Shown: positions 1 to 64,000, numbered from the stretch's first letter. The stretch: DNA of 64,000 bases from Yuukianura sp. NJ FZ-2021 (GCA_046563655.1 CM102288.1:434001-498000), one strand, 5' to 3'. Made by a program: numbers and translations. The notes: generated by a model from the letters alone, not told the origin.

Positions 1-973
1 CAAAGGAAGAAGGTCAAAGGTCAGCTAAGACAGATTACTCTAAAAGTCCAACTATAATAGGATAAATTCCTTCTAGGAGACTTACATGTGAACTTGAGGT
101 TTACTTTGACAAGACCGGAACTGTTGTGCTCCTCTTCAGAGATTCAATTGTGTAAAGGAAGAAAGCTTTTGGTCTTTGGGTTCTCATTGGAAGGAAACAT
201 ACAAAATGCATTAGAAACTCAATTCCCGTAAGACTTCAATGGAAGCTGGATACGGAAGACATTTTAAGGTTAGGTTGAAACCTAATGGGTTCTGCAGTAT
301 ACTGTGCCAAATTAGGTTTTTGAGCCCCCGGAGGCTCTACACTGATTTTTAAAACAGGAAAATTAGGTTGGAGGAAGGAAAAGAAGAGAAAGCTTTTCAT
401 TTTCTCTTACTTTAAAAAATTGTTTAAAAGAAAATAAGAAGGAAGGAAACCATTTGCCATTGCTAATGATTGTGTTCCGGGAACGCCGTGCTTCTTAGCC
501 TTAACTCAACCTAGCATTTGTTAGGGTATGTGAATGTTAGGTTTTGGTTTGAGTGGGATTGACGCTTTAAAAGGAACTTGACTTTTAATGAAGAATGAGA
601 AAGGCTTGGAGGCATTGAATGACGCAGAGGGGAAAAACAATGGAAATTCAATTTCAAATTTTGGAGAAAGTGGGCTGCTGGAGTCAGTTAATGAAAAATT
701 CAGCGACGTGAGTTATGCATGCTGCTGCTTTGGGCTCTGCTTTGAGTTAACATGAATTGAAAGAGATTGACACTGGAGAAAGTTAGAGTTATGCTCAAGT
801 TAGGGTGAGGCTATTTCTGAACATTTGGTCAACAACAATTTCGTCAAAACAAAACGTTTCGTAGAGTTGAATAGGTTATGTTTACATGATGGGTTTGGTT
901 TGTGTTATGTTTTGGTAAAATTGAGTAGTAGGATGGGACGTGTGGTCTAATTTCAATGTTTTTGTGTGTACAG

Positions 974-1159
974 AAGTCGTGTAACGACGAAGGAGGGCTG
1001 GAAGGTCTGGATCGTCTCCAGGGAAAAGCGAAGACCAATTTTGTGAAATTCGTTTGTCAGTGGCTCAAAGACGCTGAATCGCTTCCTGTAGGCAGCTCCA
1101 GTGCAAATGCAGAGAAAAGAACCCAGTTGGCTACTTATATCAACAACTTACATTTTTAA
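974..1159 (+). CDS. Probable terminal coding exon of an unidentified upstream gene (KSCNDEGG...TYINNLHF*)
   Basis: Pyrimidine-rich acceptor tttttgtgtgtacag ends at 973. It is followed by a 61-codon protein-like open frame ending in TAA, then AT-rich 3' UTR-like sequence to ~1500. Family not recognised. Confidence 0.45.
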   Translation, partial: KSCNDEGGLEGLDRLQGKAKTNFVKFVCQWLKDAESLPVGSSSANAEKRTQLATYINNLHF

Positions 1160-1789
1160 CAAGTCCAGTTTACTACATTTCATTTTTCAAAAAAGTACTT
1201 TTCCAGTGTTTACTTTAAAAGCAAAGTTGTTGAGCAATTTGTTGTAGAAAATTGTTCGTGTTACTTTCTTTTTACTTTAGAAAGAGAAAGTTTAGGTAAA
1301 AAAAGTTAGGATGTGGAAATTTGTTAGGTGAAAGTTAAGGCTTAGCTGGAGAAAGACTAAAGTAAGTTGATTTCTCTGGAGACAAAGTCAATTCTCTAGA
1401 TAGCTTCATTAGATTTCACTTGAAATGTAATAGTTTATTTATATTTTAATATTTGATGTATTTTTAATATGATTTATTATAAAAATGTAAGATTTAATTT
1501 GGATTTGGAATGGATTCCCAGTTGAGTAGCGGAAATGAAAAGCCTTTCTAATCTTAATTAACTTCGTGTTTTCTGAAGAAGGAAACTGCGGAAATTGAAT
1601 GTCAAAACTGCGAGGATATCCTCGTCATGCTTTTTAGTAAAACTAGAATTAGAATTGCAACAAAAAAGTTGACGAGCGTGAACAGTTCATAATAGCTCTT
1701 TTTCGTCTTTGAAACGATCACTTTGTAATAGTGTTCGCCGTGTGAACGTTTATTACGCGAAAAATTGCTTTTTTTTTCATTTTCATTTC

Positions 1790-1893
1790 ATCATAGCGGA
1801 AACTAACACGTTTTGAAAAAAAAATCTTCTACGTAATTCGGAGCGACGCGGGAGAACTTTGAAGAAACTCAGAAGTGAAAACTTAGAACTTTG
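1790..1893 (+). other. Candidate non-coding first exon, possibly a distal Rbfox1 promoter exon
   Basis: CpG-containing segment ending in a consensus donor ttg|GTAAGT (1894-1899). Downstream sequence keeps the G/T-rich + strand skew seen in the Rbfox introns. The start coordinate is approximate. Confidence 0.3.
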
Positions 1894-3230
1894 GTAAGTT
1901 CTTTGAAACTGAAAAATTCTTTTGAAGGTTGATTTTTTGGAAAAGAGAAAGTTTATTGGACTGAAGGCACCATTAGCACAAGAGATTGATTGAAAGGCTT
2001 TTCAGTTTTTATTTTGAAAAGTTGGGTAGATTTTTTTTTTCCAAAAAAAAAGACAGATCCTTGAAAAGTCTATTTTTGAATCTGGTGCTCTCCTACTACC
2101 TACCCTAAGAATAATATCGATTTCCTGAAAGAGTTTGTAACAGCACGGAACGAGAGTGGAATTATTTTGGTCCAAAATGGACTGTTACTTTGCACTTTCC
2201 CTTCAAATTCACAATCGGACTTTCTACTTTCACTAGCGTAAAAACTTTTCCCAAATTTCGGAATATTCTGTGGACATTTAAGTGGTTGATTAAACATTTA
2301 TTTGGTCAACAGACAAAAGTCACACGCAAAATTTCGATATAAAGATTCTTTTAACGAAATTATGTAACACCGTAAACGTAACTCCCAAAATCTGCTGTTG
2401 TTTAGATAAAGTTTCTTTGGATTATCTATGTAACGTATAACTTTTTCATATTTTCTTTCGGATTTTTTTGCATTAGATTTTTTGAAATTTGATTTTTTGA
2501 ATTTTTGAGTTTACAGTATGCATTTGTTGAATAGATTTTCGATTTATACAAACTTTTTCGGATTAGAATTTTTCAATTTTGACTCCAGATTTTGAATTTT
2601 ACTTGTTTTTTTTATAGGTTGCAATTCTTTTCCAAAGATTTGTATTTTTTTTGGCCAGATTTTAAATATTTTTGGAGCAGTTAGTTACTTATTGGAGTTG
2701 AGCGGTTTGCTGTTGACCTAGTTGCCGTAGACGAAGTTGGTTAAGAGAAAGTTGTGTGCAGTGAGGCGAAAGTGGACTTGGAAAATCCTAGGGTGGAACC
2801 TTGGGTTTTAGCGGAAGCTTATCGTCAAACTTTGACTCTGACGAGGCTGAGGGAGGCCTTGAACAAAATGACTGCGCCGGAGAAAGTCAAACTTCTTAAG
2901 CCTAACTGCCTTTTTGAATTAGTGAAGTTAAGGGCCCAGGGGCCCTTCCGACGCCTTCCCCCGCTGATATGTAACTTTCAAATTTATTTTTTCTTCAATA
3001 TTTTCTTGTCCAAAATAACTCTTGCCAAAGTTAACTTAAACTTTCTTATTCATTTTTAGCCTTTTTTATATTTTCTATAAGAAAGTTTTCTTTTTTCTCT
3101 GAGATTGTGTGATCCTCAGGGAAAGCCAAGAGAAAACAATTTTGAAGAGAGTTTTATTTTTCAAAATCCGAATTTTTTTGAAAGTTGTGCCTAAAGTTTT
3201 TTTGGGAGGCCCTTCAAGGGTCCGTCCAGC

Positions 3231-4270
3231 TTAACGGAACAACCCACCTCTGTTGTCTTCTTCTTCCTGTTGCCTGCGGCGTTCTTCCCAGTATCGGTCG
3301 TCTTCTTCTCGTTGGCGCTCTTCCTCTCGTTCCCGTTCCTCCTCCTCTTCACGTTCCCGCCGTTCACGTTCCTCGCGTTCCCGTTTCTCCTGTTCCTCTT
3401 TTTCCCGTTGTTGTTCGTCAACTGGATTATTCTGAGGAGGCGCAGGCGCAGGCACAGGAGTTGGTTGTACTGCCTCTCCCATGACTTTGGCACAGGACGC
3501 ACCGCAGTTAGCCAGCATGTAACCAGGGTTCACTTTGCATTCTCCAGCGTCAGCCCAGCCAGCACAAGCCGCATTCTTGTCAGCTAGTTACAAAAATTGT
3601 TATGTTTTGTTTTCAGATTTGGTAAGGTAGGCTATGATTTTTCTGTGTGCAGACCTTGACCACCAGCATGCCTTGCGCAGGCTTCTGCGCAATGATATTG
3701 CATGTACCCCGGGCTTTTTGTGCATTCCCCAACCGCAGCCCAACCATCACACGTCGTATCCTGTCGTCGTGCTTCCTCCCGTCGTCGCTTTTCCTCTTCT
3801 TCCTTCTCTTCACGTTCCCGTTCCTGCCGCTCACGTTCCTCGCGTTCCCGTTTCTCCTGTTCCTCTTTTTCCCGTTGTTGTTCGTCAAGTGGATTATTAT
3901 GAGCAGGCGCAGGAGTCGGATGTACTGCCCCTCCCATGACTTTGGCACAGGACGCACCGCAGTTAGCTAGCATGTAACCAGGGTTCACTTTGCATTCTCC
4001 AGCCTCGGCCCAGCCAACACAAGCCGCATTCTTGTCAGCTGTTTTCAAAAATTGTTAGGTTCTCTTTTGAATGCAACGTTCATATTTTGCTGTTTCCTGA
4101 CCTTGCCCTCCGGAATGTCGTCTGCAGGCTTGCGTACAATGCGAAAGCATGTAACCCGGGTTGTTGCCGCACTCTCCTTTGGATGCCCAGTCATCACAGT
4201 GAGGACTGTCGTCGGCTAGCCCTAGGTTGACAACTGCCACCAGGCAAAAAACGTACAGCAAGAGATTCAT
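3231..4270 (-). CDS. Secreted multi-ShKT-like domain protein with Glu/Arg-rich charged helices (~301 aa, 3 exons)
   Basis: Exons 4270-4102, 4038-3655 and 3583-3231 are joined by phase-1 GT-AG introns (63 and 71 nt) into one open frame. Signal peptide MNLLLYVFCLVAVVNLGLA, four C-x2-WA-x2-GEC-x2-(N/S)PGYM-x3-C-x3-C ShKT-like units, and two Pro-linker plus ER/K-rich segments. Confidence 0.85.
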
Positions 4271-4345
4271 AACGTTGACTTTTCGGTTAGGTTCAACTAA
4301 AACTTAGAAACTTACGATTAGTTCCGCCAAGGTGAAACTCGGGAC

Positions 4346-4355
4346 TATTTATATA
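4346..4355 (-). promoter_or_regulatory. TATA box of the ShKT-domain gene
   Basis: TATATAAATA on the minus strand, about 75 nt upstream of the ATG at 4270. Confidence 0.55.
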
Positions 4356-5858
4356 CATCACAGCAGAAGAACAAAGTTAATTAACTTATTGTGGTTTTTT
4401 AGTTCCAAAAACAACTTCCAAAGTCGGGATCTATTCAGGAAGTAATAACCTCTCGCATCTTAAATAGTCCAATTAATTGAATAAGCTATAACTAATTAAG
4501 TATTTTGGAAATTAAGTCTTCCTGAATCTTCGTTCCCGCAAATCGTGGTTTTGTGGGTCGCATTTTGTCTTTATTTGTGGTATGATACTGCTTTTGAATT
4601 TTTGGAGGTCAAAGAGGTCATAGTGTTTCTGGTATACCAAAAAGACATTTTGGGTGTGGTCATAAGAAATTTAAAGGAGAAAGTGGCCAATTTGTTACAT
4701 TGGTTGTTGTCATGGTTTCGGAGTCCTAAGCTCCTTATAACATAAAGAATAAGGTTCAAGTTTCCATAACTTTCTTCTTACTTTCACTATTCCCACGAGG
4801 TTAGAACACAATGGACGTCCTTGGACAGAAACACGAGTCGTTTGACGGGAAAGAAATGAAAGAAAAACTATGTTTTTCTACACTTCTTAAAATTCTTTCA
4901 ATTTTTTCTGATTTTCCACCAGTTTTTCAAAGGTTTTACAATAATAATGATGAGGATTTGATTACCGGAGTCATGCGTTTGAGGTTGTGCCAATTTGAAA
5001 CGTTAAGGTTACAAAATGACAGGCTTAGTTGAACTAGACTTGCCAAATCTGGATTTAAGTAGCGCGTCCTTTGTGGATTGTTGAATTTTGTTATCAGGTT
5101 TTGGCAGAAGTTAAGTTACTTGGATCTCTTTCTTCTCGTTTTTTGTGGGATTGTGTGTACGAAAGGTTTGAAAAAACGAATTTTGCTTGGTCTTCGAGTG
5201 GAAGCGGGAGAAAGTCGAAAAAAAAATTGCCCATCAAGTTGTGCTTTACGAAATCCTTCCATTCATTCCCGTTTTTTTCTGGGAAAATAAGAAAAACTAA
5301 GAAAACAACAACAAAAGGCTGACTGACTTTGAGGAGGAAAAGCTTTTCAGCTTAAAGCTGATCGATAAACATCATTAAACCTAGTAAATAATTTGGAACA
5401 GTTTGTACCAAAAAAAATCTTTTGATCACGAACGAAATCATGGTTTTAAGGTTTGTTTTTGTTTAAAAAAGTCGAAATTTTGTGAATTTTTGAAATACTA
5501 AATTTAACTAAGCGGATGACTTTTCTGTAGCGTCTGACGCTTTCTAGAAGAGTTACAAAAATATGAGACTTTGACATGCCCCTTCGTTTTGGTACTGTTC
5601 TATTTGTCATGTTTGACAAATTAACGGGAGAAGGAGCAGCTGTTTGATCAAGTTATTGCAAATTTAACAACATGCAAACTGATCAACTAGAAATGTTATG
5701 CGTTTTTACCATTTGAAAAAGAAAATTAGGGTGAATTGGGGGATGCTTGGCTGGGGCCCTACGCTCGGGCGCTGTGGGTTACCTCTAAAAGCCATGTCAT
5801 ACATCGGCAACGTATTTCACACTCATAGATTCGATAGGAATACGGGCGGTATAAAAGT

Positions 5859-6446
5859 AAACTGTTTTTGAGCGAAAACGTTTCTGGGTGAAGGCAAATG
5901 TAATAAAAAACGTTTTTGAGTGAGGGAAAGTGTAATAGACAAACGTTTTTGAGTGTAGACAAGTGTAACAGGAAAACGTTTTTGAGTGAGTGCAAGTGTA
6001 ATTGAAAAACGTTTTTGAGTGTAGACAAGTGTAATAGGAAAACGTTTTTGAGCGGGGGCAAGTGTAATAGTAAAACGTTTTTGAGTGGAGGCAAGTGTAA
6101 TAGAAAAACGTTTTTGAGTGTGTGCAAGTGTAATTGAAAAACGTTTTTGAGTGGGAGGCAAGTGTAATAGAAAAACGTTTTTGAGTGTGGACAAGTGTAA
6201 TAGAAAAACGTTTTCGAGTGGCAGCAAGTGTAACAGAAGAAACGTTTTTCAGTGCGGGCAAGTCTTATAAGAAACGTTTCTCAGTGCTCATAAGTGGAAC
6301 AGGAAAACGTTTGAGCGAGGGTAAGTGTAATAGACTAACGTTTTTGAGTGTGTGCAAGTGTATTATGTAATAAGAAAACCGAGCGGGGACCGTTTAGTAA
6401 GAAAACGTTTTCGTGAGGAGGGCAGTCGTGAGAAAAACGTTTTCGT
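5859..6446. repeat. 33-bp tandem minisatellite (~16 copies), consensus AAAAACGTTTTTGAGTG-n4-CAAGTGTAATAG
   Basis: Directly visible tandem units, each with the palindrome AAAAACGTTTTT and a variable 4-5 nt core. Units degenerate towards both ends. The array explains the three overlapping minus-strand ORFs in the ORF track. Confidence 0.95.
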
Positions 6447-6659
6447 TATCAGGTGTTAGGGAAGTGCCGACATTTGGCGAACATTTCCACAGTGTTTTTT
6501 GTGTCTCCCTCTTTTTCCAGTCTCCCCTCTCTCATCGCTGGCTCGTGGAAGTGTAAAAGTGTAGTAGGTCTGTCAAACTCTTGCGAGAAGTGGGCTCTCT
6601 CAGTCGGGTCGATTCTTCTCTCCTAGTCCTTCTCAACCGAAACACCGAAAAAGATATCC

Positions 6660-7275
6660 TCAATTGGATCCTTCACCAGTTCAGCTACAGTGTGACCAGT
6701 TTGTGGTTGTGTTTTCAAGATTAGTTTGAGACAGAAGTGACTCAATTTGAAAAGTGGTTTTTGGATGGACATTTGTGTGAAAGTGCTGAATTGGGAACAT
6801 CCGAACACCAGCAGAGACGGTAAATTGCATTTTGACTTGGAAGACAGTGACTCTGGTGTACTTTCAGTGTCATTTAGTATTGCCACCCTCACCTAACTTA
6901 AAAGTGGAAGGAAGTTGGGAGACTAATTGCTAAATTGTGAACTGGTTCGCTTGTAATCTACTTTGGATTGATTCTGCTAGTGTTCCAGAGGAATGACAGT
7001 AAGGAACAGGATTGAGGAACAGAATTTAGGAAGATCTTGTGAATTTAGAGATCTTGTGAATCTATTTTAAGAGAAGAAGAGGAGTCAACTTGTTCCTTTT
7101 AACTTTTATCGATCTTCAAGTGTTATCATGTCACCAGAGGATAAGAGTTCCAGGGAGATGAAACTGACCCACCCTCACCAAGGAGATGACGATTCCAATG
7201 ATGAGGTATTCTAGATGTACTTCTGAACTCTTTTCATTCCATTCTCTGTTTAATTACCGATCGAATTCTGTGTAC
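6660..7275. repeat. Degenerate ~600-bp duplicated segment, copy 1
   Basis: Shares colinear blocks with 11165-11790, e.g. gtggtttttggatggacatttgtg, actttggattgattctgctagtgtt, aacttttatcgatcttcaagt, catgtcaccagaggataagagttcc. Confidence 0.9.
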
Positions 7276-9406
7276 TTTGATTGCTCTTATTTCATAATCG
7301 AGAAATAAGCTATCAGAATTTTGATTCCGTTGAATGATGGGGTTTCCAAAGGATCAAAAGGCAGACAAAATCTTATTTCAGATTTTTTTCTTTCTTTTTT
7401 CCACTTCGTTTTCTGGTCTTCGTCTAAGAAAAAGTTCGTAAGAATCAATTTATTTTGGCTGGAGAAAAAAGAGGGGATTTTTTGTTCGTTTTGCTCGAAT
7501 TTCGATTTTGTGAGAGAAGAGTGAAGAGAGACCTTGAGTGAAAGAAAATTTTTAGTCTTTGGAATCGAAGATTTTCACTCTACTTTCTCTAAACTTTTCG
7601 TTTTCACTAGACGACTTTTTACTTAAGTCTGTGTGTGTCTAGCTGCTGTAGCTTTAGGGAATAGAGCTCATTTTTCTTAGACAGTTCTAGTAGGAGAGGA
7701 TTTTTTAAAAGCCAATTTATACTTTTTATTCTACTAGAAGATGGAGAGACAGGATTTTGTTCAAGTTTTTACGAAAAGTCAGAGTCTGTCCTTCCACTTT
7801 CAAATGAAATCTGGCGTTTTCGATTTTAGAGTTTGCCTTTGGTATTGCCAAATTCTTTTTGCAGTAAATCGTTAAAATGGCTGTGCAGAATGAATTGCAA
7901 AAATCATGATGTAAATTATGGTTTCTGCAACAAAAATACTTTGAGAGGTTTTTTATGAAAAACCAAAAAGAACCTTGTATCAAAAGTTTTCAAATTTTGT
8001 TTTTCTTGTCTATCCTTGGATGATCTAAAATTGACTCAAAGTTGGATGTATCCTTTTTACTTTTTTTACGCTAGTTTCCTCCAGTACGCAGATCAGTTTC
8101 AACATTTGGTGTTTTGAAAGTTCAGTTTTTGATTCCAGAAATTTCGTGTTCAAAAATATCCAGAGAAAGCAGGCTATAAGAAAATCTGAAATTCAAATAT
8201 TTTGTTTGTTAAATTCCAAAATCAGGAACCAAGCCTATGCTGCAATGTTTTATTCTGCTAAACTTAAAATATGAAAATCATCCAGATTTTTTTTAAAGAA
8301 GAAAGTTCGACACAAATTCCAAAGTCTCGAATTTAATATTTATGAAGAGATTAGTTCTTAAAATAGATTTTTTTCTTCCACTGTGTAATAGTACTACTAC
8401 GTCTATGCAAATTTCGTGCGTTTTCAGAGAGTCTCTTGTGCTATGATGACAGTATTTTTTCATCATCATCGTGTAGTTTTGTCCTTGTCAAACTCACTTC
8501 CTCTTGTTGTCATTTTCCTTTTAGTTAGTACTTCTTCTGGGTTTCATCTATTGACGCTTGAGGTCAAATTAAGAAAGATGAAGGGGGTTCCTTGGCAAAG
8601 AAGAATTTAACGCATTGTTAGTCTTTTTATCATCACTTTATTCTGGTCATTAATGTCCTTGCTGCTTAGCAACCAACTTAAAACCCATTACTCTTCACTT
8701 CAAATTCATAACTATGGGACAGACAGGAACAGAATTACAAAATTTTGAAGCAAGACGAAAAAAAAATCGAGGAAGATGAACAAGAATTTTCCAGCTCGTT
8801 TCTCTTTCTCCCGTTTTTTTATGTACTTGGAGTAGGGTAGGCCTGTGCAAAAATTGTACAAAAACGATGAACTTTTTTTTTTAGAATTGGTGAAATGATG
8901 CCTTGCATGTGAAGAGGATTTTTTTTTGTAAAGTCAGGAAGGAGATGGAGGAGATTAAGAGAGATATGACGAATGAATTATTCAGGACATGGGAGAGCTA
9001 CTCGAGATGTGAATGATGTCCACGTACTTTCTTCGGCTACTCCTTTCTCTTCCTATAAAATTTCCTTTCTTTTTTCTTTTGAAATTTGGGCCTTTCACTC
9101 TTTATCGTCCAAAAATTTAGAAGATGTTGGAATTGTTTGGAACAGGAGGCAGAGGGGGAGAGATCCACTTCCAGCAGCCTCCTTCTCACCACTTTCTCTC
9201 CCTTTCGTTAGATTTCCTCCTATGTTAGGTTAGGTTTCCTATGTACTTTTATGTTAGAGCACAGAGCAGTCCTCGCTGTATTATAAATACCCGTTATGGA
9301 GAAAGCGGTCGATAGAAATGTGCTTTTTAGAACGGAGGGAGATTGCTTTTGAGCGGCAGCAGTGGCAATGGTTCCCGTTTTAGAAGAGAACATGGCCCCG
9401 TTTTAG

Positions 9407-9490
9407 CTGTTCAAGTGCTGGATGCTGCTGTTCCAGTGCTAGATGCTGCTGTTCCAGTGCTAGATGCTGCTGGTCGTGTGCTAGATGCTA
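9407..9490. repeat. 21-bp tandem repeat (~4 copies of GCTGTTCCAGTGCTAGATGCT)
   Basis: Directly visible tandem units. Confidence 0.85.
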
Positions 9491-11164
9491 AGACTCGATT
9501 TTGATTCTTGAACTACTAAAAATTCTGAACAGACTTTCACAAAGGGCTCCACTTTCCCCGCTCTCAAGAGGGTGAAATGGATTTAATTGGTGGGACTTGG
9601 GTATTGTGTGAGTAGCTAAACTGGATTTGGATTTTGGATTGAACGCAGGCGCAAAGGGAATGTCACCAGAAAAAACTATGGCGAAGTTTAACACAAAATG
9701 TTTTTTTTTCCATTTCTTTGGTTTTGGTGTTGTGAGGGATTTAAGTTTCCTTTGAATCTTTTTTCGGTGTCACGGATTAGGTTTCGCTTTGATCTTCGAA
9801 TTTTTCGTGGCGTTTTTGGAGGCGGTGATTTAAAAAAAAAACGAAGTCTATGGTGACAGTTTTCCGGAATTTTTGAAGGTTATAAAAATTTTGAGGCGAT
9901 GATTTGAAAAAGTGACGTTTAGTGGTATTTCATAACCGTGAAAGTTTAAAAATCAGAAGTAGAATGTTTTGAACAAAATTTAAAATCTAATGTCGTTTTG
10001 GTGAAAGAAATGAAGTAGTTTTGGAGGTTGGAAATGTGTTTTGCATGTTCCGGATTTGTCGAGGCGTTTGGATTGGCCAGGTTTATAGGGAGAAAGCGTT
10101 CTGCGTCTTTTTTATTAGTTCTAAATGTGTTTTTGGCCTGACTCGTGCAGTTTCTTTCCAAAGTCGTTCATGATGGCTTCGATCAGTTAGTTGTGAAATG
10201 ACCTAGTTGAAAGACTTATTTGAAAAGGCCAACACTAGGAAATGAAGGACCAAAGTTACTGTTTAGTAAGAAAACTTCATTTAACTTGTCGTTGAGAGAG
10301 CAATGAGACGAAATGAAAGAACAACATTTTGGAAAATGTAAATAGTAGTAAAAACTTTGGTTTATGTTTCTCTATTTTTGAAGGGAGTTTTGCAAGGAAT
10401 TGCAGTTTTTGGCTCAGGGCGATGCCTACTGCTGTTCGATTTGTTTCTTGAGCTGAGCTTTGGCCCACGTCGTCACGGAATGCCAAAGTCCCTCTTTTCA
10501 TGTTCGTGTCATGTCACTTCGTCGAGAGGGGTTGACGTGTTCCAAGGCTATTTTGGCACGCGTGCACTTTTCAAGACTTCATTTGACTGTTTCACAGTTT
10601 ATGTTTTAATGTTGACTAATTGGGATTTAGGCAGAAACGGGATTTAGAGGAGCTGAGAGAGGAAAGTGCTAAAATCTGATTACGAATTTACGGGGAACCA
10701 TTTTTAGAGAAATTGAAATTGGTTTAAAAGGTTTTTATTAGAGTAGACGAAGCAGAAACCCATTTTGTGACAATTTAAAAAAAAAGTGAGGAAAATGGAC
10801 AAAAAACTGACACAAGTTGTCACTTTGCGTTAGTGCTTTTTAAATTCTGGGAGAAAGTGGAGTTTGGACAGGAAAATGGATGGTTTAGATTTATTATCGA
10901 AAAAGTGATTTTTTTTATGAAAATGTGATGAAGATGTCCACCGAGAAATTCATAGTCAAACGTTTGCGTTTAAAAACAATATTTTTAAGCATGAGTTAGA
11001 TAGTACAACAAAGCAGTTTTAAGAGAAAACTGTTGTTATTTATCTCTTGAGACACAGACAACGTGAATGTTCAATTTCAATTTATTCTGAAAGTTTCCTG
11101 CATCAGCAGGTTATTACACTTCAGTTAGGTTAGGTTAGGTTGTTGGAAGTGAAAGTGCGAAAAT

Positions 11165-11790
11165 GTCAAATGGATCTTGCTAAACTTAAAAGTATTTCTG
11201 GTGGCTGGATTTTGTAAGTTGTGGTTTGAACATAAATTGAGAGAGAGGTGACATAAATTTGGAAAGTGGTTTTTGGATGGACATTTGTGGGAAAAGCATG
11301 TGTGGGAAAGTGTTGAATTGGGAACATCCGAAGAGCAGAGGGGGGTAATTGCATTTTGGTAGCCTAGGAGACTACTCCCCTGTTTTTTCAGTGTCATTTA
11401 GTGCTGCGAGCCTAACCTAACGTAAGGGGAGGGAAGATGGAGAGACTAATTGCTAAATTCTGAACTGGTTGTCTTGTAATCCACTTTGGATTGATTCTGC
11501 TAGTGTTGCAGAAGAAATTAGAGTTCTGCTCAGGAATAGGATTGAGGAAGGAAGAGATCTTGGGGATCTATTTTAAGAGAAGAAAAAGAGTCGACTTGTT
11601 CCTTGTAACTTTTATCGATCTTCAAGTCTCGTCATGTCACCAGAGGATAAGAGTTCCTGGGGAATTGAAACTGAGCCACCCTTATACAGATCACGATTCC
11701 AATGATATCTCCAGATATACTTCCAAAGTATCTTACACATCCTCTTCATCCCATTCTCTGTTTAATTAAGTATCAAATTCTGTCTACTCT
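11165..11790. repeat. Degenerate ~600-bp duplicated segment, copy 2
   Basis: Same-orientation diverged copy of 6660-7275. Confidence 0.9.
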
Positions 11791-13221
11791 CCTGCCTCTT
11801 CCTCTCCAATTATCTCCAAGATTCAGAAACTAATGTTTAATCTTGGATTTGTAATCCAATCTTCACGTTTTCAAAATTGAAAGTAGCCAAACTATGTATA
11901 AAACTGTATACTGTATGGTTTTGTAGAAAATTACCTTGGATTTTGAATTTGGTTTTTAGATTTTTGGACTTTACGGATTTCGAATTTGGTTTTTAGATTT
12001 TTGAACTTTGCGGAGTTTATGATTGAGCTGAACAGGGATTGGCTAATAGGCTTTACATAATTTTTGAATTTTGCAAATTGAGCGTGTGAATCAATTGGAT
12101 TTGAAGTGAAAACCTTGAAAATGGGGTTTGACGGCTTGGCAATGACAACGTTGAAGTACAAAAAATATTTTTAGACTTTTTTTTATGTGATTTAGATCGT
12201 GCGATCTGTTTTTAATTTTGGAACAAGGAGCTGATGATTATTTTAAAAATTGGACAAGGTGTATGGAGGAGGTTGAAATCTTATGAAAGTTTGAGGTTTA
12301 TGAATTTTGAATTTTGACTTTCTTTTGGCTCGTTTTTACTAAAAGGTTGGCAGTGTTTTATAGAATTTGAATTAAAGAAGTTATTTGTTTTTTGGAGAGC
12401 TGACTTTGCTTCTAGGACTCTGCTCGTAAAGTAAAGTTTTTAATTTGGAGTGTAATAATAGGATTGATGAGGAATTTAACGCTGACACTTTTCATTCTAA
12501 ATCTTCTCTGAAGAGAGGGTGAGAGAGAGATTTAAAAAATGCTTTAGAAGATGTTGGCTCCATGCCAAGTCTCTCTTGTTTTAAATTTAAAAAATTTGCT
12601 ACTGAAAACTTGAACTGGGCTTTGCTGTTTTGTAGGATGATGGAGGGGGGAAATGAATTTGTAGTTACTCCATTCTTTTTTTACATTTTAGATTCTTGTT
12701 TTAGTTTTCTGGAGTGTTATGGATTTTGAATGAGCGTGACCTACTTTTGTCTGTCCAAAGTCCGGTACTAGGCTTAACTAGGGAATGACAAACTGCTGTT
12801 CCTACGACTTTTGAAAACAAAGCAAGATTTGTGGTATTTTGGGTGAAATGTGTTGTTTTTGTGGCAGGAGGAGTGAAATTCCGCCTTGTCATGTGGAATA
12901 AATGAAGTACAATTAATTGTAATTTGAGCTAAGGCGGAAGCAGGTGGATTTGAATTAAGTATTTAGACGTGGGCGAACCTAAGTTATGCAGGAAGGAGAA
13001 AAGTGAAAGCAGGAAAGTGAAAGCAGACGAGAGGGGATTAGGGGCAAGTTGAGACAGGAAATCCCTAGGAAAAGGCGGGAACTTTGGATTTTGAAAATAC
13101 GACGGGAGAAAGTGAGTGAAAGCAAAAGCTTAGGTTTGGAATGCGGGAGATTTCCTTTTCTCGGGGTTTCGGTTTTTGGCGGATCCAGAACACTCTACTG
13201 GGAGTTTGACGAAATGGAAAG

Positions 13222-13302
13222 TGGGTGGGTGGTGTAGTTTCGGGATTGAGAAGAAGGGGGCATACGGTTCGAGTCCTACTCGGGTGAAGTCCGAAAAAAA
13301 AA
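13222..13302 (+). mobile_element. Possible tRNA-derived SINE head or tRNA pseudogene relic
   Basis: A-box-like TGGTGTAGTTTCGG (13230-13243), B-box GGTTCGAGTCC (13266-13276) and an A-run at 13294-13302. No complete cloverleaf can be folded. Confidence 0.35.
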
Positions 13303-13765
13303 GTTGTTTTTAAACGTAAGTTTTTGTTTGAACAGAACGATGCTGGTAAATGTAATTACGAAATTTAGAAATTTTGAAAATGTAAGGGGTGGGGGCGATT
13401 TTTGCTTGCGGGTGGCATTTGGCCCCTCCACGAAGTATTTTTTCAAACGGAGGCTTCTGATTGGTGGATGGGTAAACATAATTTTTAAAACAACTTTTCG
13501 TTAAGTTGTTGCGTAATTTCGACTTCGAGATTCCAAGATTCTGCTGATTTTTGGTGACACGGGATTGTTGAGCTCCCTAAATTAACTTAATTTTGTCCTG
13601 TTTTAACCTGGTTAGTTACTTTAATTAGCTTTTGTTTTTTGTATTTTAATGTTCCTGCTCCTAAGTTTAACATTTTGTAACACCTTTGCTTTACTTTTGG
13701 TTGCAGATTTGTGTGTTTTTGTTTTTGCTTGTATTTGTCCTTTCCCAAGCGAATTTGGGTGGAGA

Positions 13766-16700
13766 ATGGAGTTGGACAAATTCACCTTTGGATTCCAGCT
13801 ACGAATGCTGGAGAAATCGGACATGGACGCGGATTTTGATTACTACAACAGATGCATCTGGGTAACAAACATGCTTTTTAACATTCCTATTCCTATATAG
13901 TACTATCCTATCTTTGTGTCCTTTGACCTCATTACCTGTGACCTTTGACCTATAGTCAATTGCGCGCACGACCGGGAATATCCGGGTGATTTTTTAAACT
14001 AATTGGGTTTAGTAAGGATTCACTTTTAAATTAAGTTTCAAAATGAATTGTGAAAGTTAGTTTAAAAATGAATTGTTTGGGCTTTAATTTTGATGAATTT
14101 TGGGTGATTCATTGCCGGCCGGCTGGTTGGAAATTGTGTCTTTAGATTGAGATTGAATAGAAGTCTTTAGGAAAAGAAGGAAGATGCGATGTTTTAGTTT
14201 AGTTTGGTTTTTTATGGCGTAAGTTCTCTGTACTACTGCGCCAAATAAATGAAAAGATGGTCTGTTCTGTGCCTTGGAAAAGAAAAAGTAAGAAGTGTAT
14301 CCGTGGTTGGGTTCTAAAATTCTAGTCTGTAGACGTTGTTAGTCTGAAGATGCGGTTGGGAGGTGCGCAGAAAGACGAGGGTTTTTGATCCAGTTGGAGT
14401 CTAAACTTTCATTTGAGTTGTAGTAGTGGTGTTGGGCGGATGTTATTCTGGAACTGCTCCAAACAACGTAACACTCATAGCTGAGTCACTTAAGTCTTAA
14501 GTTTTTACCAAATTTTGCACAATTTGGGTCCAATTGAGGGAATTGCAAATTGAAACAGGCTCAATTTTTGGACATTTGGTGGTTGAACTTTGAATTTGGG
14601 GTGCAGAAGGTGCTGATTGGTGGTGAAAGTGTAGAAAGTGTTGAGTATTGACAGTTTTGGGTGGGCCACTGCCAAGGTGGGACTCCGGTGGTTCTATGAT
14701 GTGTGCTGATGTTGCCAACTCCTTGGCCAAACTCTGGGGTCCTGGAGCATTTCTATTTCCTTCGTCACAGGGTGTCCAGGGACTCTACTACCCGGTAATT
14801 TTCAAAATTTTGAACTTTTATAGACTCTAGGTCAAAGGTCAATGTTGTGACATTCAAGGTCAGGCTTTTAGTTAGTGATTTTCAGCCTTACAAAAGTGTG
14901 GAAGTTGAAAAAGTTGATTTTTACTTGGCGATTTTGGATTTCTCTTTCAGCTGAGAATCCAATTAGGCCGGTGAAAGTTGTTTTTGGAAAAAGCTTTTGA
15001 CAAGAAGAAAGCAAAAGTTATGAAATAGTTGAAGCAAGTTTTTGACCAAAAACAACTTTTGAAATTATGAAAAGGTGAAAGTTAAGTTACACAACTTGGG
15101 GGAATTATTAGAGTTACACAACACTCACAAGAGTTTTGTAAATTAGAAAGTTGGAGAAAAGTTAAAGTCAATGGTGCCTCAGTTTTGATTGGAAATTGTT
15201 AGTATTTTTGTTTGAATTAAGATTCTGACACTGTAGTTACTGCCAGGGTCGTAGATTCTGATTGGAATTGATTTATTGACAGTCTTGTGGGTTGATGAAT
15301 TCATTGTCTTTCGTGACAGTCGTAGACATTGCAACTTATAACTTTTGCAACTTGGAAGTTATAGGAGAGTGAGTGATTGTGTCGACTCAGCATCATTTTC
15401 ACGCTGGGAACACTTTTCGCTTCATCACAGATCATATTTCCTCAATGTCAAATCCCGTTCTCATTCAATTTGCAAATCCAAAAGACCAAAGACGTATTTT
15501 TTCAATTTAAGTTGGAGGTTTCTACTCTGCACAAGGTCAAATGAATAGTAAATTGTGTTTGGTCACTTGAGATGCATCAAATCTGTTGTGGGGATCTTGA
15601 AGTTGGTCGTAGTGTAGATTACAATGTTAATTTTAAATCTTAAATCTTATCGTCAGTTTCAGTTTGTTGTATGTAGTGACGTTGACCTCTTGACCTTCTT
15701 AAAAAGTTGTGATTGATTAGTGATAAGGCGGGGAATTCAAGGATGAGCTTCTTTTTAGTACTCCAAAAATTAACTAAAATTAAACATTTTCTTTCTGTTT
15801 TTGCTTACTAATTTCGGTAATTTTGCTAAATGTGGACAAAGTGACTCATGTGTGAAAGTGTAAGATGAGAGGGTACTTAAGGGCCGTGAGAAGCTTAAGC
15901 TGTTTTTAAGTGTACCCTGTGCGCCTGACTCATGTGTTCAATAATACCCTAATCTAAACCTAGCCTAGCCCTTGAGTAGCCCTTCGACTTAGCGTTTTTA
16001 AGGTTTTAGCCGTTTTTGAACAGTTTCTTTTTGTTTTTAGCCGATGGGATTTTGAAGAGTGAAAATGAGAAAAGAATGAGTTAGAATACTAAAAACATAG
16101 GCTAGGGCATCTGGTCAGCAGATTGAGTTTGGACTATTTCCCAAGGACAGTGTCACATGTGGTTCTTATTAAAGGAGATGGGAGGGCCCTTAAGGCTCAG
16201 TTTAAAACAAAAGGGCTCCAGAAAATGGTTGTACTTTGGACTTTTATTCGGGTCAACAGCAGTGACCCTCTGCGTTGTAGGATGAAAGTGAGCCTTAGTT
16301 CTTGGCTCAATGAGGAACGAAGGGATCAGGGAAACAGCCTCACTTTCGAAATTTGGAAAGCCTAGAGTTTGGAATAATAAAATGGAAGATATCTTTTAGT
16401 AACAGTTTTATGGCGGGACTTTTTAGAACAAACAAAATCTTTAGAACAAACATGTTTTAAGCTTTTCCGAGGAATTCGGAGTTGATTTAGATTCGGATGT
16501 GGAAACGCCTAAACTTCCGTTGTTTTGAAACTGTGTAGAGATCTCAGTTTATTGCCTCAAGAGATTTCCAAATTTCGTGAAAACAAAGTTTAGACTTTTG
16601 AATGTACAATTGAAGTTTTCCTTCAAAACTTCAATTCAAAATGGAAGGTTGAATTTTTATGGATATTTTTTAATCTTTTGAGAATCAGTTTCCGACTTGT

Positions 16701-19700
16701 TTCTGTGATTTTTTTGAGTTGTGTTTTTTGAACCTGGTTGTGGAGTTGAAGATGAAAATAAATTGGGATGCTGTTTTTGAGTTTGAGTTTTTTGGAATGA
16801 CGAAGAGGGGAGTTTAAGTAGGAAATAAATTTAAATGGATTCAATGGACAGATTTAGATTAAATTAGAGAACAGACCGGGAATTGTGCATTTCAAAAGTG
16901 GCTGTAAAATGGTCAATGTCGTGTCTGTCCTGCTTACTTTAACTTTTAAGCTCAGAATATCACTTTGTAAGCGTATGGTCTTTTGAAAGTCTTGAAAGTT
17001 AGGGATGTAATCAAGAGACGGCATCAGTGTGCAACCGTACAGAAGTCACTGCTTGTCTCATTTGATTTGACAAATGGTTTCCACTGTACAAACTGTACAC
17101 GAAAATAAGGACGCACCAGATCTGTCTCTCACAAATCTTCACTCACTCATCTCCAATAATTGAGCAGCACAGATACGTTGTTGGGAGAATAATTTTTGGA
17201 AAGTTTTAGCACAAAAATTCAAAACAAAATATGAAAAGAAAGTGAAAAGTGGAATGGTTGAGTAATGTTTTGCTGCGGAAGAGGTTTTTTGAAAGTAGTT
17301 TTTGACAAATTTGAAAGATGTGATGATTTATTTTGTATCTGTGGGATTTGTTTGGAAAGGAGAAGATTTGCATCTCAAGGTGGGATTTTTCCATGAGAGT
17401 TATGAGATTTTTGCAACTTTTTTTTTTTGGAAAAGAGCTGAAAGAAGAGGAATTGTGTATTTTGTGAGATGTTTGTGTGATGTAGATGTTGGAAGTTTTA
17501 AATTGAAATGGATGAGGGTACAACTGGTGGAAAAAGTGTTAGATTTTTGTACGTTAGCTGAATAGAAAGCTGGCTTTTCATGATGAATAGGGAGCATGAG
17601 TGTGGAACTCTTTGTGACAAGAGTTAAGTTGAAAATGGAAACTAATCAGAGTTGGAACTTGATAGTACTGTGGCGGTGGAAAGGCCTCATGAGATTCATA
17701 ACTTCTGTGTTTTTTAAACTTTTTGGAAGATGATGAAGGCAAAGTGGAAAAGTTAAAATAAGTTTAGGATTTTTCATCTTTTAGTTTTTGAGATTCAGAT
17801 AAATGGAGTGCTCCGCCTACTTTTTTTCAAATTAAGACAAAAAAAAACTGGTGCAATGAGCATGTTTTGGCAAACTTTTGGTTGAATTGGTAAAAAATTA
17901 AAAAAATTGGCCTAGGAGTTTTTACGATTTCTTAAACTTGTATTTTGATTGTAAGCCAAATGATTAGAAAAGTTTGCATTTTTTTTGTTTGGGTTTTAAA
18001 AACTCAATTGTGTGAGAAATGGGGAAAACTTTTGTTCTGCGATTTTGGTTTCAAAATTTGTTGAGATTTGGTCGTCAGATGGTTTGGTATTTAGGTTCCT
18101 TTGTTTTAGCTGTGTTTGAGATCTTGATTTGTTTGCATTAGAGAAATTTGAGATGTAGCAGATGGAAAACTGTTCTCGTTTGCTAACAGAAATTTGATAC
18201 TTAACATCTCACATGTTAAAATGTTAAAACAAGGATTACGCAACTCGGTGTATCTGTTTAGCATTATGCAATCACGACGAAGGATTAAAGCTGTGCAGTT
18301 GGAAGATACATCATAAGGATTTAGTTGTTCCTTGGAAAAAGTTTCGAAATTTCGAAAATACAAAAAAAAACTGAGATGTCAATCAGATGCTTTCTTTTAA
18401 AAATGTGTTAAGGTCGTGGGTGGAGTATTAAACGGAAGAGACGATTAGGAAGAACAAGGAGTGTTTTTGTTTCTAAGAAAAGAGCGAGGGAAACGGGCTG
18501 TTTTTAGAATTTGGATTTTTAAACACTTTCCATATGGTTGGAGGTTTACGTTAGTTACTTCCTTCTTCTGTTCTGTTTCTGTCGTCTCAACTTGTTTTTA
18601 TTACCAGGAAACTCCTTTTCTTTTAGAAAAGGGAAATCGATGTTGTTCCATGTATTTTTTCTTGTCTTTTTTTAAACGTGTTTTGTTGAAATTTAATTAT
18701 TTTCTGTTTACATTTTAAAATTGAACGGAAAAGGTTGTTGAAAGCGTCGTTAGTTTATCTCTTTTCCCCATTTTTTTTTCTTGAAAATCTGAATTTGGAA
18801 AGTCTTTTTTATTTCGTAAATCTAAATCTACAATTTAACATGGAAATTGGATTGTGTGTTGTTGTGTCTTTTTGGAAGTAAATTGAATGTTTGCTTACAC
18901 AAAAGGATTTTTTTATCTCATCTTTTCTAAGATTTCACGTAGGACGAAAAAATAACGTTTCAAATTCCGCCGCACTTTCCTCCTTTCCTTGTTTCCTGAA
19001 AATGAGAAAGTGTTTGCTCGATTTTTCTGGATTTTAGTTTTTTCGTTCTACCTTTTGCGTTGCGTTTTTTAAATTTTCGAATTTTTCTCTTTTCCTATTT
19101 TCATTTTTTTTTCGTTCGTTTACTTTAGATTTTTTTGTTAAATTTTCGGTTTTTCCCTACGTTTTGCTTCGTATTCGTTAAATTTTCGAATTTCTCTTCT
19201 TCTTCGGTTTTCTTTTCCTTCGTTAAGGTCAGGCTTTGCTTAAATTTGCGTTTTTTGACTTTGAAGAGCTGAATTCTCTTGTAAGCCAAATTGCGGATTA
19301 CTTGAAGCGTAAGAATTTTTTCACTTTGTCGTGTTCTGCATGTAGTTCAAGTACTGTAAAGGTGTGAGTTGTATGACAATTTCCTATTCCGTCCTGTGTG
19401 AACTCTTCAAAGTTGTAGAAGTTAGTGAAGCGAAGTAGTAGAACCCCGGCAACGCTCCAGCGAAAGCGCTGATCAGCGCAAGTTTGTACACGAGGGAGAA
19501 AGCAGGCGGATGTTGACATTCGTGAGAAGATGTGATGATTTTTATCCATGTTGAGATTTGGGGGTGGTCCAGCATCTGCACCACCCTGCTCCGCCGGGAT
19601 AAGCATGTTAGCAAAAACGTAGTGGATCGATGAGGGCGAGGACGAAAGTTGGGTGGATATGTTCTGCTGCTGAGCATGTAGAGCGTAACGTCCTGCACAG

Positions 19701-22700
19701 TTCTGGTGAAAGTGGCTCAGAGCTCGGAAATTGTGTAGAGAATTTCAGTTTGGATATAAACGGGTCCAGAGTTGGCAAAAAATAAGTTTTTCTGCTCTTT
19801 AGATTACTTCTCGGAAAGTTAAGTTGGAAAATGTGTTGTCTGATTTTGTAAAGATAAATGAGGAAAAGTTTGGTAGGAGAAAGTTTTTTCAAGAACTGGG
19901 GAAAATAGAAAGAGAATTTTTATGCACAGGTTCATTTAGGAAACGAATCAAGTAAAAGGAGATGAAAAGGAATTTTTTATGTTGAATTTAAATGAAGGGC
20001 CAGGGAAAAGTTGAAGATGAGTAGAAAGGCAAGGGAGATGGAAAGTGGAATGTTCCTTTTGGAAAATTTCTTGGAAAATGCATGGAGAAAAGCGTGTGGA
20101 GAGAAAGTTTTTGTGAATATCATGCATGTTTCCCACGGTGGCGGGAGTAACTTCGTGGAAAATGGGGAAAAGAGGGAAATTAGAAAAAGTGGAGGGAGAA
20201 AGTGGAAGTGAAGTTTGGAATTGGAGGAATAGAAAGCCCAGAGACGAGAGTGCTATAGGAAAATAAAGCGCTTTTAATTAAACTTGGGCAATTATAGTAG
20301 TCGTTACTCGCTTTATCTGGGAACCTAACGTAAAGCTAAGCTAACCGTTTGGCTTTTGGGCTAAATGAATCATTTAAACTAAATCGAAGGAACTTTCACT
20401 TGTTTTGTTAAGAGTAATTAACTTGAAACGAGTGAAAGTAAATTGACATAACCTTTGCTCAAAAAATTTACAACGTCTAATTGTGTGTCTGAAACTTTTA
20501 GTTAAACTTAACTTAAAAACTACAGTTTTTGATAGTTTTCAAACACGTTCACTTTTTCTTTTTAGTTTACGCTTTTTTCCAAACTGTAAAAAAAGAAGTT
20601 TTTGATTTGGTTTGGCTTTTGAAAAAATCTTGGAACTTGAAATGATTGCGTTTGAGTTTGTTGCGTAAAAACATTTGAAAATTGGAGAATTTAATGATGT
20701 GATTTTTGTTGCAATTTTGATGATTGTTTGATGCGATTTATTTGTTTCTTACTATACGTCTGTATTGTAACGCGGATCGAACTGTGCTGGAAGGTTCTCA
20801 AATTACAATTTTTGGTTTGGATAATGAAGGGAGCTTTGGGTTTAAGTAGCGTTGTTATGGGATGATGATGATGGTGGAGCTAGGTGCATGAAGCCATAAA
20901 CGCTCAAAGTCTCCAGGCTCAAACTGCTGTTCATATTTACAAAGGGAAGTTTAAAGTTTCTCTTTTGCCTTTTGGTTGTTGTTTGATGCTTAAAGCTTAA
21001 GGGAGCAAGGGAATGTTGATTCTGATGATTAGGAGGCTTTTCAAGTGAAAGTGTTGGATGGAAACCGCAAGGAGAATTACATGTTTAAGCATGACCATTT
21101 TCCAGCAAGAGAAAGTCAAACCGAAAAGTAACTTCGGGGTGTGTTGATAATAAGCCAAGGATTTTAACATGTCCTTTTAACTTGTCTAAATTTGAGCCAA
21201 CCACATGCCAGATCCAGCCTCTGTCAATTCTAAACCTTCACTAAATTGTGCATAATTGGGACTTGAGAGACTACAAAGTAAGGACGAGGGTGATTCCTGA
21301 GCCTAGGTTTTGGATTAGGCTAACTTACTATGTATTTAGGTTAGGTTTTTGCTTCATGGTTGCTTCCCGCACTTTCTCTTTTTCTCTTCGTGTGTACCTT
21401 TGAACTAGAGATTTTAGCGGGAGGAAGTGGAGCGAGGGCCACTTGAAAGAGGAAGTTTGGAGTGGAGGATCTTTTGAAAATGAAATGGAACCATGGGCTT
21501 TGAGAACTCTGAATTATTAAATAAGAGGAGAGGATAAAGGGAAAGCGCGGACCAAGAGCATTTATCATTAACTTTCATGCTGGCACTCATGTTTGTTTTG
21601 TACTTTAATTTCCTTCCTTTGAACTTTCCCTCTCTCTCTTCTTTTTCAGTTCATTATAAGCTGCGGACTCAAGTGTTCTCGACGTGGAAAGCATTTTGAG
21701 TTGTGGTTTTTTAGAAAATGAAATTGGAAACGGAATTGTTTAATTAGGAGAGCTTTTGATTTCAACTGAATCGTTTGTCTTTTTAGTAAAATGGAAAATG
21801 AACTAATATTCAACAGAAATAGAAGAATTGATGAAAATTTAGTTTGAAGGAAGTGAAGGAGCTTACTAAACAGGAATTGCGTTGAAAAGAACTAAAATTT
21901 TGAAAGTTCTTTGACCATATGAAGTTAAGAGTTTAATTAAGTTAGAAAGTTGAGGTTTTGAGGATGTTAGGTTTTGAGTTATAGTGATTCTGTGCGTTCC
22001 TTTTGACTGCGTTTATGCCTTTGGGGAAATTGGCGCAGTAATTGGTATGCATAAGGTGAATTTAGGTCTGGAGGAAAGCAGCGGAGCAGAGAAAGTATGG
22101 TAGACCGTATGCTAATCGTAGTAAATTTTCCACGTTTTGTTGAATTTAGTTTTTAGTAAGGTGGCGTTTCCAACTTGCATTTTCCTATTATGCAGATGGG
22201 AAATGCCTCGAGGGAGTCATTTTCCCTGGCGAAGCGACATTCTGTTCTACCGTTCGCTTTCTAAGTTGAAACCGAACGTTGAAAACTCATTTCCAATTTC
22301 TATTGGCAGAGAGAGTAATGTTTGAACAGGGAAAGTGTGTACAGAGGGATTATGAGAACGACGGAAGTGGAATTGACAAAGAGGAGTGTTGTGGTAAAAT
22401 CAATTTTGGAGGTTCCCTGTTCCTTAAGGGCTCTGTTAAGTAGAGTCGGTGCCCCTTTGTTGAATTTGTGCTTAGGGGGTACTGCAAAAGTGGCCCTGAG
22501 AGCTAGATTAATTGATTCGGGAGTACTTGGACCTGTCTGGGGCTAATTAGAATTGATGAGGAGTGGATTTCAATGTTGGAGAGAAAGTGGAGATTATTGG
22601 TGTACAGGGTAATGCTATTTTGAGAAAGTTAATTATAACGAAGTGCTGCTTCGCAAATGGAGAAGTGTTGTTGAAGGTTAGACAGAAACTTGGTTTTGGT

Positions 22701-25700
22701 TCAATTACTTCTGTTTAGAAATAATTTTGAACGTAGTGCTTTCTCTTCTGAGTCTATGTTCTTAGTTTTAGTGTTGATGAGTTGAGTGAGATTAGGTTAT
22801 GCTTTCACTTGGTCCCTAATGTTAACTGTGACAAATGGTTTTGCAGTGGAATTTTTGTAGAAATTTGTCTTCTTGGCCCTCATTAGACTTTAATTAGTGT
22901 ATATCTTTTAGTACAGAGAAGAGCGGCGTTTGTTTTTCTATTCTTTTGAGTTTTATAATGACAAAGACTGTCGAAATGCTAGAAGTGCATGGTAGATTTC
23001 CAAATTTAATAATTTGGATCCTTGTAGAAAGAGAAACAGAAAACGAAGCCAATTTTCTAGAGCAACATCAGGTTCAATTAGGCATGGTTTTTTTTGGTGT
23101 TGAGGAGGATTCGTACTAATTGGATTTTTAGGTGATTTTTTTATTGTGTTTTGTTTAAAATTTTGGGCGTGGGTCGTTGGAGTTTGAAGCGAGGAGAGTT
23201 TTTATTGTTTTCCATTTTGAATTAAAGGCAGTGTTATGATCATAGTTGAAAGAGGAATTGAAGTCGAAGCAGGAGAGAATGATGATGACGGGTGATTTGG
23301 AAAACGTTTTGGAGAAATGGAGATTGGGGAATGAGAAATTGATGGGAAGTACTTTCACCTCGAGCAGTGCTGAAGCATGCTCAACTGCTTTCTCTTTAGA
23401 GCTCATTCCACCGTATCAAATGTCCTCCTGCTGACATTTCCTTTCCACTCCTGTTACAAGTTGAGGTTGGGCTAGGTGAAAGGTGAGGTGAAAGTTCAGG
23501 CTGACGAGGATGAGGAAAGTCCCGATAGACCCATAGCAACAACACAAAAATGGAAGTACGTAGCGTTTTTCAAAAAAAGTGGAAACGAAAATTTCAAAAT
23601 TTTGTACTTTGACGTAGAAATTTTGTGTTTTCGTGTGAAAGGCACTGTAGTTGTGGTGCAGTTCGTGCCGCACGACAATGGTGACGGACAGCAGTAGCAT
23701 TTTGAGACGCGCCTATCCTAAAGCTCACATTTTAATGAACAATTTGCGTGACTTAAGTGGGAGAGAGAGTGGAGAAAACACGCTTTCACTGTATTCGCTA
23801 CTTTAGGAAAAAAGTAATGCACGGGGAAAGTTAATATTTTTCCTGGACAGAAGGAAATCTTAATTTTCCGGCGGGTACCATGCTAAAAGTAGTTATTTTG
23901 TTTTTTCAGTGAGTCAGGACTTGAAGTTTTTAGTTTATGTTGTAGTGTGTAGGTTGTGTTCTTATAGTCGTAATCTGTTTTTGGCGGGAATTCGTGACTG
24001 GAGCATGCAAGAGAGGAATTTGGGCCATTAGATTTTTTGGAAAGTCATATTTAACTTTCTCCGTTGGCTTTTGGAAGGCTGAATTTGATCCTTGGTTGTG
24101 TTTTGAGTTCGTGCGAGGGCTTAAAATTGTTAATTTGTGATAGCAAACAAACTATTTTTTGTCCAAAGTTCTTTACTTTTATGCTCACTTTCAGCGCAGG
24201 AAGTAAGTGAAAGTTAGCGTAAGTATAAAATATGGTGAAAGTTTGGGCTTTCTGGTGCTGCAATGAGTGCTGGAAGTGGAAGTTGCTTAAATCAGCGTCT
24301 CGTGGGAAGGGACAAGCGCTGGAGAGAGTGGGTGTAACCGCCATTTCGGAATTTGTGCCAGACGACGACGCCTTAAGTGAAAACTTTTGTCATCGAAAGT
24401 AAACTCGCAACACTAAAGTGTAATTTTAGAAAGTGATAAGCAGAACGTACGGAGAGAGGAAGGGAAAGGCAGCGGTAGTAAAAGTGGCGGGTAGTTGCGA
24501 CATTTTAAAATTTAGAATCTAGGAAGTTAGAAATTTAGGGTAAAAGTTTAAAATTAGGGTAGTTTTGGAAGAAATTCTAAAATCGGAGTAGTTTTTGGTA
24601 GAATTGGAGTTGAATTTTTCTAAATTGGCTTTTTTTTAAATGTTTTGTAGCAAACTGTGCAGTCGGGGAGTATGGCTTACCCTGGAGGCGTGTCTGGAGC
24701 ACTGCAGAGTGGTGACCTGTCTAATACAGCCATGACTCTGTCACAACTCAAAGTGGAGAAAGATATTGGGCAGATTTATAGTCAAGCAGTAGTGGGTGCC
24801 GTGGGAATTGGAGTTGGTGGTTCAGCTGTCGAGCAGCAGACGGTACATTTTTCTTTAAAATGACATTTTTAATTAAAATTTTTCAAAATGTAACTTTAAA
24901 TTGCTTTTTATGAAATTGCGTCTAACTGTGTTCTTTTTTGATTGTAGCAAACGGAGCCCGAGACAGAATCGCTGCTGGCCCTGTCCGGCCTCACCTCCAT
25001 TGTAACTCAAGGAACTTCCCCGCCAAGTCAACAAAACGGAACTGACGCGTCTTCCGGACTGGGCAAAGGACAGCCCAAGAGACTCCACGTTTCTAACATT
25101 CCGTTTAGGTTCAGAGATCCAGATTTGAGACAAATGTTTGGCGTAAGTGAACTTTTAGAGTGAAACAGCAGAGCTTTAGATCCAAAATGCCTACTTTCAC
25201 TCATGTGCTTGTGTGCTGCTTGGTTGGAACTCATTTGAATTTATAATGTGTCTCTCTTGGGACGTGGAGACCCGGGACCTGTTTTTGGAGACAGGCGGAG
25301 GAAATGAAAGAGAATTGTTAAGGAAAGCATTTTGGGATTTGAGTTTCAAATTGCTTTTATGATGAGATGAGCTATGGAATCAACACATTTACACAATCTG
25401 ATGGAGACTTTAAATAATAGAGGAGGAAATTATGTTAAGTCGTTGTCAAAGCTGGAGAAAATCGGATTTTGCCGGTTTAGGTTTTGGCGGATTTTAGATT
25501 TAACGAGTTTGGATGTTTTTTAGATTTGGGAGATAGGTAATTTTTGTTCTCTAGTTTTCGTGTCGTTTTAGTACGCTCCTGGAAAATGGCACTTTGAAAT
25601 TTAGTAATTTTGTGTATTGGAGAAAGAGTGGTTTTGAGTGTGTATTGAAGTTTTATATTGCTGTTTGGAAGTAGGAAGAGAAGCGTGATTGGATTTGGTA

Positions 25701-28700
25701 CTTTGATTTTTATGGTCTCCTTGACTTCTCCTTGACTCAATTTCCTGTTTTCCGTCCTTTCAAGCGGAAATGGTCGTTGGTTGACTGCTTTTGGTGAGGT
25801 TGCCAAGGAAACTTGGTTTTCGACTTGATTTGAGGCATCATTGGAGGACTTCACTTTCACTTTGAGATGAAAGTGCCTTTCACTTGGTGAAAGTCAAAGT
25901 AAAAAGCATCCAATTCAATTAGGTAGGACCAATTTCAAAACTGGGCTTTTATACCAGAAAGTGGAACAGAAAGGCTCATTGATGCTAATTCGGAGGGCCT
26001 GAGAGCCCTTAGTTGTTTGGGTTTTGGTTTAAAGAGGCCTTATTCAATTAACGAAGGTTTTATATAAGCGGATTTCGTAGTTTCGAAATTTTAAGTTTGA
26101 TGGAAGTGGAAGTGTGTTGACCATGCTTGAAACATAAAGTTAACCGCAACGGGGCGTGTGTCAGATTAGGTTAAATTGAAATGTCAAGGATTCAAATTCG
26201 TAGAGTTTTAAGCACTCTACTGATGAGTGAAAGTTTTTTTTGAAAATTCGGTTTTTGAAAGACAAGGCGTTGAAAAGTTGTTTCATTTTGGAAATGGATT
26301 GATGAGGACAAAGGTTTTCGTTTTATGAAATCTTTTGGCAAAGACGAATTATGCCACAAAATTTCAAAAAACTCTAGAAATTTCTAAATATCTGGAGCTT
26401 TAGTGGTGAATTGTTACGAACTTCAAATAAAAGTGTGCTGATTTAATTAAAGTCAATGGAAATGCGAGGAAAGTTGGCAAAGAAAGGGAGTTGGTTATTT
26501 ATCTTTTTTTGGGTGACAGAAACTGCTAAACCTCGTAAGCCTTTTGGACTCAAAAAATTAAATTAAAGTGCTCAAAAGACTTCTAAATTTTCTTCGTCTT
26601 GCTTAAATTGCCAATCAATATCAAAGAAAAGGCTTTCTTTAGTGAACTTTTTCATGAAAGTCGTTTTTAGACATGGAAAATCCTACAAAAACGGGGGATT
26701 TAGAATGGTGACATTTTAATCTTGTGTTCTTTGTGACGAGAAACTAAAGTTTGTTTAACGTTATGGTCTTTTTATCGTTTCATTTTTCTTGCTTTTCAAA
26801 AGAAAATATAAAAGTTTCCTCATCTTTCTCGTTTCTAGTGTTTTCTCGAAGGTGTTTTTTATATTTAGGAGTCAAGTTAAGTTGTAAAAAGTTTGGAAGA
26901 AGCTGCCAAGAATAAGTGAATCATTGAAAAAATTCTGAAACCAGGCACAAAACATTAGACGTAATTTAATGAAAAGATATTGCTGTGCTTCAAACTACTT
27001 TTTTACTTCCTTATGTTGGAAAACAAACTTTTAGTATTTTTAAAAAGTTTTTGCAAAAAAGTGACTTTTGGTTTTTTGGCAAAAGAGTTTTAGTTTTGTC
27101 TGCAAAGTGTCCAAATACACTTGGGAGGGTGATGGATTAGGTCAGAAGGGAATTCTGGAGAGTTCTAATGTTAAAAAGAGGAAGAGCGGCAGGCACACAA
27201 GGTCTAAACTCGGTGAGGGAAACTGTCAGTGAAGAACATTTTTTAGAAAAGAAAGAAGAATAGATTATGTATTTGGAATTTTAGTAAACTCTTCAATAGC
27301 GGAGGGAGTTTCTTGCTTACGCTGAAAAATTAGTTTGGACAGACAAACTGCGCCAAAAAGTTGTGGTGAATGATTCTGTTTATGTCTAAAGATGTTTTTT
27401 AAGCGAAATTTTATGACTTTGAGTGAACGGGAGTTTGGATTTTGAAAGTCAGAAACTTTTGGAAGCAGGAAATGTAAAATAATTTTGATTTTTTTTTTAA
27501 ATTGCAGTCGTTTGGACCAATCCTGGATGTGGAGATTATTTTTAACGAGCGAGGTTCCAAGGTACGTTAACTTTTACTTTTTTCATATTTTTTTTTCAAA
27601 AACATAATCTATGAAATCAAGGATCACAAAAATTTGAAATCCAAAAGGATGAAATTCTTCGCTAGCTTTAAGAATTTTGAAAAGAGAGGAAGAAAAGACA
27701 TGAACAGAAAAAAAGTGGAGGTTTGGTGTTAAGAAGTGAGAAAAAATTGAGGATTTTCGACAACGGAATCTTCAAAGTGTATTTTTTTGGAAGTTTGAAA
27801 AGGAGTGAAGAAGTGTGAAATTCAAACTGTGAGAAATGCTAAGTTAGGCTGTGAAATATTGGGAAGTTAGGAACTGTTAAGTGAAAGAATTTATAAGAAG
27901 AGGAGCCTGTTGAGAGAAAGTGACGTTGAGGGATGAGGTCACTTGGAAGAAGAGAGAAAAGTAGAAGTTTGTTGGGATAAAAGATACTCTTCCCATTATC
28001 TTATTCAGGAGTATCTTATATCTTGGGATAAAACTCTAAGGTTTCCCTTGTGCTTGAAAGTGGAAGTATAATTCCCAGTAGTTAACATCCGAGACTCCCT
28101 GTCATTTGATTAAAGCCCTATACAACACTTTCTGTCTTGGCTCCAACCTAAAAAAAACTAAAACTTCTTTTGGAATGAAAGGAGAGGCAGAATTTTCTGC
28201 TTCACAGAAAGCACACTTTCTCCACTTTATTTATTCTTTTTCCCGCTCCTCCTTTCCTTTTCTCCGCTTACATAAATCCGTCTGACCTTCTCTCTCCCTC
28301 CTCCTCCGTTTCCATGTCTTTGCCAAATGTACAGTATGGCTCAACATCAAATACAAACGAAATAGGGTAAATTGAAATGTTAAAGTTAGAAAGCAGGAGA
28401 AATGAGGTTTCACTAAATTTTGGACCATACTGTACAGTTGTTCCATTACTTTTTTAGAAAAGGAATTATAAAAGATGTCTTATTTTTTGGCATGGTCTTG
28501 TGAGTCTACTCTCATCCCCTTGGGTGGCCGTGGTCTTAGTCCTTAAAGTACTACTGTTTTTTTCTGACTTTTTCATTTTTTTTTTTAGTTTTTTTGAAAC
28601 TGTCTCTCTGTAAAGTATGTAATGCTTCCTTGCTTTTCCCATTTGAATTTGAATTAATAACCAGGCAGTACTTTCTTTTTTGAAAAAGTCACTGAGGGAA

Positions 28701-31700
28701 GGCAGAGCGGAACCGCCTGCTGCTGGATCCACTTTAAAACCCTCCAAATGTTAAATTTATTCTTTCAAGATTCCTAATTCAATATTTTACTTTATATTTA
28801 TGAAGTTATATATTTTTTCATTATATTTTAATGATTTTTGTTGTTAAATTAGGAATATTGAAGTGTTTTTAGACGAAGGAGTTGTCATTTTAATAACCGC
28901 ATACACTTAAATGTTGATGAAATATGGGGAATAGGGGAATATGAATTAAGTACGGTACTCATAACTTAGGGATGCGAACAGCCACCCGGGGAAGAGGCAG
29001 CAGGAATTTTGAATTTAAAAAAAATTCGGAGGGAACTTGGTGGAGTGGAGTGGTCGTAAATTGTAGTTTTTTGGCAAAGAGCGGAGAAAGTTATTAGTAG
29101 GATGGAAAGGGAGGAGAGAGAAATAACAGAAACACTAAAAAGTTATCCCTAACTTCCTAACTTTTAGTTTTCATCTAGGTCCAAAACTTTACACAGTTTC
29201 CCTGTTTTTACTCAACTTTGAAATAGTTTAACTCTAGTCATCAGCGGTACTTTTTAGTCTAAACGAAATTTTAAAATGAAATGGGCTGGAACGTATCTTC
29301 GATTTTTATTTATTACTTTTATAGAATCCACAATATTTTAAGTCTGAAACACGATTTGGGCAATTAATTGCTCGGAAGCGTAATTTTATGTGGAATAGCG
29401 TAAAAGTTCTAAATAGATTGCAGAAACAGAGCTCTGACTGTCACTTTCGGCACTTTCTCTGCTTGTGCCACTTTAATTACTGTCTTTGTCTAAACTTTTC
29501 CTAACACGCATTTGTACAAAGAAAAATGCTAAAAACGAATCTTTTGAATTTGGAAATGATTTATGGAATTGCATGAAGTGAAGTGGAGGAGGAGAAAGAT
29601 GAAAGTGGAGGCCCATTGCATCCAACATGTTCATTTTGACATTTTCAAAATGAATTTGACCTCTGACCTCCCTTCTTCTTTTAGTACTTGTCGTCTCGTG
29701 GTTTTCTTTTGAGTAGTAGATGACTTAAACCAATTCCAGCCTTGTTATGGTGTTAATTGTAACTTTGACAGTTGAATAATTTTAGCACAGTTGAAATGAA
29801 AAGTTATGTTGAATTTTGTTTTCTAATGCCCCTTTGACTCTCTTTTTCCTTCTCTTTAGGGATTTGGGTTTGTCACATTCGCGAGTTGTGCTGATGCTGA
29901 ACGAGCACGTGATAAACTTCATGGCACTGTTGTAGAAGGCAGAAAAATCGAGGTGTGCATGCTCTATTCATTCGCGTATTGTACATTTACCATTCTTAAT
30001 TTTATTTTTCAAAAGAAATCTCAAAAAACTGCTTTCTTCAAGTACTTAAATTGAAACCTTGAAAAACTAATGCTACTTGTTTCGTTGGATTTTGTATACT
30101 AAAAAAACGATGACAAAAATTGGAGCAATTTGTTGTTCATCTGAAAATAGCACAAGTGAAAGCGTGTGTCTCAAAAAGCTTATAAAACTCTAACAAAAGG
30201 CTGCTAATTTTAGTAAGTTTTCACTAAATGCTAAAAAAATGACATTGCTATTGCAAATTTATGATGCTGAATGTGAATGCTGCTGCTGCTGAATGTTCTA
30301 ACTCAAACAGAAAAGCCTAACTCTTGGAATTTGGATTTAAGAGAGTGAAAGCTGTCTGTGCTTTCTGCTATTTTGCACCTTCACTGACTTTTGCCTTTGT
30401 TTTTTTTCTTGTTTGTGATCAAACTTTGTCTTTCTCTCAATGGAATTTTGACAGGATTTAGTGGAATAGTTTTGAAAATATTTTTGAACATGTGCAAAAA
30501 TCAAAGATTTTGCCATGTCTTAATCTGTAACATGGTGGTAACCTAAATGTGAAGGATATGATAAATGGAAAAACAGATGTAAATTTTTATTGGCAGAATG
30601 TTGAAGTTTTTTTTTTAGGATTTTGAACACAGAGCGAAAAAAAAACAGAGATTTGAAAATAAGAGTAATCTCATGGGGTTTTTCTAAATTTTGACCTAAA
30701 TTGCCTGTCATGAGCCAAAAGAAAGAAACTTTTCAATTTGTTTCTCTATTTTGGTTTCTCGCAAGATGGATTTTAGACGGGATCTGGTTTTGACAGGTAT
30801 GGAATTTCGAACGTTGAAACGAAAAAAGCTTCTGGTGAAATTAGGATTTCCGTTCTTCTGGATCATAAAACGTATTTTCTAAAATAAGAAAAGAAAAGAC
30901 CGCAGAAAACTTTTAGTATGAGAGATTTAGTTGAGTGTAGACACGATGAAATTTTGAAATTTCGTAATTTTTATGAGTTCAGTTTTTTAGGTTTTGAGCC
31001 GGGAGTGAAAGTAGTTCAGTTTAGGAGAAAATAAGTCTAGCCAATTTACTTTCTTTGCTCTTAGTTTCTTTTTCTCGCATTTTTTTTTCAGAGATTGAAA
31101 AGAAGCGAGGCTTTTTGTTCAATTTTGGAAAGTGGTTTGTCACTTTGTGGGCATGATCCCATTTATGTTTTTAGAAAATGTCAGTTTGGGTAAAAGGAGT
31201 CATACGTAAGGTGGGACAGGTCGGATTAGAGGGTAACTGCAGTGCTGGCAAAATTTGTCAGGGGAAAAATAAGTGTGTTCAGAAGCTTTTAGTGAAGAAC
31301 ACGTAGACGTAACACTCCTGGGACATTTTTAATTTTTGAGGTCCCATTTTTGGTCAATTTTGGAGGATTTGAAGGTGCCTTTAAACATATTTTTAAGTAA
31401 AAACTAACATTTTGCAGTATCGGTTTAGTCTTTCAAAATATGTGCGGGAGGACAAGTTAACTATTTGGGTTTTAGTTTTTGGGAAGTTTTGATTTCCTGT
31501 CGTTCTAGTGCCATATGCCTCCCGCGAATTCTTAATGAGCATCCGGTTCCCATTTTTATAATGCACTCTTTGAAGACAAGCTTCGTTGAGTTCTTGTTAG
31601 TAGTTTTGAAAACTTTGTTTTTAAGGAAAGTTTTTGAGTAAAAAACGTGTTTGTTGTTTAAAAAGTTTTTGGCACGAGAAAGTTGACACTTTTGGTGGAG

Positions 31701-34700
31701 ACGAGAGTGACAAAAGGGAGAGTTTTGAGGAGCCTTTTATTTTGTTGGCGTCTCATTTTCTTTATTTTGTTCCAACCAGCCTCCTTGTGTTTTAAAATTG
31801 GAAGTTGGTGCCAAAGGGATGGCGGATGTCATGTCTCTCGCAAAATTAAGAGTTTTAGGGCTGCGTGATGAACATCGTCAGTGTGGTACCAATCCGCAAC
31901 GGAATTCACGCTCGGAACAACTCGGTTTCTTCTTTTGATGAGTAAGTTATGGAAAACGTTAAAATAAAATTAGGGAGATGATCATTGCATAAACGCATTG
32001 CAGAAGGTTTCACTGTAGGCTGCAATTTGCAAAAACTTTTTGCAACAAGGAATGGAAAGCACATCTAAATTTCAGCTTCACTTGACATGTACAAGGGCTG
32101 TTTTTTAACTTGCAATTCTTTCTGATTTAACATGCACGTTGTTCTTTGTAAAAGGGCGCACTTATTTTCAAAATGGTTTCTAATTTTGCACTGCTCGGGC
32201 ATTATTTACTTGGGCACTGTTTTTGAAAAAATATTTGTAAAAGTCAAAATTGCTATTTTTGAAAACAACTTCTGGAGAAAAGCTGGAAGCATATTTGTTT
32301 AAAATTGCATGGAATCATTTTTTTCCTGACTTCAATCTCGTCAGAAAGTGATGAACGAGAAAGCACTCTTGTCTTCCTATCTTCTCAACTTTAAAAAAAA
32401 CGGGAGAACAAACAAGCTCTTTTTTGTATTAAAAAAGCGAGAAAGTATAACAAGCTCTTTCTTTGACTTCAAAAAATTCAGAGCAAATAGCCGCAAAACT
32501 TTCTTTTTTCTTGTCAAATCAAAACTTTTGCAAAGAGAGTCTTGTTTTTTTCTTCTTTTTTGACTTATGACTTTGTTCTTGTAACTTCTGACTTCAAGCC
32601 CAAGTGGATTCAATCTTTTTTGAGAAAAGAAACAGAGAAAGTTCTTTTTCGAAAAAAGATTGATTGTTCGATATTTTGAAGTTTGTAAGTGTCTAAAAAA
32701 AGTGAATCTATGGGCGACTAAAAGAGTATATGTATATACAATGGAGGCTGAACTTCCTTTCTCTTGTGTCTATTGTGTTCGTGGTGTCTATTGTCTTTTT
32801 TATTGTGTAGAAAAGTCTATTCTTGGTTTTTAGTCTTTTGTTACTAAAAAAAGTTCTTTTGTAGCCTTCTGAATCTGTGGAGAACGGGTTTTAATATGTT
32901 TTCACTGTGACTTGATATTTTCTTTGGTGATTGTGCGAATAATACCAATTCCGTTTGGTTTCCAATGTTGGATCTATTTTTCACTTTTATTGTGTACGTG
33001 GCAATGACAGCTTCTGGTGCTTTTGTGCTTGGGAAATGGCAAAATATTGCCATAAGTTACTAATTGCTTCGCTTTTGATTTTTGCACTTTTTAGAAGCAA
33101 AACGGCATTGCCAAATCTCAGGATTCAGCAACTTCCAAATTTTGAACTTTTTGTGTTGATGCAATTAAAATTGTAAATTAAAGTTTGCATTAGTTATGAA
33201 TTTGGAAATGCTGAGATTTGTCGCAGTGCAGTGGTTTTGTAACATTAGAGTTAAAGTGGAACGAAGCATGCGTTGAAAAGTAGCATTTGTTTTGGAAAGG
33301 TTTCAAAATGTGCTTGGAGAAAGCTACAAATTAAAAACATGAATTTTGAAGGAATGTGGGATTCTGAGACTGTCGTAGAATTTGGTTGGATTTTAAATGG
33401 AATTTTGTTGTGTCCTTCCCAATGTTTTCTAGGTCAACAATGCTACGGCGAGAGTCCAAACCAAGAAACCAGTCAATCCTACGGGCATTACGAGCGGTAA
33501 GCAAAACAGTTCAGTTTTTAAATGCATTTTCACTTAAGAGCTTAAAAACTGCTTGTGACCTTGCGATGCTTCTGTTCCTTGAAACACGGAAATTAATTGT
33601 AACTTGAACTAATGATCTTTGCCTCACCTCTTCCAGAACGCAGACGTTGAAAACCTCCCGATCTACGAACCCATTCTCATTTTTCTAGTTCATTTTTTAA
33701 AGTTTTCTAGTCGCAATTCTAGGTTTCTAGTCTTTAAAGTTTGTTCAATTTTTCTAGTCTTTGTTTAATTTTTCTAAAAGTTTTAGCGCAGACGTCAGTT
33801 TGTTAGTCTTTTTTGGTTTGGGAATAAAACGGCCCTGAAACACAGGGCTTCTCTTTAGTTTTGTGTTTCTTGTTTTTTCTTTAATAAAAGTTTTTCCTCT
33901 CATCAAAGTTGAAAATTGGTTTTCGGGGAAAGTTGCGGTTAATTTTGAAATTTGGAAAGAAAAAAGTAAAGCATTGCCTAGACTCTTCGGTGCGGATGGA
34001 AACTTTCACTTTCTTCCTTTCTGTTTTTGTAAAAAGTTTTAAGTGGAAAGTTTTGAATGATGCGGGCTATGGAATTGGGAAGTAATTATTTGTGGAAATT
34101 AGGACGATCCTGGCGGAAGCCATGTGCTGAGTGCAAGCTGGGAAAAAAGTATGAATTGCATAAAGGAGAAAGCGAAAAAAGAAAACATACAAAAATATTT
34201 CTTTATTCAGAATTTTTTGTGAAGCGAATTTAATTAAAAAGTGAAAGTTTTCTTACTGTGTAATTTTAAATTGAGTTGAGTCAATTTTAAATTAAGGACA
34301 GAGAAACCAAGAGAAAGTTGGTGAAAACTTTATGAAAAAATTTCCATTCCATATTTTAGTTTAAAGTTTTCAAAGTTTTTGTACCCGAGAAAATGAGATT
34401 TTAAATAACAGTTTCTCCTTAGCTCAGAAGAGAGTTGTGCGACCTTTTATTAAATTTATGTTACTCCTCTTGAGACAGTGGGTAACACCGTGGGGATTTG
34501 CACGGTGTGAACAGAGCTTTATGTTCGGTATTACGTTAGTTTTTTTGGATAAAGTTTCTTCTTTTGAAAAGAAAAGTTTGATGGTTAGATTTTTGGTTAA
34601 GGTGTGAGATTACCGGCGCTTCCTTGGTCTTGGATTGGTGGGCCTGTGGCAGCGGCAGCAGCCGTAGCCGCAGCATCACTTCCTACCAGTCCTCTTGTCC

Positions 34701-37700
34701 TAGCGTCCCGGCCTTTACGGCGGAGGTAAGTTCGCTTTTTCAGAAATCGTTTTTCGAAAAAGTAAAAAAGAAGTAGGATTTTTTTGATCCTGTCACATCT
34801 GAAGTCCCCAAGCGCAGTTTTTCCCTTTCATGTTTCTTTAGTTTTTAGGAAGTGAAAGCAGAAGAAGGTTTTTTATGTTCGAAAAATGTGCGATCGAATC
34901 TTTTTTTTTTTGCGTCTAAGGATTTGAACTAAAAGTAAAAGGCAGAGAAAGTTTCTGTTTGCACAGAACAGGGAAAGGATCAGAAGTAGATTGAAACGTG
35001 GATTTTTTGGTTTGGGAGAAATCAGGCAAAGTTTTGTGAAAAAAGTGTTGAAAATTTCGTGTCTTTTTTTGAAAGTTAAAAAAGAGAGGAGGGAAATGTA
35101 GTGAAAAGGCAGGAGATGAGCTCGTGATTTTGTAATCCTAAGAACAGGCTGTGAACTGCCAAATTCATTTCCGTAGATTGAGGTAGAAGGAAGGAAGAAT
35201 GAATGGGATTTGATCAAGGAGAAAGTAATTTGGAATTTTCTGATTTTCTGATTTTTCGGGACAAATTTAGGGTGAAAGTTCAAAAGAATTTGAGGGAAAA
35301 TCAGAAGAAGCAAGACGCAGATGAGGACAAAAAAAGTTCCACCAGTTTTTTGATTTGTTACCAGGAAGTAATTTGATTTATTTGGAATTCTCCTGCGTAT
35401 CCAATTCCGCTGAGGTTGTAACTCTTAACATAGGTAGTTTTCGGTTGCAATTAGTTCAACATGCAATTCAGTCAAAAGCAAACAGAGCTAAATTAGAAAA
35501 CAGTTTAGTCTTGTAGAAACTGAAAGGAATGTAATTTTGTACATTTTTGTTGTTCAGTTGAACTCTTGTTTTTGAGTGGTTTGCTGTTGAACAAAAGTGG
35601 GCAATGGAGGTTTGAGAGCAGATCGTTTGCTGAAAATTACTTTGTCCTCATTTTGCAGCAGACTTTTAGTAACAAATTGGAAGAACCTTGGAGCGAGAGG
35701 AATGTGGAGAGAAAATAGTGAAATTCCTGAGGTAGAAAGCTGGGGCCAGACGATCAATTCCGGCAGGGGGAAGGATAAAGGGAAATTTACTTCCGGAAAT
35801 TCCGAGATTTTTTTTTCCATTGTGAAAAGTATGGTGGTTTCGTGAGGGCGGCGTAGATTGAACGATGTTGGTTACTCCTTCGATTAGGATTTTTTGCCTT
35901 ACTTTTTGAAAAAGTGCGCCAAAGATCTGCTAGATTTAAAATTTAGTGAGAAAGGAGAGAAAGCCTTTCCCCATTTCTCTTTTTTCTTCTCCAGGAAGAA
36001 GACTAATGCCTTTTCCCTTGTGGAAAATGGAGAAAGTGTAATCTGACCTGCCTTCTTTAACCCCTTCTTCCTCCTCAAGATTCATTTGGTCCATTAGCCT
36101 CAGGCTCCCTTCCATATCCTTCAACTTTTTGAATTTTACCGCTTCCGACGTCAAAAAAAGTTAACTGGAGGTTGCGTGAGGCAAACCACTTTCAGTTTGG
36201 GTCGAAACGAACCGCAATTCCTGACGTTTCCTTGTCCAGAATTCTGCTTGTATTGCTACTGATTCCTTTTTAACAAAAAATCGCAACTCCTTTTTGGCAC
36301 TGCTTGAGCAAGAATTGCAATTTTATGCTTGGCACTCTCTGAATTTTGAATTTACACACGGAAAATGACGTTTTGCTAATTTTGGAATTTTTTTTTCTTT
36401 TTTTTTTTCTCGTGTGGTCTTGAAATTGTGATGAATTGAAATGTTCTGCTCAACTGTTTACTTACTACTAACTCTCGCCGTGGGAATCCGTGATGATGTG
36501 AACTTTTGGCTGGAAAACCTAACTGTGGCAAATGGGATGACATTTGACCTTGTCTGTTAATGTGACGGTGTTACGGTGGTGTCTGTTGACACAACCACAA
36601 CCGCCACTAATGGAATGAACTGACATGACTCTCCTTGCGTGTGGTCTTGTTTTTCTTTTTTCTATTTTTGCACGACTAACTACTGTCAAAAAACCGACGG
36701 AACAAAACCGAAAATCGTTGAAATACACAGTTGGAGTGGGTGCAATTCGTGGAGCAGCACTTCAGCTTCAACGATCCCTTGGACATCGTCTCACGGTCCA
36801 ACCTCATCCGTCGGCACTTGTCGGAAACACGACTTCGGCAGCAGCCATCGCCGCCGCGGCTCTAGCTCGTCAAACATCGCTGTCCAACTTGAGCGCTGCC
36901 ACTGCAGCGGCTGGTTTGCATGGACCCCTGTAAGCCAAAACACAACAAAAATGCATTTTTACTACCTTTTTTTACGATTTACTTGTGTCAAAACGTAGGG
37001 AAGTTTTGTACAAAAGAGTATTTTTCCTTGGGCCAGTGCGTTACGTACTACTTGTAACTGCTTCATTTGAAAGCATCGTGTTTATACTGTTTAAGTGAAT
37101 GACGTTTGGTCACGAACATTTATTGGAAAGTATTGATTTGACCTTTGCATCGTGGTGGCAATGTCCACAAGTTTTTAGGAGGGACACGATTTTCAAAAAA
37201 AGAGAGAAAGTGTTGCTCCTAATTATTTTGATACGCTTGAAAAACTTGCACCTTGTTTAGTTAATTGGGGTTCTAAAACATTTTACTGCTTTGGTCACGT
37301 TGTGTTCCTTGTTCTCAACATTTTGAGTTCACCTAAAAACTTTAGGGAAAAACTTTCTTAGGTAATTTGAAATTTGAATTAAGAGCGTCAAATTTTTAGG
37401 CCAAACACAAAATTTTTGAGTTGTAGCACCTTTTAACAATATTTTCGAAAAAAAAGTTTTGGAGTTGGGTTCGTACGCTTCTCATTTTTAAAAGGTGAAA
37501 AGTTTTGAGGTCAATTCAAATTGTAAATTCTGCGTGCGTTCTTCACCTTCTGTTCCCCTACACATTTAGTTTTGACGGGAACATTTGTATTAAGGTGAAG
37601 CGGGAGACGTGACTCTGTCCGTGAGAAACTGTTTAGATTTTTTATGAAAAACCGAAAAACGAGAAATTTTTTTCCTGAGAAAAACGAAACAGGAGAAAGT

Positions 37701-40454
37701 TGGTGTGGAGCGAAATTGGACTGAGGTGGTTGTGGCTCCGAGGCTATAAATAGTGTAACATGTAATCGAACCTGTCATCGTACCACACGGAAGGATTATC
37801 CTAAACCCATTGATTTTTCAGTTTCAATCTCAATTGACACGGGAAAGCGCGTAAAAGGGGATTTCTCAAAAAAAATATTTTGAACAAAATGGTGAAAGTG
37901 AAAGTAGATCCTACTGCTATGCTGTCTTTGTTTGAGACATGAGAAAAAATGTGGTAGAAATGGATAGTAGTTTCTAGTTTCCAATGACAGTTGCTAAGAA
38001 GTTCCTTTGTCAAGGACTTAATGGTGGACTTAATAGAGAAAGTAGAGAAAGGAGCAGGGAATAATCAATTTCTTTTTTTTCTTTTCTTTTCTTCTCGTCT
38101 GTCTGCCAAAGAACTTCCATTTTGAACGTTTTTTTCTGTTTTTTCTCTTTTGCAGTGGAGTCTACTATGATCCATTCTTAGCTTCTGCGGCGGCTGATCC
38201 AAGGGTCCAGGTGAGCCTTGTATGTTATCAATTTTTACTTTTTTGTTCACATTTTTATATATTTTGTTAAATGAAATAGAGTGAAAGTGAATGATACAAA
38301 TGGAGAAGTACGGAGAAAAGAAGAATGCTGACTTTGCAGTGTATGTCTGTTCATTCTGTAGAGTATAATTTTGAAAGTCACAATGAAATGTTAGGAAATC
38401 TTGTAAAGTTTTGTGAAATTTGCCAAGATTTGAGTAAGATTTGGATGAAGGAATTTTCAAGGTAGGTTGAGTTTTTAGGGGGAAAGTAATAATCGTAAAG
38501 GCGGAGGGTTTGGAGTTATTTATGAGAGAGATTCTTATAAAGGAGATAGTTTCGTTCCGTGATCTTCTAAAACCCGGGAGAGAGAGATCATGGCTTAAAA
38601 GCCTATAAAACAAAAGGTTTCTACTAAGAACAGTTAGAACTGGATGAGATTTTGGAAATTCAACTAAAGTTTTCCGCTTGCTTGGTGCTAAATTAACGGA
38701 ATTTAAGCTCTGTAGTTCTGGGAGTAAGAGTAATAACAGTAATTGTAAAGTTAGGCTTTGCGCAATACTTGGGAAGTTTGTCAGTATGTTGGAGAAAGTT
38801 GTGGTTTAGTACTAAAATCTACTACAACTTTGTTGCTCTCAGTTCTAACGTTACACGAAAAAGTTGAATTCTTTAGCATCGCTAAAACGTTATGGTTTAG
38901 ATAAAATAGGATGATCATCGAATTTGCTGAGTCGAAGTGTTTTTGCTTGTAGTGCACTTCATCTCTTTCTTTTATTTTGAGAAGTGACTAGGAATTTGTC
39001 GGTTGCGTGAAAGTGGTTGAATTGGGTGTGACAGGGAGGAGAGTGGTGAAAGCTGTCTGGAAATTTTGCAATTAGGTTTTCATCCCAGAAGGAAGTAAAG
39101 TAAACAGGAGATGGATCAGCTTCCAACAGAAAGACGGAATTTGAGATGCTGAATGGCTGAGTGATATGGAATTTCAGGTTGGCGTCTGTGCGAACTTTTC
39201 TTTTGGCTGAACTTCACAAGGCTTTACTTTGTTTTGAAGGAGCTGGATGACAATTTGACATTTTGACATTGACGAACTTTTTAGAAGGAAATCCGTTGTT
39301 TGTGTAGTGTTTGGTGTCACTTATGAGTTAACGCCATTGTTTATCTTTGAGGATGGATTCCAATGTCATTGTAGATTTTGTGAGAGAAGATAAGTACAAT
39401 GAGGGAGAGTTGAGTGAAAACAAATGGTGGTGTTTAGTGAGAAATGAGGAGGAGAAAGTGATGTGAGATGTGAAAGTTTTGTTTTTTGTTTTTTTCTAAG
39501 TTTTTTTTAATTGTGTTTTTATGAGTTCAAAATGTATAATTAGTTATGAATTTAGGCGACTTATGCTGCAGCAGCCAGCTACTCAGCGGCAGCGGCAAGG
39601 GCAGCATATGCTGGTGCTGCTGCTCAGCCGGCGGGCGTCGCAGGGTTTGTTCCAGGGTAAGAGTTCCCAGCGACGACAGTGGAGCATGGGTTATAGTTAA
39701 TTTAATTATAATTGTATTTAATAACACTAACTTATTAAATTGTTTGTTCCTTGTATTGTTTCTTCACTAATTTCTAATTTGGGCTTTTGTGTCACCTTAT
39801 CGTTTAGACCCTGCATAACTTGAACTTCCTTGTGATTGTTGTTTCTCTCTTCCTCTTCTTTGAAATTAGTATCCATTTCATCGGCACTAAATCCATGATG
39901 ATGACGATGAGTGTTAAACTAACATTTGCTGTATTGTTATGAGTTGGAACCAATTTTTAATGTGTGGCTTTTATAGTTTGTCTATTTTTAGAAGGCGGTT
40001 TTCAAATTTGAAAAAATTTCAGTCGCCTTATGGACCGTTAACATAGAAATTATCAATTTTGTGAAATTTTGTATACAAACCTAATGGAGAAAGTGTTTTT
40101 CAAAAACTGACTTTTGCCATAAGCGTCGCAATGGAAGCGAAAAAATCAACGAAACAAATCCGCCTTCTAAAAATAGACAAACTATAGTTTCATTTTTATT
40201 CCTTCTCGATTTTGGATTGTGACAATTTTGTGTGTGGTTTGTGATTGATTTTTTTTTCTGTGTAGATACGCCAGGGAGTTCCCAGAAACGTATCTAAGCC
40301 ATAATATTGGACCGGTTCCGGGCTACGGCGTAAGTTTTGTTGCATGAAATTTTTATTTCAGTGTGATTTTGTTTTGTCGAATGTGTACATTTCGAATTTT
40401 AAATTATAGGCAGCGATGTATCGGAGTAACTACAGCAGATTCGCACCATACTGA
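13766..40454 (+). CDS. Rbfox1: RNA-binding protein fox-1 homolog (Rbfox1/A2bp1), multi-exon and alternatively spliced
   Basis: Phase-consistent GT-AG exons: 24651-24842, 24948-25142 ([23 protein letters not shown]), 27508-27561 ([18 protein letters not shown]), 29860-29952 (GFGFVTF...[10 protein letters not shown]), 33433-33496 ([12 protein letters not shown]), 34602-34725 or 36731-36929, 38156-38210 (VYYDPFLA), 39556-39656, 40266-40329, 40410-40454 ([11 protein letters not shown]). The RRM and C-terminus are diagnostic of Fox-1. The 5' exons (13766/13823-13861, 14771-14794) are less certain. Confidence 0.95.
14771..14794 (+). CDS. Rbfox1: Rbfox1 24-nt microexon (GVQGLYYP); may also be the end of an alternative first exon starting at ATG 14696
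   Basis: Strong polypyrimidine acceptor tttctatttccttcgtcacag and donor ccg|GTAATT, phase 0-0. YYP followed by QTVQSG resembles the insect Rbfox1 N-terminal MYYPHMVQ motif. Confidence 0.65.
23550..23555 (+). CDS. Rbfox1: Candidate alternative Rbfox1 start exon ending ATG GAA|GTACGT (M-E)
   Basis: caaaaATGg start context directly followed by a phase-0 donor compatible with exon 24651. Confidence 0.3.
29860..29952 (+). CDS. Rbfox1: Conserved 93-nt Rbfox RRM exon (autoregulated cassette)
   Basis: Exactly 93 nt, phase 0-0, encodes the second half of the RRM. The donor GTGTGCATG contains TGCATG at 29956-29961. Confidence 0.9.
34602..34725 (+). CDS. Rbfox1: Rbfox1 mutually exclusive exon A ([14 protein letters not shown]...RPLRR)
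   Basis: 124 nt, phase 1 in and phase 2 out, donor GTAAGT, Ala/Pro-rich. Confidence 0.75.
36731..36929 (+). CDS. Rbfox1: Rbfox1 mutually exclusive exon B ([12 protein letters not shown]...GLHGP)
   Basis: 199 nt, phase 1 in and phase 2 out (same as exon A), donor GTAAGC. Confidence 0.8.
39972..40186. mobile_element. MITE-like element (215 bp) with perfect 27-bp terminal inverted repeats, in an Rbfox1 intron
   Basis: tatagtttgtctatttttagaaggcgg (39972-39998) is the exact reverse complement of 40160-40186. TA dinucleotide at both ends; no ORF. Confidence 0.8.
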
Positions 40455-40796
40455 AAAAACTACTGTCTTCTTTAAAAAAGCTCCACTACACTTACCACCA
40501 CCGGCGACGATTCTACGGATACGAACAAATGGAAAAGCAACAACAAAGTGATTCTGATATTAACTTACATTACCTGGCTACATAGTTAACTAAACAGTTA
40601 GTTAATTGACTTCGCATTTCTTAGATTATATTGTTCCAAAAGTCTCAAGAGGAGAACTTTAAGAGATCCTTCATGTTAGAATTTAGTTGTAGACTTTAGA
40701 TTGCTAATTTATGCTCCAAATGCTACCAGGAAAAGATCTTGTTAAATTGAATTTAAAAGCGTTACAATTTTTGTGAGACACTTGGAAAGGTCCACG

Positions 40797-40844
40797 AGGC
40801 AGCTTTCTTTGTGTTGTTATTAACCAAACTGACTTTGGCAGCTT
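40797..40844 (+). promoter_or_regulatory. Two miR-22/miR-980 family seed-match sites in the Rbfox1 3' UTR
   Basis: GGCAGCT at 40798-40804 and 40837-40843, complementary to seed AGCUGCC. Confidence 0.65.
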
Positions 40845-42356
40845 TAGTTTTTAGATTTAGAGACTTTTGGTTCGAAGATTGTGTATTTTTAGTTTAACCT
40901 CTGACCTCTTTTAGTTTATAGTGAGTGACATTCCTACTTTTAAGTTTGTTTGACCAGAAATCACAATCACTCTGTAAAGAACACAAGCACATAACACTGA
41001 ACAAAATGCTCATTTTGACTTTAAAACAAGAAAAAATGTAATGACACAAAAAGGGAATCTCAACTTTGAGGGAAACTGTGTGAGACTCATAACTCTGATA
41101 TTTTTGTCTAAGAAAAAATTGCATTATAAGAAAAGCATGTTAGTGTAAAAAAAAACTTGAATCTCGGAAATTTGGTCAACTTCAAAGGAAGAGAGATGAA
41201 CTAATTGCAATTAATACCAGAGATGAAATTAAGTTTAGATTTTAGATTTATTATACTTATAAAATTGTTACTAAAATACAAAATTATTATTATTATTACT
41301 GATTAGAACTTTAGGAATTTATGAACTAATTGAGGAATTGTGCCATTAACTCTTGTCTCAAGTTCAATCTTTTTAGTCAATTTAACGGTGTGAAGAGAAA
41401 GTATGAAGACATTTGAAAAACAGGCGAGGAAAACGGAGAACGTCAACGTGATTCTGGTTAGCTTCCTTTTGTAATAATTAACCAAGAATGAGATCAGCTC
41501 TTGCCATTTGTCTAACAATTAACTGTTAAAATATTTAGAGTAGTGAAATTTAAGTTTAAGAGGAGCAAAAAGTTTGGTTTTGCTTGTTTTGTGGTTTGTT
41601 TTCTCAAAAGTTCCTCATCTTTTAAAACTCACGACTTTAGAGACAAAAAAAATGTTTAGTTTGATAAAAAGTTTATGCATTTCGTTATTCGAGGTCATGA
41701 GGAGGTCACGGAGTTTCCTCTTCCGATTAATGATATTTTTGTATTATCTATTCACTCACGATGAACAACTTATTCTTGTCTTGACCACAATCTTTAGTTA
41801 CAAGGTGAAACAATTATTGTAGTCTTTTGGCATGCTCTAAAATGTTAGTCTTTTTAGGTTATTCTTGCTTGCTCTCTTTAGTTTTGTAGTTAAAATGTTT
41901 AGCTGTAAATCCCCAAGTCATTTTTTGTGTTCAATTTGTATTAGAAATTATTTAGCAAAAATCAAAAGTTACCAGAACGAGCTCCTTAAATATAATTATT
42001 TTTGACGTTTAGCCTTGGTTTTTCTTCTTTTAAAGAAGAGTGAAATACTAAAATGGAGGAAACTTTAAAGTGTTGACCCCATGACATGTTAACCCTCTCC
42101 GTTTATTAAATTTGGATGAGAGCAGCTCTTCGCAATTTAGATGTAATTAACAAGAAATATTGTGAAATTATAAACTCGAAAAGAGTTCTTATAAAATATA
42201 GATTATACTCAATTTGTTTAGAAAATTAAATAAAAATTCGTAACGAATGTCAACATCAGAAAGTCCAATTTTGAAAAAGTTGTTTCTCGACCGCGACCAT
42301 CTTTGACGGATTTCTGGCGGATTTTTGTTTCCTGGCTCTTCTGATGACCTGTGAGG

Positions 42357-43126
42357 TCAAACCGTGTCAAGGTGATTGATGTAGTCGCGTCTTGTAGGCA
42401 TGACCATAAAACGCTGCTGAAGTGCTGGCTTGCACTTGCATTTTCCAGTTGATCGCGGCTGGAACGACAGTCCTGGAACGTACCCTCCAGGAGCACAAGG
42501 CTTTTTCTGTGAGCCACCATTGCCACCTCCAGCTCCACCTCCGCCAGCTTGTGCTTGCGCTTGACGAATTCTCTCGTTGCGCAGAAGTTCCTCTTCACGT
42601 TCCTGAATTTTGTGTTGACATAGAGAAATGATGCAGTTGATGAGAATGATCAGTGCGATGAGAAACAGGATCGCGAAGAATATGTAGTAAAATATGTTCG
42701 TAATTTGTTCATCTTTTTCGGCTGACTGCAAAGCGTCAGGGTCAAGGTTCCTAGAAAGGAAATGGAGAGAAAAAGCTGAGATCTTTGGGTGTAAAATTTT
42801 TGAACTATTTTGAAAATTTATAACTGCTTTTTAGCATTTTTCAGGGAATTGGCCAAAAATTAGTAAAAACACAGATTCCGGCTTTATGGGTTTAAAATAT
42901 GTTTTAAATTCTGAATTTAGATGTGAGGAGATTAGCACTCAATAAAAACTCAGGTATGAAATGGAATGCTTTCAAAAAGCGTTCTAAATCGTGTAAATTT
43001 TTCAATTTAAAGACACAAATGTTTTGCTAACCTGTGATTCCCCGCTCCAGTGTTTGGACCTGCTTGGTTAGTTTTAGTAGTTTGAACTGGTGCTGACCCT
43101 TGACCTGGATTCGGGGTGGTAGACAT
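42357..43126 (-). CDS. Uncharacterised single-pass membrane protein (~162 aa, 2 exons)
   Basis: Exon 1 43126-43032 (MSTTPNPG...GNH) and exon 2 42750-42357 are joined in frame by a GT-AG intron. One TM helix IFYYIFFAILFLIALIILINCIISLC, then a charged helix, Gly-rich linker and Cys-containing tail. Confidence 0.75.
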
Positions 43127-43261
43127 TTTTTGAATTTGAGACAATTTTGGACAAAACTAATGGAAATAATTATGGATTACAAAAAGTAAGCGACTTTACG
43201 ACTTGTTCGAAATTATTGAAATAGAATTTTTTAAATTTTTTGCAAAGCAGAGAGAGACAGA

Positions 43262-43303
43262 GTAAATAAGTTTTCATCATTGAACAGAGGTAACTATGGC
43301 TAC
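43262..43303. promoter_or_regulatory. Forkhead motif plus RFX X-box in a bidirectional promoter
   Basis: GTAAATA at 43262-43268 and the near-palindromic X-box GTAACTATGGCTAC at 43290-43303, between the divergent ATGs at 43126 and 43464. Confidence 0.6.
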
Positions 43304-43463
43304 AACATTGATCAATCTATCGACACAACCAAACCATTCTGAGATAACTCACTTTTTTTTAGAATATCAACGGTGGTGTTGTTGCTGCCTGGAATCAACG
43401 TGCTGCCAAAAGTGATATTTCATCAAGAAGTGGTATTCAATCCAGCTTGGTCAACACATCGCA

Positions 43464-46400
43464 ATGTCACATTCATACTTCAATGGCCTCTGGGCCCAAG
43501 GTCAAGCTGAATTTCGACGAGCTCTAGCCGATGAAAGGAAGCTTGGAGATGGAAAGGACATTCCGGAAGGAGATCGGCTCAATTTCTTCTCCGAAGTTGC
43601 TTCAGTCTACTACAAATGGATTAGCATGTACAAGAAGTTTGATGAAGCCTATGACCAAATCGTCCACCCTCAAAAGTTGCCGCTCATTCGGAAGTTGCTG
43701 GACGTCGTCATTGCTCGACTCATTGAGCTCCGGAATGTCCTGGTGGGAACTGAATTGTCCGAAGTCCTTTACTTTGATGATCTGCTTCACTTCTTCAGTT
43801 GGATGCCATCGGAACTGGACATTCCGATTCCCAAGTACTACGTTTTCCATCATCCAGAACGAAAGGAACGGGAGGATCTGTTGGCTCAAATTCTGCAGTC
43901 CAAAAAAGATACGGATGAAAAGATGGCTGATGAAGAGAAGGAAAAAGTGGCTCACGAGAAGATTGTTGCTGCTTTCCGGAAGAAGTTGAAAGCTTACGAA
44001 GATGCTCTGGAGAGGATGCAACCACATGAAGCCGTTTTGGTTTTGCAAACGTATGAAAGATATCGTCAAGGTCGAGAGAGAATGGCGATGGCCAAGTACT
44101 TGGCAATGGAAGAGGCAGCTCGAAGACGGGCCAAGGTCAAGGCCAGCGCAATTCCTAAGTATACTCCCGAAGAAGCGGCCATCATCATTCAAGTAAGGAA
44201 TTAGCAAGATCCAAATTTTTAAAAAATTCGTAAAAAGTTTTAAAAAGTTTTTTTTTTGAAAACTTGTCATTTTCTAGAGAATAGTCCGAGGATTTCTGGC
44301 TCGTAGGAAGGTGGCTCGACTTCGTGAACGTGAAATGCAATACTTGGGCTTAACTTGGGGTCCGATTCGCAAAGGAGACGAAAAATACCTTCCAATGGAA
44401 CACATCAAAGAAATGGAAGCTGAAATTGCAAAGAACGCTGAAAAGAGACGCCGTGAGCGAAGACGGAATCAAAAGAATTTTGAAGAGGCTGAAGCCCTTA
44501 TTGAATCTCGTATGCGACTTCTGGAGGCTCCTGAAATGGCTGAACGAATGAAATGGCAACTTCGTACTTGGGCTCTACACATTAAGGAAAAGGACGGCAG
44601 ACTGCCGGAGATTCCAAAACCACAGTTTGGAGGATCTACGAAGCTTTTCTGCCCAGATCGACTTCCGCCGGAAATACTTGAAAAAATTGCTGAAGCAGAG
44701 GGAAAGAAAAAGAAAGGGAAGAAGAAACCTAAGCCGAAACCAAAGAAGAAGGACAAAAAGAAGAAAAAGAAGAAGCAGAAGAAGGGGATTGTGCCAACCA
44801 AACTGGAACCAATGGCTACTCTTGAAGATGCTGTCAAGTACAATGTGGAGTACAATACAGAATGGCGTCATCGGGATGAAACGAACAATCCGGATCAGAA
44901 ACATGAAGACGAAATTATTATTGTGACGAAACGGCAACTTGTGGGCCAAGAAACGCGTAACAAAGTGAGCATAGCTTCAATCAAAATCGAGAAACTGAAG
45001 AACCTTGTCGAAAATCACAGCTTCAAACTGCTACAAATTGAAATATTTTTGTCTTTTTGTAATTCCAGGTCGATATTTTGATGAAAGCTGAGCTGAAACT
45101 TCTGAAGAAAGCATTAGAGAAGAAGAAAGGCAGAGGAAAGAAGAAAGGCAAAGGCAAGAAGGGGAAAGGCAAGAAGAAAGGAAAGAAAGGCAAAAAAGGC
45201 AAAGGAAAGCGGAAGAAAAAGAAGAAGAAGAAAGGAAAACGGAAGTTCAAGGACATTACGCCTGACCGAACATGGCAGTCACTCTTTGAAGAGCTCGTCA
45301 ATGAAAATATTATCGTTGACTTTCCAAAGGTCAAGCTGGATGACCTCGTCGGAGAGTACAGCCTGGTCAATGAAACAATTCGAAAGTATTTTGCTGAAAA
45401 TACAGTTCCAAAGTTCAATCAAGACAGTCAATTCAAAATGCCTTTTAATGCTAACCCTCCTGCTACTTACGGTGACATCAAGAGAGCCGTTCGTGACATT
45501 GTCATTCTGCCGCTTGGGTCAGATACAGTTCACGAACTGGTTGATTACAAGAAATCGCTGCTCATCGCTGGTCCAGCAGGATCTGGCAAAAAATCACTTG
45601 TCCATGCCATTTGTACTGAAATGAAAGCGACGCTTTTTGATCTTACTGCAAGTAACATCGCTGGTACACAAAAACGACAACTTTTAGTAAAAATTGAGTT
45701 GAAATTGGTAAAAAAAAATGTCGACTGTCACTGTAGTAGCTTTTTGTTGTTTTTCAGGAAAGTATCCAGGAAAAACTGGTCTGACAATGTTAATCCACTT
45801 GGTGAACAAAATGGGACGATTTTGTCAGCCATCGATCATTCTCATTGACAAAGTGGAGAAAATGTTTGCCAAAAAAGTTCCAAAAACAGACAAAACTGAC
45901 CCGAAACGACTCAAAAAGCAAATGAAGAAGTTTTTAAAAATTATTGGACCAGAAGATCAAATGATGCTAATTGGTCTCACTTCAGAACCATGGTTGGCCA
46001 AAATGAAGGTCAGGGTTCAACTTCTCCTGCTCAATATTTCTAACAACTTGTGCTTTTCAAAATTTGTTCTTTTTCAGCCTCTGAAGAAAACTTTTCAAAA
46101 GTTTCTGTACATTCCGAAACCGGATCACGGAACGCGTCTTCTGATGTGGCAAAGGTGTTTGGGCGACTACATTGACGACTTTCACCCCGAGATGCATCTT
46201 CCGCTTCTGTCCAAACTTTCAGACAGTTGGACTCTCGGAAGTATCAAAGCATGTTGTGACAAGGTCATTGCTGAACACAAGAGAATCACTTCCAAAGAAA
46301 ATGAAGAAAACGAGAAACCATTTGAATTGAACGTGAATGAAATCCTGGATGGAAAACAATTGAACAAGGCTCCCAGAATTGGACGGAAGTTGATTCGAAT

Positions 46401-46611
46401 GGAGGACATAATCAATCACCTGTCAATGATCGATCCAGTATTTGTTGAACAAGAGAAAGCCTGGAATGCTTGGTTCAACAAGACGCCTATCCAGAAACTC
46501 CGAATTGCTGCTCAGCAACCCGGGGCCAAAGGAAAGAAAGGCAAAGGTAAGGGCAAAGGCAAAGGCGGTCCGAAACGAGGCAAATCGAAGTCAAAGTCAA
46601 AGAGACGCTAA
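43464..46611 (+). CDS. IQCA1: IQ and AAA domain-containing protein 1 / dynein regulatory complex subunit 11
   Basis: Exons 43464-44192, 44278-44964, 45069-45663, 45758-46008, 46078-46611. N-terminal YDQIVHPQK motif, IQ motif IQRIVRGFLARRK across intron 1, Lys-rich tracts, KDITPDRT motif, and an AAA domain with GPAGSGKK and FDLTASNIAGKYPGK. Confidence 0.92.
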
Positions 46612-47039
46612 TCTAAACAAAAGTTGGAAAACAATTAACACTGAATAAAATAATTAATCAAAGTTTAATTGCTTAACTAATTAAACTGTTTTTAGCATAC
46701 AATAGAAAACTAAACTTGGATTGTCAACGAAAACTAGATGTATCGACTACAAGTTCACTTTTTCTGGAAGAAACCGGGTTTAGATCAACTATGAAGTTAC
46801 GAGCATAAATTCTAAGTTCAAAGGTTATGAAACATCAAGTCTTTTACAGCTTATTTAACAACGTACTAAAAACTTACCGTTGAAACACAACATTTTGAGC
46901 TCACCGTTTTCAAATTCCATCTTGAAAAGTTTCCAACTTGTTCTTTTTACAGCCGCTGTTACATAAACAACTCCGAGTTTCCATTTTTCTTTCAGACTTT
47001 TTGACATGGAGTAAACATGGTTGTTTTAAGAAAACAAGC

Positions 47040-48549
47040 CTAAAGAGATCCATAACCATTTATGGAGTGTTTAGCCTTTCGCTTCCCAAGCGGCATGACA
47101 GATGTACTGAGACTGAGGTCGTCTCTTATTGAATTTGGTCCTGTCGTGTCAGTGTCTTGCAACAGATGAATCGATTCCGAAGAAACACCTCGAGTAGGCC
47201 AAGGAAGCTGGATTCGAACGGTGGACGGATGGTCGGGGTCACCCCATTTCCGGTAAACAAAAACATTGAACAGAGCTTGGAGCGGATTTAGAATGGCCAT
47301 GACGTAAGCTGTTATGAGAATCGGTTCATGAGGAGCATCGTACAAAAGTGACCACACGGCAATGGCGTTGACCAAGTTTGGAATCCAACAGATGATGAAC
47401 ACTAGATTGATTGATAGGAACTTGAGTCGCAGAATACGGAGCTGCTTTCGTTCGTGACTGGTGAACCTTCCGGATCCAGCAATTACAGTTTTCGCCTAAA
47501 AATTCAAGGTAAACTTTCAAAATTCAAAATATTCGGACAAAATTCATAATAATCTGAAAAAAATCTTGCGCCTTACTTGTTCAGAAGCTTTGAGGTATAT
47601 GAGTGGATTGATGAGCATAATGAGAATGATAGGAACGTAAGTGATGCAATAGTTCGGTAAAATCCGAAGGAATATGTTGGACTCCATGGAGTGACAACTG
47701 TTGAAAAGTAATCAATATAACGTAAGACTTATTTAAAAAAAATGGTTTCTTTAGAACTTACTTCAGATCTGGAAAGTACAGAATCGTTAGCCCGATAACA
47801 GTTAAGAGGAGAGGTACACTCCAGGCAATAGCGTGGTAGAGAACAAAGTTCCCTGGAAGTCCATTCACCATTCTGAGAACGTCAATTGCATACAAGAATG
47901 TCCAGAGATACGTAACACCGTAAAAGTACTGGATCCAACCCTGGAAAAACAATCAGTTAAGCCTAATCAACAACTGAAGTAAATTGTATTGTTTTTACCG
48001 AAGAAATTGCACAAAATATTGAGCCGAGAGAATAAGACTGTTCGACTGCAAGAGCTTGAGATATGAGCCAAGACGATGATCGTATTAACACCGCTAAAAA
48101 AAACAACAAAAAGTTAGGAACGATGTGCGAAAGCATGATAGTTATCTCATCTCTTTTTTGGACGCATTGCAACTTGCAAGGTTGCACGTAGTATTTTGAA
48201 AAAAAAATCGTTACCAATAGAAGCCAGCAAGTCAGCCGTAGCAAGCCACACAATAATTCGTCGTCCTCGGAGGAATGACGACAAAACATGACCAGGTCCT
48301 CCTTCGAACTTCCGCGGAAGAATCTGTGCATTAAAAATAATTAATTTATGTTACTTATTGTTAATTTAAGTTCATATTTTAATGGAATGGTTAGTTGACC
48401 TGATAGCATGATCCTAAAATCCCAAAAAGTGAGGATACGATACAAATGATGTTATATGATTCGTATCGGTAGTGCAGGACACTATCCACGACCAGTCTCG
48501 TCCTATTGTTGGCAATGCAGCAGAATGTTTGAATCGCTGGATCCGCCAT
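47040..48549 (-). CDS. GPR143: G-protein coupled receptor 143 (OA1) homolog
   Basis: Six coding exons. N-terminus MADPAIQTFCC, GRRIIVWLATADLLAS, WIQYFYGVTYLWTFLYAID, FIICWIPNLVN, MAILNPLQALFN. Confidence 0.9.
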
Positions 48550-49242
48550 GACTGAAAAAGTAAAAAGCAATAGCCAGTTATGCAATCACAAATCTAGAAC
48601 TAAGCTACGGATAACAACACTTACGGTTACGTTTTCAGCTTCATGGATCGTATAAGTGCTCGACCTTGGCGGCTGCGTCCTGGTCTTCTTTGTTCTAAAG
48701 TTCAAGATTCGATCAGAGTCATCACAAAGCAGTCGAAGCGTTGGGTGTCACACCCAATATCAACTACAAATCAAATAAAAACACTACGGTTATTGTTTGT
48801 TTCAAGAATTTGTTGTTATCCATCAACATTTAATAGACCACATTGAAGTCGAATAACTAAATTCTAAGAAAAACAAAAACAAATTAAAGTTACCTTGTTT
48901 AGATAAGTTCAATCTACACGAGATTTACTAATTTTAAGGGAGAAGCAAGTTTACGATGAGGATGAAAAGATGAAATATCCAATGTCCAATTCAAAAGCAA
49001 AGTGTCTTAAAAGTTGTGCCTTCAAACCTAACCTGTTCCCGCTTATCATAAGTGTTAGTAATCCTTCTTGATTAAAAGCTTTATCATCATAAATTCAACT
49101 CCTCTTCAAGTCTTGGGAAGAATTTGTTCCAACAACGTCTATAAGTTTCCTGTAGAAATCCTTGCAAGTTTAATGAAGCTTCAATTCATTAAGTTATTAA
49201 AGTGTAATTGAAACAGTTTACAAAATGTCCGAGTTCCAAACG

Positions 49243-49250
49243 TATCGATA
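49243..49250. promoter_or_regulatory. DRE palindrome (TATCGATA)
   Basis: Perfect DREF consensus about 10 nt past the ecd stop and upstream of the GPR143 5' UTR exons. Confidence 0.4.
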
Positions 49251-49259
49251 TGAAATGTT

Positions 49260-51674
49260 TCATTTCTGTTGAGCTGCTTTTGAAATGTCAAATCCCACGT
49301 TTCGGAGGAGATTGGAAGTGGGTCCAGTAGGATGTTCTTGGGATTGGAAGGACTCCAGTAAGTTCGTTAGAACGTTTACGTCAATGTCAACCGGTTCATA
49401 GGTCGTACTTGGAACAGCATTTGCACCACCGTGTGCTCTCTGACTGTTGGTCTTCGTTTTCCGTTTTCTAGGAGGAGCTACAGGTCTGCTGGTTGACTGA
49501 AACGTTTTCCCAACTTCCGTTTCTTGCAATTCTTGATCCATGGCACTCATGAGTGCGTCCATTTCTGGATCTCTCCCGTTAACACCGCAGTACTTTTTCT
49601 CCAGTTCTTTGATTTTTACATTAGCTTCATCTTCTTCACTGGATGGTTCACTCAAAGCAAATTCCGTCAACGGTTTTCCTAGTTCTAAAATCCGGGATTA
49701 AAAAACACTCATGGAATGCTATTTTCAGGAAAAAAAAAAAACTTTTGTCGTATTGTACCAGATAGAAGTTTGTCCATCGCAGAAACAAATTCATCGGCCT
49801 GGAAGTCTAGTGGGTCCAAATCACCTTCCCCATTTTCATCCCCGTCTCTTTAAAAATTCAATTGACATTTAATTTTAAAGTTAAATCGAGCTCCATAAAA
49901 ACGATTGCACTTACTCGTTGGCCTCAACGCCAGTGAAGTCCGACATTTGGGACATGAACTCCTTCAACTTTTGTGGAATTTGGTCTAACTTTTGATCCGA
50001 AATTTTTGTTTTGAATTGATCTGCCAGGAGAGTCTCCAAACTGGCACCGTCCAATTCCAACCACGATTCATCTTCAATCACAAACCGAACAATTTGAATC
50101 TTGATATTTTGAAAAGATATTAAGTTAAACTTACCATCGTCCGGTAACGATTCTTCGCCAGTGCTAGTTAAATCCTGGGCATTCATATGTTGTGCCAGTA
50201 GTTCCTGAACTTCCCATCCTGCTTGCTCTTCAACCGTAGATTCCAGTTCATCCTTGACACTTGTGTTGAAATATGACTTAGCTCGTTCGTTCAGTTCCTT
50301 CCACTGTCTGGATCCTTCAACAAGATCTCTGTAGTAACCGTATCCCTTCAACTTGCCTTGGTATTGAAGCCAAGCTGGAGAAGATTCCAGGCTACCAGTA
50401 GGATCTTGTCGTCTCTTTCCCCGGTTCAACAGAATCTCAAAACCTAAGGTCTGGAATCGCAAAACAGAAGCAGATTAAAATAGAACTAGCTAAAAAGTTA
50501 AAATAAAAAAAAGCGATTCGTATAATATCTTACCAGCTTTGCTCCTAGTGAATGCGCCTTGAATTCTGGTGACTTGGGTAAAGGTAATTTCCAGTTGACT
50601 TTGATGTCGGGATAGTAATCGGCAGAAGACAGCATAGCATACAGAGTTCTTGTGAAACAAACACGTATTTTGACCAGATTTTGAATTGGACTGAAAGTAG
50701 GCATCAAGCGAACGGCCTATCGAGAAGCAATAGTTTCAACATCCGTTACAACAGCTAAAAATTAAACATTGAAAATGCTTGCAACCTTCATGTCGATGGA
50801 ATCCTTGTCATGAAAGACCCGAACAACAGGAGCAATTAAACTTGGTTTTGCTTGCAGCAGCATAGCAACTCTGGGCGGTACGACGACATTGACATGATGT
50901 AAGTGCTGCAAAATCTTCTCTGGATATTTCCCAATTCTCATTTGAATGGCCCTATGAATCCTGGAATCCGCAATTGTTTGCTTCGGGAACCTTCGGATCA
51001 GATCCAGCGCTGTTTCAGTTTCCAATGGTTCTTCGATGCTTGCAAGCACTTTTCCCTGGTCATCATGAACTTCTCCAACCAAATGTGTCTTCCCTTCATA
51101 AATGTACACCTAAAACAACACCAAGTTCAAGAAACCATGTATACCCAAGTGCTTAAAGTATTTGCCTACCCTATTCTGACATGCTTCATCCGATTCTGCC
51201 CATTCCGGAAGTTCTTCCGCGGCTTCAATAAGTAAAAATTCTCCATCCTGATCTACCACCCTGAAAATGAAACAATGAATCAGTGATTTTCAAATTCCTT
51301 TAATTGAGCAATTACTACAGTACGTTCTTGCCTAACCTGGCAATTAGTCCCGGAAATTTCAATGTCAGCTGTTGTAAAATATGAACAGTGAACCATTCGT
51401 CCTCAACGTTTATATCATATTGAAGATATCCATGGAAGAGACCACTTTTCTTATCCAGCTTCAACCGAAATGAATCCTTCTGCCACAAATAATTACCAAC
51501 GATTGATAAGGTTTCAATGTTCAATTTCACCAAGAGTTCCTCCAATGTTGCCTCGTCGCAACCGCCAGTACTTTCCAGTTCCGCTTTGCTTGGGAACAGA
51601 AAGTACTCCACGTAGGCCTCTTGTGCGGCTTTAGTAAAAACGTCCTTAAAACTTGCATGTGCTGATGCAGACAT
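49260..51674 (-). CDS. ecd: Protein ecdysoneless (ECD/SGT1 family)
   Basis: Multi-exon. Motifs EDEWFTVHIL, DGEFLLIEAA, FTRTLYAML, GYYRDLVEGS, NLLESFQSQ...GPTSNLL. Confidence 0.92.
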
Positions 51675-52038
51675 TGTCGTTAACTCTACTAATACTACAA
51701 TTAATTTTACTACGATACGATTAACTCAAAAACAATTAAAAACCAAACCAAATGTAAACAAAAGGTTTGATCGATTTGACTTTTTTATCTCTTTTTTGTA
51801 AATTGCAATCTCTTTGATATGAATTTCGCGCCTTCAAACATTTTGAGACTAGAGGAAAGTCTTTCCCCCAATGAACAAAACCCACAAATTAATTGACTTC
51901 ACTAATTAACAGCGCAGTTAACTAGCTAACAAAACAAATCAACTAGGCTTGAATAAGCGAACAAATTGTGTGTTGGGCATGAAAAAGATTTATTCACAAT
52001 CCTACCATAAAGTGTTAAATTAATTTTTAATTCTGACC

Positions 52039-53589
52039 TCAAGACATTTGCTCTTCAGAGTATTTGTTCATCCATTCTGGAGCTACTGCAGCAATCTTCT
52101 CAATGATTTGGTTTACGTCGTAACACAGTGACTGAATCTGTTTGTCCCAGTAGACAAGGCAGTCTCTTGCTTCAAAGTAAACAATCGATTCAATCTGGTC
52201 AATGTGTCCGGACATCCTTCCTTCAGTTATCATTTGGGACGCAATCTTCTCCGCCTTCTCTTGAGAAATCTCCAAGAGAGCTCCTAATTCCGAAAATCGA
52301 ATGTTGTTGTACAGTTTACTAGCTGCTAAAATGTTGTGCTCCACCACGGCTCTCTCCAGGATTGTCGATCCTGAATGAAAACAAATTATGAAAATGGAGA
52401 AAGCTTAATGATTTGAAGAATCTTACCGTCGGCAGTGACTGCTTTCTGATGAGCGACAAGCAAGTTTTCAAAGTCTTTGAGTTCAGTTTTGCGAATGATC
52501 CGTTCCAAATACATCTTCTCTAAGATGTTAAATGCGGGGAGTGTTTGGCATCGTTCGTCCTTGAAAAGTGTTCCAAGCATTCGGCTTCTCTGCTGTCCAG
52601 CTGGTGCTAACGTGGTACAAATCAGCGCATTCTTCAAAGCATTAATTCTTTCCTCTTCGGCAATAATTCCACGGTATGAAAGTTCGTTGTATCGCTGAGC
52701 AGCTTCAATAAATTTTCTGCGGAAGTCCAGAACACGAGCGTAACAAACTTTGTAGTGAATTTGTAGCTGTTCATCTCTGGATTCGTTCTGAAAAGGGAAG
52801 ATTTGAATGTAAATTGCCGTCTCCAATAAATTGTCAGCTTGGTACCTGTAAAAGAGAGGCGCGATTGATGAAGGCTTCGGCTTGAACTGCATCGTCATCC
52901 TCCAGATACAACCGAGCGATTCTCAAATACACATCCAGTTTGTAGTCGACAGTATACTGCCTACCAGAAAACGTAAATGCATAATACTTTTCCAAGCGAA
53001 GTGTCTGCAGAGACCTACTTTTGACCGGTCTCTAATGGAATTCCCGTCAGAACCTGAGCTGCTTCACGCCATTGTTGTTGGTTTTCGTAAATCTTTGACA
53101 AATGCTGTCTAATCGTTGCTACTTGTTCCTCGAAAGAGATTACCCTGGGCTGAACCTAAATAAAATCAAAGATTATACACAATCCACCTTCCGAGTAGTA
53201 ATGGCAAGTACATGTTATCGTTTACCTTCTCCAAAGTGTAATGCGACACTTCTTGTGCAACTGGATCAGGCAAAGTGGTAAGGATTGTAGCGATGTCCGT
53301 GAAAATTAATCTGGATACAACCAGGGAGACGCTCTCATTCACCACTATTCGACAAATACAAGATTAGCTTTGTATTTACAATTAAAATGAGCTCCTGAAT
53401 TGAATCAGATCCAGATGACTTACTGTGATCCACCAATGCCTTTATACTCATAGCCACTTGGTCCACTTTTACATCCTTCGCTATCATGTCAAGTACAATT
53501 CGGTAACGATCTGCCTGGTCCTTGTGGGATCCTGAAGTATTTCCCACAATACTCAGCAGTTGGGCCTTCACTTGCTCGTAGTCCACCAT
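52039..53589 (-). CDS. CSN4: COP9 signalosome complex subunit 4
   Basis: Multi-exon. [51 protein letters not shown], and the PCI domain [14 protein letters not shown]. Confidence 0.96.
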
Positions 53590-53718
53590 CGTTACACAAC
53601 GATTTCCTAATACAACACACCTCGGTATTCGTTAATTTATCAATTAGTAAATTGACAAATCAATTAAAACTTGTTGTTCAAAAAACCGAAACTTGAAATT
53701 GATTTTTTTTTCTTTCAA

Positions 53719-53922
53719 ACTATAGTTGGGGCAACCAAAATAGACCCAAGTTTTTCTAGAGGATACTCGCACTCACGCCCTTCTCCAACTGGCACCCGCT
53801 TCTCCACTCAACTCCAAAATGAACCTCCCATCTAAGAAGAGACTGCCACAAGCTTTACAGAGGTGTGAGTGCGAGTATCCTCTAGAAAAACTTGGGTCTA
53901 TTTTGGTTGCCCCAACTATAGT
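53719..53922. mobile_element. MITE/foldback element (204 bp) with perfect 58-bp terminal inverted repeats
   Basis: 53719-53776 is the exact reverse complement of 53865-53922, with an 88-nt spacer. Both ends read ACTATAGT. Confidence 0.88.
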
Positions 53923-54453
53923 ACATAATTTGCATTTCCGATGAGTTGTAGAAAGGGCTACTGACGGACGACCCACTCCACCAATAATCGTTTATGGGCA
54001 ACCAAAAATATTTCTGCTTCTTCTTTCTAATATTTCTACGCTTGATTTTTTTAATTAATTAGCAATTTATTGCTAAACTTTATCATAATTGCATAACAAA
54101 AACAAACCTTTAAAAAGGTGTCCTATTGTGTTATATTTTGAAGAGCTTTAAAACCATGATTAAATTTGAAGTCATATACTTACTCATTCATAATTTTCAG
54201 TTGTGCATTTTCCCAGTAATCGTTGGATAAAAAACCACTTTAAAATTATAATCTAATCTACAGCAATGAAAAGATAACGTGTATTAACAAGAAATGTGTC
54301 GTTCGATTTCGGAAGTGAGATTACCTGTCGGTTCAGAAAAATTAGACTCTTTCGAACATTTGTAAGAATTGGAATTTAAAATTCTTATTTTTTTTTAAAT
54401 CAATAGGCATAACTGAAAGAACATTATTTCGTATTTCTTGGAAACTTTTGAAA

Positions 54454-54852
54454 ATGTGCACTACACTGCACTTCCTTCTGGCAATAGCTGTAGCTTCAAT
54501 ACTTATGGTTGTTGACATGACAGACGCTTTGGCGACACAATGTGACCGATGGAGAGGAAACTCAGAGTACCGTTGTTCCAAGGACAACTACAAGGCTGAC
54601 AGTCTCGTCCTTACAAATCGAGTGGAAGGTCAAGTGAGCTACAGAATCGCTAAATGGAAGTCAGTTTGTGGTCAACCTGGCACAAACTATGAAAATTGTG
54701 AAGGGACCTTTGACCTCAACGATGGCAGCAGGATATACCACTTTCAAGCTGCGAATGAAGACATTTGTGAAGACTTTTTCGTTCATGATTGTCTTCTGGA
54801 CGGTGAAGGCATCAACTGCATTGATGTTTTAGTCATTTTTCCATCTGCTTAA
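54454..54852 (+). CDS. Uncharacterised small secreted Cys-rich protein (132 aa, uninterrupted ORF)
   Basis: Hydrophobic signal peptide MCTTLHFLLAIAVASILMVVDMTDA, then a globular region with 7 Cys. aaaATG start context; protein-like composition; AT-rich flanks. Confidence 0.75.
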   Translation: MCTTLHFLLAIAVASILMVVDMTDALATQCDRWRGNSEYRCSKDNYKADSLVLTNRVEGQVSYRIAKWKSVCGQPGTNYENCEGTFDLNDGSRIYHFQAANEDICEDFFVHDCLLDGEGINCIDVLVIFPSA

Positions 54853-55310
54853 TTTGCTCTAAATTTTTGAAATGTAAACTCTAATACGTATGACCTTTGA
54901 CCTTTGACTTCTGGCGAATTTCAGTAAACGTAATATCGAATGCATAACTTATATTTACTACTGTACCAAAACTTATTATCACATTCAGAGTTGATATAAA
55001 TTGTTCATGTTTGAAGAATTTTGGAAAAGTTATTACATAAAAGTATAAAAAAAATTATTACAACTATAAATTGAAATTATAAAAAATATAAAAATATAAT
55101 TTTTAACATTTTATAAAATGAAGCAGTTTGTGCCCATAGTTATTTCCCATGCAGGAAATGAAGACAGGTAGAAATGGGACTTTTAGTACTACCCAGAACA
55201 CAAACATTTCTGATTTTTGACGCTGATAAAGTAAAGTAAATCCATCAATTCTTTCAAAAGTCAAGAACGATTGATGGATTTTTAGAAACATCGACATTTC
55301 GATTTTTCCG

Positions 55311-55320
55311 CACGTCATCT
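55311..55320. promoter_or_regulatory. CREB3/CrebA/XBP1-type site (TGACGTG on the minus strand) upstream of oxt
   Basis: CACGTCATCT about 180 nt upstream of the oxt ATG. The identical 10-mer occurs at 60420-60429. Confidence 0.4.
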
Positions 55321-55490
55321 TTACGTAGAGCTTCTCTTGAGAATTGGGGAACGAAGGAGTGCTCTCCAGATTCTGGACAGAATGACCCTGGACATTTGGA
55401 CCTGGACAAATTAAATCCTTAAAACGGAGTTGAAACTGGCAACTTTTGTTGGTCACAGGGGCAAAGGTTAAGAGGATTCAGATTTTTAAA

Positions 55491-58400
55491 ATGATTGGAG
55501 CCGATAAAGCCCGGATGATCTTCTCTCGCTATCGCCATGTATTCGTTTTCCTCGGGGTCATTCTCATCGGACAACTCTTTCTAGGTCTTCGCCTAATTTT
55601 AATCAACGAAAATCCGACGTCACAGAAAATATCGCCATTCCCCGTAAGAAATTTAAAAAATCGATTTCGATTACATTCAATTGAAGTTTTTAAAATAGTT
55701 TTCTTTTTTTATTTAGCATGCTGACCAACGAGATATCAGAAAAGATCCTGTCAAGTCGGATCCGAAGTATTCCAAATTGCAAAACAAAAGTATTCCTGCT
55801 GGAACAGAGGTATATTGGTTTAAAAGTGACTGGGAGATCCAATTGTGTGCTAATTTAACCTGGACATTTGATTGACAGGAAACCAAAGTGCCTAGTCCTT
55901 CGTCGTCGTCATTTTTTCTGGAGGGATTGGATGTGTCCCCTTCATGTCAACTGCAAGTCGCTGGGAAAGATGCCGTTTCGGCAATTCGACGTGCAACGAC
56001 TCCTTATTGCAAAGAATACTTGGCAAACATGACCTGTCTTATTGCTACCGACACTTTCTATCCAAAACGACTGCCTCGGTTTTGCAAACGAGGAGGTGAA
56101 TATTTGGATTTTCCAACGCAAAAATTTGTGTTTTAAGTTAATTTTTATTTTATTTTAGATACAACTTATATGAAACATGTGGGATGTTTTCTGGATGACA
56201 AATCAAATCGTCTTCTCAGCGGCTCATATACTCTTATGAAAACCACCAATTCGCCTCAAAACTGTGTCGATACGTGCCTTCAGTCTGGATTTTCTTATGC
56301 TGGAGTCCAGTACTCGTAAGACCTCTTCAGTTGCTTGTTTAAACGTTCTTTCAACGTTTTTTCTTTCAAGGGTGGAGTGCTTTTGTGGAAATAACAAACC
56401 GTCTGTACCGACAATCACAGATTCTGCCTTGTGCAATATGAAGTGTCCTTTGAATCGAAACGATGAAATTACCTGCGGTGGTTACTTTGTAGTCGACGTT
56501 TACGAAACTGGAGCTTATCGTGGTAAGTAAAGCATATTCTAAACTTTTTTTAGCGATGTATTTGAAAGAAGTTGAAAATCGTTTGAACTTCACCATTACT
56601 TTTACAGAGACTGAAATTGAAGCTAATCGAAGAGTAATTGATTTCCGGCATGCTTCGGATGAAGTAATTGAAGAAGCTTCTAAAGGTGGAACAGCTCGCG
56701 TCGTATTTTTCTTAACTTTAAATGGCCGTGCTTATCGACAAGTGATTCGACTAATCAAGTCTCTCTTTCATGAACGTCACTTCTTTTATATTCACGTTGA
56801 TGCCGTGAGTTTACTAAATTCTTACTTTTAAAAGTACTGAATTGAGGTTAAGAAGGAATCACACATGGCAACGGGGGGTCTCGTTTCGGCTCTAATTAAT
56901 TAACTTTAGGGCCTTATAAGTATTCACAGGAATAACGCAGAAATGTGTATAAGGACTCCAAAAATTCGTTATTGCCAGTAGAATAAGTTATATTTCTCAG
57001 AATTTGCCTTTTTGTTGTGGAGTAACAACAAAAATTGCATACAACGTTTGTTTTTTTCTAAGAGTGTTGCGATACAAAAATTCGGGAATTTGGCAAATAT
57101 AACTTATGAGCCATGGTCTTCCGGATTTTTAGACACCTTAAACGCATTTTTAGGTTTTATAATAAGGCACTTATAAGAAAAAGTAGATGTAATTCTGACA
57201 TTATTCAATAATTTGCAAATATCGGCACCGAAATCAACCGTCTCCATGGGCACAAGGTTGTTGTTGAGTCCCAGGTTGTTTGAATTCCTATCCTGCGAAA
57301 AACTTTGGTTTGTCAATCATTGGAAACAGTGCCGACTTTTGCAAGTTTGAGCAGTGATTTTGCTTTGTTACTAATGACAATGGTTGACACCAAATCGTAA
57401 ACAAACGCTGCCTCTTATCCCTCCTTAAAGTTGTCAATTTTTGATTTGTTGCAGAGACAAGATTACATGTTTCGAGAATTGTTGGCTTTAGAACATAGGC
57501 TACCTGGAAACGTTCGATTTATGAGGGAAAGACTGTCAACCATTTGGGGTGGAGCCAGTTTACTTAAAATTTTGATGTCTGGAATGAAAGAGTTGGTTCG
57601 ATACAGAGACGAATTGGACTGGAACTGGGACTATGTTATTAATCTCAGCGAATCTGATTTTCCACTCAAGTACAGGAAATCTTTTTACCTGATTCCTGAT
57701 TTTTCAAAATTCATTTTAACTTTTTTTTAAACTTTAGAACGGTGGCCCAGCTCGAGACATTTCTGACGCTGAACAAGGGCAAGAATTTTTTAAAAAGTCA
57801 CGGTCGAGATGTTCAGAATTTCATAATGAAACAGGGGCTGGACAAGACTTTTGTGGAGTGCGAACATCGCATGTGGAGAATTGGAGACCGGAAGCTCCCT
57901 TTAGGTGAAAAGAAAAATAGAAGTGTGCCAATACATTTCACTCTTTTCAATTGCAGTTTCTAACTAAATTTGCACAGGGATCGTAATGGATGGTGGCAGC
58001 GATTGGATTGCACTTCACAAAGATTTTGTGCAATACATTGTCACGACTAAGGATGACTTGGTGAATGGCCTTTTGAAAATTTTTGATCACACCCTACTTC
58101 CGGCAGAGGTAATTCGAACTTAAATTAGAACTTCTTAGTATATCTACTAAAAGTAATTCTAAATTCGTTTTTTTCTTGTTTTACAGAGTTTCTTTCACAT
58201 TGTGCTCAGAAATTCCGAAATGTGCGACACCTTTGTCGACAACAACTTGCATGTAACCAACTGGAAAAGAAAGTTAGGATGTAAATGTCAATACAAAAAC
58301 ATAGTTGATTGGTGTGGGTGAGTACAGCATTTGTGTCACTTAGATCAAAAAGTCACTGATTCAAAATGTCAAAAGGTCAACATTTCTTATGTGTTTGTGT

Positions 58401-60067
58401 TCTTTACTTTCTAGGTGTTCCCCTAATGACTTTCGACTTGCTGATTGGAGTCGGCTCCAGGTTGGTTCATTTACTTGATCATAAAATGCTGGATGCGAAT
58501 GTAAAAGTAAATGTAAAATTCAGTAAACTTAAAGTTTAAATATATTTATTTCCAGGAAACTCAAGCAAAGCTGTTATTTTTTGGTAGAAAGTTTGAAGCC
58601 GTAGTGAGTCAATCAGTGATCAACCGACTAGAATCTCACCTGTACCCAGATCGATCTGACAGTCACTATCCAACTCTAAACAGTTACTGGCAAAGTATTT
58701 ACCACATTCACGATTTAACACCGAAGGCTGACGATGCATTCCTCACTCTTGGAGCCTCATTGTCCAGAATTGCAACTAGTCATTTCTATCAAGAAGTGCT
58801 AGAAGCACTAAATGTTGAACAACCACTGCAACCTGGAAACATAGCTGGAGTTAGTACAAAATTTCAAGAATTAAGTGTTTTTGTTCAGAATGACCGCATG
58901 AGCGGTATACTTGTGAAGTACGAAATTTATGCTGGCAATACTTTCCTGCTCTCTGCTGAATCTTGGTACAAGCTACAAAATTTTGTGACATTCGAACCCT
59001 GGAACACCGAAATCGACAAGTATCACTCGAAAATCCAAGTAAGTGGATCCATGTATTTTTCATGTTTGAGTATTTAAACATTTTTGTGATTTCGTTGTGA
59101 TAACGTTTGATGATTTCCAGCATCTTCAAGTTGGACGAGACTACGATCAAAAAGAACAAATTTTTCGAAATTTTGCTGGAAGTATCGGACCGTTAAGTGA
59201 ACCGACGTTGGCTTACCATGTTTATGCTGATGAAGCACTAAATCTTACTTTTGTTTGGATCAACTCTCTACAGTCAGTTCAAGCCGTTCAGAATTTTACC
59301 ATTGAAATTGGAATCACAGTCAGTTTCTAAAATAGTTTGATAGTTTATAGGTATCCCGCTTGAGTTGTTTTAAAAAATCGTTTTTTTTTTAAATTTTGTT
59401 TTTCAGGCAAACTTTGCTAAACCTGCTCTTAAAATGCCTCTCACTCCAGGAAATTGGACTGTAAAGATTCTTGACGATTCAGGCCACTTGGTAGCCCAGA
59501 CGATATTTATGGTATCGATGGCTGAATTTTATCATGGACAGCCGATTACGCAGTCACAGCACAAGTAAGAATCATGATATCAATTCAGAAATTTTTGAAA
59601 AGCATTTTCAATTAACTTTTACTATGATTCGTATTTGAAACAGGATTCTGAATGGACCTCTGTTTGCAAAAAGAGATGCTACTGGAGATACTTCGAATAC
59701 GAATCAATGGACACCAAAAATATTACATCCAATGATTGACGAAGAGACAAAAAGGTTTGCAATAACTTTAACTATTGGCGTACTTTTTAAATTTTGTGAG
59801 GATAATTGGTTAATGTGGTCATTCTGTTGTAGATTTTATAAACTTCAAGCCACTTGTTTCAATTATGCTGATCAAGGACAAACCGAAACTAAAATTTTGG
59901 ATTCACTGAACATCGTAGATGTAATAGAAGAGACAAAATTAAATACAGAATTCAGCTTTACGTTAAAAACGAAGCAGTGTGCGGATACTTCCTGGAGCAC
60001 TGCATTTCCTGACCCAAAGGCAACGATTACTGGAATTGATCCACTAACTAAGACTTTGTTACCGTAA
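55491..60067 (+). CDS. oxt: Peptide O-xylosyltransferase (xylosyltransferase oxt)
   Basis: Type II TM anchor, WSC domain (VGCFLDD...[13 protein letters not shown]...ECFCGN), and GT14/Branch domain motifs [91 protein letters not shown]. Confidence 0.95.
56848..57428. mobile_element. TTAA-flanked non-autonomous DNA transposon insertion in an oxt intron (Kolobok/piggyBac-like)
   Basis: TTAA at 56848-56851 and 57425-57428 with imperfect inverted termini (ttaagaaggaat...ggcaacg versus reverse complement ttaaggagggat...ggcagcg). Removing it shrinks the 650-nt intron to 73 nt, the local norm. Confidence 0.55.
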
Positions 60068-60877
60068 CTTAACGTTTTTTTTTGTTATGACTTTACCATT
60101 TCCTGACGCTTGTTTCAACTTTTCAGTCTTTCAATTTGAAAAGCTTTTTGGTAGATTTTTACTTTTATAGTGCCATTTTGGGAACGTTACCCATACACTT
60201 TTTGTGCTCAACTTACTTTGCATTTCACAAAGTACGATAACTGTTTTCTTGGCCCACTGCTAATCTTTTTTTTGTACTTAAATTACTTATATTATATAAT
60301 AAAATATACTTACATAATAAAAAAAAACTTAAATTAAACCTCGTCATTTCATTAATGTTCTAACTTTTGCAATAAGCATTTGGCGTTGGTACACGAAATA
60401 ACCTCCCCGATGTCGAATTCACGTCATCTCATCAGCTGTTTTCTGTTTACCTTTGGTTTTGCATCTTAAAACTTTACAATTTCGTAAGGTTGAATCTTGA
60501 TTAACATTTAAGAAAGTAATTAAGAAGAAGTTACGAAGTTCTTAGAGGCTACACAAACTTAATCGTTGCAGTTAAGTATGGTCAGCCCCAGTCATTACAA
60601 ATTGGAAACTCGTGTCTCCAGGAGTTGCTGTGTCATCGTGACGTAAATTTTACAACCCGTGACCGTGAGACCTTGTTGACCTCGCTCAAACTTATTTACG
60701 CACTGGCTCTTCCTGGATTTACTCAAAGTTAAACAGCGAAGTTAACACAGGTAAAGCATATACTTGACACTTGATTTCCGTCTTTTCTCTTGGGAAAAAA
60801 ACGTCCTTCACTGCGCTGTGCTGTTGACCTTTTCAATCAGTTCATAAATACTGTTACGATTTACGGACGATTTCCAA

Positions 60878-62130
60878 ATGTTGCATATGAGGTTAGTCAA
60901 GGATTTCGTGATTGAAAAATGGCACGGAACATCACAAACACAAAGAATAGAAGACGAAGACAACATCCAAGGCAAAACGGTTGTGATCACTGGACCCACC
61001 AGTGGAGTTGGCAAGGCTGCTGCTCTGCAATTTGCAAAACGAGGAGCTATCGTTGTAATGGCATGTCGTGATACTCAAAAGGCCGAATATGCCATTCAAG
61101 AAATCAGACGGCAGTGCACAGACGCAGTACTGGTAAACTAACATTCTATAATTTTTGTTTACTGCTAACGAAAGGGAAACGTCATTAAAACGTAATTTGT
61201 GATGAATGTTTTCAGATACTAGTGGAATTGGATCTTGCCGACCTGTCTTCAGTTAGACGATGTGCTGAAGAGATTCGGGCCAAGTGTAAACAGATTCACA
61301 TTTTAGTTAACAATGCTGGATGTCTTTATACAACTCCACCGATTCGTACAACTAAGCATGGGTTTGAGGTACACATGGGTATTAATCATCTCGGCCACTT
61401 CCTGTTCACTAATCTATTGCTGGACATTATCAAAGATTCCGCGCCAAGCAGGTACGACGCCTGACCTTACGATTGACCTTTACGATAAGTCTGAACATTA
61501 TAATTTGAATGTTTCAGGATTGTTTTTGTTGGTTCTTCACTCTTCTTAACTGCCGAATTGGATTTGGATGATTTCATGCTGGCTAAGAGAGGATACTTTG
61601 GCATAAGAAACATCGGCCCGTACTCAAACTCCAAGCTCGCCATGTTGTATTATGCAACTGAACTAGCTAAAAAACTAAAAGACACCGCCGTCACTGTGTA
61701 CACAGTTTGTCCAGGTTGGTGTCAATTGATTAACAACCCTCAAATGAACCAAAGTTTTCTGATTTGTTAATCATCGTTTTTAAATTGTTCAGGTTATGTC
61801 AAAACAGATGCATTCCGAAACGAGAGCTGGTGTGATTCAGTTATTACTAAAACTGCGTTATGCATTGCGGGAGTAGAACCTGAACAGGTTAATTTAAAAA
61901 TACGTAGTTGATTCGATCAGTTTCTCAGTTTGTTGGTGTATTTGTGATTCATTAAGGCCATTGGAACCATCCTGTTCTGTTCAACTTCAAAAAAACTGGC
62001 AAATGAAACTGGAAAGATGTATCGCTTCAACTCGGCCTGGGACGAAGCGAACAAGCGCATAGCCGATTTCGATCCAAACATCGTCAGTCGCGTGTGGAGT
62101 ATGAGCGAGAAATTAACGGAATCCGGATAG
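60878..62130 (+). CDS. Short-chain dehydrogenase/reductase, retinol dehydrogenase 11-14-like (copy 1)
   Basis: TGPTSGVG Rossmann motif, LDLADLSSVR, LVNNAG, INHLGHFLFT, catalytic YSNSK. Five coding exons ending in TAG at 62130. Confidence 0.9.
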
Positions 62131-62438
62131 CATGGCCACCACCAATAATCCTAGAATAATAAGTATAACTACAATTTCCTCAAACTTGTGAAATCAATGT
62201 ACAACTAATTAGTTACTGACGATTATCATCGTCCCGATTCCATTTTTTAATTAAATTCAGTTACGAGATACCAGATTTAGTATTGCCAAGCTTTTGTTCG
62301 AGTTTGTCTATTTTTCTTTCGCTAAGATTGGAAAGGTCGCAGCGCTGCTGCGTAGCTGAAGTAATTCAATTAGCGTAGCTTGAATCCTTAATTGACAAAC
62401 TATTTAAGTACTAATTGAATTGTATTTTATTTTCAGTC

Positions 62439-63672
62439 ATGCCTGCAGTAGTGATACTGAGCATCGTCGTTGGAGCTGGAGCTGTGATCATTGGAATAAT
62501 TCGTCTGCGTAACATGAAATCATGGGGACAGCATAACACTGCACATGAAGTCAGCGTCCACAAGAAAACTGTGCTTATAACTGGAGCCACTTCTGGTCTT
62601 GGGAAGGAAGTTGCGTATCAGATGCTCAGACGGGGAGCCATCGTGGTCATTCCAGCCAGAACTTTGGACAGAGCACTGGAAGCTGTCGCTGATTTGATGA
62701 AAAAACCAGGAACATTGAACGGCACGATGGTAAGCATTCCAATCTTCCAGAATTTCAAACACTAAAACTAAAATCCACTTTTTTTAGGTTCCAATGGAAA
62801 TGGATCTTTGCTCGCTGCAATCAGTCAGAAACTTTGCAGAAGCATTCAAAGCTCAGTTTAATCGGTTGGACATTTTGATCAACAATGCTGGAGTGTTCAC
62901 TTGGTATGACAAGGACAAAGTTACCAAAGATGGATTCGAGTACAACTTGGGTGTCAACTACATTTCGCACTTCCTTCTCACCGATCTCCTTCTGGATACT
63001 TGCAAAGCCGCTGGAAAAGGAGGCGGATGCAGGTAAGTTATAAGTAATTCTGGAATTACTCAAAATCTGGAACTTTAAACATAATTTGAAATTCAATTTT
63101 TAGAATCGTCAATGTGTCGTCGTCACTCCATGAAAAAGGGCAGCTCCGACTGGACGATTTGAATTTGAGGAAACTGACAGCAGAGGAAGTGAGGACTGTG
63201 AAGCCCTACAACAATTCCAAGTTGGCCCAAGTTTACTTTTCAGAAGAACTGGCCAGACGCTTGAGCAATACAAATGCTGGAGGAGTACACACATACTGTC
63301 TCTGCCCAGGATGGGTGTACACCAATTTAGCAAGAGATGTTGGTGTTAAATGGTATCAATACGTTCTTGTTCTTCCCGTCGCAGCAGTATTCATGAGAAC
63401 ACCAGTTCAAGTATGAATTTACTAAATTCAATTTCCTGAACCATTTGAAATATTACAAAAACTGGAAAAATTGCATTTTTTTGTCACTTGATTTGCAGGG
63501 ATCTCAGACAATTCTGCACTGTGCTTTATCCAAGCAATGCGAAACTGAAACTGGAAAATTGTACAGAAATTGTGGAGTTTGGAGTTCGAAAGCTTGTCCG
63601 ATTCCTGAATCAGATGCAAAACTGCTGTGGGACAAAACGACTGAAATGATTGGCTCGGTCAAAACGTCGTAA
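62439..63672 (+). CDS. Short-chain dehydrogenase/reductase, retinol dehydrogenase 11-14-like (copy 2, N-terminal membrane anchor)
   Basis: N-terminal hydrophobic anchor, TGATSGLG, LINNAG, VNYISHFLLT, catalytic YNNSK. Four coding exons. Confidence 0.9.
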
Positions 63673-64000
63673 AACGATCTTAGTAAAGTTTTTAACAAAT
63701 TGAAACTAGTAATTGAAAAGTAAATTTTTTTGTTGTAAAGACTAAATAACCCTGATTTATTGAGACCATTTCTTTCCTCTTCAGTAAAAGTGTACTAGAC
63801 GGAATCATAATTATAAAAATGTGTGTTATTTCTTTGCGTGTTCCAGGATTAATTCAACGTTCCAGTTTAGTCTGATACTTTACTACTAAAAAGTATTTCT
63901 AGCGCCAGCAAATTGTCTAATTTTCCTTGCAATTCATAACAACAAGGTAACAATAGGCCAATTGTCTTTCTATAAAAGTGTGAATCAATCACTCCATTTC

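Follow-up and report, generated by a model that had tools for sequence, protein, structure and literature searches.

A frame-enforced pair of alternative Rbfox exons, probably old, and an intronic docking/selector-like match most likely due to chance

Results

The window analysed here, a single stretch of DNA of 64,000 nucleotides, carries two alternative exons, A and B, of the splicing regulator Rbfox. We consider it probable that they form an old exon pair kept mutually exclusive mainly by the reading frame, and that a docking/selector-like match between the introns ahead of the two exons arose by chance. Proteins of the Rbfox family act as master regulators of tissue-specific splicing, with an activity that is influenced by the region C-terminal to the RRM. 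The features of the region are collected in Table 1.

Table 1. Features in and around the A/B exon pair, numbered from the first nucleotide of the window
Feature	Coordinates	Strand	Remarks	Basis
Exon U, constitutive	33433..33496	+	end of RRM region	translation; tblastn to P0003, P0002; splice sites
Candidate long-range arm	33604..33637	+	pairs with 36165-36198, -28.4 kcal/mol	inter-intron duplex search
Candidate long-range arm	33987..34020	+	pairs with 34933-34966, -30.3 kcal/mol; also brackets exon A	inter-intron duplex search
Local hairpin 1, 5' arm	34460..34466	+	pairs with 34480-34486 within docking element	MFE and centroid
Candidate docking element (a)	34473..34492	+	agacagtgggtaacaccgtg	sequence; duplex with 36565-36584
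Element b	34491..34510	+	upstream arm of stem enclosing exon A; directly 3' of docking core	folding, shuffles
Local hairpin 2, 3' arm	34501..34508	+	cacggtgt; pairs with 34485-34492	sequence; folding
Exon A, alternative	34602..34725	+	124 nt; phase 1 in, phase 2 out	homology; splice sites
Element b'	34793..34810	+	downstream arm of stem enclosing exon A; 68-85 nt past exon A donor	folding, shuffles
Candidate selector (a')	36565..36584	+	acggtgttacggtggtgtct; 147 nt upstream of exon B	sequence; duplex
Exon B, alternative	36731..36929	+	199 nt; phases as exon A	homology to P0002 and arthropod B-type segments
Exonic TGCATG	36917..36922	+	8-13 nt before exon B donor	motif scan
Exon C, constitutive	38156..38210	+	carries a premature stop if both or neither of A and B are included	tblastn; splicing translation

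The gene and its reading frame

To judge from its sequence, the gene in the window belongs to the Rbfox (Fox-1) family and comes from a springtail or a close relative. It extends from about 14.7 to 40.5 kb on the + strand. With springtail Rbfox proteins as tblastn queries, 10-11 exons were placed in the window, with 87-100% identity over the RRM; the last exon ends in SRFAPY followed by a stop, and Pfam RRM_1 is recognised in the proteins of relatives. A single Fox-1-type RRM is thus followed by an Ala-rich C-terminal region ending in RF(A/T)PY, the C-terminal consensus of the family (PMC2777236, in excerpt). The RRM matches and the SRFAPY end bear out the gene assignment made in the first-pass annotation of this DNA.

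Exons A and B are bounded by AG/GT splice sites, and the length of each leaves a remainder of 1 on division by 3, because both have entry phase 1 and exit phase 2; exon U contributes one nucleotide to the codon that follows it. When the possible transcripts were spliced in silico, U-A-C and U-B-C gave open reading frames. Joining both exons (U-A-B-C) produced a stop at the fifth codon of exon C, and skipping both (U-C) also led to a stop inside exon C. These translations agree with the earlier statement that A and B share their phases and that co-inclusion places a stop in the next exon. The peptide encoded by exon B ends in AAAGLHGP. The two exons have no significant similarity to each other by BLASTP (E = 6.2 and 86), and share only an Ala-rich core in which 19 of 22 nt are alike in the same frame.

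The exon pair in relatives

Among 120 arthropod Rbfox proteins that contain the end of the RRM, 112 have the B segment alone, seven the A segment alone, and one has both. The exception, P0006, is a gene model that also translates the intron between the two exons. Three species have RefSeq isoforms of both types: Folsomia candida (X5/X3 A-type, X4 B-type), Leptopilina boulardi (X7/X4/X3 and X5, respectively) and Vespula pensylvanica (X8/X11 and X10); these isoforms are computed models, and the window's own species is absent from the homologue matches. Exon A has homologues in the A-type segments of Folsomia X5/X3 and of the isoforms from Leptopilina and Vespula, and it is 79% identical to P0122, whose intron read-through peptide had no detectable similarity to the intron in the window. 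Exon B shares 70% identity with P0002, a cDNA-like contig in which B directly adjoins the flanking exons; each of the transcript-like contigs has one exon of the pair (A in P0077, B in P0002).

The Folsomia, Leptopilina and Vespula segments sit where those of the window do, between the exons encoding ...ARVQTKK... and ...VYYDPF.... Both junction residues differ between the A and B forms in these three sets, as expected for split codons, which implies the same phases. The A-only and B-only isoforms of relatives, together with the frame rule, support the proposal that the two exons are mutually exclusive. By these sequence comparisons, A and B are an old, conserved and frame-enforced alternative exon pair of an ordinary kind. 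Since the pair is common to springtails and wasps, the reading frame would have separated the two linker segments from early in hexapod evolution onwards. A literature search found no publication on the hexapod Rbfox A/B pair, which is apparently so far undescribed.

RNA elements in the introns

The first-pass annotation had also described three RNA elements, a docking element upstream of exon A, a selector ahead of exon B, and a short segment directly before A. All three are present, and so are the local 8-bp and the long-range 10+5 bp complementarities assigned to them. The long-range duplex (a:a'), at -24.7 kcal/mol, joins the selector to 34482-34491 by 10 bp and to 34473-34477 by 5 bp, with a 4 x 5 nt internal loop between the two helices. 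In the local pairing, 34501-34508 is the reverse complement of 34485-34492 and closes an 8-bp hairpin with an 8-nt loop (local hairpin 2, pair probabilities 0.68-0.87); the pairs of local hairpin 1 have probabilities of 0.46-0.83. The GC content of the docking element is 0.55, against 0.33 for its intron. Elements a and a' both lie within two of the few GC-richer islands in these AT-rich introns, and such islands could be regulatory elements. As the earlier description had cautioned, the 10-mer gtaacaccgt also occurs at 2364 and 47912; the four contexts are alike in nothing but the 10-mer.

Exon A is in addition enclosed by a predicted stem between elements b and b', stronger than a:a', whose upstream arm adjoins the docking core. 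It comprises 18 bp (16 Watson-Crick and two G-U) with two one-nucleotide bulges, at -26.9 kcal/mol in 34-nt windows, and extends to -39.9 kcal/mol over 34471-34515 x 34789-34837. Both the MFE and the centroid structure of 34440-34860 contain it. That region folds better than its shuffles (z = -2.9, 0/100 as good), which suggests that some RNA structure around exon A may be selected, although shuffling a GC-rich exon together with AT-rich introns may have inflated the z-score.

Alternative explanations of exon choice

On the model of Dscam exon 6, the first-pass annotation had proposed that the docking element either folds locally, in which case exon A is used, or pairs with the selector, looping out A and activating B. 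We regard this mechanism as quite improbable, and the 10+5 bp match as most likely a chance complementarity between GC-richer islands. The complementarity itself is real and its arms lie just upstream of both acceptors; in the cofold model, forcing the docking:selector helix costs just 1 kcal/mol relative to the free MFE, so that the alternative folds are nearly isoenergetic and a switch is energetically possible. The architecture also fits the tested upstream pairing that leads to distal exon use in serpent (PMC4691838, in excerpt). The pairing does not, however, rise above the background that these introns themselves provide. Of 200 dinucleotide shuffles, 155 gave an inter-intron duplex at -23.9 kcal/mol or lower; in real sequence, 63 of 1200 random pairs of 200-nt intron segments from the same gene (about 5%) were as good; and local hairpins compete with the pairing. 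On these counts the idea that it exceeds chance is not supported. Confining positions to the vicinity of both acceptors reduced the matches to 3/200 and 6/150 shuffles, with limits that were picked after the match had been seen, and about 15 flank pairs were reportable. Among duplexes between the two introns, a:a' ranks about fifth; three others are stronger, two of them incompatible with it, and the better-scoring 33604-33637 x 36165-36198 could coexist with it only in a pseudoknot. The energy of the other listed duplex, 33987-34020 x 34933-34966, was itself reached by 13 of 200 shuffles. At equilibrium the docking bases are mostly inside the two local hairpins and the selector, in local folds, forms its own hairpin with 36588-36605; a:a' has a probability near 0 when two pieces are cofolded, and of about 0.11 in a larger cofold that gives local hairpin 2 a probability of 0.87. 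As for a selector before each variant exon, the candidate for A does not appear to be a true one: it is the other arm of the adjacent 8-bp hairpin and brings no exon closer. Downstream, no pairing of comparable quality stands out between the A-B and B-C introns, where the best duplex (-25.7 kcal/mol) is within the chance range.

Regulation might instead reside in structure local to exon A, with b:b' and inner AU-rich helices holding the exon and its splice sites in a loop of about 280 nt and so favouring A skipping and hence B; the hairpin 34487-34492 x 34501-34506 would compete, and the docking:selector duplex could stack on the stem but would not be required. None of 150 shuffles equalled the stem, and exon B is without one: its best flank duplex, at -12.6 kcal/mol, was equalled by 150/150 shuffles. 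We nevertheless think this explanation unlikely. The stem is less unusual in real sequence, where 22 of 1200 intron-segment pairs were as good; 32 distinct stems that are as strong and span 100-700 nt lie in the 64-kb window; this one emerged after 15 flank pairs had been tested; and its probability is just 0.13 in the larger cofold. A different source of control could be Rbfox itself, binding the exonic UGCAUG near the donor of exon B and shifting the A/B ratio with its own level. The hexamer is present where the first-pass annotation had placed it and is the only + strand GCATG between the upstream exon and exon C, and the mutually exclusive pair of vertebrate RBFOX2 is reported to be under autoregulation (bioRxiv 10.1101/2025.10.28.685214, in excerpt). 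Against such autoregulation, which we hold to be highly improbable here, the window shows no enrichment of TGCATG (22 found vs 21.96 expected), and a lone site is weak evidence when the flanking introns have no further copies. Moreover, the motif overlaps Leu-His-Gly codons within a GLHG peptide conserved in relatives, so that coding constraint alone suffices to explain it, and hymenopteran B-type proteins have LHP at this point, which cannot encode GCATG.

Discussion

The reading that we favour, an old exon pair separated mainly by frame, would work as follows. The linker from the RRM to the C-terminal region would come in two different versions, one encoded by exon A and the other by exon B. 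Mutual exclusivity of the two exons would be enforced chiefly by the reading frame, transcripts with both exons or neither running into the stop in exon C; such transcripts would presumably undergo nonsense-mediated decay or yield a truncated protein without the C-terminal RFAPY end. The choice between A and B would probably be set by splice-site strength, by trans-acting factors and perhaps by local structure around exon A.

Several known systems bear on the intronic pairings. Like the window, Dscam1 exon 6 has one upstream element complementary to an element before a downstream variant exon. Dscam has many duplicated variants with one selector apiece, and no other intronic element there is as conserved as the docking site. 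The window, unlike Dscam, has a single candidate selector of chance-level strength. The docking/selector model also resembles the 14-3-3 xi type. The proposed geometry is that of exons 4.1/4.2 of Drosophila serpent, for which docking/selector pairings in both directions are described (Yue et al. 2016, PMC4691838, in excerpt): pairing between the introns upstream of the first and second variants directs use of the second; compensatory mutations validated the four elements, which are highly conserved among Drosophila species. As far as those excerpts go, serpent shares with the proposed a:a' arrangement a two-exon cluster in which the upstream intron pairs with the intron before the second variant; it differs in that its exons are duplicates, whereas A and B have no significant similarity and the window no convincing downstream pairing. 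Competing RNA structures, with elements both conserved and tested, are also described for the mutually exclusive exons 7a/7b of human ATE1 (PMC7797038, in excerpt), a two-exon pair with competing intronic pairings like those of the docking/selector proposal.

The local and long-range pairings could be combined by treating 34460-34510, a 50-nt GC-richer island, as a structural switch with three states that would govern an Rbfox exon choice across the hexapods. With its two local hairpins formed, exon A would be used; in a stem with 34793-34810, exon A would be enclosed and silenced; and with a helix to 36565-36584 stacked on that stem, the acceptor of exon B would be brought forward. The reading frame would then clear mistakes, and the exonic UGCAUG in B might add Rbfox feedback. 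We think such a switch very doubtful. If true, it would be the first case of a splicing regulator whose own gene uses RNA structure to choose between mutually exclusive exons that are not duplicates and, if confirmed, would extend docking/selector-type control to non-duplicated exons; at present this is speculation.

The ordinary, frame-enforced pair that we prefer has a parallel within the Rbfox family. In the vertebrate protein, the pair B40/M43 probably lies further downstream than A/B. It is described for RBFOX1/2 as mutually exclusive and frame-incompatible, co-inclusion truncating the protein (PMC2777236; bioRxiv 10.1101/2025.10.28.685214, both in excerpt). According to the same excerpts, B40/M43 resembles A/B in belonging to the same gene family, in lying C-terminal to the RRM and in having two exons whose lengths leave a remainder of 1 on division by 3, and differs in exon size (40 and 43 nt vs 124 and 199 nt here). 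The hexapod pair parallels the vertebrate one, with no kinship between the two implied, and would be useful for studying the ways in which a splicing factor generates its own diversity.

A reading-frame rule for two alternative Rbfox exons

The window is AT-rich eukaryotic DNA with an Rbfox gene on the + strand, whose nearest named proteins are those of Collembola (Orchesella dallaii, Folsomia candida and Allacma fusca); these best protein matches suggest a springtail or something closely related. The first-pass annotation had placed two variant exons of identical phase, A and B, in this gene, and all of its coordinates were correct. Exon A (124 nt) and exon B (199 nt) have AG/GT splice sites and lie between the constitutive exons U and C, the former of which leaves one base over. 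When the exons were joined from the window sequence by script, both U-A-C and U-B-C were open. Inclusion of the two together had been predicted to bring a stop into the next exon, and U-A-B-C indeed meets a stop at codon 5 of exon C; a join without either exon likewise reaches a stop within exon C. As duplicates of each other, A and B have no detectable similarity, and at the protein level their similarity is not significant (E = 6.2). They have in common an Ala-rich core in the same frame (34642-34663 and 36838-36859, 19 of 22 nt alike), which, on sequence, could be the trace of an old duplication or mere low complexity. Pfam recognised the RRM alone in the A and B isoforms and gave neither segment a functional label.

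Coordinates of gene features in the window. Rbfox exons were mapped by tblastn with springtail Rbfox proteins; neighbouring genes were named by Pfam on single ORFs.
Feature	Position	Strand	Evidence
Rbfox exon	14699-14797	+	tblastn
Two Rbfox exons	24651-25142	+	tblastn
Rbfox exon	27511-27561	+	tblastn
Rbfox exon	29860-29955	+	tblastn
Rbfox exon U	33433-33496	+	tblastn
Proposed docking element	34473-34492		
Rbfox exon A (or B), between U and C	34602-34725	+	tblastn
Proposed selector	36565-36584		
Rbfox exon B (or A), between U and C	36731-36929	+	tblastn
Rbfox exon C	38156-38210	+	tblastn
Rbfox exon	40252-40335	+	tblastn
Last Rbfox exon, SRFAPY-stop at end	40413-40451	+	tblastn
Neighbouring gene region	3191-4303	-	Pfam
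Neighbouring gene region	47040-48585	-	Pfam
Neighbouring gene region	49260-51725	-	Pfam
Neighbouring gene region	52039-53631	-	Pfam
Neighbouring gene region	54346-60067	+	Pfam
Neighbouring gene region	60848-63672	+	Pfam

A-type and B-type segments in related Rbfox proteins

Exon B is 70% identical to the corresponding part of P0002, a related Rbfox protein of 327 aa encoded on a 1337-nt contig. This contig runs from the upstream exon through B to exon C without a break, and is transcript-like because the upstream exon joins B, and B then C, directly. For exon A, a word-based protein search returned no match; this blank was a false negative, since a full HMMER search gave P0122, a related protein from a short, genomic-looking contig (79% identical), and A-type isoforms occur among the relatives of P0002. 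In Folsomia candida the A-type segment is present in isoforms X5 and X3, and X4 has the B-type segment at the identical position. The same alternation is found in two wasps, Leptopilina boulardi (X7, X4 and X3 A-type versus X5 B-type) and Vespula pensylvanica (X8 and X11 A-type versus X10 B-type). These named isoforms are computed models. Judged from sequence, the relatives of P0002 settle the question of whether A and B are alternative exons.

We collected 123 Rbfox proteins of relatives and, leaving out three without the RRM end, classed 120. B alone was present in 112 of these and A alone in 7; a single protein (1/120) had both segments. This protein, P0006, is a Folsomia candida gene model in which the stretch between the two exons is translated too, and it is therefore a read-through gene model: an annotation error in a public record that masks alternative splicing. 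In every species the junction residues at both ends differ between the A and B forms, as split codons of the same phase would yield. Since A and B alternate in springtail and wasp isoforms alike, the exon pair and its frame rule are, on protein comparison, no younger than the ancestor that springtails and insects share.

Scanning metagenomes with an alignment of exon A turned up no related genomic DNA, and neither did scans of genome contigs and viral contigs. The peptide of exon B, taken from the window sequence alone and so covering close relatives only, gave no match in metagenomes. The intron read-through of P0122 (57 residues) has no similarity to the window intron and is uninformative on conservation.

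The proposed pairing of a docking element and a selector

It had been proposed that a docking element upstream of exon A pairs either with a local partner next to that exon or with a selector 147 nt upstream of exon B, the latter looping out exon A. All three elements (docking, local partner and selector) read as described, and the docking:selector duplex has an energy of -24.7 kcal/mol. We scanned for duplexes with seeded 34-nt windows; RNAduplex on whole introns gives a single giant, meaningless duplex. Ranked with the other duplexes that join the A-B intron to the intron preceding A, docking:selector comes about fifth, behind 33987 x 34933 (-30.3), 33604 x 36165 (-28.4) and 33919 x 36197 (-24.8). 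When both introns were dinucleotide-shuffled, a duplex at least as good arose somewhere in 155 of 200 shuffles. Confining the arms to the vicinity of the two acceptors (up to 150 nt from A and up to 250 nt from B) reduced this to 3/200, and 200-nt flanks gave 6/150. When real 200-nt intron segments from the same gene were paired at random, 63 of 1200 such pairs equalled it. Because 15 flank pairs were equally reportable and the positional rule was fixed after the match had been seen, the rarity of docking:selector is no evidence of selection. The structure is present in the sequence, yet as an RNA switch it is indistinguishable from chance by the unconfined shuffles and the real pairs.

Folding of the flanks bears on the same question. 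Folded alone, neither the 162 nt before exon A (z = -1.0) nor the 211 nt before exon B (z = -1.3) did better than shuffles. Two small hairpins, side by side (34460-34466 x 34480-34486 and 34487-34492 x 34501-34506), take up the docking bases, and the selector lies inside a separate hairpin. When the two flanks were cofolded, the docking:selector pair probability was about 0; in a larger cofold it was about 0.11 versus 0.87 for the second hairpin, and forcing the pairs cost 1 kcal/mol, these two-piece cofolds leaving out the cost of closing the 1.7-kb loop. In these models the switch would be possible and is not indicated. A pairing downstream, as in serpent, was not evident: the best duplex between the A-B and B-C introns (-25.7 kcal/mol) is in the chance range. 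We consider it very unlikely that the docking/selector structure is functional.

The bases before both acceptors are mutually complementary (34588-34598 and 36706-36716; 11 bp, 10 Watson-Crick and one G-U). This AU-rich helix, the sole intermolecular one in the MFE cofold of the two flanks, is probably a chance product.

A different pairing fared better. The bases that immediately follow the docking core on its 3' side (34491-34510) pair with 34793-34810, just past exon A, in a stem of 18 bp (-26.9 kcal/mol; -39.9 in an extended form) that would enclose exon A and, in this model, could favour its skipping. No shuffle in 150 matched it, and it is in both the MFE and the centroid structure of 34440-34860, a region with z = -2.9. 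The comparison with real intron pairs is less striking than that with shuffles, 22 of 1200 being as good, and the window holds 32 stems of this strength. Nothing like it was found in the flanks of exon B. The stem enclosing exon A is a better candidate than docking:selector, still unproven, and we regard a function for it as unlikely.

Copies of the 10-mer, the exonic TGCATG and other features

Further copies of the docking 10-mer had been noted at 2364 and 47912, and they are there. The window has 4 copies versus 0.04 expected, which is odd and has no visible cause; one-mismatch copies number 6 (1.66 expected), and the 7-mer core, with 6 (3.53 expected), is not enriched. A repeat family was rejected, as no flanks are common to the four copies. 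The copies at 2364-2380 and 47912-47928 share a longer word (13 identical bases, one different, three identical), and the latter is inside an exon that codes on the opposite strand. A known RNA family was rejected as well: the sole Rfam match, U6atac at 37972-38091 (+) in the intron that ends at exon C, is sub-threshold (19.9 bits versus a gathering threshold of 33; E = 0.086) and probably noise.

The TGCATG in exon B, which had been suggested to couple exon choice to Rbfox level, is present at 36917-36922; between exons U and C the + strand has no other GCATG. TGCATG is not enriched in the window. The exonic copy shares bases with the codons for Leu-His-Gly in a conserved peptide; B-type proteins of wasps read LHP at this spot, which cannot encode that hexamer.

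Elsewhere in Rbfox, a complementary pair (24818-24851 and 25201-25234, -31.2 kcal/mol) flanks the exon that starts the RRM (about 24960-25142), a further exon-flanking stem in this gene. A late intron holds a strong inverted repeat (39971-40004 and 40154-40187, -43.3 kcal/mol in 34-nt windows), small transposon-type in appearance. No inverted repeat in the window is stronger than that at 53715-53780 and 53861-53926 (-55 to -61 kcal/mol), which adjoins a CSN4-like gene. The neighbouring genes, whose introns are short, unlike those of Rbfox, were labelled as tandem ShK-domain proteins with charged repeats, an ocular-albinism-type receptor, SGT1/ecdysoneless-like, COP9 signalosome subunit 4-like, a xylosyltransferase and two short-chain dehydrogenases.

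Relation to known systems

Drosophila serpent exons 4.1/4.2, with their upstream pairing, come closest in geometry to the proposed switch; the serpent elements, according to excerpts of the source, are conserved and were validated through compensatory mutations (PMC4691838). In the literature, supplements aside, we found no description of an arthropod Rbfox exon pair or of RNA structure in it; in the available parts of two papers that combine Rbfox with docking/selector terms (PMC6071210, PMC7404189), Rbfox is confined to the reference list or to other contexts. The logic of the pair is closest to that of vertebrate RBFOX B40/M43, which the available portions of the sources describe as frame-incompatible too, co-inclusion giving a truncated protein (PMC2777236; bioRxiv 10.1101/2025.10.28.685214). 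The isoforms annotated in relatives already show the Rbfox exon pair, and in the window A and B are real, ancient, frame-enforced alternative exons of Rbfox.
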